Positions 1 through 64,000 of a stretch of 64,000 nucleotides of DNA are shown one piece after another. Under the pieces are notes generated by a model. The model ran no database searches. It was not told the origin of the DNA and was given only the letters and a program-made list of their open reading frames with translations. Numbering within the stretch: position 1 is the stretch's first letter; each line of letters opens with the position of its first letter. The DNA is from Octopus sinensis. Taxonomy: Eukaryota. A program made the position numbers and the translations under genes. The stretch spans positions 11,036,001 through 11,100,000 of the forward strand of contig NC_043008.1 of the NCBI RefSeq assembly GCF_006345805.1, in the 5' to 3' direction.

Positions 1-719
1 GTTCCGGTAGGTCTAGGGTTTCTAGGAGTGTGGAATCCTATCTTAGCAAATATTGTCCTGTAGAAATGACAAGTTTTCTATGACTGTACCACTGCAATCC
101 TTTAAATTTCTCTATTTAATTGAATTAATTTTACAGCAAAAACGGCAATTCATTTTTGGAATATCTCCGTCTTTGTCTCATATATTCCATGTATTACTTC
201 ACTCTCATAACAACTATTTGTATATAATATTTAAATAGATTCAAGCGTTGCATTTATGTCTACGTACACACACACATGCACACACACATATACATACATT
301 ATTATTATTATTTACTGTAGTATGGATTAGACGTGTTTTCAAACGCTCCAGTTTTGTTCAACTTAAAGCATTTATTTACACCTGTTTGGTGGGTTTATTT
401 TTGCATTTTAGCCCAAGTTGTCAAGAGAAAAACTAGTAATCTGTTACTGGTTTTCTACGGTTGTTTAGGTGCTCGAGGGACTATATTCGGCTCACCAAAT
501 AAGTTTGGTGGTTGTTTAATTAATTTAATCAAACACAATTTAATAAGTTGGGAGAGCGTGTCTTGACAACTGAACTTCCACAAATCTGGTGACTGCAGAA
601 GATTTCCCTCTCCTTCTCTCCGTTACTGGCAACAATACATGAGAAGGGGAAGAGAAAACGGAAAGAAGAAGAGTACAAAGTCCACCTTGTAGTAACAGAC
701 GTAGTAGCAGTAACAGCAA

Positions 720-1015
720 CAGCGGTAGCCGTGACAACAGCAGTGGCGGCAGCAGCAACAGCAACAGCAGCAGCAATGGCAGCAACAGTTGTAGTAGTGG
801 TAGCAACAACAACAACGAAAGAGACTGACAGCAACAGCAGCGATGGCAAGGCAACAACAGCATCAACAATAGCAAATGTGAGAGCAACACCAACAAAAAT
901 AACGCCAACATCAACAACAAGAGCAACAACAACGGCAGCAGCAACGACAGTAACAACAATAACAACAACAACGAGAACATTAGTGACAACAAAAACACGT
1001 TCGCGGCAGCAGTAG
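720..1015. repeat. Degenerate (CAG/CAA/GCA)n trinucleotide low-complexity tract
   Basis: Runs of gca/aca/caa; the overlapping ORFs are only poly-T/A/V/L strings. Confidence 0.85.
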
Positions 1016-1169
1016 CCAAAAAGGAGCAGCGCTTCACCGTGGACCTCACAAATAGAGATGAAATGTTGGCCATAGCATGGAAATTGAGTAGACAAGAAAA
1101 AAACTGGGCCAACCCAACTATTCCGTCAGAGACAATTGAAGGAGTGGAGAAAAGAACCGTACTTTTCAG

Positions 1170-1440
1170 ATGTATAGCGAGGATGACATTCCAAAAGCTG
1201 GAGCAGTTTGAATAGGTACCGATGCTGCACCCACCATATTTATCAGACATTGCCCCATCCGATTATCATTTACTCCGCAATCTTCAAATTTATTTGGACT
1301 GAACAAATATGAATTCTGTTAATGAGGTCAGAACAGTACTGGAGGAGTATTTTTCGTCACAGACAAGTGAATTTTGGAAGAGGGGCCTTGCAAGTCTACA
1401 AGAGCTTTGTAGAGAATGAAGAAGAGTATAGTTTAGATTA
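1170..1440 (+). mobile_element. Mariner transposase C-terminal remnant (dead)
   Basis: Translates ARMTFQKLEQFE*VPMLHPPYLSDIAPSDYHLLRNLQIYLD*...EVRTVLEEYFSSQTSEFWKRGLASL, then FVENEEEYSLD* after a frameshift. Matches the mariner HPPYSPDLAPSDYHLF motif; stops and a frameshift. Confidence 0.9.
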
Positions 1441-1702
1441 AAATGAATTTTATCTTGATTTTGAAAAAAAGGACTATTTGTTGCATGTTCGAATGCTGGC
1501 CATTCAAAAGAAAATCGTGCAATCACATATATGTATGTATGTACGTATGCATGTATGTATACATATACATATATACATATAAATATATATATGCATACAT
1601 ATATGCATAAATATACACATATATGCATACATATAAGCATAAATATACGCATATATATGCATGTATTCATATATGGATAAAATATAGACAATATATATAT
1701 AT

Positions 1703-1738
<36 letters not shown>

Positions 1739-2574
1739 CATATCTTTATATATATGTATATATATATACTTATATGTTTGCGTGTGTGTGTACACACATA
1801 CTCACACACACACCCACATATATATATATTAACGCATATATTATCATTCACAATTATAAAGATATTCAAATGCATATGTAAATGAATACCGACACAACTA
1901 CACATATACAGCATACGAAAAACCAGCAACTATTCCCTCCCCTACCAACACTTCTAGCAGCGTCATCATCATCAAATTATCCCCTCCATCCTCATCACAG
2001 TCCTCCAACATCGCGATTACAACTAGTTGCGGCAGCAGCGTCGGAAATGCCACCGGTTTTTCATTGGAATCAAATACTTCAATATCATAATCGCCATTGT
2101 TGACCATATCGTCTCTGTATTGCTTTCATTCCTTCAACATATAATGAAAGGATAAAATATTAATCTGAATTTGGCCAAAATACCAAACCTCTCAAATGAG
2201 ACTCATACATCAAGAATATTGGCATTTTCTTGGGTGGTTCATGTCCGGGTGTTGTCTACTTCTTCAGCGGTAACGGGGTGTATAAAATTTATGATATTTT
2301 ATAATCAATATGTATACAGACACATGCGTGCACATATATGTGAGTGTAAAAGTATCTGTTTTTATATCCATATCGTTGTGAAAGTATAAATTTTATGCTT
2401 TTCGTTACAGCGCATTAGAACATATAGGCAGATACATATACAGATATATATCTAAGTATATATATATGTGTTTCTGTGCAAACGTGTTTTATATCTGTTT
2501 AACTATCTGCCTATAGATTTGCTTATACAAACAGGAAAGTACAACTCAAAACATTAGTGTGTGTGTTTGTGTGT

Positions 2575-2662
2575 AGGCTTAGTGGTTAGGGTGTTGCAAT
2601 CACATTTGCGAGTTCATGGTTTCGATTCCCAGACGTGGCGTCGCGTTGTGTTCTTGAGCAGA
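2575..2662 (+). mobile_element. tRNA-derived SINE head fragment (family D head)
   Basis: agtggttagggtgttg...ggtttcgattcccagac...gttgtgttcttgagca; same head as the minus-strand copy near 19330-19427. Confidence 0.7.
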
Positions 2663-2664
2663 GC

Positions 2665-2803
2665 GGTATTCAACTGGTACTTATTTTATCGATTCCGGAA
2701 GGCAAAATCGACCTCGGCGGAATTTGAACTCTGAACGGAATGACAGACGAAATACGGCTAAGCATTTTGCCCGGCGTGCTAATGATTCTGCCAGCTCACC
2801 GCC
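2665..2803 (-). mobile_element. SINE family A (tRNA head, B box GAGTTCAAATTCC), 3'-partial
   Basis: Reverse complement of ggcggtgagctggcagaatc...gagttcaaattccgccgaggtcga...aagtaccagttg. Confidence 0.85.
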
Positions 2804-2967
2804 TGAGAAGACAATCTAATATTTCAAAAAATAAAAAAAAATGTATTCAACAAATATACTTTTGAAGAAATTGCTTTTAAGAAAATAAAAATACAAGAAT
2901 AAATGTCTAGCTACGGAGATGTAATAGCAGAGCAAGTGACCTGATCTGAGATTGTGTGCTAGAACGA

Positions 2968-3167
2968 AAACAATTGCAGCGTGGAAGGTGTTTATAAGCC
3001 ATTTAAGAAACACACAAAAAACGTTAGATTCACTTCAATATTTAAATTTAATTTGCCAAAATATTTTCGTCGCTTTGAGACTGAGACCTGTTCACTGACA
3101 AAATTCCGCGCTCACGTTTTTGTGTTTCTTAAATTGCTTATAAACACCTTCTACGCTGCTATTGTTT
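2968..3167. repeat. Inverted repeat, ~55 bp arms and 89 bp spacer (fold-back or MITE-like)
   Basis: 2968-3024 aaacaattgcagcgtggaaggtgtttataagccatttaagaaacacacaaaaaacgt vs 3114-3167, whose reverse complement is aaacaatagcagcgtagaaggtgtttataagcaatttaagaaacacaaaaacgt. Confidence 0.85.
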
Positions 3168-3439
3168 ACGTGTGTAATATTTAATATTTACTGCTGATAA
3201 TAGTGACTTCAAAGTTTTACAAATGGTGACTGAATAGATGTGCGTGAATTATCCAGTGTCAGTAGAGCTTCGAAGTCCTCATTAGGAAGAATTATTGAAA
3301 ATTTGATGAAGATATTTCTAAAGTATTTTCCCCCTGAGATACAATCTGATGATTCCTTCTCTTGCTAGAAATCTGAAGTAATGGAGACATAATCTAGTTT
3401 AATCATAACAACGGTGACCTCGATAAAGCCAACAATTCT

Positions 3440-3646
3440 AATAATAATCGTTTCTTATTATAGGCACGAGGCCTGAAATTTGTGGGGAGGGGGTAAGTCG
3501 ATTCCATCGACCACAGTACTCAACTGGTTCTTAATCGACCCCGAAAGGATGAAAGGCAAAGTTGAACATGGCGGGATTTGAACTCAGAACGCTAAGCATT
3601 CCGCTAAGCATTCCGTCCAGCGTTCTAACGATTCTGCCAGCTCGCC
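3440..3646 (-). mobile_element. SINE family A, tail type 2
   Basis: Same head and central domain; tail aaatttcaggcctcgtgcctataa...(att)n; internal 12-bp duplication gctaagcattcc. Confidence 0.85.
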
Positions 3647-3868
3647 ACATTAACAATACTACTGATAATAAAACAACAGCAACAATAATAAATAATAATA
3701 ACAATAATAATAATGATGATGATGATAATAATAATAATAATAATAATGATAATAATAATAATAATATAATAATACCAAGAACAGTAATAAAATATATTCA
3801 GCGATATTCTTTAGTCGCTAGTCACCTACATTAGTGATTCGCTTTCTGTTGTTATTGCACTAAGAGTG

Positions 3869-3906
<38 letters not shown>

Positions 3907-3929
3907 AATAATATATATATATATATATA

Positions 3930-3973
<44 letters not shown>

Positions 3974-6067
3974 CATGTGGGTATACGTAAGTATACAAAT
4001 TTATTCTTTTGAAATAGTGGGACGTAAAAAAGTCTTAGTTGTAATCTCCTCTGATGGTTGCTATAAATATGGACATATTTCCATAAATATTCCTTTATAT
4101 CATTAATCACATTAAATTGGTGTGTTTTTATACATGATGCCTTATCCCTAATATGTCGTTATGAACATATTTCTTGCTTCCCTGTTACATATATATACTT
4201 CTTTCTACTCTTTTATGCTATTCCGTTCTCTCTTTCCTTTGTGAATACTTGAGCTAATGCGTTTAGGTAAAAGGTTTTCGATTTTGATCCGACATCATAG
4301 GTTTGTGTAATTTTACTGTTTCGTTTTCTTGATATGTATCTAATCCTGCAACTATTTCGAAGGTTAACGTGTCTTGGTGATTCAAAAAAATGTAGGAAGC
4401 CAGCGATTGCTAGTTTGTATATGCTGTGAAATCAATAATTTATAACGTGGATGCATATGCATCAATATATTATGGATATGCATTAAGATACGATGTAACC
4501 TTCCGACGAACAGGATCGGCGTACCGTTTTCATTATTTCGTTGTATGCATTTATTTCTACATTCCTTTAAGTTATGTCCCGCTTTTTCTTGTTGTTTTAC
4601 CCAAGGTAAGCTCTAGCTGAACATATCTTTGATATAAATGTATTCCAGCTATGGTTGTCCCCCTTTTTTATTCAGATATTACGTATCTAATGTCTCCGCC
4701 CGTTTCTAAGATGACAGAGCGTAAGATGTGAGGAAATTCGCTCTATTTCACGCAGATTGAGTAACTACAGAGGTTTCCTTTCTTGGCTGGCATGCTTTCT
4801 TTTGTAAAGAATGCTCAACTAATAATAAAATTTGCATTTCTCTCGACTGCAGCGACTATTGTTCAGTTGATTAACCAGTTGAACTAGTAGTTCATTAAAT
4901 TAGCCTGTAAATAACTGTTAATTGAAAAAAGCTTAACTTAGTTATGAGGTTCAGTCTATGTGAAAAAATGCGGCAAGGATGAAGTACCTAAGTACAAAAT
5001 CTATCCGGTGGGCTTTTACAAAGTTGTCGTTACCTCACATTCACACACACATTGCTGGACTCGAGTTTATTTCAAAGGAAATTTACCCACGCGGCCTCGC
5101 TCTAGTTCCGAATCCAAAATTTGTGACTGCGAACTGAATTTCTTAAACATCTGATCTTGAGTCATATACACAATTTTGATTCAGCATAATATTTTAAACT
5201 TTACATGGAATAGTTATTTAAGATTTTTGTCTCCCATTAATAAATATTTTATAGCATTTACCATCTTCCGTAAACCAGGCCACTTCAATTCTGCAACAGG
5301 CTGATGCGACCACAGTTCATTGTCACTTTAGTTTCACTAATTCAGTGGAACTTTCTCTATTGTGCTATGCGTATTTACTGTTTTCAACTATAAGTATTTA
5401 GAGCATATGATTCAGAGAATTTCATTGGCTGGTTTTTCCTGATCACTTGAATAAAGAATACAGTGCTATGTATGTGAACCTTTCCTTTCAAGATTTGTAT
5501 TCAATACGTTCCTGCGGCTATTTTGTGGGAAATAGTGGTTAGAAATTGAACAGGGCATTTCAAAATTCCCTACTACCCAATTGTTGTACAAAAAGGGGTA
5601 CTAATATTAAGAAAGGTTACGACGAAATAAAACCTAAACAAAATGGCTTCTTTCTAGTGAAGGGTTCGTTGTAGTTAATGAATAAATACCACGTCTTATA
5701 ATCTTGTGTTAATTAAACATCTGATGAACGAAGTGACACCACTGTTCATATATCACGATTGGCATCTGTTTTACGGTTTCGTAGTTTTGACTATTTATGA
5801 CTAGAAGTTTTATGCAGACAAAATGTTTGGAACACAAGAAGTTTCAATGATTCGTTTGTTTGTCTATCACTAGATCGAATCGGTTAAATGAATTTTCTTT
5901 ATGATTAGACAAATAATTAATTGTTCTAGTTATTGTTTAACTCTTGTCCATCTCTGACCGTATACATTTATGGACGCCCTCCCCTCCACCCATGTTTCCA
6001 CATACATAGTGCGATAAATATCAAACTACGCCTTACCAAAAGATTAGTTGCTTATAACAGGTTAAAT

Positions 6068-6288
6068 GGCAGCGAGCTGGAAGTATCGTTAGAATGCCGG
6101 ACAAAATACTTAGCGGCATTTCGTCCGTATTTATGTTCTGAGTTCAAATTCTGTCGCAGTTTACTTTGCCTTTCACAATTTCGTGGTCAATAAAATAAGT
6201 ACCAGTTGAATACTGAGGTCCATATAATCGACTACCCATCACCACCGCCAAAATTTCTGGGTTTGTACTTATCACAGAAAGGGTTATG
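6068..6288 (+). mobile_element. SINE family A, tail type 2
   Basis: ggcagcgagctggaag...gagttcaaattctg...actttgcctttcac...aagtaccagttg...aaaatttctgggtttgtac. Confidence 0.8.
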
Positions 6289-6682
6289 CCATGTAGACAC
6301 TCCTTAGTTTGTCATAAATGATTTATGACCCAAATTGTGATTATATTAAATCCCGCATATTATTGGGAAATTAAATGTTGGACTTAATTCACGGAAATGA
6401 ATATTGAAAATAGTGACGTTTCGGTTCTCAGAATAAATATATAAATACTAATTGATACTGTAAGTTAGTGTTTAAAGACATGCACATTGATACCTCACTA
6501 TTCTTGAACAAGAAATACTCCACACGCTGTCTTGTAAAAGTATTGTATTAAAGAGTGATGTTTTATAAATTGTTTCACTAATCAGATATCCCTGTCTGTA
6601 TTTTTAATAACAGGATAATACAATATGATAAGATCCATAACATTTCCGAAGACATAAAAAAAGTGGTATACGTTAAGAGAAA

Positions 6683-6913
6683 GGCGGTGAGCTGGCAGAA
6701 ACGTTAGCACGCCGGGTGAAATGCTTTGCAGTATTTCGTCTGCCGCTACGTTCTGAGTTCAAATTCCACCTAGGTCGACTTTGCCTTTCATCCTTTCGGA
6801 GTCAATAAATTAAGTACCAGTTACGCACTGGGGTCGATATAATCGACTTAATCCGTTTGTCTGTCCTTGTTTATCTCCTCTGTGTTTAGCCCCTTGTGGG
6901 CAGTAAAGAAATA
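6683..6913 (+). mobile_element. SINE family A, full length, tail type 1, with 18-bp TSD
   Basis: Full head to ...agccccttgtgggcagtaaagaaata. TSD ggtatacgttaagagaaa (6665-6682) / ggtatacgttaaaaggaa (6914-6931). Confidence 0.95.
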
Positions 6914-7590
6914 GGTATACGTTAAAAGGAATGACGAATACAGGCAACCAAAGCTCTATCCCAGATTCATTTGGATGGGAGGGTACTGCCATCATCTACT
7001 GTACGTTTTGTTCTTTGATAAAGCCAAAAAATACGATTTTATTTCTTAAAACTACAAAGGCTTATCTTGAAGCAACGTCTTTCAGTTGAAAACGTAGCCT
7101 TAGGACACAAATTTGGATCAATAAAGTTCCCTACCACTGGAAGCTATATAATAGCAAATGCTTTGATTTCTAATGAAACCGCTTTTCCACAAAGGAAGTA
7201 TACAATTTAACTTAAAACTGTATTGAATTTTGTCTGAGTTTCATTATCTTGTATTTGTATTATGCAGCATTGCTTCAAATTATACATATGGAAATGCGCT
7301 CAAACTTTCACATTGCACATCTGCGCAGCATGCATATACATTCACAGATATATTTATTTACACACACACTCACAAACACGTATACACACACAAACACGTA
7401 TACACACACAAACACGTATACACACACATACGCATGATGAAATTATATATGCATACATATACATATATATATATAATATATATATGTTATATATATATAT
7501 ATACATATATATATACATATACATATATATATACGTGTGTATATACATATATATATATATATATATAACAGATAAGCACGCACGCACACA

Positions 7591-7633
<43 letters not shown>

Positions 7634-8239
7634 TATGTATATATCTATTAATGTGGCAGATTCATCTGTAGAGTGGTAGCAGCCTTGGAATGTTTAGTTA
7701 TACACCATTAAACTTAGCCTTTAAATTCGTGGATAAAAAAAACGAGAAATAGGATTATTTGGTTTGCGTTGGACTCTTGAAACTTTGATGAAATCTTAGG
7801 AGTGTCAACTTCACAAATAATATGCCCCGCTTACTCAAACGTCGTGGTATGTGTTCCCATACAGCTCAGACCTCATCATCGAATTTCCACCAGAAAGGGA
7901 CAATGTCAGAAAGAAAGAAAGAAGCATTACGTGATTAAATTTACGTTGAACTTGAGAGAATATGAACTTGCAAAAGACAGGAATGGATATATATATATAT
8001 ATATATTATATACAGTATTGTATCTGATACTTAGACATCTCTGTCTACACACTGCCTGAAGGTTTATACATAAACCGTCTGATTATACAATCGTACAAAT
8101 TTCAAGTTTTTGTGCCTCTCTTAAAAATATTACCGTTCTGAAAGAAATATATATTTTAGCGTAATACATATTTGGAGCACAAATACGTAAATACCAAAAC
8201 TTTCCTTCACCCTTGTGTCACGAATATGATATGGGTTAT

Positions 8240-8466
8240 GGCGGCGAGTTGGCAGAATCGTTAGCACGTCTGGCAAAATGCTTTGCGGCATTTCGCCCGT
8301 CGCTACGTTCTGAGTTCAAATTTCGCTGGGGTCAACTTTGCTTTTCATCCTTTTGGGTTCGATAAATTAAGTACCAGTTGAGTACTGGGGTCGATATAAT
8401 CGACTTATCCTCTATCCCCAAATTTCAGGCCTTGTGCCTATAGTATGATTATTATAAAGAAATACA
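8240..8466 (+). mobile_element. SINE family A, tail type 2, with ~14-bp TSD
   Basis: Head ggcggcgagttggcagaatc, tail cccaaatttcaggccttgtgcctatag; flanks aatatgatatgggt (from 8223) / aatatgatttgggt (from 8467). Confidence 0.9.
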
Positions 8467-8761
8467 ATATGATTTGGGTATTAATAGCTGTGAATGCGCA
8501 GATATAGACCTTCACTTATCAAAGCAACACTTCATGCTTTCGGAGAAAAAATAGCTACTACTTTTAGCGTATCAAGATAGCACAGAGACATTGGTTACAT
8601 TTTGAATGTTCTATATAAAGTGACACCATTCAAGAAATTATTGTAGAATGTATATGAAGTAGTATCTACGTTTGTCTTCTCTAAATTCTTTGTATTATGA
8701 CATCGCCAATGCCTCTAGCACCCATTCTGTTCTTCCATCTTCTTTCCACTTCTCTTAACAA

Positions 8762-9075
8762 TTTCTTCTTCTTCTTCTTCTTCTTCTTCTTCTTCTTCTT
8801 CTTCTTCTTCTTCTTCTTCTCCTTCTTCTTCTTCTTCTCCTTCTTCTCCTTCTTCTCCTTCTTCTCTTCTTCTTCTTCTTCTTCTTCTTCTTCTTCACCA
8901 CCACCACCACCACCAACACCATCATCTCACTATCATCAGCATCTCAGCATCGTCATCGTCAGCCACTCCTCCTCCTCCTCCTCCCCCTCCACCACCTCCT
9001 CCTCTTCCTCTCCGCTTCCTCCTACACTTCCTCCCGTTCAACCACCACCACCACCACCACCACCATCATCATCTG
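8762..9075. repeat. (TTC)n then (CCA)/(CCT)/(CAT)n microsatellites
   Basis: Direct reading. Confidence 0.95.
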
Positions 9076-10471
9076 TTTATTTCTTTTACTCTGCAGGATG
9101 CCAATAGAGAATCTTCCGAAATAAATCTCATTGAAACAAAACTTTTTCGCGTATATGCAAGTGCTATACATACACACACACATGCATGTATGCATACATA
9201 CACACACATACATACATACACACACACACATGCATACATACATACATACATGCATACATACATTCATACACACACATACACACATACATACATAAATACA
9301 TTCATACGTACATTGAAGCATACATCCATGTATATATATCAAATATATATTATTATATATATGATATATTATATATACATATATATGTGTATGTATGTAT
9401 ATATGTATGTGTACGTATGTATATGTGTACGAGTATATGCATATAGCCATATATATATATCTAAACATGTATACACATATACGTCTATTTCTATCTTTCT
9501 ATCTATCTAGCTTTCTACCTCTGAAGAGAGAGACCGAAAGAGTAAGAGCTAAAGAAAGAGAGATAAATACACACACAGAGATATAACCTATTTCCTTCAA
9601 CAGAATAAAACAAAAGTGAAAAATAAAAATAAAACCGATTTGTTTTGTTATGAAGAAAAGTTTAAATTTGGCATCAATACAGACCGATGAATTTCTGTTG
9701 CTGGAAGAAACGTTAAGTGAAATAATGAAATCCTCTTCTAAGCATTAGGCCGGAAGGAAATAGCGGCTTTCTCCCTGCTGTTCTTGGCCTGTGAAACAAA
9801 CGAATCATACAAGCATTGTTCATACTTAGGCTGCTGTATACAACTGATATCTATCTGTGTAGCGTGCCATATATTTGAAGCTAAAAGTTAAGGTGGTCAG
9901 AAAGAGGCAGTGGTAAATAATAAGAGTTCTAATGATGAATGACAATAGGTGTCTGATGGAAACAAAAAAACCAAAAAAAAACCCAGAAAAGCAAAAAAAA
10001 AAAAAGAAACTATTGATATATTGTAGAAAATACACACTCGAAATAAACGTATCGCCTTCCGTGACCTCTCTACCTGCTAGCTTAACAAACGCCTCTCTGT
10101 CTATGAATTACATATACTTGAATTGTGTGTACATACGCACGTGCTAATATGCATGCATACATGCATACACACACATGTATGTATATGTATATATGCATAC
10201 GCTTTGAGGTTATGTGTATGTGTGTGTGTGAGAAAGAGAGACGGGTGGAAGACAATATTCTATAACAAACGAGTGTTATATATTCTTTCAATTAACATGC
10301 ACAAATGTAGGCATATACATATCTATATATATATATATATATATATGTATATTTATATTTGTATATGTATATATATGTATATTTATATATGTATATATAT
10401 ATACATATGTATACTTATGCCTTCCTATCGACATATGCATATACCTATGCATGTAAGTCTATCTATCGACA

Positions 10472-10521
<50 letters not shown>

Positions 10522-11117
10522 CATGTACTTATATACACAAATGTACATAGATACAAACATAAACACACACACATACACACACACATATATATATATGAAT
10601 ATATAGATATATATAGATGATTTATGTATATATTATTTATGAGGTATATGTGCACTACGCAATGTTGCACGATATGCACACATGCAGGTATTCTAATGTA
10701 AATAAGACAATACGAACACAAATTCTCGTTAATATATACACCCACATATTATAGACATATGTATACTTTCACGTAGATATGGATGTCGGTAAATTTTAGG
10801 GTTACATAACTGTACTGTTGTTAAAGGTGTAGCTGGTTCCATTGTTTATCTCCGTTACTGTACAATATATACTGACATTATATATAGATTATAGGTTAAT
10901 GATATTATGTTTGTTTAATTCTATGATCTGTAATGTTTGAGAGATAAATTCTTTATATTTCACATCCATAAATAACATTTTCAATAAGGGGCTTAAAGCA
11001 AGCGTCTTAGCAGTAACTTTAAAAACACTCGAGAGATATTCCATTTCATGTGTAATAACGAAAGTAATGGACGATACTCGGTAACATCATATGAGCGTTA
11101 ATATGTAAAGCTTATAA

Positions 11118-11592
11118 GGCGGCGAGCTGGCCGAAACGTTAGCACGCCGGGCGAAATGCTTAGCGAAATTTCGTCTGTCTTTATGTTCTCAGTTCGAATT
11201 TCGCCGAGGTCGACTTTGCCTTTCATCCTTTCGGGGTCGATTAAATAAGTAGCAGTTACGCACTGGGGTCGATGTAATCGACTCAATCCGTTTGTCTGTC
11301 CTTGTTTGTCCTCTCTGTGATTAGCCCCTTGTCTGTGATTAGCCCCTTGTGGGTAGTAAAGAAATAGGTATTTCGTCTGTCTTTATGTTCGGAGTTCAAA
11401 TTCCGCCGAAGTCGACTTTGCCTTACATCCTTTCGGGGTCGATTAAATAAGTACCAGTTACGCACTGGGGTATATATAATTGACTTAATACCTGTATCTG
11501 TCCTTGTTTGTCCCCTCTGTGTTTAGCCCCTTGTGGGCAGTAAAGAAATTGGTATTTCGTCTGCCGTTACGTTCTGAGTTCGAATTCCGTCG
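11118..11592 (+). mobile_element. Head-to-tail array of three SINE A units
   Basis: Full unit to gaaata|11366; second unit restarts at internal ggtatttcgtctg (11367); third restarts at the same site (11551) and is truncated. Confidence 0.92.
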
Positions 11593-12713
11593 TTTTGTTT
11601 CTAACATTATCGAATGTCTCCACTTATTTCTAAGGCAATCTGTGAAATTTCAAGGGCGATGTTTTGTACGCATTGTAGCCTTGAAAAGGCACAGAGTGTA
11701 TAGAAGATTTTGCTGCTTTCCTATATATTTCTATGCGGCTCAATATATATTTGGGGAGCAGGTGTTATGAGCAGACGGATGAAATGTTACTTGTGACAAA
11801 CTGCACAACGCTCTCACGTTTCAAGTCGTCAGATTTTAAGAAAACAACAAATCATGTTCGGCCACACGTCTTTATTTCTTATAGCACTGAATTATTCTGA
11901 TATGTGTATACAGGTAACTAGAATATCACACGGAAACACCTCAGGATAGGTTTCAAATTTGATATTCAAAAGCAAAATGGTGAGTGCAGTATTTCAAAGA
12001 AAGTTTCTTGCTTCAACCTGCACATGATAAATTACACGTTGTCATTTCCTAATCTTTCTTTTATTCCAAGATGCAGATCGTTGAGATTTTGTAGCTAAGA
12101 AGCAATTCAATTTTCTTGAAAACGAAGCTACAGGGACTAAAACTAGCTCTGCCAATGCGAACTTGTCATATATATAAAGTAGCCTTGTCTCTTTAAATGA
12201 AATCACACATATTAAAACTAGGCAATTATTTGCTTTGGGGCTTGCATGCGATCCACGATGTCGCAGCTTACAAATTTAAAAGCATATGAACAGATAGTTG
12301 AAAGATAAGAGAAACCATTAGACTTTGAACAATACAGCTATGTTAAACATATTACAGAATCTAAAATCTGAGGGCGATAATGTTGTGGTGAAAATGTTAT
12401 GCGTTGATTTGTTCTCGAAGATTAGTTGAACATGCAGAGACTAATAAATCTTTTTCACTATCTTCAAGTATCCCGAAGCACGAATATATATTAATCAACT
12501 AATAACAATGGAAATCATGACAGTTCATTTATTCTCATATCAGTGCTACTACATACATTCATAGTTACATTGTATTCTAAGAGTCTGTGTACTTATACAT
12601 ATACACATAGAAATACACACACACACATACACACGCGCGCACACACTCACACACATACTCACATACAAACACACTCACACACACACGCAGACGAACACTC
12701 GCATGTATATACC

Positions 12714-12944
12714 TATTTCTTTATTACCCACAAGGGGCTAAACATAGAGGGGACAAACAAGGACAGACATAGGTATTATGTCGATTACATCGACCCCAGT
12801 GCGTAACTGGTTCTTAATTTATCGACTCCGAAAGGATGAAAGGCAAAGTCGACCGCGGCGGAATTTGAACTCAGAACGCAGCGGCGGACGAAATACCGCT
12901 TAGCATTTCGCCCGGCGTGCTAACGATTCTGCCAGCTCGCCGCC
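12714..12944 (-). mobile_element. SINE family A, full length, tail type 1, with 11-bp TSD
   Basis: TSD atgtatatacc at 12703-12713 and 12949-12959 (ggtatatacat on the element strand). Confidence 0.95.
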
Positions 12945-13295
12945 CTAAATGTATATACCCTTTGATGGTCACTCATTGTTGCGGTTGAGTGGATCAGCGA
13001 TCGTGAGAGCGATTCCGTCGGGAGTTCTAAAACTTTGGTAGGGCCACACATGCTGGCAATGTTGAAGACAAGGACCCAGCCTCAGAGCAACCAACCTGCC
13101 AAGACCCCAAAGTTGCACCATGCAGATGATGATTACAGCAGATCTTAAGCGTGAAGAGGGCTACACATGACGGGTCAGTGGAAGTCCGTTGCCGTTTCAT
13201 AACTACATCCTCCATGTCTCATTGGAAATGTGTCGCTGAGAAACGTCATATCATCAAGTGCATGGGTCACTTCCTGACAAGTTGAGGTGAACCTC

Positions 13296-13381
<86 letters not shown>

Positions 13382-13404
13382 TAATAATAATAATAATAAT
13401 AATA

Positions 13405-13883
13405 ATATTTGCTCAGTTTCTGGTAGGTCTTGACAGATACGTTTATGTCCATTGGGACATAAACGTATCTGTCAAGACCTACCAAAAACTGAGCAAATAT
13501 AAAGATCTGGAAATAGAAATCAGCAAAATGTGGAACCTGAAGACTAAAACAATACCTGTTGTCATAGGTGCCCTGGGAATGATAGCAAAAGGGGCTGATT
13601 GCTACCTAACTCAGATACCAGGAAACCCCCAAATGGCAGAAATTCAAAAGATTGTGCTCATGGGAACTTCTCAAAATACTTTCTTTGTAATCTCGAGTTT
13701 TAAAACAAACACATAATTTTCGTATGTTTTTTTAGGCATTCACTAGTACAACACTAAGTACAAAACCAAATATATGGCACCCTAGGCATAATACCAACAT
13801 GAACTTCCAACTTGTTGTCTCTTGAGGTCTCTGGGTGAGACTTGGTGCCGACTTGTGCAAATGTAACGCAAAAGTCAAACATA

Positions 13884-13885
<2 letters not shown>
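13405..13885 (+). mobile_element. 5'-truncated R4/Dong-clade non-LTR retrotransposon (RLE C-terminus plus 3'UTR) in a (TAA)n array, with an inverted 5' duplication
   Basis: DINVSVKTYQKLSKYKDLEIEISKMWNLKTKTIPVVIGALGMIAKGADCYLTQIPGNPQMAEIQKIVLMGT matches the R4-clade KxxKY...IPVVIGALG...QK..L.GT end. (TAA)n at 13297-13404 and 13886-13950. Confidence 0.88.
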
Positions 13886-13927
<42 letters not shown>

Positions 13928-13949
13928 TAATATAATATAATAATAATAA

Positions 13950-14820
13950 TAATATTTTAAAAAAGGATTGACGTAACTTTTCACAAAGGTCAAGACGAAG
14001 AGTGTGATTCGATTGTAAGATATTTTATTAGTTGAACGATATTTCAAGAGTACGTCTGTCTTTGTCAAGTTCAAAATAAGAAGTGATAAAAATTCAAAAT
14101 TACAGAAATTTAAATGTAAAATATGAACGAGAGCAACCGGCGTCCACACGTTGATGGAATGACATCATCAGTTTTTGAGTTACAATTTTATAACAGGCGA
14201 AAAGAAAAAGACAGAAAAAAAACCCAGAAAAAAGAAGATGACAGAAAAAAGGAAAGAAAAAGAGTGAAATAGAAATACTTAAACCGCTGTGTATAAATTT
14301 GATGATATTCTCCTGTCATCTTATTCATTCCTCCAGGGCTTGATGTTAATAACCCGCAAACATATTTCTTCTCATACATTCTGAGAAGTGAAAGAGAAGC
14401 AGATTCAGAATATTTTCTGAGAATATGCACTTTCAAGTCTTCTTCAAAATTGCAACTGCTTGAAACGAAATGTTCAGCAAGTTCTGTCGAACTACTGTTA
14501 TTGTGCCTGATGTCGAATCTGTGCCCATGAAACCTTTTGCTTAATTGTTCTGTTGTGCAACCAACATAAATTCAGTTGTGTTTCGTGCATTCTGCAGCGT
14601 ACACCAAATGGGAATCTCTACACGTTCCACCTTCTGTATAAATCATAACATTTCTGTTATGATTCCTGATGGAATTCGCTTCAGTCATGTTATTACACAA
14701 TGAACAGGGCTTACCTCTCTTGCGGCTGTTCTTTAAGAAAACGGACATTGGAGTATCTACACGCTGTACCTTAAAGAACAGCCGCAAGAGCGGTAAGCCC
14801 TGTTCATTGTGAAATAACAT
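13950..14820 (-). mobile_element. Penelope-like element 3' fragment: Zn-finger linker plus GIY-YIG endonuclease (one internal stop)
   Basis: Minus strand: KNSRKRGKPCSLCNNM...GGTCRDSHLVYAAECTKHN*IYVGCTTEQLSKRFHGHRFDIRHNNSSSTELAEHFVSSSCNFEEDLKVHILRKY...RMYEKKYVCGLLTSSPGGMN. This has the VY..C..YVG.T..L..R..H.R..I, A.HF, E and P.G.N motifs of PLE GIY-YIG domains. Confidence 0.88.
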
Positions 14821-15140
14821 AAATTCCACGGTAGTGTTGGGTGGAATTAGGTCAGATAGCGATATCAATGTGGATGTTGTTTGTTACTGGCTAGCGGGCG
14901 GGTCGTTGAAGTGACCCCTGACTTGTTAGAGTTGGGTCAGTTGGTGCACTACATCCATTGACAGGTATATCTTCTAGAGTTGCTATGTACGTGTGTAAAG
15001 TATGAAATGATCTTGCGATTTCTGTTTTACAGATCTGTAAAAGGATCGATACACACACACACACACACACACGCGCACATATATATATATATATATGGTT
15101 AGATATATATATACATATATATATATTTATATACATATAT

Positions 15141-15180
<40 letters not shown>

Positions 15181-15328
15181 ACAGTTTAGAGAAAAAAACC
15201 TCTATTAAGCCATTCAATATTGAATGACTTTCACACCATATAGAAAAAGCTAAATATACTATAAAAATCATTACTCTAAAAATCTATAGAGTACATAAAC
15301 AACAATAGTAAATAGACTACGCGCGTTT

Positions 15329-15376
<48 letters not shown>

Positions 15377-16095
15377 GTATGTTTGTATGTAAGCATGTAT
15401 GTATTTATGTATGTATGTATATGTGTACGTGTGTATACGTGTATGTGCTTGTGTATTCATTAAAACTTAGTTTGATAGATATTCTTGTATGGTGAGTTTA
15501 AAGGTTAGCTCTTAAAATTGTTAAAATTATTATCTGCGTTTTCATAATGTGTGTGTGTGTGTGTCCGTGTGTATGTATTGCTGCGTGTATTTTTATATCT
15601 CACAAACGTTCAACTTCTTTTATAAATCTTAAATAAATAGGCGCATAACGCTTATTTACTGTAACACATAATGCAAAAACTCTTCCAAATCACAGCTCTA
15701 TTCCTTCCCGGAAGAAATATCTCTATGCACTTAAATAAACTATGCCATATTCATTTTCTCTTAGTAATTAAAAGTACACGCAATCGTTATGGTGCGGTGT
15801 CATAGAAATATGCGCTAAAACATTATCTTTCACTGTTTGACGCACATAGATTTTCACCTGCTCATTAAAAGGCACCCAGAGTGTAGCTAGATTCCAAAAT
15901 CCTCACATGATAACACGAAGAAGAATTCACAAAAGCTCATAGAAGTTAAATGGTACATATTTTGTCACAATTTTACGGCTAAAAACAGAATTTATTTCCG
16001 TTTTCCCAGCAACTGAATTTTATTGAAGAGAGTGATTATAGCTAAGCTGTTGCTTTCTTTACAAAAATGTAATAATATAAAATAAAATTTAAAAA

Positions 16096-16128
16096 ATGAC
16101 AATGATGATGATGATAATAGTAGTAGTT

Positions 16129-16161
<33 letters not shown>

Positions 16162-16231
16162 ATAATAATAATAATAATAATAATAATGAAGATATCTTTT
16201 CTTAATGTGGATGGTGATGATGATGATGAAG

Positions 16232-16269
<38 letters not shown>

Positions 16270-16324
16270 AATGATGATTATGATGATGATGATGATGATG
16301 ATGTCGATGATGATGATGATGATG

Positions 16325-16403
<79 letters not shown>

Positions 16404-16415
16404 TAATAATAATGA
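16096..16415. repeat. (GTA)n/(TAA)n/(GAT)n compound microsatellite
   Basis: Direct reading. Confidence 0.95.
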
Positions 16416-16419
16416 TACT

Positions 16420-16950
16420 TGGAATTACTTGGAAAAACTAAGGCGAAGTGGAGGACGGATATGTTAGCATATGAAAAAAGTTTAGGAATAATAGAAATCA
16501 GGAGAGGCATCTTCCAAGAGGACTGCCTTTGTACTGTGCATGATACCAAGGGGACTGATCTTTGTACTGTGCAGGAAACCGCTAACAACGATTCTGAGGA
16601 AAGCAAAGGCTGGCTATGTATTCAAAAGCCGCCAACAAAAAGTCAATCATTTGTTATTCATGGTTGACCCCAAACTTTATGGTAAAAATAAATCCCAAGG
16701 TAGTTCCCTCGTTGATATGGTGTATACTTTCATTGTTGATGTTAGGATGGATTTCGGACTGAAAAAGAAGTGTGGTGTGTTAGACTTGAAGAGAGGCAAC
16801 ATTAAATGTATGGACGGGCTAGAGATACCGTCGGGGGGGGGGTGTTATGAAGCAAATAGGAGAGACAGGCTATAAGTACTTGAGGACATTGGAAATGGAT
16901 AAATTGGTGAAGAAACAAATGACAGAAAAAATTAAGGTGGAGTATTTGCG
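16420..16950 (+). mobile_element. R4/Dong-clade reverse transcriptase internal fragment (dead)
   Basis: KWRTDMLAYEKSLGIIEIRRGIFQED / FVLCRKPLTTILRKAKAGYVFKSRQQKVNHLLFMVDPKLYGKNKSQ...DFGLKKKCGVL / GYKYLRTLEMDK. Catalytic FMDD is mutated to FMVD; frameshifts present. Confidence 0.88.
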
Positions 16951-16951
16951 C

Positions 16952-16985
<34 letters not shown>

Positions 16986-16992
16986 TAATAAT

Positions 16993-17210
16993 AAAAATAT
17001 TCAGACAAATACATAACAAAAACACCAGGACTTACAAACACATATAACATACAGAAAATTGCACTACTAGGCACTGCACACATCCTACGCAGAACACTTT
17101 CCATACAATAACCATCAGAGCATCACAACAAATCACAGCACATACCCAAGGCACACAGAGCTGCGCTCGGTAGTGAAGTGAAAGCACGCTATAAAAATAA
17201 AACTACTGAA
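16993..17210 (+). mobile_element. 3' end of a second R4/Dong-clade family
   Basis: KYSDKYITKTPGLTNTYNIQKIALLGTAHILRRTLSIQ* followed by a 3'UTR unlike that at 13680-13885; flanked by (TAA)n. Confidence 0.85.
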
Positions 17211-17235
17211 TGATAATAACAACAACAACAACGAC

Positions 17236-17269
<34 letters not shown>

Positions 17270-17331
17270 GTGGTGATAATGATGATGGTGATGATGATGA
17301 TGATGACGACGATGACGACGACGATAAATCT

Positions 17332-17525
17332 AGCGAGCTGGCAGAATCGTTAGTACGCCGGACAAAATGCGCCTAGCAAAATTTCGTCCGTCTTTACGTT
17401 CTGAGTTCAAATTCCACCGAGGTCCACTTGCTTTTCATTCCTTTCGGGCTTCGATAAGATAAGTACCAGTTGAATACTATTGTTGTTGGGATCGACTTGA
17501 ACACTTTCCCGGAGTTGCTGGCCTT
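17332..17525 (+). mobile_element. SINE family A, degenerate
   Basis: gcgagctggcagaatcgttag...gagttcaaattccaccgagg...aagtaccagttg. Confidence 0.8.
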
Positions 17526-17619
17526 TTTCATTTTGTACGATAGACATTTAAATGTAATAAAATGTTTTAAAAGAAATTTAAAGTGCCTACGTCGTAACTG
17601 TAAACATACCTTTGAACCA

Positions 17620-17815
17620 TCTTGTATATTTCTACCTTGACAGGACGCCAGGCCTTTGCAGGATTACATAGACAAATTTTTAACACCTCAGTGGACAGGA
17701 GAAATGTGAAATGATTTTGTTTAAGAGCACGGTACATCACCTTGTCCAGGAATCGAAACCGCAACATTACGATTATAAGTCGAGCATTCTAATCACTTGT
17801 CCATACGCCTCCACA
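17620..17815 (-). mobile_element. Degenerate tRNA-derived SINE (D head, CORE-like and V-like segments)
   Basis: ccaggaatcgaaacc B box and ggacgccaggcctttgcagg, resembling the 19190 copy. Confidence 0.6.
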
Positions 17816-17919
17816 CTTTCTCGTCATTGAAGTAGGATTAATGTCAATACCGTCAGTTCTCATTATTCTATTTCAACTACTTCCTTCCTTTTGCTTTTCA
17901 CCCTTGGAAAGTGGTGACC

Positions 17920-18277
17920 ATCACCACCACCACCACCACCACCATAGCTGCCATCACAACGACGACTACCGCCATCATCGTCTACGCTATCGTCGCCGTC
18001 GCTAACATCATCCTTGTCATCGTAACATTTTAATCATTCTCATTAATGCTAACATTATCACCGACATTACTTTCATCATCATCGTCGTCGACCTCCTCCT
18101 CCTCCTCATCATCATCCTCATCAACATCGTCATCATCACCATCATCACCATCATCGTCATCATCATCATCGTCATCAATATCATCACCACCATCAACATG
18201 ATCATCATCAACATCCTCCTCATCCTCATCAACATCATCATCATCAACATCCTCATCAACACCCTCATCAACATCCA

Positions 18278-18335
<58 letters not shown>

Positions 18336-18347
18336 GTCACCCCCACC

Positions 18348-18425
<78 letters not shown>
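17920..18425. repeat. (CAT/ATC)n-rich microsatellite block
   Basis: Direct reading; the poly-D/M/I ORFs are artefacts. Confidence 0.95.
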
Positions 18426-18429
<4 letters not shown>

Positions 18430-19057
18430 AACACTGTTAGCCTTTAATAACAAGCGAAGAAGCCGACAATTTATATATATATTCCATACAGAAATTTCTA
18501 GAACAATATCGTTTATTGATTGACGACAGAACGTATATTTCTTTCGATAAAAGTTTTTTCCTAAGATGTCAACTTACTTCTTGAAGAAGATTCTCAGATT
18601 TGTTTCATAATTATCAGTATTAAAACAATGAATACTATACGCGTTAGCGTATATTATGTTGCTACTGTTAATACGATCATAGCAATAGCGACAACAAAAC
18701 GGCAATCATATACACAACAGTATATACAATACAACAAGTAAAGCACCAATAATGAAATGCAGAATAGAGGAACAAAAGAATATGTATTACAAGAATATCA
18801 AAAGCTTTAAAAGTCAACGAAAGCAATAACAAAAAAAAGCCAACAATATAAACAGTAATAATAGCTGTGAACAGCAACGAGACAAAACAATCGAGACGGC
18901 AATATGCGGTTTGTAGACGTCAAAAGAAAATAATTTATGAAGAAACGAAGAGCAGGGAAGATGACAAACAGCAACAACAAAAGGAAGATAATATATACAG
19001 AAGATGAAACAACAACATTAGCAAGTGTCAAGGGAGGAAGATTATATAGTTTCATTC

Positions 19058-19168
19058 AGTGGTGGACTGGGTATACAAATATTGGTTTCCAGGGAGCTAA
19101 GGAGGCCCACCTGCAACTACAAGGGGCGGAGGGCACCCGCATCTACAAGGGGGGCCCAGCCACTATTA
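19058..19168. mobile_element. Possible short hAT/Harbinger-type MITE remnant
   Basis: Begins cagtggtggactggg, ends gggcccagccacta; GC-rich island with ggccc motifs. The right TIR is imperfect. Confidence 0.4.
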
Positions 19169-19190
19169 TAATAAAAAAAAGATAAACGTC

Positions 19191-19427
19191 GCCCTGTTCA
19201 AGCCTAGCCAGGCTTATAGGCCCGGTTTCCCGGTTTCTGTGACGTATGTGTTCACCCCAGCTGGACTGGACGCCAGTCCATTGCAGCGTTACTCAGTTTT
19301 GCAAGTTGAGTGGACTGGAGCAACGTGAAATGAAGTGTTTTGCTCAAGAACACAACACGTCGCCCGGTCCAGGAATCGAAACCACAACCTTACGATCATG
19401 ATGTTGACACCCTAACCACTAAGCCAC
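19191..19427 (-). mobile_element. tRNA-derived SINE: D head, CORE-like segment, V-domain-like tail
   Basis: Element strand: gtggttagggtgtcaac...ggtttcgattcctggacc...gttcttgagcaaaacacttc...gctgcaatggactggcgtccagtccagctgggg...ggcttgaacagggc. Confidence 0.85.
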
Positions 19428-20523
19428 CCCGCAATCATAATGCTATCTTTTAATTTCTTTCTTTCTTTTGTTAAAGTATTCTTTTCAACTGTCTACAAAC
19501 ACAGCCAAGCTTAAATAATGCATTCTTCCAGGGGGGAATAAAAAATTTCAAACTTGAATAGACGGGCCCCTTAGATACTAACATAGGATTTATGGATTCT
19601 AATGGCGCAGTGGCCCGCATGCCATCGCGAAAGCTGGTAACCTGACTAGTCCACTGCTGAAATAGCACCTTGATGGTGGTGGTGGGGATGATGATAGTGG
19701 TGATGGTGGTGGTGATGAAGGTGATGGTGATGGTGATGATGATGATGATGGTGGTGATGGTGGTGAGGATGATGATGATGATGGTGCTATTTCAGTTACT
19801 AGAAATAGCACCCAAACTCCCCTCAAATCACGTGGTACTCCGAATGATGTAGTTCGTATTTATAGTTTTCTATTACATGCCGAATTTCTCAGATACAGTC
19901 TTGCAATTCGAAACACCTCAAGCGCTTGGTCCTCACACCGCAGAACATTGGTAAACTTCTTCCTTTCTGCTTCTCCCCTACCTAAATATATCTGTCTCCC
20001 AGCTTCCCCTCTAGCTACTTGAGATAGTTCTCTGTAACAGCCATTCCTCCAGTCCTTCCAGGCTTGTTTCTTCCGCAAACAGACTGAATGGGGAAACATT
20101 GCGCATCTTTAATGAAAGATCTGCTGCTAGTTAAGAAAAAAATACACAGGTAACGAAGCTGCAATAAATATTTCAACGACAACATTATTATCTTTCATCG
20201 TTTACAGGCTTCAGCCACTGGATTGTGGCTATGCTGGGGCACCGCGCTGAACTGTTTAGTGGAACAAATCGAATCCACTACGCAGTGTTTTATTTCATTC
20301 TTATATCTGATATTTATTCTGTCGGTATTTTTTGCCAAACTGTTAACTTATAAGGAAGCAAACAAACCAACACAGATTGTCAAGCGGTGCGCGCGGACAA
20401 ACACAAAGACACACACAAGCACGCGTGCGCACGTACACACACACACATATGTCTTTCATACAGTTTTCATTAATTCTCTAGAAAAGTATTGGACAAACCA
20501 GGATTATATTCTTTTCTTTTTTT

Positions 20524-20905
20524 TTTACTTGTTTCAGTCATTTGACTGTGGCCATGATGGAGCACCGCCTTTAGTCGAGCAAATCGACCCCAGTACTTAT
20601 TCTATCGGTCTCTTAGGCCGAACCGCTGAGTTACGGGGACGTAAACACACCAGCATCGGTTGTCAAGCGATGTTGGGAGGACAAACACAAACACACAAAC
20701 ATATACACACGCGTACATATATACACATATATATATATACATATATACGACAGGCTTCTTTCAGTTTCCGTCAACCAAATCCACTCACAAGGCTTTGGTC
20801 GGCCCGCGGCTGTAGTAGAAGATACTTGCCCAAGGTGCCACGCAGTGGGACTGAACCCGGAACCATGTGGTTCGTAAGCAAGATGCTTACCACATAGCCA
20901 CTCCT
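20524..20905 (-). mobile_element. SINE family B (tRNA head, CORE-like ccttgggcaagt, internal TA/TG microsatellite)
   Basis: Element strand: ggagtggctatgtggtaag...gggttcagtcccactgcgtggcaccttgggcaagt...gtcaaatgactgaaacaagtaaaa. A more degenerate partial copy lies at ~20205-20400. Confidence 0.92.
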
Positions 20906-21547
20906 AATAATAAGATCTAATAATAAGAGACCGAACGCAAAACGTGTAGTACATGCATGCTGTGAAGCATAAACCGCTATAACAAAGGCTATTACCTAAC
21001 ATAGAGACACTACAAAACAGTATACTCGGCTACAGAAACATTACAGGAGATTATAGACTATCTTAGAAGCGCTTTTGAGAACTATACATTATGGCAAAGA
21101 CAATAGCGTCTAGCCGCACAGGCTAGACTCTATTGTTGAGACGCTGCTGAATAATGTCGACTTTTCTTGATAATAACACACTATGGGAAATGTTCAACAT
21201 TATTGTCAGTTACAAAAGCGCTACTGATAATTGTTGACTGCTACAAAGATAACACTTACGCTGAGTAAAGTTTGTTGTTGAGGTATTACTGAGAATTATC
21301 GTCTACTTATAATACACAACTGCTGTCTAAAAACTATTCAAGATGTATTACTCAGGTATTACTATAGCTTACTAATAACGTACTAACTGAATGATATAGA
21401 CCATTGTACTAGTTCTACTAAAGACTATATTCCTCAGTGGTACCTCCGAAATTGTCTATACTCTGTACTGAATTCATAATACATCAATGCATTCAATAGT
21501 ATATTTATAATGGTTTTAGTCCACTGTAGAGTATTTACACTTATATA

Positions 21548-21778
21548 TATTTCTTTACTACCCACAAGGGGCTAAACACAGAGGGGACAAACAAGGACAA
21601 ACAAACGGATTAAGTCGATTGTATCGACCCCAGTGCGTAACTGGTACTTATTTAATCGACCCCGAAAGGATGAAAGGCAAAGTCGACCTCGGCGGAAATT
21701 GAACTCAGAACGTAGCGGCAGACGAAATACCGCTAAGAACTTCGTCCGGCGTGCTAACGGTTCTGCCAGCTCACCGCC
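21548..21778 (-). mobile_element. SINE family A, full length, tail type 1, with 12-bp TSD
   Basis: TSD tacacttatata at 21536-21547 and 21783-21794. Confidence 0.95.
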
Positions 21779-22152
21779 TATGTACACTTATATAGTCTTC
21801 AGAATTACCTCTATACTACTGTTTTGTTTTCAGCATTACCTCAATAATAGTCTATACCATTCGCTATTATCTGTATGATTCCAAGACTAGGGACTAAAGT
21901 ACTACTGAGGATCAAACACTCAGGACAACACTATTCTACTATGGGGAGACTATCGAATATATTGCTGCACAATATAGCCAACTTTATAGCACGACTGGAT
22001 TTTATAGACTACTACAGAGACACTACTGATATGTATAGGGTAGTGTAGAGGTAGAGCTATAGACTAACGTGCAAGTACTACTGAACTATGTAGACAATTG
22101 CAGAAAGACTACTGGCTATTATAGATTATGGTAGAAACGTTATTGAGAACTC

Positions 22153-22529
22153 GTGGCACTCCGTCGGTTACGACGACGAAGTTGATCCGATCAAGTGAAC
22201 AGCCTGCTAGTGAAATTAACGTGCAAGTGGCTGAGTATTCCACAGACACGTGAACCCTTAACGTAGTTCTCGGGGAGAATCAGCGTGACACAGAGTGTGA
22301 TAAGGCTGTCCCTTCGAAATACAGTACAACAGAAATAGGAAGAAAGAGTGAGAGGAAGTTGTAGTGAGTGAGTATAGCAAGGTTAGCCATTCCCTCCCCC
22401 TGCCGGAGCCTCGTAGAGATTTAAGTATTTTCGCTCAGTAAACACTTACAACGCCTGGTCTGGGAATCGAAACCGCGATCCTACGACCGCGAATCCGCTG
22501 CCCTAACTACTGGGCCATTGCGCCTCCAC
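22153..22529 (-). mobile_element. SINE family C (tRNA head) with tail X
   Basis: Element strand: gtggaggcgcaatggcccagtagttagggcagcgg...ggtttcgattcccagacc...tail gatcggatcaacttcgtcgtcgtaaccgacggagtgccac. Confidence 0.9.
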
Positions 22530-23666
22530 ATTATTGTGGTCTACATAATACTATATAGTAGGTTCAATAGATCACTAAAGATTCATTACCAAAGGACTCT
22601 TCTTGTAATACTTGATGCCTGTTGACATCATTATGCGTAACTTTCAAAAGCAATGATATATTTATTTCACTTATTGGGCCTTCTCTACGGTTGTTCCCAT
22701 GTCCTACATATATCAACCAAACATCTCTCAAACCTTGCCTTGAACATGACTTAAGAGCGATTTGGCTACCTTAAACATGTTTAGGACATATTGATATTGT
22801 TTCGATAAGGAATGAGATGGTCGGAGATGGAACGGCCTGTGATAAATGTCTTCGATATTTATTACCTAGAGTTACGTAATAATATGGAGAGGTGTAGCGG
22901 AGAGAGAGTGAATGAAACGGAATGGAGGAATTAAGATTGGCAAGAGAATAAAGTGGACTGCTTTTCTGTTGGACTGAAAAACGATATAATTAATCCAGGC
23001 TATTAGTAGTTATTGTAGTAAAACCAGTGAGACGAAAGGATACAGAACGAATAAGAGAGCTGGGGAATGATAAAAAGCTGTTAGAAAGAAAAGGAGAGGA
23101 AGAGGAGAAGAGAAACAGAGAGAGTCAAGAAGGAAAATGAGAGAGAGAGAGAGAGAGAGAGAGGGAAAGACGAAGATCTATACAAAGACAGAAAGCATGA
23201 GAAAGAAGGTAACCTTTATCAATATCGTAGTTAATTATAAAGCTTTCTGTGAATGAATAACTGCAAGAATGAGATGAAATATTTCATGAGAAACTTATAG
23301 ACACTATATATTTTTTTTTCATCTGCAACCACATAAATAATGAGTTACTGGTAAATTAACAGCGTGTTCCTCCAATGCCATACTATATTACACATGTATC
23401 TATAGATATTTATTCTACAGTATAAAACACTGTAAGCAATAAGTAGACATACGATTATTTTCGCGGAGTTAAAAACAAGGATCAACCGAGAATAGTTTCG
23501 ATCGTACTTGAGTTTCATTAGCGATAAAGCGCCCTCTGTAGTGGTCCATTGAGACGTCTTCAAAGGTTCTATTATTAACAATTTATGTGAACTCGATAAA
23601 CAGATTCGTAGAAATAACCAATTCTTGGCGCTAAATAAAAAAAAACAGCAGAATATACACACACTG

Positions 23667-23698
<32 letters not shown>

Positions 23699-23858
23699 TA
23701 CAGAGAGAGAGAGAGAGAGAGAGAGAGGCAGGCAGAGAGAGGGAGGGAGATAGATAGATATAGGTATATATATATCGAGAAAGACAGGGGCAGATACACA
23801 TATGTATTGGGAAACATATGTATATATATATATATATATACACACATATGTATTGGGA

Positions 23859-23913
<55 letters not shown>

Positions 23914-23937
23914 TATATATATATATATGTATTGGGA

Positions 23938-23997
<60 letters not shown>

Positions 23998-24960
23998 AAG
24001 GGAGAGAGGTAGAGGGGAGGGCAGGTACACAAATATATGTATTGGCGAAACAGTTACAGAAATACGATTCAAAGTATATATATATATTGGGATGAAATAA
24101 AAATAGAAAATATTTTTGCGAAGCATATATAGAGACAGAAAATATTTATGTTCATAAGGATGAATGAATGAAAAACTCGGCTTTGTATGGAAACGAGGAA
24201 ACGGGAAAATATATGATAAAAACTACAGAGAATAGGAAATAATTACGAGATAATTAGAAATTAAGAATGTTGAACAAATATTAGAACAGTGTAACATCAA
24301 TGTCTACCTTGAAATGACTTCTGACAATGTCAAGAGAAAGATTAATTAATCATTACGCAGCATTCATCGAACTTATTTGATATTCGCTCAACCAAATCCC
24401 CAGTCATAACTACAAAAAAAAAAAAAAAATTATGAAACAAACGCTTTTTGAAGAGACAGAGAAATTTTATACCTGAGTTACCAGTAAATTTACAGAAGTG
24501 GGCTATTTGTATATTGTAACAATGTCGACCTTACCATAATTACGTTGAAAGTTGGTAATATAAATAATATCCCAGGGTTATTCAATAAATGTATTGCAGT
24601 TTAAGATGTACTGAACTCATCTGATAGATAGAGGAATTTTGGGCTCGGATCGTTTAGAGTCAAAGATGTTCGTATCTTCCAATCAAGAAGTATATGAGGT
24701 AAGATCTGCTTTGCCCTACATGTCCTGCCTTACATTAGAGACGATGTAAAAGGTTCCCCGCGGGTAATAAATTTGTAAACAAACTCGGGGATATAGTACA
24801 GTCTTACTAGCGGTTGTATCTAGAGTTTCAGGAGTAGTGTAAACGCTGCCCTTCTCTCCTTTATTTTCAGAAATGGAGCAGGCCTTCTCATTTGGTTCAC
24901 TTGTCTTCAAAGCAGGGGGGCTGTATAGTTACCCTTTATAAGCTAATCCAGAGAAGTTAA

Positions 24961-25300
24961 CCTTGGATCGTGGTTTCGATTCCCAGACTGGGCGTCTTGA
25001 GTGTTTATTGAGCGATAACATCTAACGATATACGAGGCTCCGGTAGGGGATGGTGGCGGACCCTGCTGTACTCTTTCACCACAACTTTCTCCCACTCTTT
25101 CTTCCTTTTTCAGTTGTATCTGTATTTCAAAAAGGCCAGCCTTGTTACACTCTGTATCACGCTGAATCTTCCCGAGAAATACGTTAATGGCACACGTGTC
25201 TGTGGAGTACTCAGCCACTTGTACATTAATTTCACGAGCAAGCTGTTCCATTGATTGGATCAACTGGAGCACTCGTCGTCGCAACCGACGGAGTGTCACG
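24961..25300 (+). mobile_element. SINE family C with tail X, 5'-truncated
   Basis: ggtttcgattcccagactgggcg...tgattggatcaactggagcactcgtcgtcgcaaccgacggagtgtcac. Confidence 0.9.
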
Positions 25301-26387
25301 TCGTGATAACTACATAAGTTAAATTTCATGGAAAAAATATTAATATATAAAAATTAATGTCTAAAACTTTTATTCGACATTAAAATTAAGGATATTTTCT
25401 TCAGGTCAGTAACTCACAGGATTATGTTATCAAACAAATACAACGTCAATAAGATCATCTCTAGGAACTGACTTCGGTGCATGAGTAAATATAATAAGGT
25501 AAATGAAAAATTAAATGACTAAATGGGGAATAAAAGAAAGAAATAAATACATCAGTGACTAAACTGTTCCAATTTGGAGAGTAGCATTGCTATAATTCTT
25601 TTATATTATCATTGATCACACATTATTGAACCATTTGATCAGGCACAACTCTATGGGCGGTACGGTTAATGACAATTAAGTAAATGAATAATTAAAATAA
25701 TATATTACTTTAAAACCAGGGATAATTTTCCACAGATGATGACACTGAACAAATAATTATTTTATGTTAATAATACTAAATGAATAAAGCGTAACTTCAA
25801 GCGGAATTACCACTACGCAGTTAGATAACGGTCGAGTCATACCACTGCGTAAAACTTCATAAAATTGAAGCTACTGAAAAATAGATTAAATAAAGTAAAT
25901 CAGAATGTATAATTAAATCAGAAATAATTTTCCTTGGTTAATGATATTGAATTAAAAAAAAAAAAAAAACAGTGTTACGAACGGCAAATAAATTGTGATA
26001 TAAATTCAATTTTTAAGGTTTTTAAAAAGTATACTACCTTCGGTTAAACGGAAAAAATATTGGGAATTTAAATTTAATTGCAACGTTTAAAACAGAACTT
26101 GTGTTAGGAAGTTAAGTAGTGGTATATATACATTTAATTATAATGATATGGAGAAATATCATGTATATTAGTTGATAATACGATGCTGACAAAAAACGAT
26201 AGCTATACTAATATTGCCAAATAAAGCTCTAAAACTTAATCAGCTGTTAATTAAGAGAAATAGATGGAGAAAATATGGGAATTTGCATTCGAAATTTTAA
26301 GTATTAAACAATGAATACAATAAAAAATTTAAATCTTTAGAAATATATATATATATATATTATATATATATATTATATATATATATA

Positions 26388-26660
26388 TTGGTAAAAATGG
26401 TAAGATAACAAAAGAAAGAAAGAGACCTCAATATTATGTAAATAGAATAATTTGTCTGTAAATGTAATTTGTGACAATTATTCGGTAGCCATGATAAAAC
26501 TCTGAGCGTCGGATGCCGAGGTGGAAATCCACACCACCATCTCTTCAGTTATCCGGCCATCGGAAAAACGCTATGAAAAAAGACCGTTATACAAAGAGAA
26601 ATTACTGTGATATTGACCGCCATTTAGACAAAAGCGCTATTCGAATGACCGCTAATTAAG
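26388..26660 (-). mobile_element. Probable Penelope-like pseudo-LTR next to (TA)n, carrying a hammerhead fold
   Basis: Contains the hammerhead fold at 26487-26558. PLE assignment is inferred from the known link between PLE pLTRs and minimal hammerheads. Confidence 0.55.
26487..26558 (-). ncRNA. Type I hammerhead ribozyme fold with core substitutions (GAAA to GACG)
   Basis: Minus strand: ggcc-g-GATAA CTGAAGA GATG..CATC c GACG CTC-a-GAG T T TTATC-at-ggct. Stem I GATAA/TTATC, stem II GATG/CATC with a bulge, stem III CTC/GAG, then a UH site. Confidence 0.7.
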
Positions 26661-26890
26661 GTAAGGTGGTAAAAAGTTCATAGTATACGCGTAAGTGCGC
26701 CTGTTCATACGTATACACATGCGTACGCATACATCACTAGAAAAATGTATACTTCCTCACTCGCATCTTTCGCCAAATGTATATGTATATACATACAACC
26801 CCACCACACCCATAACACTGTTTTTTCTTGTGTTTGTGCGTATGTAAACGTATGTATGAACTTTTACAGTGCGCGTGTGTGTCTGTGTGT

Positions 26891-27090
26891 CGTTAGCACA
26901 CCAGGTAAAATGCTTAACGGCATTTCGTCCGTCTTTACGTTTTGAGTTCAAATTACGCTGATGATGACTTTATCTCGCATACGCTTTCAGGTTCATAAAA
27001 TAAGTACCAGTTAAGCACTGGAGTTGATTTAATCAACTTACCCACTCCCCTGAAATTGCTGGCCTTGTACCAAAGTTTGAAACCAATGTT
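26891..27090 (+). mobile_element. SINE family A, tail type 2, 5'-partial and degenerate
   Basis: gttagcacacc...gagttcaaattac...aagtaccagttaagcactgg...gaaattgctggccttgtacc. Confidence 0.75.
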
Positions 27091-29064
27091 TCTGTATAAT
27101 ATATTGCAAACTATATCTAATCGGAAATTGAACTCACGTAAAGGTAAATAACTAAATCTAGTATTTGGAACGCCGTACTACGAATTACATAGAAACTGCG
27201 AAAGAAAGTTAATGAAAAACGATGATGATTTTTCAATGCAATGGACACTATTATAACACACACACACACACACATAGACACATTTCTTCACACATATACA
27301 CATGGATATGTGTGTGTGGAGTGTTTGAATACATAATCTGCCTTTCCACGTACACAGGTACCATTTAACTTTCTACTGTATTGGCTTTGTTGAAGTAACT
27401 ATTTATTTCGTATCCGAACTATGTAATAGATGAGAGAGAGAGAGAGTGAAAGTGAGGGCGGGGAGAATGAGAGGGAAAGCGATAGAAAGATAGATCAAAT
27501 GGAGCCAAGAGAGAAGGTATAATGAACATGAAGGTTGCGGTTGGGATGAAGTTTGGTGTGAATGTTATGGAAAAATCAATTCTTTAAGAAAGAATGCCTT
27601 GAGCAAATTTGTTGAAGTCTATTAGAAGATATACGAAGAATAATTTCAGGGTTTCTCTTTAATACCATTGGGTTTCTAAATAAGCGCTGAATTGAATTTG
27701 AGACCAATTCTGTGCGAAATCACACCAAAGTTTGAAGCAATCGCCAATATCTGTGTAGGAAGAAAAAAGAAAAAAATTACGATGACATAAATATATCAAT
27801 CAGACTTGGAAATCTGATTCAGCCGTTGAATGGCGACAGCAGAGTGGGGTGGTTGGGGGACAGAGACACTAAGACAGTAGGATTGAGCGGATGCTATTTA
27901 TAACTATTGCCAGTCAGCTTAAATGTCTGCTAAAGTTTTCGCAACTAATAATTGAAACCCACGTGTCCTATCAACTGATACTACAAAAACAAATAAACTA
28001 ATATCACTGAAGGAATACGAAAAAGTGGCGAAATATAATTCCAGCAGAGTAACATACCAAAAAGTAATATCCTAATTGCAAGAATTTGGCAATCGATCTA
28101 AACAAGTATATTGATAAAACGTGTCGTAAGACATTGGTGAACCGAACTGACTCAGGTGTTGATTTGGTCAATAACTACTTTGTTTTTAATCGTATCATGT
28201 TCATAGAAGTTACTGTTGTCTCTTGTCTGAGATTCTCACTTTAGACATTCTGGGCATCATCATGAATCATCAATCAATACTGTAAAAATCAGTTCCCAGT
28301 TTCAAAACTTCTAATATCATATTAATAGATGCACGCTTCGAATACCGTTTCTGACTTTTTACTTGCAGAAAATATAAAGACAATACCTAGAGTTCAATGA
28401 AGGAAAATCAAATATTGAAGACGACACATAAATAAAACCGGCCTACATTCATATGAAGGCACGTACACAGAGACACATATAATTATTTATATAGATATGA
28501 AAATGTCAACCGTAATTTACTTACTAGTCTATGTTTCCATCTATTTGACATCATCAGTGAAACGTTTCCAATACGAAGTACATGGTTGCCTTCATTAACA
28601 TTTGTTAGTATTTATATATTTTAGACGACATTCTTTACTGGCAGTGATCAATTCTTGCCTATGCATGTAATCAAAACTATTTGATGCTATGTTGAACATG
28701 GGAAGCAATCACCCAATATAAACGATAGCAAAGTTACAGAGCAAGTATATGAATTCTGCCACACATTGTTCGTGGCGGAATAACTCGTTAGACACACAAC
28801 ATTTTCACCTTTAATTCCACGTTTGTATTTGGCGATATTTCGTCTCATAACGAACGATACGTTGCAGACATACACTGGCACTAAAATAAGTTGATGAATA
28901 TATATATAAAAAAAAAATTAGTTGGAATTTTCATTTGGAATTTCTCGATTTGGATGACTAACGACAGTGTCTCTCTCTCTCTGTATTGTTATTTGTGTAA
29001 ATAGATATGTGCACGCATATGTTAGTACATACCTGCGCAAGTATGCATGTAAATGCACACCGAC

Positions 29065-29116
<52 letters not shown>

Positions 29117-29859
29117 GTAAACTAAAAGTATTAACAACTCTAAAGTGAAAGTTAGGGAGATTATATTGCAAAATATTAATCATGTTTATTGATATTGCTC
29201 AACAATGTTTGGAATAAAATGGCACTTGAGATTTCAATGAATTTGTGTTATTGATTTCTAAGAGTATATTGGATTCTTTGTAGAAGCCTGGAATTTTAAT
29301 AAAGGTATCTGATCTAAACTTTTGGATTAAACTCTCAGAGCAATAAAGCTGACAAGCTTCACGGACTTGACTAATCTTGGAGTAAATTTATTTCTTCAAA
29401 CGTAGTTTGAATTCATTTAGATAGTCTCGTAATAACTGGAATCGGCAAAACCTGTTTTCTATTCTCTCCGAAGATTAATGGAAATCACAACAGCTGACGG
29501 TTAAGATATCGTTCTCTTGGAATCGGAATCCTTTCATTTTAGTCTCTTTTTGTGGGAAAGGCATTGAAGTTTCCCAGTATAAAACTATATTGCTGACATT
29601 AGTATTGTTGCGTTGGTACCTGAATGTCTTCTTTCATGCTATGGAAGATTATAAGGGTAGAATTTGATATTGGTACTAATATAAATTATGCAATCTTAAG
29701 ATTAAAACTATGCTAGCCACCACAAATTGTGCGTTCATCTTCAGTAGGAAATATTTTTATATAGAATTAACAAAGAGTGGCATCGCGAAGCATTTTTGGC
29801 CGTCTTGCCATTTCTGAAATCATTATGGTTCATATTATTGCTTTTTTTTTTATTATGCG

Positions 29860-30157
29860 GCCTTTTCAAGCCTAGCTAGGCTCATGGGCCCGGTTTCCCG
29901 GTTTCTGTGGCGTATGTGTCCCCCCCCCAGCTGGACGGGACGCCAGTCCATCGCAGCGTTACTCAAGAAACAGGAAGAACGAGTGAGAGAAAGTTGGGAC
30001 GAAAGAGTACAACAGGGGTCACCACCACCTCTTGTCGGAGCATCGTGGAGCTTTAGGTGTTTTCCCCAAATAAACACACAGAACGCCCGGTCTGGGAATC
30101 GAAACCGCGATCCTCCGACTGTGAGTCCGCTGCCCTAATCAGTGGGCCATTGCGCCT
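29860..30157 (-). mobile_element. SINE family C with V-domain-like tail
   Basis: Element strand: ggcgcaatggcccactgattagggcagcgg...gctgcgatggactggcgtcccgtccagctggggg...ggcttgaaaaggc. Confidence 0.92.
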
Positions 30158-30984
30158 CTACTATGGTTCATATATAATACAGGTATGTTTTAGGACTAAG
30201 TGTTACCAGAGAAATGTATTCTGATGATGATTGTGCAGGTAAATATGTACGTGAATTTTTGCTTGCAAGAATGAATTTCATTCGTGCTGAAAATAACAAT
30301 ACCTTATAAAGAAAACTCACGTGTGCAGGTGGGATGCAAGTATGACTCCGCGTGCGATTTGGAGGAGGTTTAGCTGGTATTACAGTAATTTTATGTATTT
30401 CGTTGGCGATTGGTTAAATGCAGGTCAGGAACGAATGGTTGGAGCGAATTTGATTTATTCTATCAGAAACAACCAGGAATAAAACGAAAATAGCACTAAC
30501 AATAACTATTAATTATTATGACTTGATAATGTGGCTATACTAGGCAAATTTTCTGTATCATGATCTTGAATCAAGGAATTATATAAAAAACTACCGGCAC
30601 AATTACATTTATACCGCAAAAGGAATAATAATCAATTTCAAAATATTGATACATTTTCTAAAACATTCTCCCGAAAATATTCAGGGGACAGTTCTAACGC
30701 TTGGTCTAGATAACGTTGTAAATCATAAACAACTTGTTTTCAGAAAAACCTTTCGTAATGTGGTCGAAAACAAATCTTTAACTAAATATATCGAAATGAA
30801 GAAAAATAATAATTGAATCGTGGGATATTACCTTTCTGTCAAAATATTGTCTCTCCTTCTTTCCACACTCTGTATACACACGCATACACACACATTCAGC
30901 AATCCCTCCTTTCTACCCTTATTCCTGGGCGGGATGTGGTGGTAGAGTCCTCAGAGACCTCCTTCATAGGGCCTTACCAGAAGC

Positions 30985-31167
30985 AATTATGTGCTGTGCC
31001 CATGACTGAACTCGCACTGTTCTTGACTTATCTTGACCATGGCAATTTCCCTACATCTCTTTTCCAGACACCTCGCGTAGGCTTTTACGTGGAACTTCAA
31101 CAAGGGCATTACACTGTAATAAGGATACTCTGCCTTATCTCCCTTGTTAAGAATAGAGATTATACTC
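30985..31167 (-). mobile_element. RTE-clade LINE RT fragment (degenerate)
   Basis: SIISILNKGDKAEYPYYSVMPLLKFHVKAYARCLEKRCREIAMVKISQEQCEFSHGHST resembles RTE PIFKKGD..C.NYRGISLL...K.Y...LE.R.R.......QCGFR.GRST. Confidence 0.7.
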
Positions 31168-31551
31168 AACTAGGAGTATCGCCCGGCGTTGCTCGGGTTT
31201 GTAAGGGAAATAACTATAAAGCATTTTTAGAGAGTTATAGCCAAAAATAGCAAAAAATGCAAAAAAAATTATGGTAAATTTTTTTTTAAATCGTCACCTC
31301 ATCGTAGACATTTTTAGAGAGTTACTTCCCTTATATTTAAAAAATATGCATTAAAATGGAAAAGAATGATGGTAAATTATTTTTAAAATCGTAGACTCAT
31401 CGTAGACGCGCGCTAATACCCAGAAGGGCTCGATATGAATCACGACTATAAGATACCCGGTTTTGGTTAAACTGCATCGCAAAATGTGGGAGTAGTTAGG
31501 AATCTAAATCGGAGTAGACAGACACACAACCTTTCTTTTATATATAAAGAT
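31168..31551 (+). mobile_element. Non-autonomous Helentron/HINE (DINE-1-like) element
   Basis: Starts aactaggagtatcgcccggcgttgctcggg, ends cttttatatataaagat; internal direct repeats tttttagagagtta and aaatcgt..ctcatcgtagac. Confidence 0.65.
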
Positions 31552-32197
31552 ATGCTGTACAAAGAGATGATGCCCCATAAATATCATACAATTTTGGATG
31601 AATTATTAGCCTCTCAAATTGGTGTCGATGATGATGAAGTGTAAGATAGAAGAGTGTCCTACTTCATCTTTGCAGTAACTCTTATTCCACCGCGATCAAC
31701 ATTCTCAAAATACTCAAAAAGATTTTGTGATAAGAACGAAACATAAATGATATTACGGTTCCCTAACACATTTCTCTAGAAATGTTTTCTACATATTGAA
31801 CTGAGTAAATTTAGAAATTATGATTTTTTTAATGCATACGAGTCTCGCTTGCTATTTCCTTGTGTGAGAATGCGTTACCATTTTATATCATAAAATTTTA
31901 TATCATAAAAATTTATTATATCATAAAAATTTAATTTCGTGTTATATGATTTCCTGATATTACAGACCCCCGAAAAATATGAAATCTGTAACGCAGTAAT
32001 TTCTGTATACATCTATATAACGAAAAATTCAGTTGGCCATAACTGTGACTGAAGGTGTTGTGTAGCAACTTTATTGCTAGAAATATGATTTAAAACCCTT
32101 AGAGCCATAAGAAAACACATTTTCGTAGACTGACAGGGGAGATAACCATCACATTAGAATATCGCTAAATTTATATGGCATATATATATATATATAC

Positions 32198-32470
32198 TGA
32201 GAGTCTGGATTTAGCCAGACCATTTGACGATGGAGCAGTCACTACTGACTGAAGGACCTGCAATTTTTCAGTCGAAATTAATCTAGTGATTTAGCTTCGT
32301 TTATGGGGCGGTTACCACCCCTGTCTGTATATGAAATAGAGCTTTCTCGCGGCTCTGAGGGTTTTGACTATTATTTCTAGTAACATAAGTGCTATCCAGC
32401 ACCATCAGTGACAATTAGTGACAACTGAAAATTTCACTTTTGGATTTATGCTTAGAATAGCTGTGTTCGT
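32198..32470 (+). mobile_element. Probable Penelope-like pseudo-LTR between (TA)n arrays, carrying a hammerhead fold
   Basis: Unique ~270 bp flanked by (TA)n and containing the fold at 32239-32289. PLE assignment is inferred. Confidence 0.55.
32239..32289 (+). ncRNA. Type I hammerhead ribozyme fold with a 5-nt deletion in the CUGANGA core
   Basis: TCACTA CT GACTGAA ggacctgcaattt TTCAGTC GAAA TTAA T C TAGTGA. Perfect stem I (6 bp) and stem II (7 bp), GAAA, palindromic ATTAAT stem III, AUC site. Confidence 0.72.
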
Positions 32471-32472
32471 TT

Positions 32473-32508
<36 letters not shown>

Positions 32509-32520
32509 ATATATAATATA

Positions 32521-32561
<41 letters not shown>

Positions 32562-32670
32562 CATATATTTATATATATGTATGTATGAGTGTGTGTGTGT
32601 GTATAAGATTAAATCTACAGAAAATTGAAACATTTATGGGAAAATGTCTTTGCATAGATCTATACTTCTT

Positions 32671-32753
<83 letters not shown>

Positions 32754-33195
32754 CAGGGAGTGTTCAAAACTGCCCGAATTCAAAGGTGTTGCGAAAGGCC
32801 TAGCTGGAGGCACAATTTTTCGACTTCTTTTACAGGACTCAGAAATACTAAAGGACCGTTGCCATAACTTTCTGAATCTGAATATATTGAATAAAATCAT
32901 AATTAAGTGATTCTCTTGTATATTCTAGTATCGAAAACCAGGAACCTTTAGCACCACCTTGTGTCTATCTATCTATCTATCATCACAATGGACGGACGGT
33001 AGTCATATCGGCTCCAAGTAAGTTGGCCACTTTTACATGTTTAAAACTCCTTGTTGTCAAATATTTTGTTTTAATCGTTGTGCAAATTCATTCACTAAAA
33101 ACCTGAGAATTATTCACGTAGAATTCCGCCCCTGTATGGGCGAAATTACAAAAAAACTTTCAAACTTTCGTGGGTTTTTTTAGCCATTTTTCATT

Positions 33196-35202
33196 TTGAA
33201 AATGGCAACTAGAAACCACGTGGCTAGCCCGCCAGTCATGCAGAACGGTAGCAAAACACTATTGCTACCACTAGCTGCTAAACATCGCAGCGTGAACACC
33301 GCTGTCACCACCATCACCACCACCAACAACAACACCAACAAATCTAACGTCGCATTCACCATCGCCGCGACCAAAGACATTAACTTAGATTTCCCCTCAC
33401 TCCCCACACCACTTGTTGATGATAAAGGGACAGAGAAAGGGATTTCAAAAATGAATACAAACGAAAACATGAATGCCAGCCCCACCACCATCACCACCAC
33501 AACAACAACAACACGAAATTGGCACAAAGCCGCCTACCAAAGACAACACCGCCAAACCCAACACCACTACTACGACGTCAAATGCTACATCAAGCCTTCT
33601 GCTGCTAATACCGCCAACACCAACACCACTACCATGACTTCAATTAACACTGCCACAATTAACACTTCTACTGCCAAATTCAAAACGAATTTTGCGGACG
33701 TAACAAAACAAAAAAGAACAATTGTAACATTCACCACACAAGAGATAAACCGCACAAAGGCACTCTTCTCCAAAGAAGGAGACAAATTGCACCTTCATAT
33801 TCCACACACATCGTGGAAAACACGCAAAAAAAAACAATAATTTATAATAAAGTAATAACAAAAAAACAAGAAGAACAGAAAATGCACCGCAGGAAAAAAT
33901 CGATAAATGCCTTCGTCCTGTATGGGACTCCAAGGAATATATCAGTTGGGGAAACAAATTTGGTACAGTCCAAGTATGTTTCCTCAACGAAAGTTTAGCA
34001 AAACGTTTTTCCACATTGGAGCTACTTCGGACGACTTGGTAATGATACCAGTCTATTTAAACAAAAGGGTCACGAAAGTCCAAATAAAAAACATACCATT
34101 TGATGTCGAAACACAATGGGTGGTCTCTGCCATCTGCTTTGAAATGTCAGAGACAATGTCAGAGACAAACATCCTGGAAATCGCGGTTCTAGGAGAGAAA
34201 GACTATGTGGGCAAATCAATCGAATTCCTGCTTCAATTGGATGAAGCAGCAAGAGAGAAGATACCCACCGCTATAGAACTGCCAGGAGGCTACAAACTCT
34301 ATATAGTGGTAGAGGGCAGGCGACCACGCTGCTATTTGTGTGGAAGCGAAACACACTTGAAAAAGACGTGCCCAACCACTGCACACCAAGAGCAACAACA
34401 ACAACCACTACCACAACCAAAGCACTCTGGAAAAAAAGCTCTACTACCCACACCACCATCAACACAGAAGACGACAAGAGAAGCACACCAAGCTAATCCG
34501 TCATCAACCAAAACCACTCGACACCTGGAAAAATACCAACACTACCATCAACAGCAAAACCCAAAGGAACAGAAAAACAAAGAAAACACACACAAACTGA
34601 TCCCCCATCCCTTATACCGCACTCAACACACACAAACACTCAACAACCAACAACAACGAAAACAACAACACAACCACTTACACAGACATACATAGAAGCC
34701 CACAACATACCCCTACCCCCTTCTGATTCCTCAGAAATTTCGTCGGAAGACGAAACCAGTGAGGAATGGCAAATAGCTACAAAAAGAAGGAAAATAAAGA
34801 GCAGAAACACAACCAAACCAAATGCAAACACGAACAAAGCAGGGGGAAATACATCTCCCGAAGACATTTCAAACCCAACGCAAACAACAGCCACACCAAC
34901 ACACAAAAACATATACAGCAAACATGCTCACAGCCATAGACACCAAAAACACAAATTTGATGGAATACATCCAATCAAAAACAAACATAACAGAAGATGA
35001 CATAAAAACAAACAACCACCCATACACAACACCACCAGACCACATCAAAATAATACACATCTCCAAAAGTCTGCACCACACACTCAAAGGCATTTTCCCC
35101 AGTGCGGTTGGTAAATGCCAAAAATATCTCACAAAGAAACTGTACTGGGATCTTCTCGAGGACAAACCAACGGAGGAGAAAGCAAAAACTTTCGAGCAGT
35201 AA
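33196..35202 (+). pseudogene. LINE ORF1 (RRM-like region plus CCHC zinc knuckle), split by frameshifts
   Basis: Pieces 33196-33840, 33813-33998, 33907-34695 and 34822-35202; RVTKVQIKNIPFDV and RRPRCYLCGSETHLKKTCP (CX2CX4HX4C). Confidence 0.85.
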
Positions 35203-35233
35203 GTAACCCTCTGTATTCTAATTCATTAGAACT

Positions 35234-38200
35234 ATGATCAAGATTGGTTGTGTAAATGCGCGTGGCTTGGAAACAAGGGTACCTCTTAAATGACATAAAG
35301 TCACATAAGTTAGAAATCATAGCCATAAGCGAGACCAGACTCCACAATCCGCGGGCCCTAAAGACCATGTTTGGCGGACAGTTCAACATTTATTTTTCCC
35401 CCTGTCTGCCGAGAATGGGCGGTAGTGGCACCGCGGTACTTTTTCACAAGAGTCTGGATCTCAATGTAAGGACAATATTCGTAGACCCGGAGGGTAGACT
35501 GGTCGTCCTGGATGTCGACGGCAGCAATGGGTGCGCTTTTCGGCTCGTATCAGTTTACGCACCGCCCTTAACAGGTCGGGCGGATTTCTTTCAACGTCTA
35601 GAAGTTTTCTTGGGAACGTCTCGTCCTTTACTCTTAGTGGGGGATTGGAATGCTACCTTGGACACGCATGTAGACTACGTGGGTAGAGATAGGAATAGAC
35701 GGGGATGCAAATGCCTCAGAGACCTGCTCAGACGCTTTCAACTGTCTGACAGGTTTCGACTAGACCACCTGAATGCGCCAACGTGGACATGGAGCAACCG
35801 CATCGGGTCGTCGAGATCGTATCTAGATAGGATACTGTGTAGGACAGTAGATAGAGATAGCATAGGATGTCCACAATTCCACATAGTCAGCTACACGGAT
35901 CACAAACTTGTGACATGTACGCTAGACTTAGGTAAGACACTTAGGCAGGGTCCCGGATACTGGAAACTAAACGCGTCTTTCCTATCGAGACAAGTTTTCA
36001 GAGACCGGATTAGCACACTAGTAAGAGGGCTTTGACGGGAGCCATCATCAACAACAAATGGTGGTTTGCCCTCAAGAGAGCAGTAAAAGCAGAAGCGATT
36101 AGGTACAGCAAAGCACTAGCCATAGATAGAAATAGAGTAGAGGGTGAGCTAGTTAAGAAGCTAGAAGAGGCAATTAGAAGCGGCATCGCATCCGACGTTT
36201 TGGCGGCGAGGTTGGCCCTCGACCAACACTTCAACGCCAAACACGAAGGATGTGCTGTCAGAGCTAGGATGCGTGCTCTAAGGAACGAAGGTGTTGGAGC
36301 CGCGAGAGAGGCCCCGGTGGCAGAGGCGCAACAGGGCAACAAGCCACCATTCGGTCACTGGTAGATGAACAGGGGCGCGAATTGCTCGAGCCAAGTAAAA
36401 TGTGTGAGGCCTTTCAGCAGCATTTTGCCCGACTGTTCGGAACGAGTGGAGGGCAAGAACGTAGGGTGGACTTCAGTGCCTACCTACATAGCCTACCACG
36501 ACTCTCGACAAAAAGGCAGGGTGCTGCGAAGGTGCCATCACGGCGGCGGAAGTGCGGGAAGCGATGGCAGAATGCTCGAGGGACAAATCACCGGGTTTGG
36601 ATGGTCTACCCTACGAGCTTTACAATTGTATGCCAGACTTGTTTGGAGATCTCTTGCGGCGGTGTACTGCACAACTGGCAGCAAAACGGGAGCATTCCTG
36701 GTTTTGCGAGCCGAGGCCGTAACACTGCTGAAGAAGATCTAAACAAGGGAAATGTAATAGATAACTTTAGGCCCATCACTCTGCTTAATGCAGACTTGAA
36801 AATTTTGGCCAAGGTACTAGCCAAGAGGTTGGCGCTTGTCATCGAGAAACTGGTCGACAAGGCGCAAACATGCGCCGTGCCAGGCCGGACCATCCATGAC
36901 AACCTCCATCTGATGCGCTACATCATAGACAGGGTAGTTAACGAACCTGGCATGGGTGGGGCCCTGATCAACTTGGATCAATCAAAAGCCTTTGATAGGG
37001 TAGACCATCGATACTTGGAGGCAGTCCTGAGAGCGGCTGGTTTCGGTCCCGTCTTCCGCGGCTGGATAGCTGCCTTGTACAGAGGCATCCGTTCGGTAAT
37101 TCGCGTAAATGGACATCTATCGAGACCTTTCGACATTGCACGTTCGGTCCGTCAGGGATGCCCCCTCTCGGCGCTTCTATACGTATTGACTCTTGAGCCA
37201 CTACTGCGAAAGCTGGCGACTCTAAGGGGCATCCCGCGAGAATTGGGATGCGGGACGAGCGTGTCTGCATACGCGGACGACGACGTCACCGTCATAGTGT
37301 CTAGCCACGAGCACATCGAGCTGGTCGGCGAGACACTGAAAAACTACGAAGCGGTGACAGGAGCGAAAATCAACCGGGAAAAGTCAGTGGGCTTGCGACT
37401 AGGCACCTGGAGAAGCAAGCCCATGCCGTCCACCAGCGCCTCCGTCGTGGGACGCTGGACCGACGGCCCGGTTGAGTTGCTCGGTCGGTTTGGTTTGGTC
37501 CGGACCTCCAAGTGGAGAAGCTGGAACGAGATAACGAGTAGGGTGGTCACTCTCGCCCGGCAATGGGCCGAGAGGAAACTGTCCCTAAAAGGTCGAGCGG
37601 AGGTGGCGAACACGTACATCGCGTCCGTCATCTACTACCGCCTGACCGTCGTACCTTGTCCCGACCCTACCATCACCAACTACAACGCATCCTCTTTCGC
37701 TTCTTGTGAAAGGATGCGTCCCGATGGTCAGGCGATCCATTTGCTGTCAACACCCGTTAAAAGGAGGGCTGGGCATGCCGTGGTTGATGATGCGCAGACA
37801 CGCGCTGAGACTGCGACATCTCTGGCTCTATGTAGACGACGGTGAACAGGTGTGGTCGCCGTTTGTGAGGCACGCTTTCCCGCAGCTCGTCTCCATGACC
37901 GAACTGCAGTCGTGGATCAAAAAGAGGCCGAGGAAGGGCGAATGGCACCGCGAGTGTTGCGTTGCTCTCAAGCAACTCTGCCGTCCTGGGTCGACCTTAA
38001 GTGACTTCAACACAACCAAAGCATTCTATAGGGGTTTAGTGGAGGGGAGGTACGACGACGAGCTCGGGGCGAACCTGGACGTCGACGAGGAGTACCTGAC
38101 CCGCCTGTTCGGGACGACTTTCGGGCCAGGGCCCATGGACAACTTCCAGAGATCCCTGGCCTGGCAGTGCTACCGAGAAGCGCTACCCGTTCGGGATAAG

Positions 38201-38652
38201 CTCTACAGACACGGCTCGAGAAACACGGGGCCGACCTGCCGAGATGCGGTCAGAGCGACGAAACCGTTCTGCACGCACTCGTTCAGTGTCCAACAATTTC
38301 CGACCTGTGGGCTTATGTCGAACAACTGCTGTCACGTGTGGGACGAGTCGGTTTATCAGCTGAGTCTATCGTCAATATTGTCACGCCTCCTTCCTTCAAA
38401 CGGGAAGGAAGAGCTATTTTCATCATCCTTGTGGCTATGGCGAAAGAATGTATCTGGTGGACGCGTCTGAAAGATTGGAGACAAACACTTTCCTCTCTGG
38501 TCAATCTCTCATCAACTTCTTCAAGTACCACTTGAAAAGGAAAGTGAGAGTAGAGAGGCAAGTTTTGTCTAGCGAATGTTTTAAAAAAATGGGTGAATGT
38601 AGCAAGAATGGCACGTATGAATGACGAAGCCACCTTGAGCATAGTCCTATGA
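35234..38652 (+). pseudogene. LINE ORF2 (APE endonuclease, reverse transcriptase, C-terminal zinc finger), about 10 small indels
   Basis: MIKIGCVNARGL; IIAISETRL; LVGDWNA; SRSYLDRI; SYTDHKLV; GPGYWKLNASFL; NFRPITLLNADLKILAKVLAKRL; LDQSKAFDRVDH; RQGCPLS; SAYADDDVTV; TC(P)RCGQSDETVLHALVQCP. Stop after ATLSIVL at 38650-38652. Confidence 0.95.
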
Positions 38653-38956
38653 ACCCAGAAATCGAAAACAGAGAGTTGCTTATTTGCAAAAAAAAAAAAA
38701 AAAAAAAAAAAAAGAAATATAAAATGTGACTTCATTGACCGAGGTTACCGTGGTCTTTTCCGCAGGCTTTTCTTTCCACGGTAACCTCACCTGTCCTCCC
38801 CTTTACACTTCATATTGACATTTCTGTGATAACGATCCCTATTGATCATTTTTTTTCCTCTCCCCCCCTTTTTTTTTTTTTTTTTTTTTTTAACCCCCCT
38901 TATTTTTGTCCTCTTTCTCTCCTTTTACGATCCCTTTGATCGAACCTCCCCCTTCC

Positions 38957-38987
<31 letters not shown>

Positions 38988-39071
38988 CCTTCAAAAGAAA
39001 AGCTCTACCTTGTAATTTGTTCTATCTGTGTGCAGCCCTGTGTGGCTAATAAAGAAACATATCTAGAAACT

Positions 39072-39087
39072 TATCTATCTATCTATC

Positions 39088-39134
<47 letters not shown>

Positions 39135-39186
39135 GTCTGTCTGTCTGTGTCTGTCTATCTATCTATCTATCTATCTATCTATGTAA

Positions 39187-39265
<79 letters not shown>

Positions 39266-39360
39266 TCTATCTATCCATCCATCTATTTATCTATCTATCT
39301 ATCTATCTATCTATCCATCCATCTATTTATCTATCTATCTATCTATCTATCTATCAATCA

Positions 39361-39447
<87 letters not shown>

Positions 39448-39478
39448 AATCTATCTATCTACCTATCTATATATATAT
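39072..39478. repeat. (TATC)n/(TGTC)n/(CATC)n microsatellite
   Basis: Direct reading. Confidence 0.97.
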
Positions 39479-39901
39479 ATACCCACGCATATAAATATGT
39501 GTATATTTGTGTATGTACGTTCTAATGTCGGAATCCCAAAATGTACTTTTTAATGAAATCAATAAACATCACCGCCATTAAATATAAAAATATTTTCGAA
39601 ATTTTTTTCCTCATATTTAGATTTATTATTAAAAGCAATTACAGTGAATGCAACATATAAATCGTTCTTGCTCTGGGTAATGGATAATAACCTCGCTCGG
39701 TTTCTAAATTGAAGTGTAACGGTGTACTCTAAATACACACACACACACAGAAACGCATACATACACACACACACACACACACAAATACACACACACATAC
39801 ACACAGAGATACGAATACATACAAGCACAAAAATAGACCGACACATGACCGAAACACGTTTGTGTAGTTGGGTGTTTAAGGTGTGTATATGTGTGTATAT
39901 A

Positions 39902-39971
<70 letters not shown>

Positions 39972-40348
39972 TATGTATATATATGTATATATACAACCCC
40001 CCTACACTCGCACACTTGCACATATGTGTATGTGAGTCTGTACATTTGCGCATGGAGGTCTGTTTATGTGGCCATATATATGTGTGCAAATCATACGGAG
40101 ACTATATCTGAGTGCCTTAGTTTGTATATGTGTGTGGATACTGTTTCATCTACGCTTCTATGTCTTCAATTAGTTTTTACTTACAAATATATATATGTAT
40201 GTACTCGTAGATACACACACTAGCTAATATACTCATATGAAAGCACAAGTATGCATACAACCACACACACATATATATATATATATACATAGAATCATAT
40301 ATATACCCGCACGTATATATATATGCATATACGTATATACATATACAT

Positions 40349-40402
<54 letters not shown>

Positions 40403-40418
40403 ATATATATATATATAT

Positions 40419-40500
<82 letters not shown>

Positions 40501-41839
40501 TGTTTGTGGTTCTGTAGATATGGAAGCACACACAAACACGCACTCACACTCACACACACACACATACACATACACACGCATATATATATCATAACACCTA
40601 ATATTGTTCCTACTAAACGTCAAATAGAAATTTATAGGAAAATATTATTGATGTTTTTACTTGAATACATAATCTGCCTTTAGATGACTGCTAGGTTAAA
40701 ATACGCGCTAAATATCATAAGATCTACAGACTTCAAACTAAGCTTTAATCTATTGTCTTTTTGTTCAAAAGTAATTTTATTTCGTTCAGGCGCTAAATTC
40801 AGGTTTGGCATCTTATATCTCCTTCATTCTTTCAAATGTTTATTTATTGCTTATATCCATTAGAACTAGTTTTGATATATCTCTTTTTATCTGGTCTAAA
40901 ACATAAAAAATCGGCATCACTAAAACCTTACATGGCCTTTTCAAACTGTCAAGCTGGCATTTACTGTAATAAAAATGTCAGATAAGAAAGGAATGCGAAA
41001 TTATGCTGTAAGTTATGAACAGAAATGGGGATAACGTAAATCCATTGTGATAAATTCCATCTTAAGAAGATAAAAAACGATGCAGAGTTTACTTTTCCCT
41101 TATTGTATCTATAATACATCATTATCATTTTCGATTAGATAAAGAAATATAGATATATCTAAATTTCTCCCAAGTCCTTCACAAAAAAACCAGGTTCTTA
41201 TATTTACTCTAAATAACAAGGCATTTGTGTTTTTATTTACATATATTTTGAGAAAATATGCATTGTCCCGTATTTACTGAAGTAAATGCAATTGTAGATG
41301 TTGTGGAGTTATTAAGCAGTGTAGCTTTTGTACCTCCATATGCATAAAGTTACGTTTGTATACAATAAAATCTAGAAATTCAGTCCTCAAAGAAAATTAT
41401 GCTTTGATATTTCTAATTCCAGTTACAAGTTGTAGAAATTTCAATAGCATTTATACTTCGCAAACTTTTGTTAGCTCATTGGCAAATGTCTTAAACTTAT
41501 CGAGTTATCTGATAAATATTCTAGGATTGGAGCAGATCTAAGAATACATCTTTACGTCTGATTTGCTCATTTATCTTTAAATTAAAAGTATAATTATTCA
41601 TTTGGAAGTTATAATTTACATAGTTAAAGGCATAAAGTACCTGGTCGTAATTTTTTAATTTCAAGAAATTACACACCTCATATATAAATCCTTTACTGCT
41701 CTGAGAAATCCTGCAGGTTTAATGGCAGATTCATACACCAATGAACCAGAACGCGTGTTGAAATTTTTGCTACTTTCTGTTTTTCTCCTTTTGACTTATA
41801 CTCGTTTACTTTCCGTTGTTTTAGAAAACTATATAAGGA

Positions 41840-43015
41840 CTTCATTAGGGTCGTATTCTGTCTAGTATTTGTTCAAAATCTACATTCAGAGGATAATGCG
41901 AGAGCAATACAGAAAGAACACGGCATCAAAATACATGCCTTGTATATTTCTTATTTCTTTACTGCCCATAAGGGGCTACACATAGAGGGCACAAACAAGG
42001 ACAGACAAACGGATTAAGTCGATTATATCGACCCCAGTGCGTAACTGGTACTTGTTTAATCGACCCCGAAAGGATGAAAGGCAAAGTCAACCTCGGCGAA
42101 ATTTGAACCCAGTACGTAGCGGCAGACGAAATACTGCTAAGCTTTTGGCCCGGCGTGCTAACATTTCTGCCAGCTCGCCGCCGCAGAATTAGATTAGAAA
42201 TATGCCTTGCATATTTCTAATCTACGATATGCAGACGATACTGCACTACTTCCCAAGACTGAAGTCCGACTACAAGAAATAATAAATAGAGTCGAGTACG
42301 TCTCAAATATATATGATCCTTATCTCAATCATACGAGAACAAAGTCACATTCGTAGGAAAAGAGAAAGAAAATGTTAGCATAAAGATGGACATTTACAGG
42401 CTCAAACAGTTCGAATTGAGCTTATAACTTGGGGTCTATTTCTCTGATGACGCCACATGTAAGAAAGAAATTACGACAGGGATAGTCATGGAGAGAACGT
42501 TCATGGAAAAGCTTACTAACTTCTGGTTTAGCAAAAGTGTCCCAACGCAGTTCAGTTAAAAACAAAGTTATTACGAGCAATCATTTGGCCAATAGACATT
42601 CATGGTTGCGAAGCATGGACTGTAACAAGTTTTTGGAAGACATAATCCATGCGTTCCAAATGTTGATGAATAGGACAATGTTACGAATCTATGACAAGGA
42701 CAATCAGACAAATGGATAGGCGTTACAATAAGCAGCTGGAAGTTGACAACTCCTGAACATTGTGAAAAAAGCGAAAGCCCATCGATTATGGCCATAGTCG
42801 AAGAAGTAGAAGTCTCGAAGACATTATAATCGAAGGAAGAGTAACGCAGAGGGTTGTATATCAAGGGGCAGATAGGGAACGCAATAGATGAGACGATATC
42901 CAGAGTTGGTTGGACAAGAATGATTAGATAACTGGAGACCTCGCGCTTAATCGAGAAATCTTACGCTGTTGAATTATCAATGCGTTGCAGGCGTAAGATA
43001 CATGGTGACGTCAGC
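41840..43015 (+). mobile_element. Old RTE-clade LINE 3' fragment (RT to C-terminus), interrupted by a SINE
   Basis: G.ILS..F.IY...IMRE...GIKI | ISNLRYADDTALL..TE..LQEIINRVE; KLLRAIIWPI..GCEAWT; MLRI; YGHSRRSRSLEDIIIEGRV; R*DDIQSW. Many stops and indels. Confidence 0.85.
41952..42184 (-). mobile_element. SINE family A, tail type 1, inserted in the RTE with a 17-bp TSD
   Basis: atgccttgtatatttct (41935-41951) / atgccttgcatatttct (42202-42218). Confidence 0.95.
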
Positions 43016-43998
43016 GATTTTGCTGAAATAAAAGCTACAACATTGAATTTATAATTATCAAAAGAGCCTTTGGTGTCCATGACGAAACTCATTTGGCCCT
43101 AAAGCAGTTATATTTGAGAACTGCTAAGCAAGCTCACTTTTGATTTGTAGGCTTTTTTTTCAATGTTAAGAAAACATCAAACATTGATCAGTTATTTCAT
43201 TAACGAACAAGTATTTCAAGCAAGCTCGACCGCTCAAGCTATTTGATCAATCATCAGCTTTTGTATTATCCCACACAGTATCACTTATTACTGTAATTTA
43301 TCAATGGAGCCACGGGGTGTGTGTGGAACATCGATCAATTTTTATCTCCTAACTCTATTTTATTCATTGTAAAACAACCATTCTACTATCAATCAGTTAT
43401 ATTAATGATTTTTGTCCGGTAGTGCATGGAGCTTTTCACACACTAACTTTCAGTACAGAAAGCAAGACTATCTTTTCTGTCTATTTTTATATTTCCTTCA
43501 CGGGTTTTGTTTTTCCTTCTCTTTTGATTTTGCTTATGCCACCTTTTTAAAGTTATCTCTTTCATCAGCTCGTATAACTTATCATCAGGAACACGTTAAT
43601 ATAAATCTGTGAAAGAACATCATATTGCCATTTATACAAAAAGTCAGTCAGTTGCTTGTGAAAATAAGGAAGAAAAAAGTAATTGGGTTTCCTTTACAGG
43701 AGATGAGGATCAGTTCAAGAATGTTCTAAATGAACGTTTGAAATTGAATCTCAACAGAAAATTCTTAAATGTCAGAAGCTTGATCCGACATATTTTAGGA
43801 ATTTCGGTTCTACTACTCTAACAGTATTGTGTGCTGGAAATGGTAGTACAGCAATTTACAAATATTTGAAACTTTTGTCAAAGATTGAGGAGCAATAACG
43901 AAATAAATGGATTTAGACGTGTCAAAAACAGGTAAGCGTTATGAAGATAACAATAGTCTGTTGTACTTCAGAATAATAATTAGGAAACGTATTTAGAG

Positions 43999-44429
43999 TA
44001 GGAGTGGCTGTGTGGTAAGTAGCTTGCTTACCAACCATATGCTTCCGGGTTCAGTCCCACCGCGTGGCATCTTGAGCAAGTGTCTTCTACTATAGCCTCG
44101 GGCCAACCAATGCCTTGTGAGTGGATTTGGTTGACGGAAACTGAAAGAAGCCCGTCGTATATATGTATATATATATATATATGTGTGTGTGCGTGTATGT
44201 TTGTGTGTCTGTGTTTGTACCCCTAGCATTGCTTGACAACCGATGCTGGTGTGTTTACGTTCCCGTCACTTAGCGGTTCGGCAAAAAGAGACCGATAGAA
44301 TAAGTACTGGGCTTACAAAAAAAAAAAGAATAAGTCCCGGGGTCGAGTTGCTCGACTAAAGGCGGTGCTCCAGCATGGCCGCAGTCAAATGACTGAAACA
44401 GGTAAAAGAGTAAAGGAGTAAAGATAGAG
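43999..44429 (+). mobile_element. SINE family B, full length
   Basis: ggagtggctgtgtggtaag...gggttcagtcccac...tcttgagcaagtgtctt...gtcaaatgactgaaacaggtaaaagagtaaa. Confidence 0.93.
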
Positions 44430-44618
44430 TAGGATTTGTCGGGTATGATGCAACAGGGATAATGAGTGTATCAGTAGACCTCTGTGAGAGAACTTGCAGA
44501 TTGCTCAGAGATATAGAGATAGTTATACTTGTTGTAGGAAAAGCAGTGGTATTTCAATATTTCAGTGTTAGGAGAAAATTTGTTGACAGCTGGTTTCTGT
44601 GCTCCGAATTCACCTAAT

Positions 44619-45185
44619 ATACATTTTCTTCGTAAGTTTCCTGAAGTTTTCCAAACCCTCAAATATTGAAATAGCAGGTAATAGTTCCGACAATTGACCT
44701 GTATTTTACCCTTTGTAACTTGCATTGTTTTTATTTTTAAAAATATATTTAATAAACACATACACAACACACGTATACATACTTATGCACAAAAATTTAC
44801 GTATCAATACATTTTCTTCGTAAGATTCCTGAAGTTTTCCAAACCCTCAAATATTGAAATAGCAGGTAATAATTCCGACAATCGACCCGTATTTCACCCT
44901 TTGTAACTTGCATTGTTTTTATTTTTAAATATATATTTAATAAACACATACACAACACACGTATACATACTTATGCACAAAAATTTACGTATCAATACAT
45001 CTTCTTCGTAAGATTCCTGAAGTTTTCCAAATCCTCAAATATTGAAATAGCAGGTAATAGTTCTCACGATCGACCTGTATTTTACATTTTGTAACTTGCA
45101 TTCTTTTTATTTTTAAATATATATGTAATAAACACATACACACATATACACACGTACATACTTATACGAAAAAACTTACTTATAT
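44619..45185. repeat. Tandem triplication of a 188-bp unit
   Basis: atacat(t/c)ttcttcgtaag recurs at 44619, 44807 and 44995. Units 1 and 2 are nearly identical; unit 3 is more diverged. Confidence 0.95.
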
Positions 45186-46115
45186 TGATTCGTTTGTTTT
45201 GCAGTAAATATAGATTATGCACATATAATTGTAAAGTTGTGGAAATGATAAGATTCGAGTCATTTGTAGAAGATTCACGTGTGTTGTCTTTGGTTGAAAA
45301 AAATTGGCGTAAACAGGTATGTTATTTTCGATATTTGTGACTTCACATTGCTTCCATATTTTTAGTAATAAAATCTGAACAAACAGATCGATTATAGAAG
45401 CTAAGATTTTAACTGTAAAAACAAGTTATTGTCTGACACCAAGTACGTTTATTTTTCGTTTACTTATTATATGAATGTAGCCAAATTTTGCAACCCACTA
45501 ATAAATTTATTTATTAATTTCGTATTTGCTTGATCAATTGTTGGTAAGATATGGTTTCAGATTGTAACAATTTCTTATTGCACGAATACTTAACGTAAAG
45601 ACTGTATGATATCTTGATATTGTTTTTAATAACATAGGGATGGGAAATATCTCCACAATATTGCAATGGTTACTCGAGACAGTATTATATACCAGATTTA
45701 CTCAAAATCTTGATTTCCGTGAATGTTGATCCCTCCAGGTTTTTGCACTGTTTTTCATAAACACATCATGAAGCTACAATATTGTGGTCTGTTTTGGCTT
45801 TTATATTTTAACAGGAAGCAAATCCGAACTTTGTGACTGACATGCACTGTGCTAAGTTGTTAGACTATTATAGCGTGGGGAATAGCGTAAACTGGTAATC
45901 GAACTAGAGTTTCGTTTCACAGCGTATTTTCTTTCAAAATCAAACAACTCCCATGCTTTCGAAGGTGAATTAATTCTGAAATAGAATCAGGAACGTTGAT
46001 TTGACATGAGTTCTTTCTCATGCAATGGTGCTAAAATACTAAAATATTTCCAATTAATATTTGCATGTCAACAAGGCTGTGAGCTGGCAGAATCTTTAGC
46101 ACGCATGGCAAATTC

Positions 46116-46481
46116 CGAGGCCAACAATTTGGGGGAGGTCTAAGTCGATTAAATCGACCCAAGTGTTCAGCTGATATTTATTTTATCGACCCCGAATGGA
46201 TGAAAGGCAACGTCGACCTCAGCGGAATTTGAAGTCAGAACATAAAGACAGACGAAATACCTATTTCTTTACTACCCACAAGGGGATAAACACAGAAGGG
46301 ACAAACAAGGACAGACAAACGAATTTACATCGACCCCAGTGCGTAATTGGTACTTATTTAATCGACCCCGAAAGTATGAAAAGCAGAGTCGACCTCGACG
46401 GAATTTGAACTCAGAACGTAACGGCAGACGAAATGCGCCTGCGCATTTCACCCGGCGTGCTAACGTTTCTGCCAGCTCGCC
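46116..46481 (-). mobile_element. Two-unit SINE A array: tail-1 unit joined to a tail-2 unit at the internal GGTAT
   Basis: Junction at 46261|46262 (element strand gaaata|ggtatttcgtctg). A short plus-strand head fragment lies at 46075-46114. Confidence 0.9.
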
Positions 46482-46559
46482 ACATTGATATAGTACCAAT
46501 ATTACAAAGACATTTAGTCAAGATAATTCAGTCATTATTAAATTGTTATGTTAGCTTCA

Positions 46560-46760
46560 AATTTGGCATAGGGCTAGCAATTTCGGGTGAGAGGTTAAGT
46601 CAATTACATTGACCCCCAGTGCACAACTGGTAGTTATTAAGCGACCCAGAGAGTATGAAAAGTAAAGTCGACGTCGCAAGAATTTGAACTCAGAACGTAA
46701 GGTCGGGAGGAATGCAGCTAAGCATTTATTTCGGCGCAGTAATGATTCTTCCTGCTCCAA
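46560..46760 (-). mobile_element. SINE family A, tail type 2, degenerate
   Basis: gaatttgaactcagaacg, aaagtaaagtcgac, aatttggcatagggctagcaatttc. Confidence 0.78.
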
Positions 46761-46781
46761 GCTCCTTATTAAATTGTTATC

Positions 46782-47069
46782 ATTGTGATCACCGTGACCG
46801 ACCAGGCTATCAGATGTTGCTACACATCGCTGGTCACAATGCGCTTCGCATTGTTTTAGCCTTCAAATGACACCAGCAGGCCAACAGAAGAAAGAGTGGG
46901 AGAAAGCTGTGGCAAAAGAGTAGAGCAGGGATCGCCACCACCCCTTGCCAGAGCCTCGTGGAGCTTTAGGTGTTTTCGCCCAATAAACACCCACAACGCC
47001 CGGTCTGGGAATCGAAACCACGATCCTACAACCGCGAGTCCGCCGCCCTAACCACTATGCCATTGCGCC
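46782..47069 (-). mobile_element. SINE family C with a third tail type (Y)
   Basis: C head (ggcgcaatggcatagtggttagggcgg...) joined to ...gcattgtgaccagcgatgtgtagcaacatctgatagcctggtcggtcacggtgatcacaa. Confidence 0.85.
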
Positions 47070-48447
47070 TTAATTAAACCTTATCTCTATTTTTGGAAGT
47101 CATGTGGGAGAAATATTTTTGACATTTAAAAATAAAATGCTTCTCTTGTAAAAGCTACGATTCCTTTACTTAACTGGTTTCTAATGTCGCATGCTAGCTT
47201 CAAATGAAAGGACACTTTTACTTAAACTGTTTTGAAATTGCTTTGTTTTATTTCTACTCAAATTACGAACGTTGTAAGAAATGAAAGCCATTGTAACTTG
47301 ACTCTTTATCGTCTAACAACCCAGCAGAGCAAGAATAAAAAGCAAAGTTCAATAAATGCTAACACAATTGTCTACCTTTGCTGTTATTCATCCGGTTACT
47401 TGACTATACGCCATAGGTGTGAAAATAAACGACTTCCTATTTCTCAGTGAAAGCAAACATCTTTTGTTATTGGAAGAATTAGTCGAAAGCTTATTTCCTT
47501 GTTTTGGTAAATGTTCCAACACGGACGTTAGAAGAGTAGATCTTGATTTCAATATATAAATATACATTTGATCGGAAAATCCGCTGAGGTCTTTGAATAG
47601 AATTTGCTTCAGGGTTGAAGTGTAATATCATCACACCGTTTTCAATTGATTTCCGAACTCAAAGACTTCCTTATCTTAATACAAATATAACAAAGCATAG
47701 AAGCATGGTTTAATAAATTGTGTTATATTTATAGAGCGAATATCAAGAATGACAGATGGATCAAATGCAGATAATTGATCGCTTTGATTTGTTTAGTTTG
47801 ATCATTTATCTACTCTGTTGATACGTTTTGCTTTCAACTCTTTAAAGTTCTTAACTGCGCGTAATTTCCTCTCCTTTTTGCAAACAAATCATAAACTTTC
47901 ATTATCTCAATTGTTTATAATTTGTGTACTCGGAACATCAGGAAATAATCATTTGCTTTATCTTAAGCGGCAGAGGCAGTAATAAAATTACAAACATATG
48001 TCTGGTTTAGTCAAAACCTATACAGTACTGACCCACTTAAAATTGGTCTGCTTCTCACTTCTGTACTGTTGATTGCTACGTCTTTATATGCAGGCTATTT
48101 TTAATAGAGATCGACAAACAAATCAATTCTGATTATTCCATCTTACACAAGCAAACATCCGACAGAATAGATTAATATTTAACTGAAGTAACTTTGTGTA
48201 CGATCTTTATGTTCGTTAAACTAAGTGTACAAATGACTTGTGAATATATTGATGTATACTAGTCACAGTCACAGGTAGATAGATCATCATCAATTTTATA
48301 TTACGGAGGCGAATACAAGTACTTGGATCCGATAATAAAACATATATGGATTGTTAACATTTGGTCGTCACGAGACTGTAGTACAAGACGCCCAAATGTC
48401 ACGCAGAGACATGTGGTTGGAAAGCAAGCTTCTTACCACACACTTAA

Positions 48448-48550
<103 letters not shown>

Positions 48551-48676
48551 AATATGTGTGTGTGTATATATATCTATATGTATATATATATATGTATGTA
48601 TGTATATATATATCTATATACATATAAATATATGTATATGTATGTATGTGTGTATATATATATATGCATATGTATG

Positions 48677-48711
<35 letters not shown>

Positions 48712-48789
48712 GTATGTATATATACATACAGCATATATATATATATTGTGTGTGTATGTGTGTGTGTGGTGTTGGTGGGGGTAGATGAT

Positions 48790-48980
48790 GCTCATTAGCC
48801 GTGGTGAAGGCAACTCTTTTAGGAGAGGAACACTGACATAAAACCAGGTCATGGAAATGACAGCCCTTGGGCTGGCTGCAATGTCAAAGCCATGAATGTT
48901 GATGGGGGCAGACTGAGTTCCTGTTTTGAAACGAAACGGTGAGTAGGACAACCAGTATAGGAGAATAAAGCTCTGAATTC
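48790..48980 (+). mobile_element. Probable RTE-type LINE 5'-region fragment
   Basis: Two related motifs, ggcaactcttttaggagaggaacactga and ggacaaccagtataggagaataaagctctgaattc, resembling RTE 5'UTR motifs (from recognition only). Confidence 0.4.
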
Positions 48981-50119
48981 ATATATATATATATATATAT
49001 ATGTTCGTGTATTCTCTATACGTGCATAAATGTTTCTATGCCAATCTGGATACAACAATATATGTACATTTACAAACAAAAAGGCGTGATTTACTGAGTA
49101 CACAAAGCCATCAGCCAAACTTACAAAACTGTTTCAAGCTAATTACCATTTCCATATAAGAAAATTAATTATAACCATACAACAAAATCTGTTTTTTTTC
49201 TACATAAATCTGGCTTCTCTTTTGAAATTATTTTGTGGTGAAAGAATATTTGAAATTAATTATTAATATTTTCATTGATGGAAAATCTCTAAAGAACTAT
49301 AATTTTCTCTCAATATAATTGTATTCGAGATCAGTCTTAGTCTATAGTCATTACTTACATTCTATTCAAGTCACCGTGTAAAAAAAACAAAACAAACAAA
49401 CACACATATGCACATATAAATATATACAAAAACATATACAGGCAAGAACTTGTGCACGCATATACTATTCATTGGTGTATTTACTGTTAAAATATCATTA
49501 ACGATTGATTCATATTTTCGCACAAATCCTTTGTCAATGATGTTTTCGAAAATATAAACAATTATAAAGTGTTATTCTAGGAGTTGACATGTCCAAAAGA
49601 AGCCATGTCTGGCCACTCAGAATAGAGAACTGAAAGAAAAGTCTTTAGTCCAACAAAATATAAGAAGGCATTTCAACCATGTTTCGTGGTCTGCCACTAC
49701 AACAGCTCCTTTATAGGATACAGTTAGCTCAAGACATCATCAGGAGGAACCACGTCCGGTTTCGGCCCTTACTCCTCTACAGTTTTGACGCGGCGGGGCC
49801 CTCCCTTTCGGAGTTGTCTTCAGCTCTGGTGTTGGGTGCATGTCTTCTTTCTTCTGTTCTCTCATAGATGAAAGAAAATATATTTTGTCGGACTAACCAT
49901 TACGGATTATATATTTTATTTTATTCATTTATAAAATCTCGACTCTTTCACGAAACCACTTACTCGCAAGTTAAATTATATTTGACTATATAACTCTTAG
50001 TTGTACTTATTTAAGTCATTACATGGCACCTATGCTAGGGCACCGCTTTGGAGGATTTTAGTCGAAAAAATCGACTCCAAAACATCTTTTTAAGCCTGGT
50101 GTTTATTCTATCTGGTAAT

Positions 50120-50715
50120 TTAATCATCTCCGAAAGCATGAAAGGCAAAGTCAATCTCGGTAGGATTTGAACTCAGAATTTAAGGACGTGCAAAATGCCG
50201 CTAGACACTTTGAGCGGCATGCTAACGACTCTATTATCAATAATGAAGGCGGCGAGCTGGCAGAAACGTTGGCACGTCGGGCGAAATGCTTGGCAGTAAT
50301 TCGTCTGCCGCTACGTTCTGAGTTCAAATTCCACCGAGGTCGACTTTGCCTTTCATCCTTTCGGGGTCGATTAAATAAGTACCACTTAGGCACTGGGGGT
50401 CGATATAATCGACTTAATCCGTTTGTCTCTCCTTGTTTGTCCTCTCTGTGTTTAACCCCGTGTGGGTAGTAAAGAAATAGGTATCTCGTCTGCCGTACGT
50501 TCTGAGTCCAAATTCCACCGAGGTCGACTTTGCTTTTCATCCTTTCGGGGTTGCTAAATTAAGTACCTGTTGCGTACTGGTGTTGATCTAATCGACTAGC
50601 CACCTCCCCCCAAAAAGGAGGAAAGTTATAGTCGACCTCGGTGTAATTTGAATTCAGAGCGTAAAGTCGGATGAAATGCCGCTGAGCACTTTGTCCGGCA
50701 TGGTAACGATTCTGC
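50120..50715. mobile_element. SINE A cluster: minus copy (50120-50235), plus two-unit array (50248-50615), minus copy (50630-50715)
   Basis: Array junction gaaata|ggtatctcgtctg at 50479|50480; the second unit ends with a tail-2-like ccacctccccccaaaa. Confidence 0.9.
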
Positions 50716-51659
50716 CATCAATGTTTCATATTGTAATATGTAATAACATTTCAAATAAGATTGGTTTGAAATAAAAACTTTTCGATGGAATAAAAATATA
50801 TTATTTGCCAATATAACTGCTTTCTCCTTCTCTTCTTCAAGTGAAGATTAATATTATAAATTTAATTTTAGTTTAGAAACTTCCAAAGTAATATCTGTAA
50901 CAATCATTTATAACTTCATTAGTTGGTAATCGTAATTTTCTTTATAGACACAGTTTCAATAGCAATTTTCCATTTTCTGAAGCTGTTTCGTGTGATTTGA
51001 ACCTCTGTTTATTATTGGAAAATAACAGGTATTTTGTCCAATTTCCAGCGATACACACTTAGGTAAATAGGTAAATATTTTGAATCTATTCTCCAATACG
51101 GTAACGAAATCAAAGACATTATTTCAGTTTGATTGTTGAATAATAAAGCTTATGATTTATTCTGTCTGATTTAAATGTTAATCAAACGAATAAAACTAAG
51201 AAAATGCGGTATATTCTAAAGAAAATATACCCCATTGTGTTAAAAGCAATCATGATAAAGATAATTTAATCTAAATTAGGAGAATATTAAAGCAGGAATT
51301 AGGATTTTACCTGATCTTATTTTAAGTCAAAATTATCGCCTGTATGAAAACGTTTAACAATTCTAACCTATGAAGAATATTCAAATGCGAACTATTTTCT
51401 TAAATTTCAGAAAATTTTAGAATATCTGATGGAAAAAAAAAATCAAACCATTATATAAAAAAATGTTATAAAAAATTTTCGGATATTAATAATTGATATA
51501 ATCATAAAAAGACAATAATAGATTGTTGATAAGGCAAAGTATAGGAAGACAATTTGGAGCAGAATGTTGCTATATACATGATTTCTAAGTTTCTAGAAAA
51601 TTACGAGTTGAAGTCAAAAATTATCTGCACTTTAGCCATAATGTATCTTTATTATCCCA

Positions 51660-52065
51660 CACCGCCTTCTGCGTGTGCGTGATTATAGTTGGTTCTATTG
51701 TGGTCACGTGATCGGAGTTTCAGCCTGATCGCGCCATTTTTCTTCCTTGCTTTACTGTGTAAGTGTGGTCGCTCCACTAGCAGTGTGTATCAAAGAAGAA
51801 CGAAAAGTAGTGATCCGATTTCTCTGGTCGAAAGGTCTGTCAGGTGCTGTAATTCATCAGAAGCCTTTAGCACACTAAGGGGACACTACACTACCGCATA
51901 GAAGTGTGTATCAATAGATCGAGAAGTTTAAATGTGGCTGCAAAATGCGTGACGCACAAAGCAGGAGCAGGTGACCCGTCAATTTCCACCACTGACGAGA
52001 AGATTCAGCAAGCTCAAGAGATGGCAGTGGTGAACCGATTCACTATTACCATCTCTCGGATCACT
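51660..52065 (+). mobile_element. Mariner transposase N-terminal (HTH) remnant
   Basis: APLAVCIKEERKVVIRFLWSKGLSGAVIHQK...GDTTLPHRSVYQ*IEKF...VTHKAGAGDPSISTTDEKIQQAQEM..NR; frameshifts and stops. Confidence 0.85.
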
Positions 52066-52330
52066 GCTCTTTGTTCTTCTTTGGTGCACATTACTAGTGG
52101 AGCGGTCATGTAAAATCAACATATCGCATCATTAGACATTTCAGTGATGAGCGGTTACAGTGACGTGTGGTAGAAAATAATGGTTACGTAAAAACTATGG
52201 GATGGAACAGAAAGCCAATTCAAAATATAACAAATTTTTTTAAAGGACAAAATACGAATAAACCGGCTCAACTTATACGAACAACTTTTAGATAAAACTT
52301 GTCACCAAGAAAGATTGTTTGTTGTTTGTT

Positions 52331-52604
52331 CCTTCTCGAGCCACGCCTGGCTCATTAGGGCCGGTTTCCCAGTTTCCTTGGCGTATAGTTTCCTTGTCGC
52401 AAGTGAGCTGCAAGATGCAGGAGGAAAGACTGAGAGGAAGTTGTGGCGAAAGAGTCAGCAGAAGTTCGGCTTTACCTTCTGCCGGAACCGCGTGAAGTTT
52501 AGGTGTTTCGCTCATAAACACACACACCTGCCCGGTCTGATATTCGAACCCGCGATCCCTCGACCGCGAGTGCGCTGCTCTATCCACTAGGCCATCTGCC
52601 TCCA
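52331..52604 (-). mobile_element. SINE family C variant (V-type tail with the central V segment missing)
   Basis: ggtggaggcagatggcctagtggatagagcagcg...gggttcgaatatcagacc...gggaaaccggccctaatgagccaggcgtggctcgagaagg. Confidence 0.8.
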
Positions 52605-52840
52605 CCACCAAGAAAGATAGTCGACGTATAATCCAAAATATTTTTTCGAAGAGATGCATGGTAAATATAAGCTAGCAATGAATTTTTATAAAATAACATG
52701 TCTGCACCCATAACTGTTTGAGCTCAGTATAAATTAAAGTGTCATTAAGTTGTCCATTTGCGATATTCATTAATACAGAAAGTGATCAACCAAGGTAAAA
52801 ATAATATAAGCAAATGAACATTTGAGTTGTTAATATATAC

Positions 52841-53252
52841 TCTTACTCTTTACTCTTTTACTTGTTTCAGTCAATTGACTGCAGCCATGCTGGAGCACCA
52901 CCTTTAATCTAGCAACTCGACCCCGGGACTTATTCTTTGTAAGCCCAGTACTTATTCTATCGTCTCTTTTGCCGAACCGCTAAGTAACGGGGACATAAAC
53001 ACACCAGCATTGGTTGTCAAGCAATGCTAGGGGGACAAATACAGACACACAAACACATACACCCATATATATATATATATACATATATACGACGGGCTTC
53101 TTTCAGTTTCCGTCTACCAAATCCACTCACAAGGCTTTGGTCGGCCCGAGGCTATAGTAGAAGACACTTGCCCAAGCTGCCACGCAGTGGGACTGAACCC
53201 GGAACCATGTGGTTGGTAAACAAGCTACTTATCACACAGCCGCTCCTGCGCC
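52841..53252 (-). mobile_element. SINE family B, full length
   Basis: Reverse complement of ggcgcaggagcggctgtgtgataag...ggcagcttgggcaagtgtctt...; tail (agagtaa)n. Confidence 0.93.
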
Positions 53253-53280
53253 TCAGTTATTAATTAATGCAGCTCTTAAT

Positions 53281-53495
53281 TGCGAGGGGTGTTGAAAATT
53301 TCCTGCCTTTCGGTAAAAGAAAATACAAATATGGTTAATTGTGCTGTTATCCAGCATATTCTCCTCTCAGATTCATACACTTATTGCGGTAGTCCTTCAG
53401 TTTTTCTAAGCCCTGTAAAAGCACTCGAACGTTTGGGCGACCAACCACACCTTTTATGATACCTTAAACCCACGAACTTTTCAGCACTTCTTGTA
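53281..53495. mobile_element. Mariner-type MITE
   Basis: Degenerate 30-bp TIRs: tgcgaggggtgttgaaaatttcctgccttt vs tacaagaagtgctgaaaagttcgtgggttt (21/30). Confidence 0.7.
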
Positions 53496-55069
53496 ATAGT
53501 AAAGCTAAAGTATGTAAATTGAAATAAAGCTATACTTTGTTTGAGTCGGTGTTTGGTTTGATTTTCTCATATTTTATAAACATATTAGGTTGTTCCTACC
53601 AGATATGTAAATCTCTATGTTATTATATGCTGTAATCTCAAATTAAATTACGTTAAACTTACAAATTACAATTTTCTCAAGAAAGCCAAGACAAAAAAAT
53701 GTTTTATTTTGACACAATCTACCAGTATACGAAGTTTAAAAGTGTTTAGTTAACTAGAAATTGTGTTGAAATTGTGTTGAAATTGTGAGGAAAAGATCTT
53801 AGATTCCATTTAGAAATATAGCAGAACTATCTAAAAATGCGAGAGAGAGACATTAACGTATTATAAACTGGCAATGGTTATATATATTTTTTTTTGGGCT
53901 TTCGTTGTTATTTTATTTATATTAATACATTCAACGCTACGACTAACTGCAATGGTAGTCAGGAAGAAAACGACTAGCTATATTGTTTTGCAACAGATAC
54001 AGCATCATACTGTTTTTGTTAATGAAATAAATATAGTTGTTAGTTTGTAGCAGCAAGGAACGGAATTCTATTTCGAAAATTGTTCCGTAGTACTGGTGCA
54101 ATTCAAAAGTCTGTTTATACTGTTAGAATTTACTTCTGCTTGGAATTTTCTAAATTGAACGGTTCTGCTGCTTTATTATGGAGATTGACTTTCTCTCGAA
54201 AATTATGTAACATATGCAATTGAAAGATAAAGATTATATCGATTGGTCAGTCCTCATGAATTTACATGAATGTAGTTAGTCTATGAAGTATATGATGCAG
54301 ATGAGAAAGTAATGAAATTTAAGTTTTGATCAACTTGATAATATATATTTGCATGTGTATGTGGATATTTACTTTATTTTACAAAGAACGAGAGGCTACG
54401 CTGCATGGTAATGTGAGAGAAGTTAAGATTTAGATTCCTGCACACGTCATGTTTCCAACCATCAAACATTCTACATCAGTAGATATATTGATGTCATGTT
54501 CCTGCATGTATTTGTCAATAACATAGACTTTATCTTCACCAATGAGTTACTTTTACCAAGTTTCTTCAAAAGAGTTATTATTATAGGGGCTGAAAGTTAG
54601 CAATAGAGCAATACATTAAACAGATGTAAAGCAAACTGATTGTGGAATCTCCGTCGGTGTCGACGATGAACATTCGATTGTTTGACCATTTGAATTCCTA
54701 GTTGTAAAATCGTCTTTTTCACTTACTTCTAGAAATGACACGAGAACTATCTGATGTGGTAGCTTCGCAGATCTTCTTCATCATCCTTTATCATAAAGCA
54801 AAATAACCTTTACCTCCATCCGTATTAAAGGTACTTTTAACTCATTTAAATATCAGTTACAACGGATAGCGATGATTCTCCTGCGCTTTTCTTCTCTACC
54901 CTCTAATATTTCTATTAGCATACCATCATTCCCTGGGAGTTTATCTCTCTTCATCAGCTTTAAAGGATGCTCGATTTCATTAAGCAAAATAAATGAACCC
55001 CTTCCAAATCATGTGATTGTAGAGCATCAGGCGTTCGTGATAATTTAAAAACTTTGCTGTAAATTGTTT

Positions 55070-55330
55070 CGCAGATTTCTTCCACCTCCATCTTCTTCGT
55101 CACACTTAAACCTTCCTTTGATCCTGAGCCTCGTCATATAGATTTATGTAATGCCATCTTTCTACTACATCTCTTTAGACTCATTCTCTCTTCTGGGACC
55201 CACAGCATCATTTTCAGTCGATAGTTCTCGACGTGTCTTTCTAGATGATGTCTTATCACTTTGTTGACAACGGAATACTTCGAGTGAATTTCTGTTTCCT
55301 CCGAAATCCGCTCGTTCTTCCCCTGAAAGT
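55070..55330 (-). mobile_element. Possible very old RTE LINE 3' end
   Basis: HLERHVENYRLKMMLWVPEERMSL loosely resembles the RTE post-RT GH..R...R..K....W.P motif. Confidence 0.3.
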
Positions 55331-56379
55331 TTTCAATTCTCACTTCTCACATGCAACTTCATATTTTCTGAATCTGTGATTCACAACCTTTATCAGTTTT
55401 TATAACTCATTTCTATTATCCATTTGCAACTGCGACACATCTAAGACCTGGGTTCTTCATCAAGATGTGCTGACTTTTTTTCTCTAATCACGTCGATGAA
55501 AATGTATCAACATTTCTACTCATTAAAAATATATGTAAATAATTTAGCGAACATATATTGTCATTAATTTTTGTAAAGTGTTAGAGCATTCATGTTTTCT
55601 ACAATCACTAAGGATTCTATATAATAGACCTTTATTTTATAACAATTCATCAATACATTTATCTTCTTTACGCGTGGCAGTTGTGTCGTATTCTAGTCTA
55701 CTTAAAGTAGTAGAGTGGAGTTAGTTATTTTTTTATTTTTGACTTCGTATCCTCAATTCCGTGGCTTCCATTTTATTATATCGCAAAATTCATTGTTTAA
55801 AAGAGCATTTTTCTGTATTTCTACCTGTTAATTTACTCCTTGAACTCTTATCAGTTTTTGTTTGTTTTTCTTTCCATATATTAGATGTTGATTTTTTACT
55901 CAAGTTTATATCATGTAATTAAATTTGTCACTAATTATTGTCATTATAAATAAAGTTATAATAGAAATCAATACAATAACACTCAAAAATGTTTCATTGC
56001 AATTTTCTGAACAAAGGGCATTGTCACTTTTTCACAGGTTTTTCCTCTTGTATTGTTAGCCGAGTAGCTTCTAGATAATTATATGGAAAATTCAATGTCC
56101 AAATGAGTATCTTAGAGTCGTTATATCAATGAAATATTTCTAATACTGCATTTATTATTTTTATTAGGCAGTTAGTTATGAGACTAATTTCATTCATTGT
56201 GATGCCATGTATACATCATAAGTGGAAGTGTGATTAACACCGAATTTCTGTTATTATAAGAGAGCAGATTTTACCAATACTGGAAAATGATTCTAATTAT
56301 ATTGTTCTTCAGACATGACCAAAAGCGGTAGAATGTTCAATTACTTTTCACACTGGGATGCTCTCACATATTCTGTACT

Positions 56380-56720
56380 ACGTTTTACTCTCTTCCCCGC
56401 TCCTTGTCCCATTATATGCGTTGGTGACGCCCATCTCCAGAATAGCCCCAACTATTTGCCCCGTCAGCAGGTTCATCAATGGTCGCCCTGGTTCCGTCAA
56501 TGAATAGTACACAACTCATGTCTGACGTCATGTACTTTTGGACCCATTAAAGCCTCAAACTCTTGTGAGCAGGCAGATTCAGGGGTTCCCGCACGGAAGC
56601 TATTGTCCCGAGGATGCGATTTCTGGTGGTTTTCGGTATATGTAGAAGTCCGGTGGTTTTGCTTTTTGTCCAGGTTCCACACGTAACTTGCGGCAAATAT
56701 TCCTTAAATATAATGGTTTC
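56380..56720 (-). mobile_element. Tc1-type transposase remnant
   Basis: TIASVREPLNLPAHKSLRL*WVQKYMTSDMSCVLFIDGTRATIDEPADGANSWGYSGDGRHQRI*; resembles Tc1 W.KKY...D...VLFTDE.RATLDGPDGW...RRQQGGG. Confidence 0.75.
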
Positions 56721-58150
56721 TTCCCGCTTAATGTTAACTCTTTTAGCGTTGTCTTATTAAACCAATGTATTTGAAATCTGAGCTGTTTATATTCATCAAT
56801 TATGACCCAGACCAGTTGTAGTTTCCGGCAGAGATATTTACCATATATTTTATTAATAAGAACAAAAACTTAACAGAATTGCCATCAATCAATAAAATAC
56901 TGTTAAGACAATGAATATTTTCAGTAAAAGGACAAACGAAAAACACACACACTTCATGAGTTTTATAAGTTGTAAATCTGATACATATTTAACTCCCTTA
57001 AATCTTCATAACCACCAGAATAAAATAATAGATGATATATTAGAAGTAGGGTTGTAATCGATAAAAGTGTTTTGTTAAGGACAGTTTATTTCACATAATT
57101 TACATAAAAGAAATTGACATCGAGAACACTTTCTGATAACAAAGATACATAATTTAGTAAGTGGTCTCGAATGTTCAAACTATACACCATTATTATTTCT
57201 CGCTACCAGAATCTTATAAGTTTGTATAGGAAACTGATTCAATATGCTTAGGTTCAATGTTTAGGCATCACTCTTTCACGTCGAATAACCATGTTTTTGT
57301 CTCACTGCTATTATTGTGTTTCTCCTCTTTAATTTTAGTGACAATGGAATTTTCAATTTCATTAGTTCATTCTATTAAGGTTGTTACATAAGATTTAATC
57401 TTATTAAAATCGAATGGCGTGCTTTCTTTTTAAACCCTGTACAATGTACTTTCGATCAAAGAGAAGAAATCTCTTTGATCGTCTTCTTTTATCGTGTTAT
57501 TGTTCGAATAGTAATTTTAATACCCACGTTTTATTATACTTAAAGACATTTTATAATTACTGATATCTCTAACATCAAGTGACGTATATTTATCTTCAGG
57601 ACTGAAGCTTCAATATATTCATAGTTAAACAATCAGAATTTATTCTGCAGAAAATATTTAGACCCTGCTGTCTCTAGATTCTTTTAATGGCAGTCTCAAT
57701 GAATGTATTATAAGAAGTACACACAAAATTAATAACGCTGATAAACATAGGGTATAATAAAGAAGGCATAAACTGTATCTTTGCTAATTTTTCAATGCAA
57801 AAAGAAAGTGAGCTTAATGTTCCTGAGAACGAACATCTTTCTAAATATTGATATTCAAAAAATATCGGGTACTTGACAGTAAAGCAGATAAGAAAACAAA
57901 CTCACTAGAAATGGACAGCCATATAAATAGGCGTGTATGCACATACGCATTTATTAATATACATATACTATACACATACACACACACACACAAGCGCATA
58001 CACACACACAGACGCTCTCTCTCTCTCTTTCTAGCTCTCTCTCGCACACACACAAAGAATAAATTACAAATTAAAAGCAGCGCTGGTAGTGTAGACATTA
58101 TCGATCGCGCATACACAACACATGTGTTTTGCTTATTCCTCGAATTCTGA

Positions 58151-58360
58151 TGCGGGATAGCATTTAGGGAGACTCCCTAATGACGCTCCGTGTTAAACCA
58201 CCTGAACGTTATAGACCAGGCGAGAAAATTCACCTCGGCGAAATATCGGTATCCGCCTATCTTGGGTTCGATCCGAAGCGAGCTGCCTCGCTTCGTCTAT
58301 GATTTTCAGGTGTTTTAACACCCAGCCTTATTAGGGAGCCTTCTAAATGCTGTCCCGCAG
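58151..58360. mobile_element. MITE with ~65-bp TIRs and an internal hairpin
   Basis: Left arm tgcgggatagcatttaggg...cacctgaacgttatagac vs reverse complement of the right arm tgcgggacagcatttagaagg...cacctgaaaatcatagac (~82% identical); internal cgaagcgag-ctgc-ctcgcttcg. Confidence 0.8.
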
Positions 58361-58411
58361 TAAATAAGCATATAAAGAACGCGCACACATTGTGTATGTG
58401 CGATCGATAAT

Positions 58412-58472
<61 letters not shown>

Positions 58473-58505
58473 CATGCATATATGTATGTATGTACGTATG
58501 TATAT

Positions 58506-58539
<34 letters not shown>

Positions 58540-59884
58540 AACATAATAAGATAGGGTAATAATAAATTATCATTACCAGTGGCCTAGCACAAAAGACGAA
58601 TTAGTCATTAGACTATATATTATTCATATAGAAATACAATAAGAGGTTTCCAAATAAGGAAGCGTTGTGCTAGAAACACAAAAAGGGATAAATTCATGAA
58701 AGGAATGAAAATTAAAAACATTTACCATCTCAACTATATTCCAGAAATATATATATATATATATATATTATGCGTGTGTTTGTATGACTATAAGTGTGAA
58801 TATAAGAATATATATATAATATAAGACTATGTGGACTCACATTTTAACAAGAATTTATACTCATATATACAAGGAAAGGTGATCTCAGAAACATTGCAGC
58901 GACATTATAGAATCTACGCAAGGCATCGATATATACCGAAGGGTAGTTACTTCTGCCAGACTATTTCATTAGTGAAACAATAGGCATATAAAGACGGAGT
59001 TTGTGACGTGTTCAACCGAATGCCAGAAATAATATAAATTTACAGTTTCTGTTGAAGAAATTCTTGCAAGATATGGGACCTTTCACTCAGTCATATCGAA
59101 ATTATGAAGACATGATTCAATAAATATCTCTGTTAAACATTTTAGAAGGTTATAAATCATAATAGATGACAGCATAGAAATTGTATTGGTCTTAGTCTTT
59201 TCTAATGTTATTGGTATAAGATGTACAGCAAGGAGAACCATTTACGAATTTGAATTCCTACTGGAGTAAATCTTTATTGGAAAACATCCCATTCTCGACA
59301 TAAATTTCATAACTTATAAGCATAATTCATAATTCTTCTTATTATGTTCTATTTCACTCTATCGTTTGTTATATTTGACAATTATTAAATATGCTTTATT
59401 CTTACATTTTAACCACGCGAAATGTTTGTCGGACATTCCGAATTTGAATGCTAAAGTAAGAATATAATATACCCTTTAAAATAAACTCCTTTAAACTGAT
59501 AATAATGAAATCATGTTTTCCTGTCATATTTATTTACTTGCTGAACCTTTATAATTCCATAATGCCCGACATAATTACTGTATGCTTAACGAAAAGAAGA
59601 TTAAGTTTAATTGAACCCTAATTCATAAATGCATTAAAACTTGATCTGTTATCCAGGAAAATTAAAACATGTACACTGAGAGACCCCTGTGTGGTCGATC
59701 GAACTTTCAGATAGAACTGTAAATTTGACTCAGATTTAATTCCTGAGCAATTTTGCTGCAGTGTCTACCAAGATAGAGATGGGAGTAAAATTATTATTAG
59801 AGAAACGAAAATAAAACCGTCTAAATGATGATAATCGAGAAAGGCTTGAACGTCAACGTAAGATGGTAATCATGTAAGGTAAAT

Positions 59885-60081
59885 ATATCAAATAATCCAG
59901 AACCCTTGTCCGGTACGGGATCGATCCTAAAATCTAATAAGTTTGTGCCAGTCACGAGGCCAAACATCCCTGAAAGTTTCATCCGACTCCATCCGTAGTT
60001 CTTGAGATATCTTGTCCACGGACAAACGAACAAACACGACTGAAAACAATACCTCCGCTTTCGCTAAGGCAGAGGTGATAA
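59885..60081 (-). mobile_element. Non-autonomous interspersed repeat (HINE/DINE-like or other DNA element)
   Basis: Terminal hairpin acctctgccttagcgaaagcggaggt followed by attgttttcagtcgtgtttgttcgtttgtccgtggacaagatatctc; class assigned from recognition only. Confidence 0.45.
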
Positions 60082-60204
60082 GAAACATAAAGGTAGAGCA
60101 CATTAACATTTGTTTCTGTAACCCTACTGCGTAATTTCGTGCACAAAGAAATACAAAACGCATATATAATCATAACAACGTTCCATATTTAAATAAATAA
60201 ATAT

Positions 60205-60565
60205 AAATCATCCTCATCTAACATCCGTTTTCCATGCTGGCACGGGTTGGATGATTTGACTGAAAACTGATCAGCCAGGGAGCTGCTCCAGGCTCCGATC
60301 TGATCTGGCAAACTTTCTACGGCTACCCACTCCGAGAGTGTAGTGGGTTGTCTTTACGTGCCACTGGCACGAGTGCCATTGATTTGACACCGGCAACGGC
60401 CGCAACTACGGTCTCACTTGGCTTGAGAAGTCTACACAAGTACGGTATATCGTCAAAGGTCTCACACACCTGTCACTGCTTCCTTGAGGCCCAACAATCG
60501 AAAAGTGCGTTTTTACGTGCCACGGACAGGGGTGCCAGAAAGACGGCACTGGCATCGGCCATGAC
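60205..60565 (+). mobile_element. Interspersed repeat with duplicated tttacgtgccac-ggcac motif (RTE-X-related non-autonomous type)
   Basis: catccgttttccatgctggcacgggttggatg..., tttacgtgccac repeated at ~60353 and ~60511. Confidence 0.5.
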
Positions 60566-61225
60566 TAAACATACGCGCGGGCGGCGTGTGCGTGTGAGTA
60601 TGTATGCGTGTGTGTATGTGAGCGCGTGTGTATATATGTGTGAGTGTATGTATGCGTGTGTGTGTATGTGAGCGTGTGAATGTCAGCGAGTTTTTATTTG
60701 TGTCGGCATGTAAAAAAGTATATTTCAAAAAATTTGGTTTAAAGTTTAAAGAAGATTCCCATGAAAGCTTGTGGTTGCAAGATATGGAAAGATATAAATT
60801 TCTCAGTGGCTGGAGAGGAGAGGACAAATATTTGGAATAAAAAAAAAACCAAGGCGGTTCCCGAAGGTAAAAGACAAAAGAAAAAAGAAATAAAAGATGG
60901 CAAGACAAGATTAGGGAACATAAACAAAGAAAAAAAATTAAAATAATGCAGTAGTAAAGAAACAAAAACAATTGAGAAATAAGATGGAAGCAGGGGAGAA
61001 ATGAGTTTCTTCACTGGTAACATTTCAACAAAATTTACATAGTTTATTCGCCTGATAAATCAGAGAAATACCAATACATTTCGAATAAGACAATATATAG
61101 TAAATATATGGTAAATAATGACTTGGGGTAAATAAAAACAACTCGCCTCTGCCCCAAATTTCAAGCCTTGCGTCTATATTGGAAATGGAATACCATATAT
61201 ATACAAATGTTTATAGACACACACA

Positions 61226-61309
<84 letters not shown>

Positions 61310-61525
61310 TATATATATAAAACTACACATATGCAGTTGGCGATTTCTTTTCCTTCCTTTGGACCTTTTCTTTTCTCCTTTCCGACGAAGAGCTTTGCAC
61401 GAAACGTCAAAATCTCTCTCTTTTTACTGAGCGTTAAACTAATGCGTTCCATGTGCACGTTCTCTTGCTTTGTTATTGCTAATTTTATTATCCGTTTATT
61501 TGAATTGACTATACACACACACACA

Positions 61526-61599
<74 letters not shown>

Positions 61600-61614
61600 T
61601 ATATATACGTATAT

Positions 61615-61960
61615 GTAAGAAAATAAAAACTGGGACAAGAACGCAAAACATTTAGAAGACGATACAAAAAACACGGACGGGACATCCGAAGCCTTCAATC
61701 TTCAGTCAAGAACCGGATCATCCTCGCAATTTCGGCTGATTAATCTTGAGATTGCTCCGATCTGGCCAGCCCCAAAAGAAAATCTAAGCCAAGCGCATTA
61801 GATTCCTTGGAAGAAAGCCTCGAATGTATACAAAACAAGGACGGAAAAACGGGCGATGTTACATGAATATAAATACAAAAATACGTAAAAACAATAAAGA
61901 TAATAATAATAACAAAAACAGGACGTCACAAACAGGCGTCTTTTCGACAGGACAAATATA
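61615..61960. repeat. Interspersed repeat flanked by (TA)n, class unassigned
   Basis: Unique CpG-containing ~350 bp between TA arrays, arranged like the 26.4 and 32.2 kb elements; no convincing hammerhead found. Confidence 0.4.
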
Positions 61961-62394
61961 TATATATGTATATATATATATATACAAACATATATATGTG
62001 TGTATGTAAATATGTGTGCATGTGAATATGTGTGTGTGTATTGTGTAGATGAGAAGGCAGAGGTGTTTAGTCTCTAGTGCTTATGTAATGGCTAATGACA
62101 TTAAGGGAATCCCATATACATCCACCATATTGCTGGTGATAATCTCAAAACGACTGAGACAATAAGCACCACCACCGCCGCCATCGTTCTAATCCTATTC
62201 AACATTACTACTGTTCAGTCCATATTTTTACTCACCTATTAGTACACTCTACTGTTTACTGCATCACGGTGGATAGTTAAAAGGTCTCTCAGGTTAATGG
62301 CTATAATATTCGGAAAAGTTCATATTTAACAGAGCCTGTTATAGCATCGGACGCTGTAAAATGGGTCCCGTAACTTTTTCATAAACTACACACT

Positions 62395-62559
62395 ATGTAT
62401 GTATGTATGTATGTATGTATGTATGTATGTATGTATGTATGTATGTATGTATGTACGTATGTTTGTATGTACGTATGTATGTATGTATGTATGTACGTAT
62501 GTATGTATGTATGTATCCATCCCTCTATGTAAGTATATATGTTTGTATGTATGTATATG

Positions 62560-62633
<74 letters not shown>

Positions 62634-62634
62634 C

Positions 62635-62665
<31 letters not shown>

Positions 62666-62824
62666 CTTACCTATCTACCTACCTACCTACCTACCTACCT
62701 ACCTACCTACCTACCTACCTATCAATCTATCTGTGTGTGTGCGTCTCTGTCAGGCTGTCAATGCATCCATCCATCCATCCATCCATCCATCTATCCATCC
62801 ATCCATCCATCCATCCATCCATCC

Positions 62825-62895
<71 letters not shown>

Positions 62896-62897
62896 AG
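62395..62897. repeat. Compound tetranucleotide microsatellite (TATG/TATC/TACC/CATC)
   Basis: Direct reading; the 285, 203 and 131 aa ORFs here are artefacts. Confidence 0.97.
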
Positions 62898-64000
62898 CTC
62901 ACGTATGCGTCTGTACGCGTGTGTGTGCGTATGAGTGTGTATGTGTGTGCCTTTGTATATGTGTATGTGTATTTTTATCTTCCTGGCGCATCTCATGTTT
63001 ATGCCCTTGGGTGAATCAATACACCAGTTTGTTATTCTATGAACATATTCATGAAATTAATATGCAATTGCAAACAAAGTTTTGCTTATATATGAGAAAC
63101 ATACATTTACATCACCACATCTACACTCATCCTCACAAACCCAATCAGTTTCACCATATCTTACACGTTTCTCTCAATGTTCAATGCACCGTGAAGTTAT
63201 CATTACATATTCTATGTTGTCCTACTCGAAATAAATTTTCCTTGTTTCCTGATTAGTAAATTTCTCAGCAATCAAGATACAGCTCGAGGGAAACCAGTCC
63301 TTTAATTGCGAATTATCAACAGAAAATATCACAAATGATTGATCAGTATTCTTTTAAAATCTCTCCTATATTTTAAATTGTTCTTCTCCAAGTATCTTAA
63401 GTATATTGACTTCAATCATTGTCTGTATTTATTTATTTGGTCTTTCATTTTTTGTGATTATTAATAACATTTACAATTATATCCGATACGTTATACAATA
63501 AAATAAACCGAAAAATCGCCAAAATATTGAACATGTAAATACGTAAAATATTAAAAGCATAGAAGAAACGGGGAAAAGAAACAGTAGAAAAATTCTTTTT
63601 CTAATTGTAATTGGTAATAAGCGGCTTTATATATCAAAGATTCGTTTGATGTAAAATGAAGATTGTTCTGTACAAGAAATAAAAGATTAAGAATAATTCA
63701 AAAATGATATAATTTTGAGTTTATAAAAGGCTGAAAATCTCTTATTAAAAAATTCTGCATTAATGAACTGGTGAACAAAGAATGATGTAAGTTTTAGTTC
63801 AGCTCAACACATTGGAAACTTAGCTGTGTGCTATTTCTTTCTAAATATTTTTACCATATCAAATGCAATACGATTTTGGTAAATTATTGAGTAGTATGCA
63901 ATAACGTTTGCTAATTGATTTGCCCTATTTTTTTGAGAAAATGCATGATTGTTATTGAATACTGACGGTAGCATGGACAAAATGTCTAATGAAGAAGCGA

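What the first reader, a model, noticed from the sequence alone, without database searches (positions are those of the whole stretch)
39016..39059. Tx1-clade LINE 3' end matches the tail of SINE family A: a candidate LINE-SINE pair
Seen: LINE 39016-39059 tttgttctatctgtgtgcagccctgtgtggctaataaagaaaca aligns ungapped at 34/44 with the SINE A tail-1, e.g. tttgtcccctctgtgtttagccccttgtgggyagtaaagaaata in the 11.5, 12.7 and 21.5 kb copies. An extra ccttg match lies just upstream across a 3-nt gap. Both can form a small hairpin (AGCC/GGCT in the LINE, GCCC/GGGY in the SINE). Known: many SINEs borrow the 3' tail of the LINE that mobilises them; the usual partners are CR1, L2 and RTE, while mammalian L1 recognises poly(A). 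Inference: this Tx1-type element, or its family, is the autonomous partner of the commonest SINE here and recognises a specific tail. I cannot tell whether this pairing is already published.
Basis: partly seen in the sequence, partly recalled or inferred. Interest (0 to 1): 0.85.

Follow-up and report, generated by a model that had tools for sequence, protein, structure and literature searches.

The report
Octopus LINE and SINE share tail
A dead L1/Tx1-type jumping gene in this octopod genome ends in a short conserved hairpin-containing tail that the most common short repeat (SINE) here also carries, so this LINE lineage is very probably the engine that copies the SINE: a textbook mechanism, but apparently not yet described for this LINE group in animals.

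Summary
Window 39016-39059 matches the SINE tail-1 consensus at 34/44 ungapped. The best match elsewhere in the window outside SINE copies is 26/44.

The 44-mer is the true 3' end of a ~6.1 kb degenerate APE+RT LINE (about 32982-39059). This LINE sits between (TATC)4 and (TATC)~100.

Five further 3' ends of related LINEs finish with the same module, TCTGTGT – 4-bp GC hairpin with CTTGT loop – AATAAAGAAAT. They come from Octopus sinensis, Argonauta hians (three) and one JGI contig of unidentified source. None has a poly(A) tail. So the tail belongs to the LINE and is not a neighbouring SINE remnant.

In Argonauta the LINE and SINE tails are 41/44 identical and end at the same base. In O. sinensis a sister LINE matches the window's SINE tail at 40/48, against 37/47 for the window copy on the same gapped measure.

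The pairing therefore holds for the LINE lineage. This dead copy is probably not the actual driver.

Mobilisation through tail recognition is inferred, not shown. Tx1 membership was not tested by phylogeny.

I found no published L1/Tx1-group tail-sharing pair in animals; Repbase and Dfam could not be checked. Verdict: new member of a known kind, moderate interest.

The parts
32966..32981 (+). 5' flank: (TATC)4 directly abutting the LINE 5' end. Either the left half of the target microsatellite or a target-site duplication.
   Evidence: Only four (TATC)>=3 loci exist in the 64 kb on both strands, and two of them bracket the LINE on the same strand.
32982..39059 (+). Degenerate L1/Tx1-group LINE of about 6.1 kb. 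It has a 5' UTR, a low-complexity ORF, an ORF1 with a CCHC knuckle, ORF2 (APE, RT, C-terminal zinc-binding domain) and a 3' UTR. It is the only copy in the window.
   Evidence: ORFs; Pfam Exo_endo_phos and RVT_1; homologues carry RVT_1 + zf-RVT; self-BLAST finds no second copy.
33907..34695 (+). ORF1-like reading frame containing a CCHC zinc knuckle (CYLCGSETHLKKTC).
   Evidence: Translation. It has no Pfam hit.
35256..36035 (+). Apurinic/apyrimidinic-type endonuclease domain of ORF2.
   Evidence: PF03372, E = 3.3e-16.
36382..37845 (+). Reverse transcriptase domain of ORF2.
   Evidence: PF00078, E = 9.3e-29. It is 64% identical to an Argonauta hians protein. That protein's best PDB match is human L1 ORF2p, E = 7e-43.
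37706..38653 (+). C-terminal zinc-binding (zf-RVT-like) region of ORF2. It is broken by at least three frameshifts, and the stop is at about 38651-38653.
   Evidence: Three-frame translations compared with intact homologues P0001, P0002 and P0005. The BLAST alignment runs to 38623.
38654..39059 (+). 3' UTR, collinear with the 3' UTRs of related LINEs: a purine-rich start, a CCTCCCC...ATTTCT block, a T-rich stretch, then the tail. A30 (38688-38717) and the T runs (about 38870-38892 and 38957-38981) are internal homopolymer expansions, not element ends.
   Evidence: Alignment A3; tandem repeat table.
39005..39059 (+). LINE 3' tail shared with SINE A tail-1: CCTTG, TTTGTTCTATCTGTGTGC, the hairpin, then AATAAAGAAACA.
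   Evidence: 34/44 ungapped; 37/47 gapped; conserved in five other LINE 3' ends.
39034..39047 (+). Predicted RNA hairpin: AGCC (39034-39037), loop CTGTGT, GGCT (39044-39047). It is followed by AATAAA (39048-39053).
   Evidence: Minimum-free-energy fold; pair table across 15 parsed tails.
39053..39076 (+). Two tandem 12-mers across the 3' junction, AGAAACATATCT and AGAAACTTATCT (11/12 identical). They look like a terminal duplication, so the exact end may lie a few bases beyond 39059.
   Evidence: Read directly.
39072..39478 (+). 3' flank: (TATC)~100 microsatellite.
   Evidence: Tandem Repeats Finder.
6680..6916 (+). Full SINE A copy with tail-1 (tail at 6870-6913). Target-site duplication GGTATACGTTAA.
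11116..11588 (+). SINE A array: a full copy (its tail carries an internal 18-bp duplication), then a unit starting at SINE position 52 (11368-11553), then a partial unit (11552-11588). Tails at 11323-11366 and 11507-11550.
12711..12944 (-). Full SINE A copy with tail-1 (tail at 12714-12757). Target-site duplication GGTATATACAT.
21548..21779 (-). Full SINE A copy with tail-1 (tail at 21548-21591, 44/44 to the consensus). Target-site duplication TATATAAGTGTA.
41952..42182 (-). Full SINE A copy with tail-1 (tail at 41952-41995).
46141..46481 (-). SINE A copy with tail-1 (tail at 46262-46305) followed by a unit starting at SINE position 52.
50246..50597 (+). SINE A copy with tail-1 (tail at 50436-50479) followed by a unit starting at SINE position 52.

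Best explanation
**What it is.** Window 39005-39059 is the true 3' terminal module of an L1-group (most likely Tx1-type) LINE lineage of octopods. The module has three parts: a UCUGUGU block, a 3-4 bp G+C hairpin with a CUUGU-type loop, and AAUAAAGAAAU. There is no poly(A).

**How it most likely works.** The lineage's ORF2 protein starts target-primed reverse transcription on RNAs that end in this module. This is 'stringent' 3'-end recognition, as shown experimentally for eel UnaL2 and zebrafish L2 elements. SINE A tail-1 carries a homologous copy of the module at its own 3' end. Its RNA can therefore borrow the LINE's endonuclease and reverse transcriptase and be inserted with target-site duplications.

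**Which LINE drives it.** The window's LINE copy is dead, and its tail is only 77-79% like the SINE's. The active partner was or is a sister family of the same lineage.

**Shown:** the homology, its position at the very end of both kinds of element, its conservation across LINE copies and genera, and the absence of poly(A).

**Inferred:** protein-RNA recognition and trans-mobilisation.
For: 1. The match is 34/44 against a background maximum of 26/44 in 128 kb scanned, and it lies exactly at the LINE terminus.
2. The tail is intrinsic to the LINE. Six LINE 3' UTRs end in it: the window, L007 (O. sinensis), L001a, L001b and L008 (Argonauta hians) and L002. The four UTRs aligned (window, L002, L001a, L001b) are collinear. 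In L007 only SINE positions 194-238 match, so no SINE body is attached there.
3. There are independent same-genome pairs. The Argonauta LINE L001b and Argonauta SINE d are 41/44 identical. LINE L001b and the many Argonauta non-LINE elements carrying this tail nearly all end in GAAATCTAT. O. sinensis locus L007 holds a SINE A fragment (85.6% identical) and a LINE whose tail is 40/48 to SINE tail-1.
4. The hairpin is kept in 13 of 15 parsed tails. The outer pair varies (A-T, G-C, G-T). The second pair is G-C in all four LINE tails parsed and in the Argonauta SINEs, but C-G in most Octopus SINE copies, a change on both sides that keeps the pair. It is the minimum-free-energy element in all six folds.
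5. Neither LINE nor SINE junctions carry an A-run. This argues against poly(A)-dependent mobilisation.
6. The junction signatures are similar. SINE target-site duplications start with (G)GTAT or TATAT. The LINE's flank starts with TATC. Argonauta LINE L001b and the Argonauta SINEs end in ...TCTAT.
Against: - There is no functional evidence.
- The window's LINE copy is frameshifted, and its tail is 77% (ungapped) to 79% (gapped) identical to the SINE tail, lower than in classic pairs.
- Sister LINE families match better.
- No genome-wide search of other LINE clades (RTE, CR1, Dong-R4, all active in Octopus according to PMC13282606) could be run. A non-L1-group LINE with an even closer tail cannot be excluded.
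- The hairpin is only 3-4 bp, and its fold energies are not better than those of shuffles (z from -0.06 to -1.95).
- The covariation rests on two pair positions and on related sequences.
- The target-site comparison rests on about eight junctions.
Confidence: 0.75

Rival explanations
1. The real autonomous partner of SINE A tail-1 is a different LINE family. The window's element is only a relative that happens to keep the ancestral tail. The true partner could be a sister L1/Tx1 family with a GCCC/GGGY hairpin, or a LINE of another clade that acquired the same tail.
For: The O. sinensis LINE L007 (40/48) and the Argonauta LINE L008 (41/48) match SINE tail-1 better than the window copy (37/47). 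Both share the GTCCCCTCT(A/G)TGTTT block that the window LINE lacks. No LINE tail seen so far has the SINE's C-G second hairpin pair. The window copy is dead.
Against: All the better-matching LINEs found belong to the same ORF2 lineage. Their DNA identity to the window LINE is 66-75% and all have the RVT_1 + zf-RVT architecture. This refines the pairing rather than overturning it. No LINE of another clade with this tail was seen in about 160 kb of octopod sequence examined.
Confidence: 0.45
2. The 44-mer is not part of the LINE. It is a severely 5'-truncated SINE (or other tail-bearing non-autonomous element) inserted right next to the LINE's true end, for example after the A30 run at 38688-38717.
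For: An A30 run lies 35 nt after the ORF2 stop. Two long T runs lie further downstream. These could be read as ends of nested elements.
Against: The region after A30 is homologous, in the same order, to the 3' UTRs of L002 and both L001 copies. Five other LINE 3' UTRs end in the same tail with no SINE body attached. The window tail is closer to the Argonauta LINE tail (90.9% over 33 nt) than to the window's own SINE copies. Those copies score 35-44 of 44 against their consensus, whereas the LINE tail scores 34. The whole unit is bracketed by (TATC)n.
Confidence: 0.04
3. The similarity is chance, or convergence on a generic A/T-rich 3' end containing a polyadenylation signal (AATAAA).
For: Part of the match is the low-complexity AATAAAGAAA. 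The hairpin is short, and its fold energy is not better than that of shuffles.
Against: The score of 34/44 stands against a background maximum of 26/44. The non-A/T blocks TCTGTGT and GCCC..TGTGG are shared as well. The same relation is seen independently in Argonauta at 41/44. SINE tails have in fact lost the canonical AATAAA: AGTAAA in most window SINE copies and AATAGA in most Argonauta SINE tails.
Confidence: 0.01
4. The LINE and SINE are related only by history, through tail capture by template switching in either direction. The SINE is today mobilised by another route, such as a relaxed reverse transcriptase or target-site homology alone, so the shared tail has no recognition role.
For: The known Tx1-SINE link (crocodilian Tx1-Mar and SINEU, PMC4494074) was inferred from shared target preference. 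The junctions here show a recurrent TAT motif and repeated insertion at one internal SINE site.
Against: The tail, including its hairpin, has been kept at the very end of both LINEs and SINEs across octopod genera that differ by about 25-35% in the rest of the elements. The SINE tail tracks the LINE tail of its own genome in Argonauta. This pattern is expected under selection for recognition, not for a passive relic.
Confidence: 0.12

Closest known systems
Stringent-type LINE/SINE pairs with a common 3' tail (eel UnaL2/UnaSINE1, zebrafish ZfL2, tortoise CR1/Pol III SINE; Ohshima & Okada; Kajikawa & Okada 2002; PMC4176376; PMC3747384 Table 1)
   Same: The 3'-terminal 40-55 nt are shared between an autonomous LINE and a short non-autonomous element in the same genome. 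A small stem-loop lies near the end. There is no poly(A). A short repeat or microhomology occurs at the junction. Insertions have target-site duplications.
   Different: The known animal pairs involve L2, CR1, RTE/Bov-B, Rex1, I and Vingi LINEs. The 58-pair list in PMC3747384 has no L1-group LINE from an animal and no mollusc. Here the hairpin is only 3-4 bp, and nothing has been tested experimentally.
Stringent L1-clade pairs in plants and algae: maize/sorghum LINE1-1_ZM with ZmSINE2/3, and Chlamydomonas L1-1_CR with SINEX-3_CR (Ohshima 2012, PMC3472496)
   Same: An L1-group LINE whose conserved 3' end, with a hairpin supported by compensatory changes, is shared with tRNA-type SINEs. This shows that L1-group elements are not always poly(A)-dependent.
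   Different: Those are plant and green-algal L1 lineages that end in (T)n or poly(A). The present case is an animal (cephalopod) lineage, probably Tx1, that ends without a homopolymer, next to microsatellites.
Crocodilian Tx1-Mar LINEs and SINEU (Kojima 2015, PMC4494074)
   Same: A Tx1-type LINE proposed as the mobiliser of a SINE. Tx1 relatives insert into microsatellites: (TC)n, (TTC)n, (TTCC)n.
   Different: That pairing was argued from shared target preference (Mariner-N4_AMi) and shared 5' heads. Here the argument is a shared 3' tail, and target specificity is only hinted at: (TATC)n around the window copy, and (ATT)n after L002 and L008.
Ceph-SINEs of squid and cuttlefish with RTE-derived tails (Akasaki 2010; Kojima 2018, PMC5786205)
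   Same: They are cephalopod SINEs with LINE-derived parts.
   Different: Their partner is RTE, their body carries the Ceph domain, and they occur in decapodiform hosts. SINE A here has a different body and an L1/Tx1-type tail.
Mammalian L1 with Alu/B1 (relaxed, poly(A)-dependent)
   Same: The LINE belongs to the same broad L1 group (best PDB match human ORF2p) and has the APE + RT architecture.
   Different: Neither partner ends in poly(A). A specific shared tail is present instead.

Membership tests
LINE-SINE pair with common 3' tail (stringent type) | Significant sequence similarity between the 3' ends of a SINE and a LINE in the same genome | tested here: met
   Window: 34/44 ungapped against a background maximum of 26/44. 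Argonauta locus L001: 41/44. O. sinensis LINE L007 against the window's SINE consensus: 40/48; locus L007 itself holds a SINE A body fragment (85.6% identical).
LINE-SINE pair with common 3' tail (stringent type) | The similarity extends to the very 3' terminus of both elements | tested here: met
   The window alignment ends at 39059, just before the flanking (TATC)n, and at the last SINE base before the target-site duplications. The Argonauta LINE L001b and SINEs a-d all end in GAAATCTAT.
LINE-SINE pair with common 3' tail (stringent type) | The tail is a conserved feature of the LINE family, not of one copy | tested here: met
   Six LINE 3' ends from at least three genomes carry it. The four UTRs aligned are collinear.
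LINE-SINE pair with common 3' tail (stringent type) | A stem-loop in the tail supported by compensatory change | tested here: inconclusive
   A 3-4 bp stem is present in 13 of 15 parsed tails. There is one both-sided change (G-C to C-G) and a variable outer pair. It is the minimum-free-energy element in all six folds, but z-scores are only -0.06 to -1.95. The stem is too short and the sequences too few for a firm covariation test.
LINE-SINE pair with common 3' tail (stringent type) | The tail is required for retrotransposition, and the SINE tail is mobilised in trans by the LINE protein | not testable with these tools
   This needs a retrotransposition assay.
LINE-SINE pair with common 3' tail (stringent type) | No other LINE family in the genome has a closer tail | tested here: inconclusive
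   Within the window, no other non-SINE site exceeds 26/44. In other loci, sister families of the same lineage match slightly better. A genome-wide survey of other clades was not possible.
Tx1 clade (L1 group) of non-LTR retrotransposons | APE endonuclease + RT + C-terminal zinc-binding domain in ORF2; ORF1 with a CCHC knuckle | tested here: met
   PF03372 and PF00078 in the window. PF13966 (zf-RVT) in intact homologues. The CCHC motif is in ORF 33907-34695. These features are shared with L1 proper, so they do not discriminate.
Tx1 clade (L1 group) of non-LTR retrotransposons | RT-domain phylogeny places the element within Tx1 rather than L1 or another clade | not tested
   No Tx1 or L1 reference set was available. 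Indirect support: the best PDB hit is human L1 ORF2p (E = 7e-43) against R2 (E = 1e-22). Published RT-based surveys report Tx1 as the L1-group clade in molluscs, and L1-Tx1 families as active in O. vulgaris.
Tx1 clade (L1 group) of non-LTR retrotransposons | Target-sequence-specific insertion (multicopy genes, transposons or microsatellites) | tested here: inconclusive
   The window copy lies between (TATC)4 and (TATC)~100. L002 and L008 are followed by (ATT)n. L004 forms a head-to-tail tandem array. L007 and L001b are followed by unique sequence. There are too few copies to decide.
tRNA-derived SINE | Short, dispersed, non-coding element with target-site duplications | tested here: met
   The element is about 235 bp. 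There are about 20 copies or fragments in 64 kb. Four full copies have 11-17 bp target-site duplications.
tRNA-derived SINE | 5' head recognisably derived from a tRNA, with A and B boxes | tested here: not met
   ARAGORN finds no tRNA-like gene in the window. Rfam finds nothing at E <= 1 in 6650-6950. A B-box-like GAGTTCAAATTCC is visible by eye only. The head may be a strongly diverged tRNA or of another origin.
Relaxed, poly(A)-dependent L1 mobilisation (Alu-like) | Both partners end in a poly(A) tract at the 3' junction | tested here: not met
   There is no A-run at the 3' junction of any LINE or SINE copy examined.

The most novel reading that the evidence does not exclude
A whole lineage of L1/Tx1-group LINEs in coleoid cephalopods uses stringent recognition of a tiny 3' hairpin module instead of poly(A). 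It is the engine behind the very large octopod SINE expansion. Different SINE subfamilies (tail-1, tail-2) are matched to different LINE sub-lineages by repeated tail swapping. The recurrent TAT/(TATC)n/(ATT)n junctions reflect a shared endonuclease or priming preference. This would be the first documented animal L1-group LINE/SINE system based on tail sharing, and it would name the driver of the main octopus repeat class.
Probability: 0.45. Interest if true: 0.6.

Novelty: new member of a known kind. Interest (0 to 1): 0.5.

Why it matters
**Why octopus SINEs matter.** SINEs make up about 11.6% of the Octopus vulgaris genome, and almost all recently active SINE families there are 'unclassified' (PMC13282606). 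SINE fragments are enriched in octopus brain transcripts (PMC9115989). The papers I could read do not say which autonomous element copies these SINEs. Attention has gone to an RTE element.

**What this finding adds.** The SINE tail is the 3' end of an L1/Tx1-type LINE lineage, conserved from Octopus to Argonauta. This gives a concrete, testable candidate for the driver.

**The wider question.** It would also add an animal example to the very few L1-group LINEs known to recognise a specific 3' end rather than poly(A). So far these are known only in maize, sorghum and Chlamydomonas (PMC3472496). That bears on whether stringent recognition is ancestral in the L1 group.

**Practical use.** Tail type could serve to classify the 'unclassified' octopus SINE families.

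Tried and rejected
- **Self-BLAST of 33000-39100 against the window.** It found no second LINE copy, so no in-window consensus was possible.
- **Scan of JGI metagenome contigs** with a C-terminal ORF2 profile. There were 207 pattern matches and none was confirmed. I did not use the extra scan.
- **Exact-protein look-up** of the window's APE ORF, meant to identify the source genome. It is not on record. The species therefore remains 'an octopod, Octopus-like'.
- **ARAGORN and Rfam on the SINE head.** Neither gave a tRNA match.
- **Full-text search for four sequence strings** from the SINE and the tail. No papers were found.
- **Albertin et al. 2015 (PMC4795812).** The paper is not held. The supplement of Ohshima 2012 is not held.
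- **More distant LINE relatives.** L004 and L005 (about 50% ORF2 identity, unknown species) lack the AATAAAGAAAT tail. They carry a related GGCCTTGTG(A)CC motif about 50-70 nt before an AATAAA. I did not use them for the main argument. L006 (cuttlefish) showed no recognisable tail in the motif scan.
- **The idea that A30 (38688-38717) marks the LINE's true end.** Rejected because the downstream UTR is collinear with relatives.
- **The extended stems UCU/AGA and UGU/AUA flanking the hairpin.** They are possible in most tails. They never vary and are absent in L002, so they give no evidence either way.
- **The second (TATC)n array at 62560-62895.** It has no adjacent tail-bearing element.

Full report
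**1. What is at the coordinates**

They lie 363 nt downstream of the end of a long, degenerate LINE.

The LINE's parts are as follows.
- ORFs at 35256-36035 and 36382-37845 carry an APE-type endonuclease (PF03372, E = 3e-16) and a reverse transcriptase (PF00078, E = 9e-29).
- A C-terminal region (37706 to about 38653) matches the zinc-binding end of intact homologues. It is spread over three frames.
- An upstream ORF (33907-34695) has a CCHC knuckle.
- It is the only LINE copy in the window.

The closest protein is from Argonauta hians (64% identity). Other close ones come from JGI metagenome contigs. A second search added Octopus sinensis. The window is therefore from an octopod. I could not identify the species.

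**2. Is the match more than chance?**

I built a SINE A consensus from seven window copies. I then slid its last 44 nt over both strands of the window.
- The eight SINE tails score 35-44.
- A shifted register of the internally duplicated copy at 11305-11348 scores 31.
- The LINE site scores 34.
- The next best site anywhere scores 26, and only four sites reach 24.

**3. Is the 44-mer really the end of the LINE?**

Three lines of evidence say yes.

(a) *Flanking repeats.* The element is bracketed by same-strand TATC repeats: (TATC)4 at 32966-32981 and (TATC)~100 at 39072-39478. There are only four (TATC)>=3 loci in the window.

(b) *Collinear UTRs.* The 406-nt stretch between the ORF2 stop and 39059 is collinear with the 3' UTRs of relatives. 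The shared order is a purine-rich start, a CCTCCCC...ATTTCT block, a T-rich stretch, then the tail. The A30 run and the two long T runs are therefore internal expansions, not ends of nested elements.

(c) *Related LINE ends.* Five further LINE 3' ends stop with the same module.

| Locus | Source | Tail as read |
|---|---|---|
| L002 | JGI contig | ...gggcccttgtggccaataaaagaaatc(att)n |
| L001a | Argonauta | |
| L001b | Argonauta | ...ttctgtgtcggcccttgtggctaataaagaaatctat |
| L008 | Argonauta | ...gtcccctctatgtttttgcccttgtggctaataaaagaaata(att)n |
| L007 | Octopus sinensis, CM016876.1 | ...ttgtccccctctatgtttgggcccttgtggctaataaagaaatt |

In L007 only SINE positions 194-238 match, so no SINE body is attached. 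The 'adjacent SINE remnant' reading is rejected.

**4. The pairing in other genomes**

Argonauta locus L001 happens to contain four tail-bearing short elements: three SINE A-like copies and one with a different or truncated body. L008 contains more.
- Their tails (ttctgtgttcggcccttgtggctaatagagaaatctat) are 41/44 identical to the Argonauta LINE tail L001b.
- LINE L001b and nearly all of these elements stop at the same GAAATCTAT, after which the sequences differ.
- At least two kinds of Argonauta non-LINE element with different bodies carry this tail.

In O. sinensis, locus L007 holds a SINE A fragment (85.6% to the window consensus). It also holds a LINE whose tail is 40/48 to the window's SINE tail-1.

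So the relation is reproduced in two further genomes. The SINE tail follows the LINE tail of its own genome most clearly in Argonauta.

**5. Which LINE is the partner?**

| LINE copy | Match to Octopus SINE tail-1 |
|---|---|
| Window copy | 37/47 |
| L007 (O. sinensis) | 40/48 |
| L008 (Argonauta) | 41/48 |

L007 and L008 share the GTCCCCTCT(A/G)TGTTT block that the window copy lacks. They are sister families of the same ORF2 lineage, with 66-75% DNA identity to the window LINE.

No LINE tail seen has the SINE's exact hairpin (GCCC/GGGY). The claim therefore holds for the lineage. The window's dead copy is a relative of the driver rather than the driver itself.

**6. Anatomy of the tail**

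In 13 of 15 parsed tails a 4-bp stem closes a CTTGT-type loop.
- The outer pair is A-T, G-C or G-T.
- The second pair is G-C in all four LINE tails parsed and in the Argonauta SINEs, but C-G in most Octopus SINE copies. This is a change on both sides that keeps pairing.
- This hairpin is the minimum-free-energy element in all six tails folded. With only 4 bp, the energies are not better than those of shuffles.
- Flanking blocks UCUGUGU and AAUAAAGAA can extend the helix, but they never vary and are absent in L002. They give no evidence either way.

Five of the six LINE tails keep a canonical AATAAA; L001a has AAGAAA. Most window SINE copies have AGTAAA and most Argonauta SINE tails have AATAGA. 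This fits a Pol II signal that Pol III-transcribed SINEs do not need.

No junction carries poly(A).

**7. Junctions**

- SINE target-site duplications are GGTATACGTTAA, GGTATATACAT, TATATAAGTGTA and AGAAATAT....
- Four junctions in three arrays join a SINE tail directly to SINE position 52 (GTATTTCG).
- The LINE's flank begins with TATC.
- Argonauta LINE L001b and the Argonauta SINEs end in ...TCTAT.

A common TAT-type junction is suggestive of one endonuclease or priming rule. It rests on few cases.

**8. Most likely mechanism**

Shown:
- homologous 3' modules at the extreme ends of an L1-group LINE lineage and of SINE A;
- conservation across octopod genera;
- no poly(A).

Inferred:
- the lineage's ORF2 protein recognises this module to start target-primed reverse transcription (stringent type), and the SINE RNA borrows it.

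**9. Comparison with what is known**

- Tail sharing is the classic criterion for LINE/SINE partnership.
- The 58-pair compilation in PMC3747384 lists L1-group partners only for maize/sorghum and Chlamydomonas. It lists no mollusc pair.
- Kojima 2015 linked crocodilian Tx1-Mar to SINEU by target preference.
- Cephalopod Ceph-SINEs are tied to RTE.
- The recent O. vulgaris repeat paper lists 13 active L1-Tx1 families and leaves SINEs unclassified, with no partner named.
- The octopus brain LINE paper concerns an RTE element.

I found no statement of this pairing. Repbase and Dfam entries could not be checked.

Tx1 membership is plausible. The best PDB hit is L1 ORF2p. Tx1, or RepeatMasker class L1-Tx1, is the L1-group lineage reported in mollusc surveys. 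There are also microsatellite flanks and a tandem array in L004. No phylogeny was made.

**10. Verdict**

The mechanism is inferred. This is a new member of a known kind, of moderate interest because it names a candidate driver for the dominant octopus repeat class and adds an animal case of a non-poly(A) L1-group LINE.

Noticed in passing
window 32966-32981 and 39072-39478: The LINE sits inside a (TATC)n microsatellite: four units on the left and about 100 on the right, on the same strand. Two related LINE copies are followed by (ATT)n (L002:2020-2105 and L008:9192-9205). This hints at microsatellite-directed insertion or templated terminal repeats, as in Tx1-clade Kibi and Koshi.
   Followed up: partly
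window 11116-11588, 46141-46481, 50246-50597: SINE A forms head-to-tail arrays in which a full copy is followed directly by a unit that always starts at SINE position 52 (junction ...GAAATAG|GTATTTCGTC). This occurs four times in three arrays. It could reflect preferred insertion at an internal GTAT site of older SINE copies, with homology-mediated 5' joining.
   Followed up: partly
window 3430-3505(-), 8396-8470(+), 27029-27100(+), 46535-46606(-), 6222-6295(+); L005:7680-7790; L004:6868-6960: A second SINE A subfamily has a different tail ('tail-2', CCCCAAATTTCAGGCCTTGTGCCTATAGTA...). It resembles the 3' region of more distant LINE relatives L005 (cactccccaaaaattcttgggccttgtgacc) and L004 (cggccttgtgcc). 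Different SINE tails may map to different LINE sub-lineages. The species of L004 and L005 are unknown.
   Followed up: partly
L004:348-11180: A related LINE (51% ORF2 identity) occurs as a head-to-tail tandem array with a 7547-bp period. The ORF set at 348-6180 repeats from 7895.
   Followed up: no
L001:8016-8655: In Argonauta a full LINE 3' UTR (tail a, diverged: AGCCAGGTGGCTAAGAAAGAAAT) is followed 130 bp later by a second LINE copy. That copy is 5'-truncated at about the stop codon, and its tail (b) is the one identical to the local SINEs. LINE-next-to-LINE insertion again suggests a site preference.
   Followed up: partly
window 39048-39053 versus SINE tails (e.g. 6902-6907); L001, L008: Five of the six LINE tails keep the canonical AATAAA. 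Most window SINE tails have AGTAAA, and most Argonauta SINE tails have AATAGA. This fits a polyadenylation signal needed only by the Pol II-transcribed LINE.
   Followed up: partly
window 39053-39076: The LINE's last bases are duplicated in tandem across the junction: AGAAACATATCT and AGAAACTTATCT, 11/12 identical. This may be reverse-transcriptase slippage or re-priming at the 3' end.
   Followed up: no
window 11305-11348: One SINE copy has an internal 18-bp tandem duplication of the hairpin region (tctgtgattagccccttg repeated twice).
   Followed up: no
protein P0122: A protein 72% identical to this cephalopod LINE's C-terminal domain is deposited at NCBI as 'MAG: zinc-binding domain-containing protein [Herbaspirillum sp.]'. 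This is very likely host (cephalopod) DNA binned into a bacterial metagenome-assembled genome.
   Followed up: no
window 6680-6916 (SINE head): The SINE head is not recognised as tRNA-like by ARAGORN or Rfam, despite a B-box-like GAGTTCAAATTCC. Its origin is unresolved. The body (…AAGTACCAGT..GC.ACTGGGGTCGAT..ATCGACT) is conserved between the window and Argonauta.
   Followed up: partly
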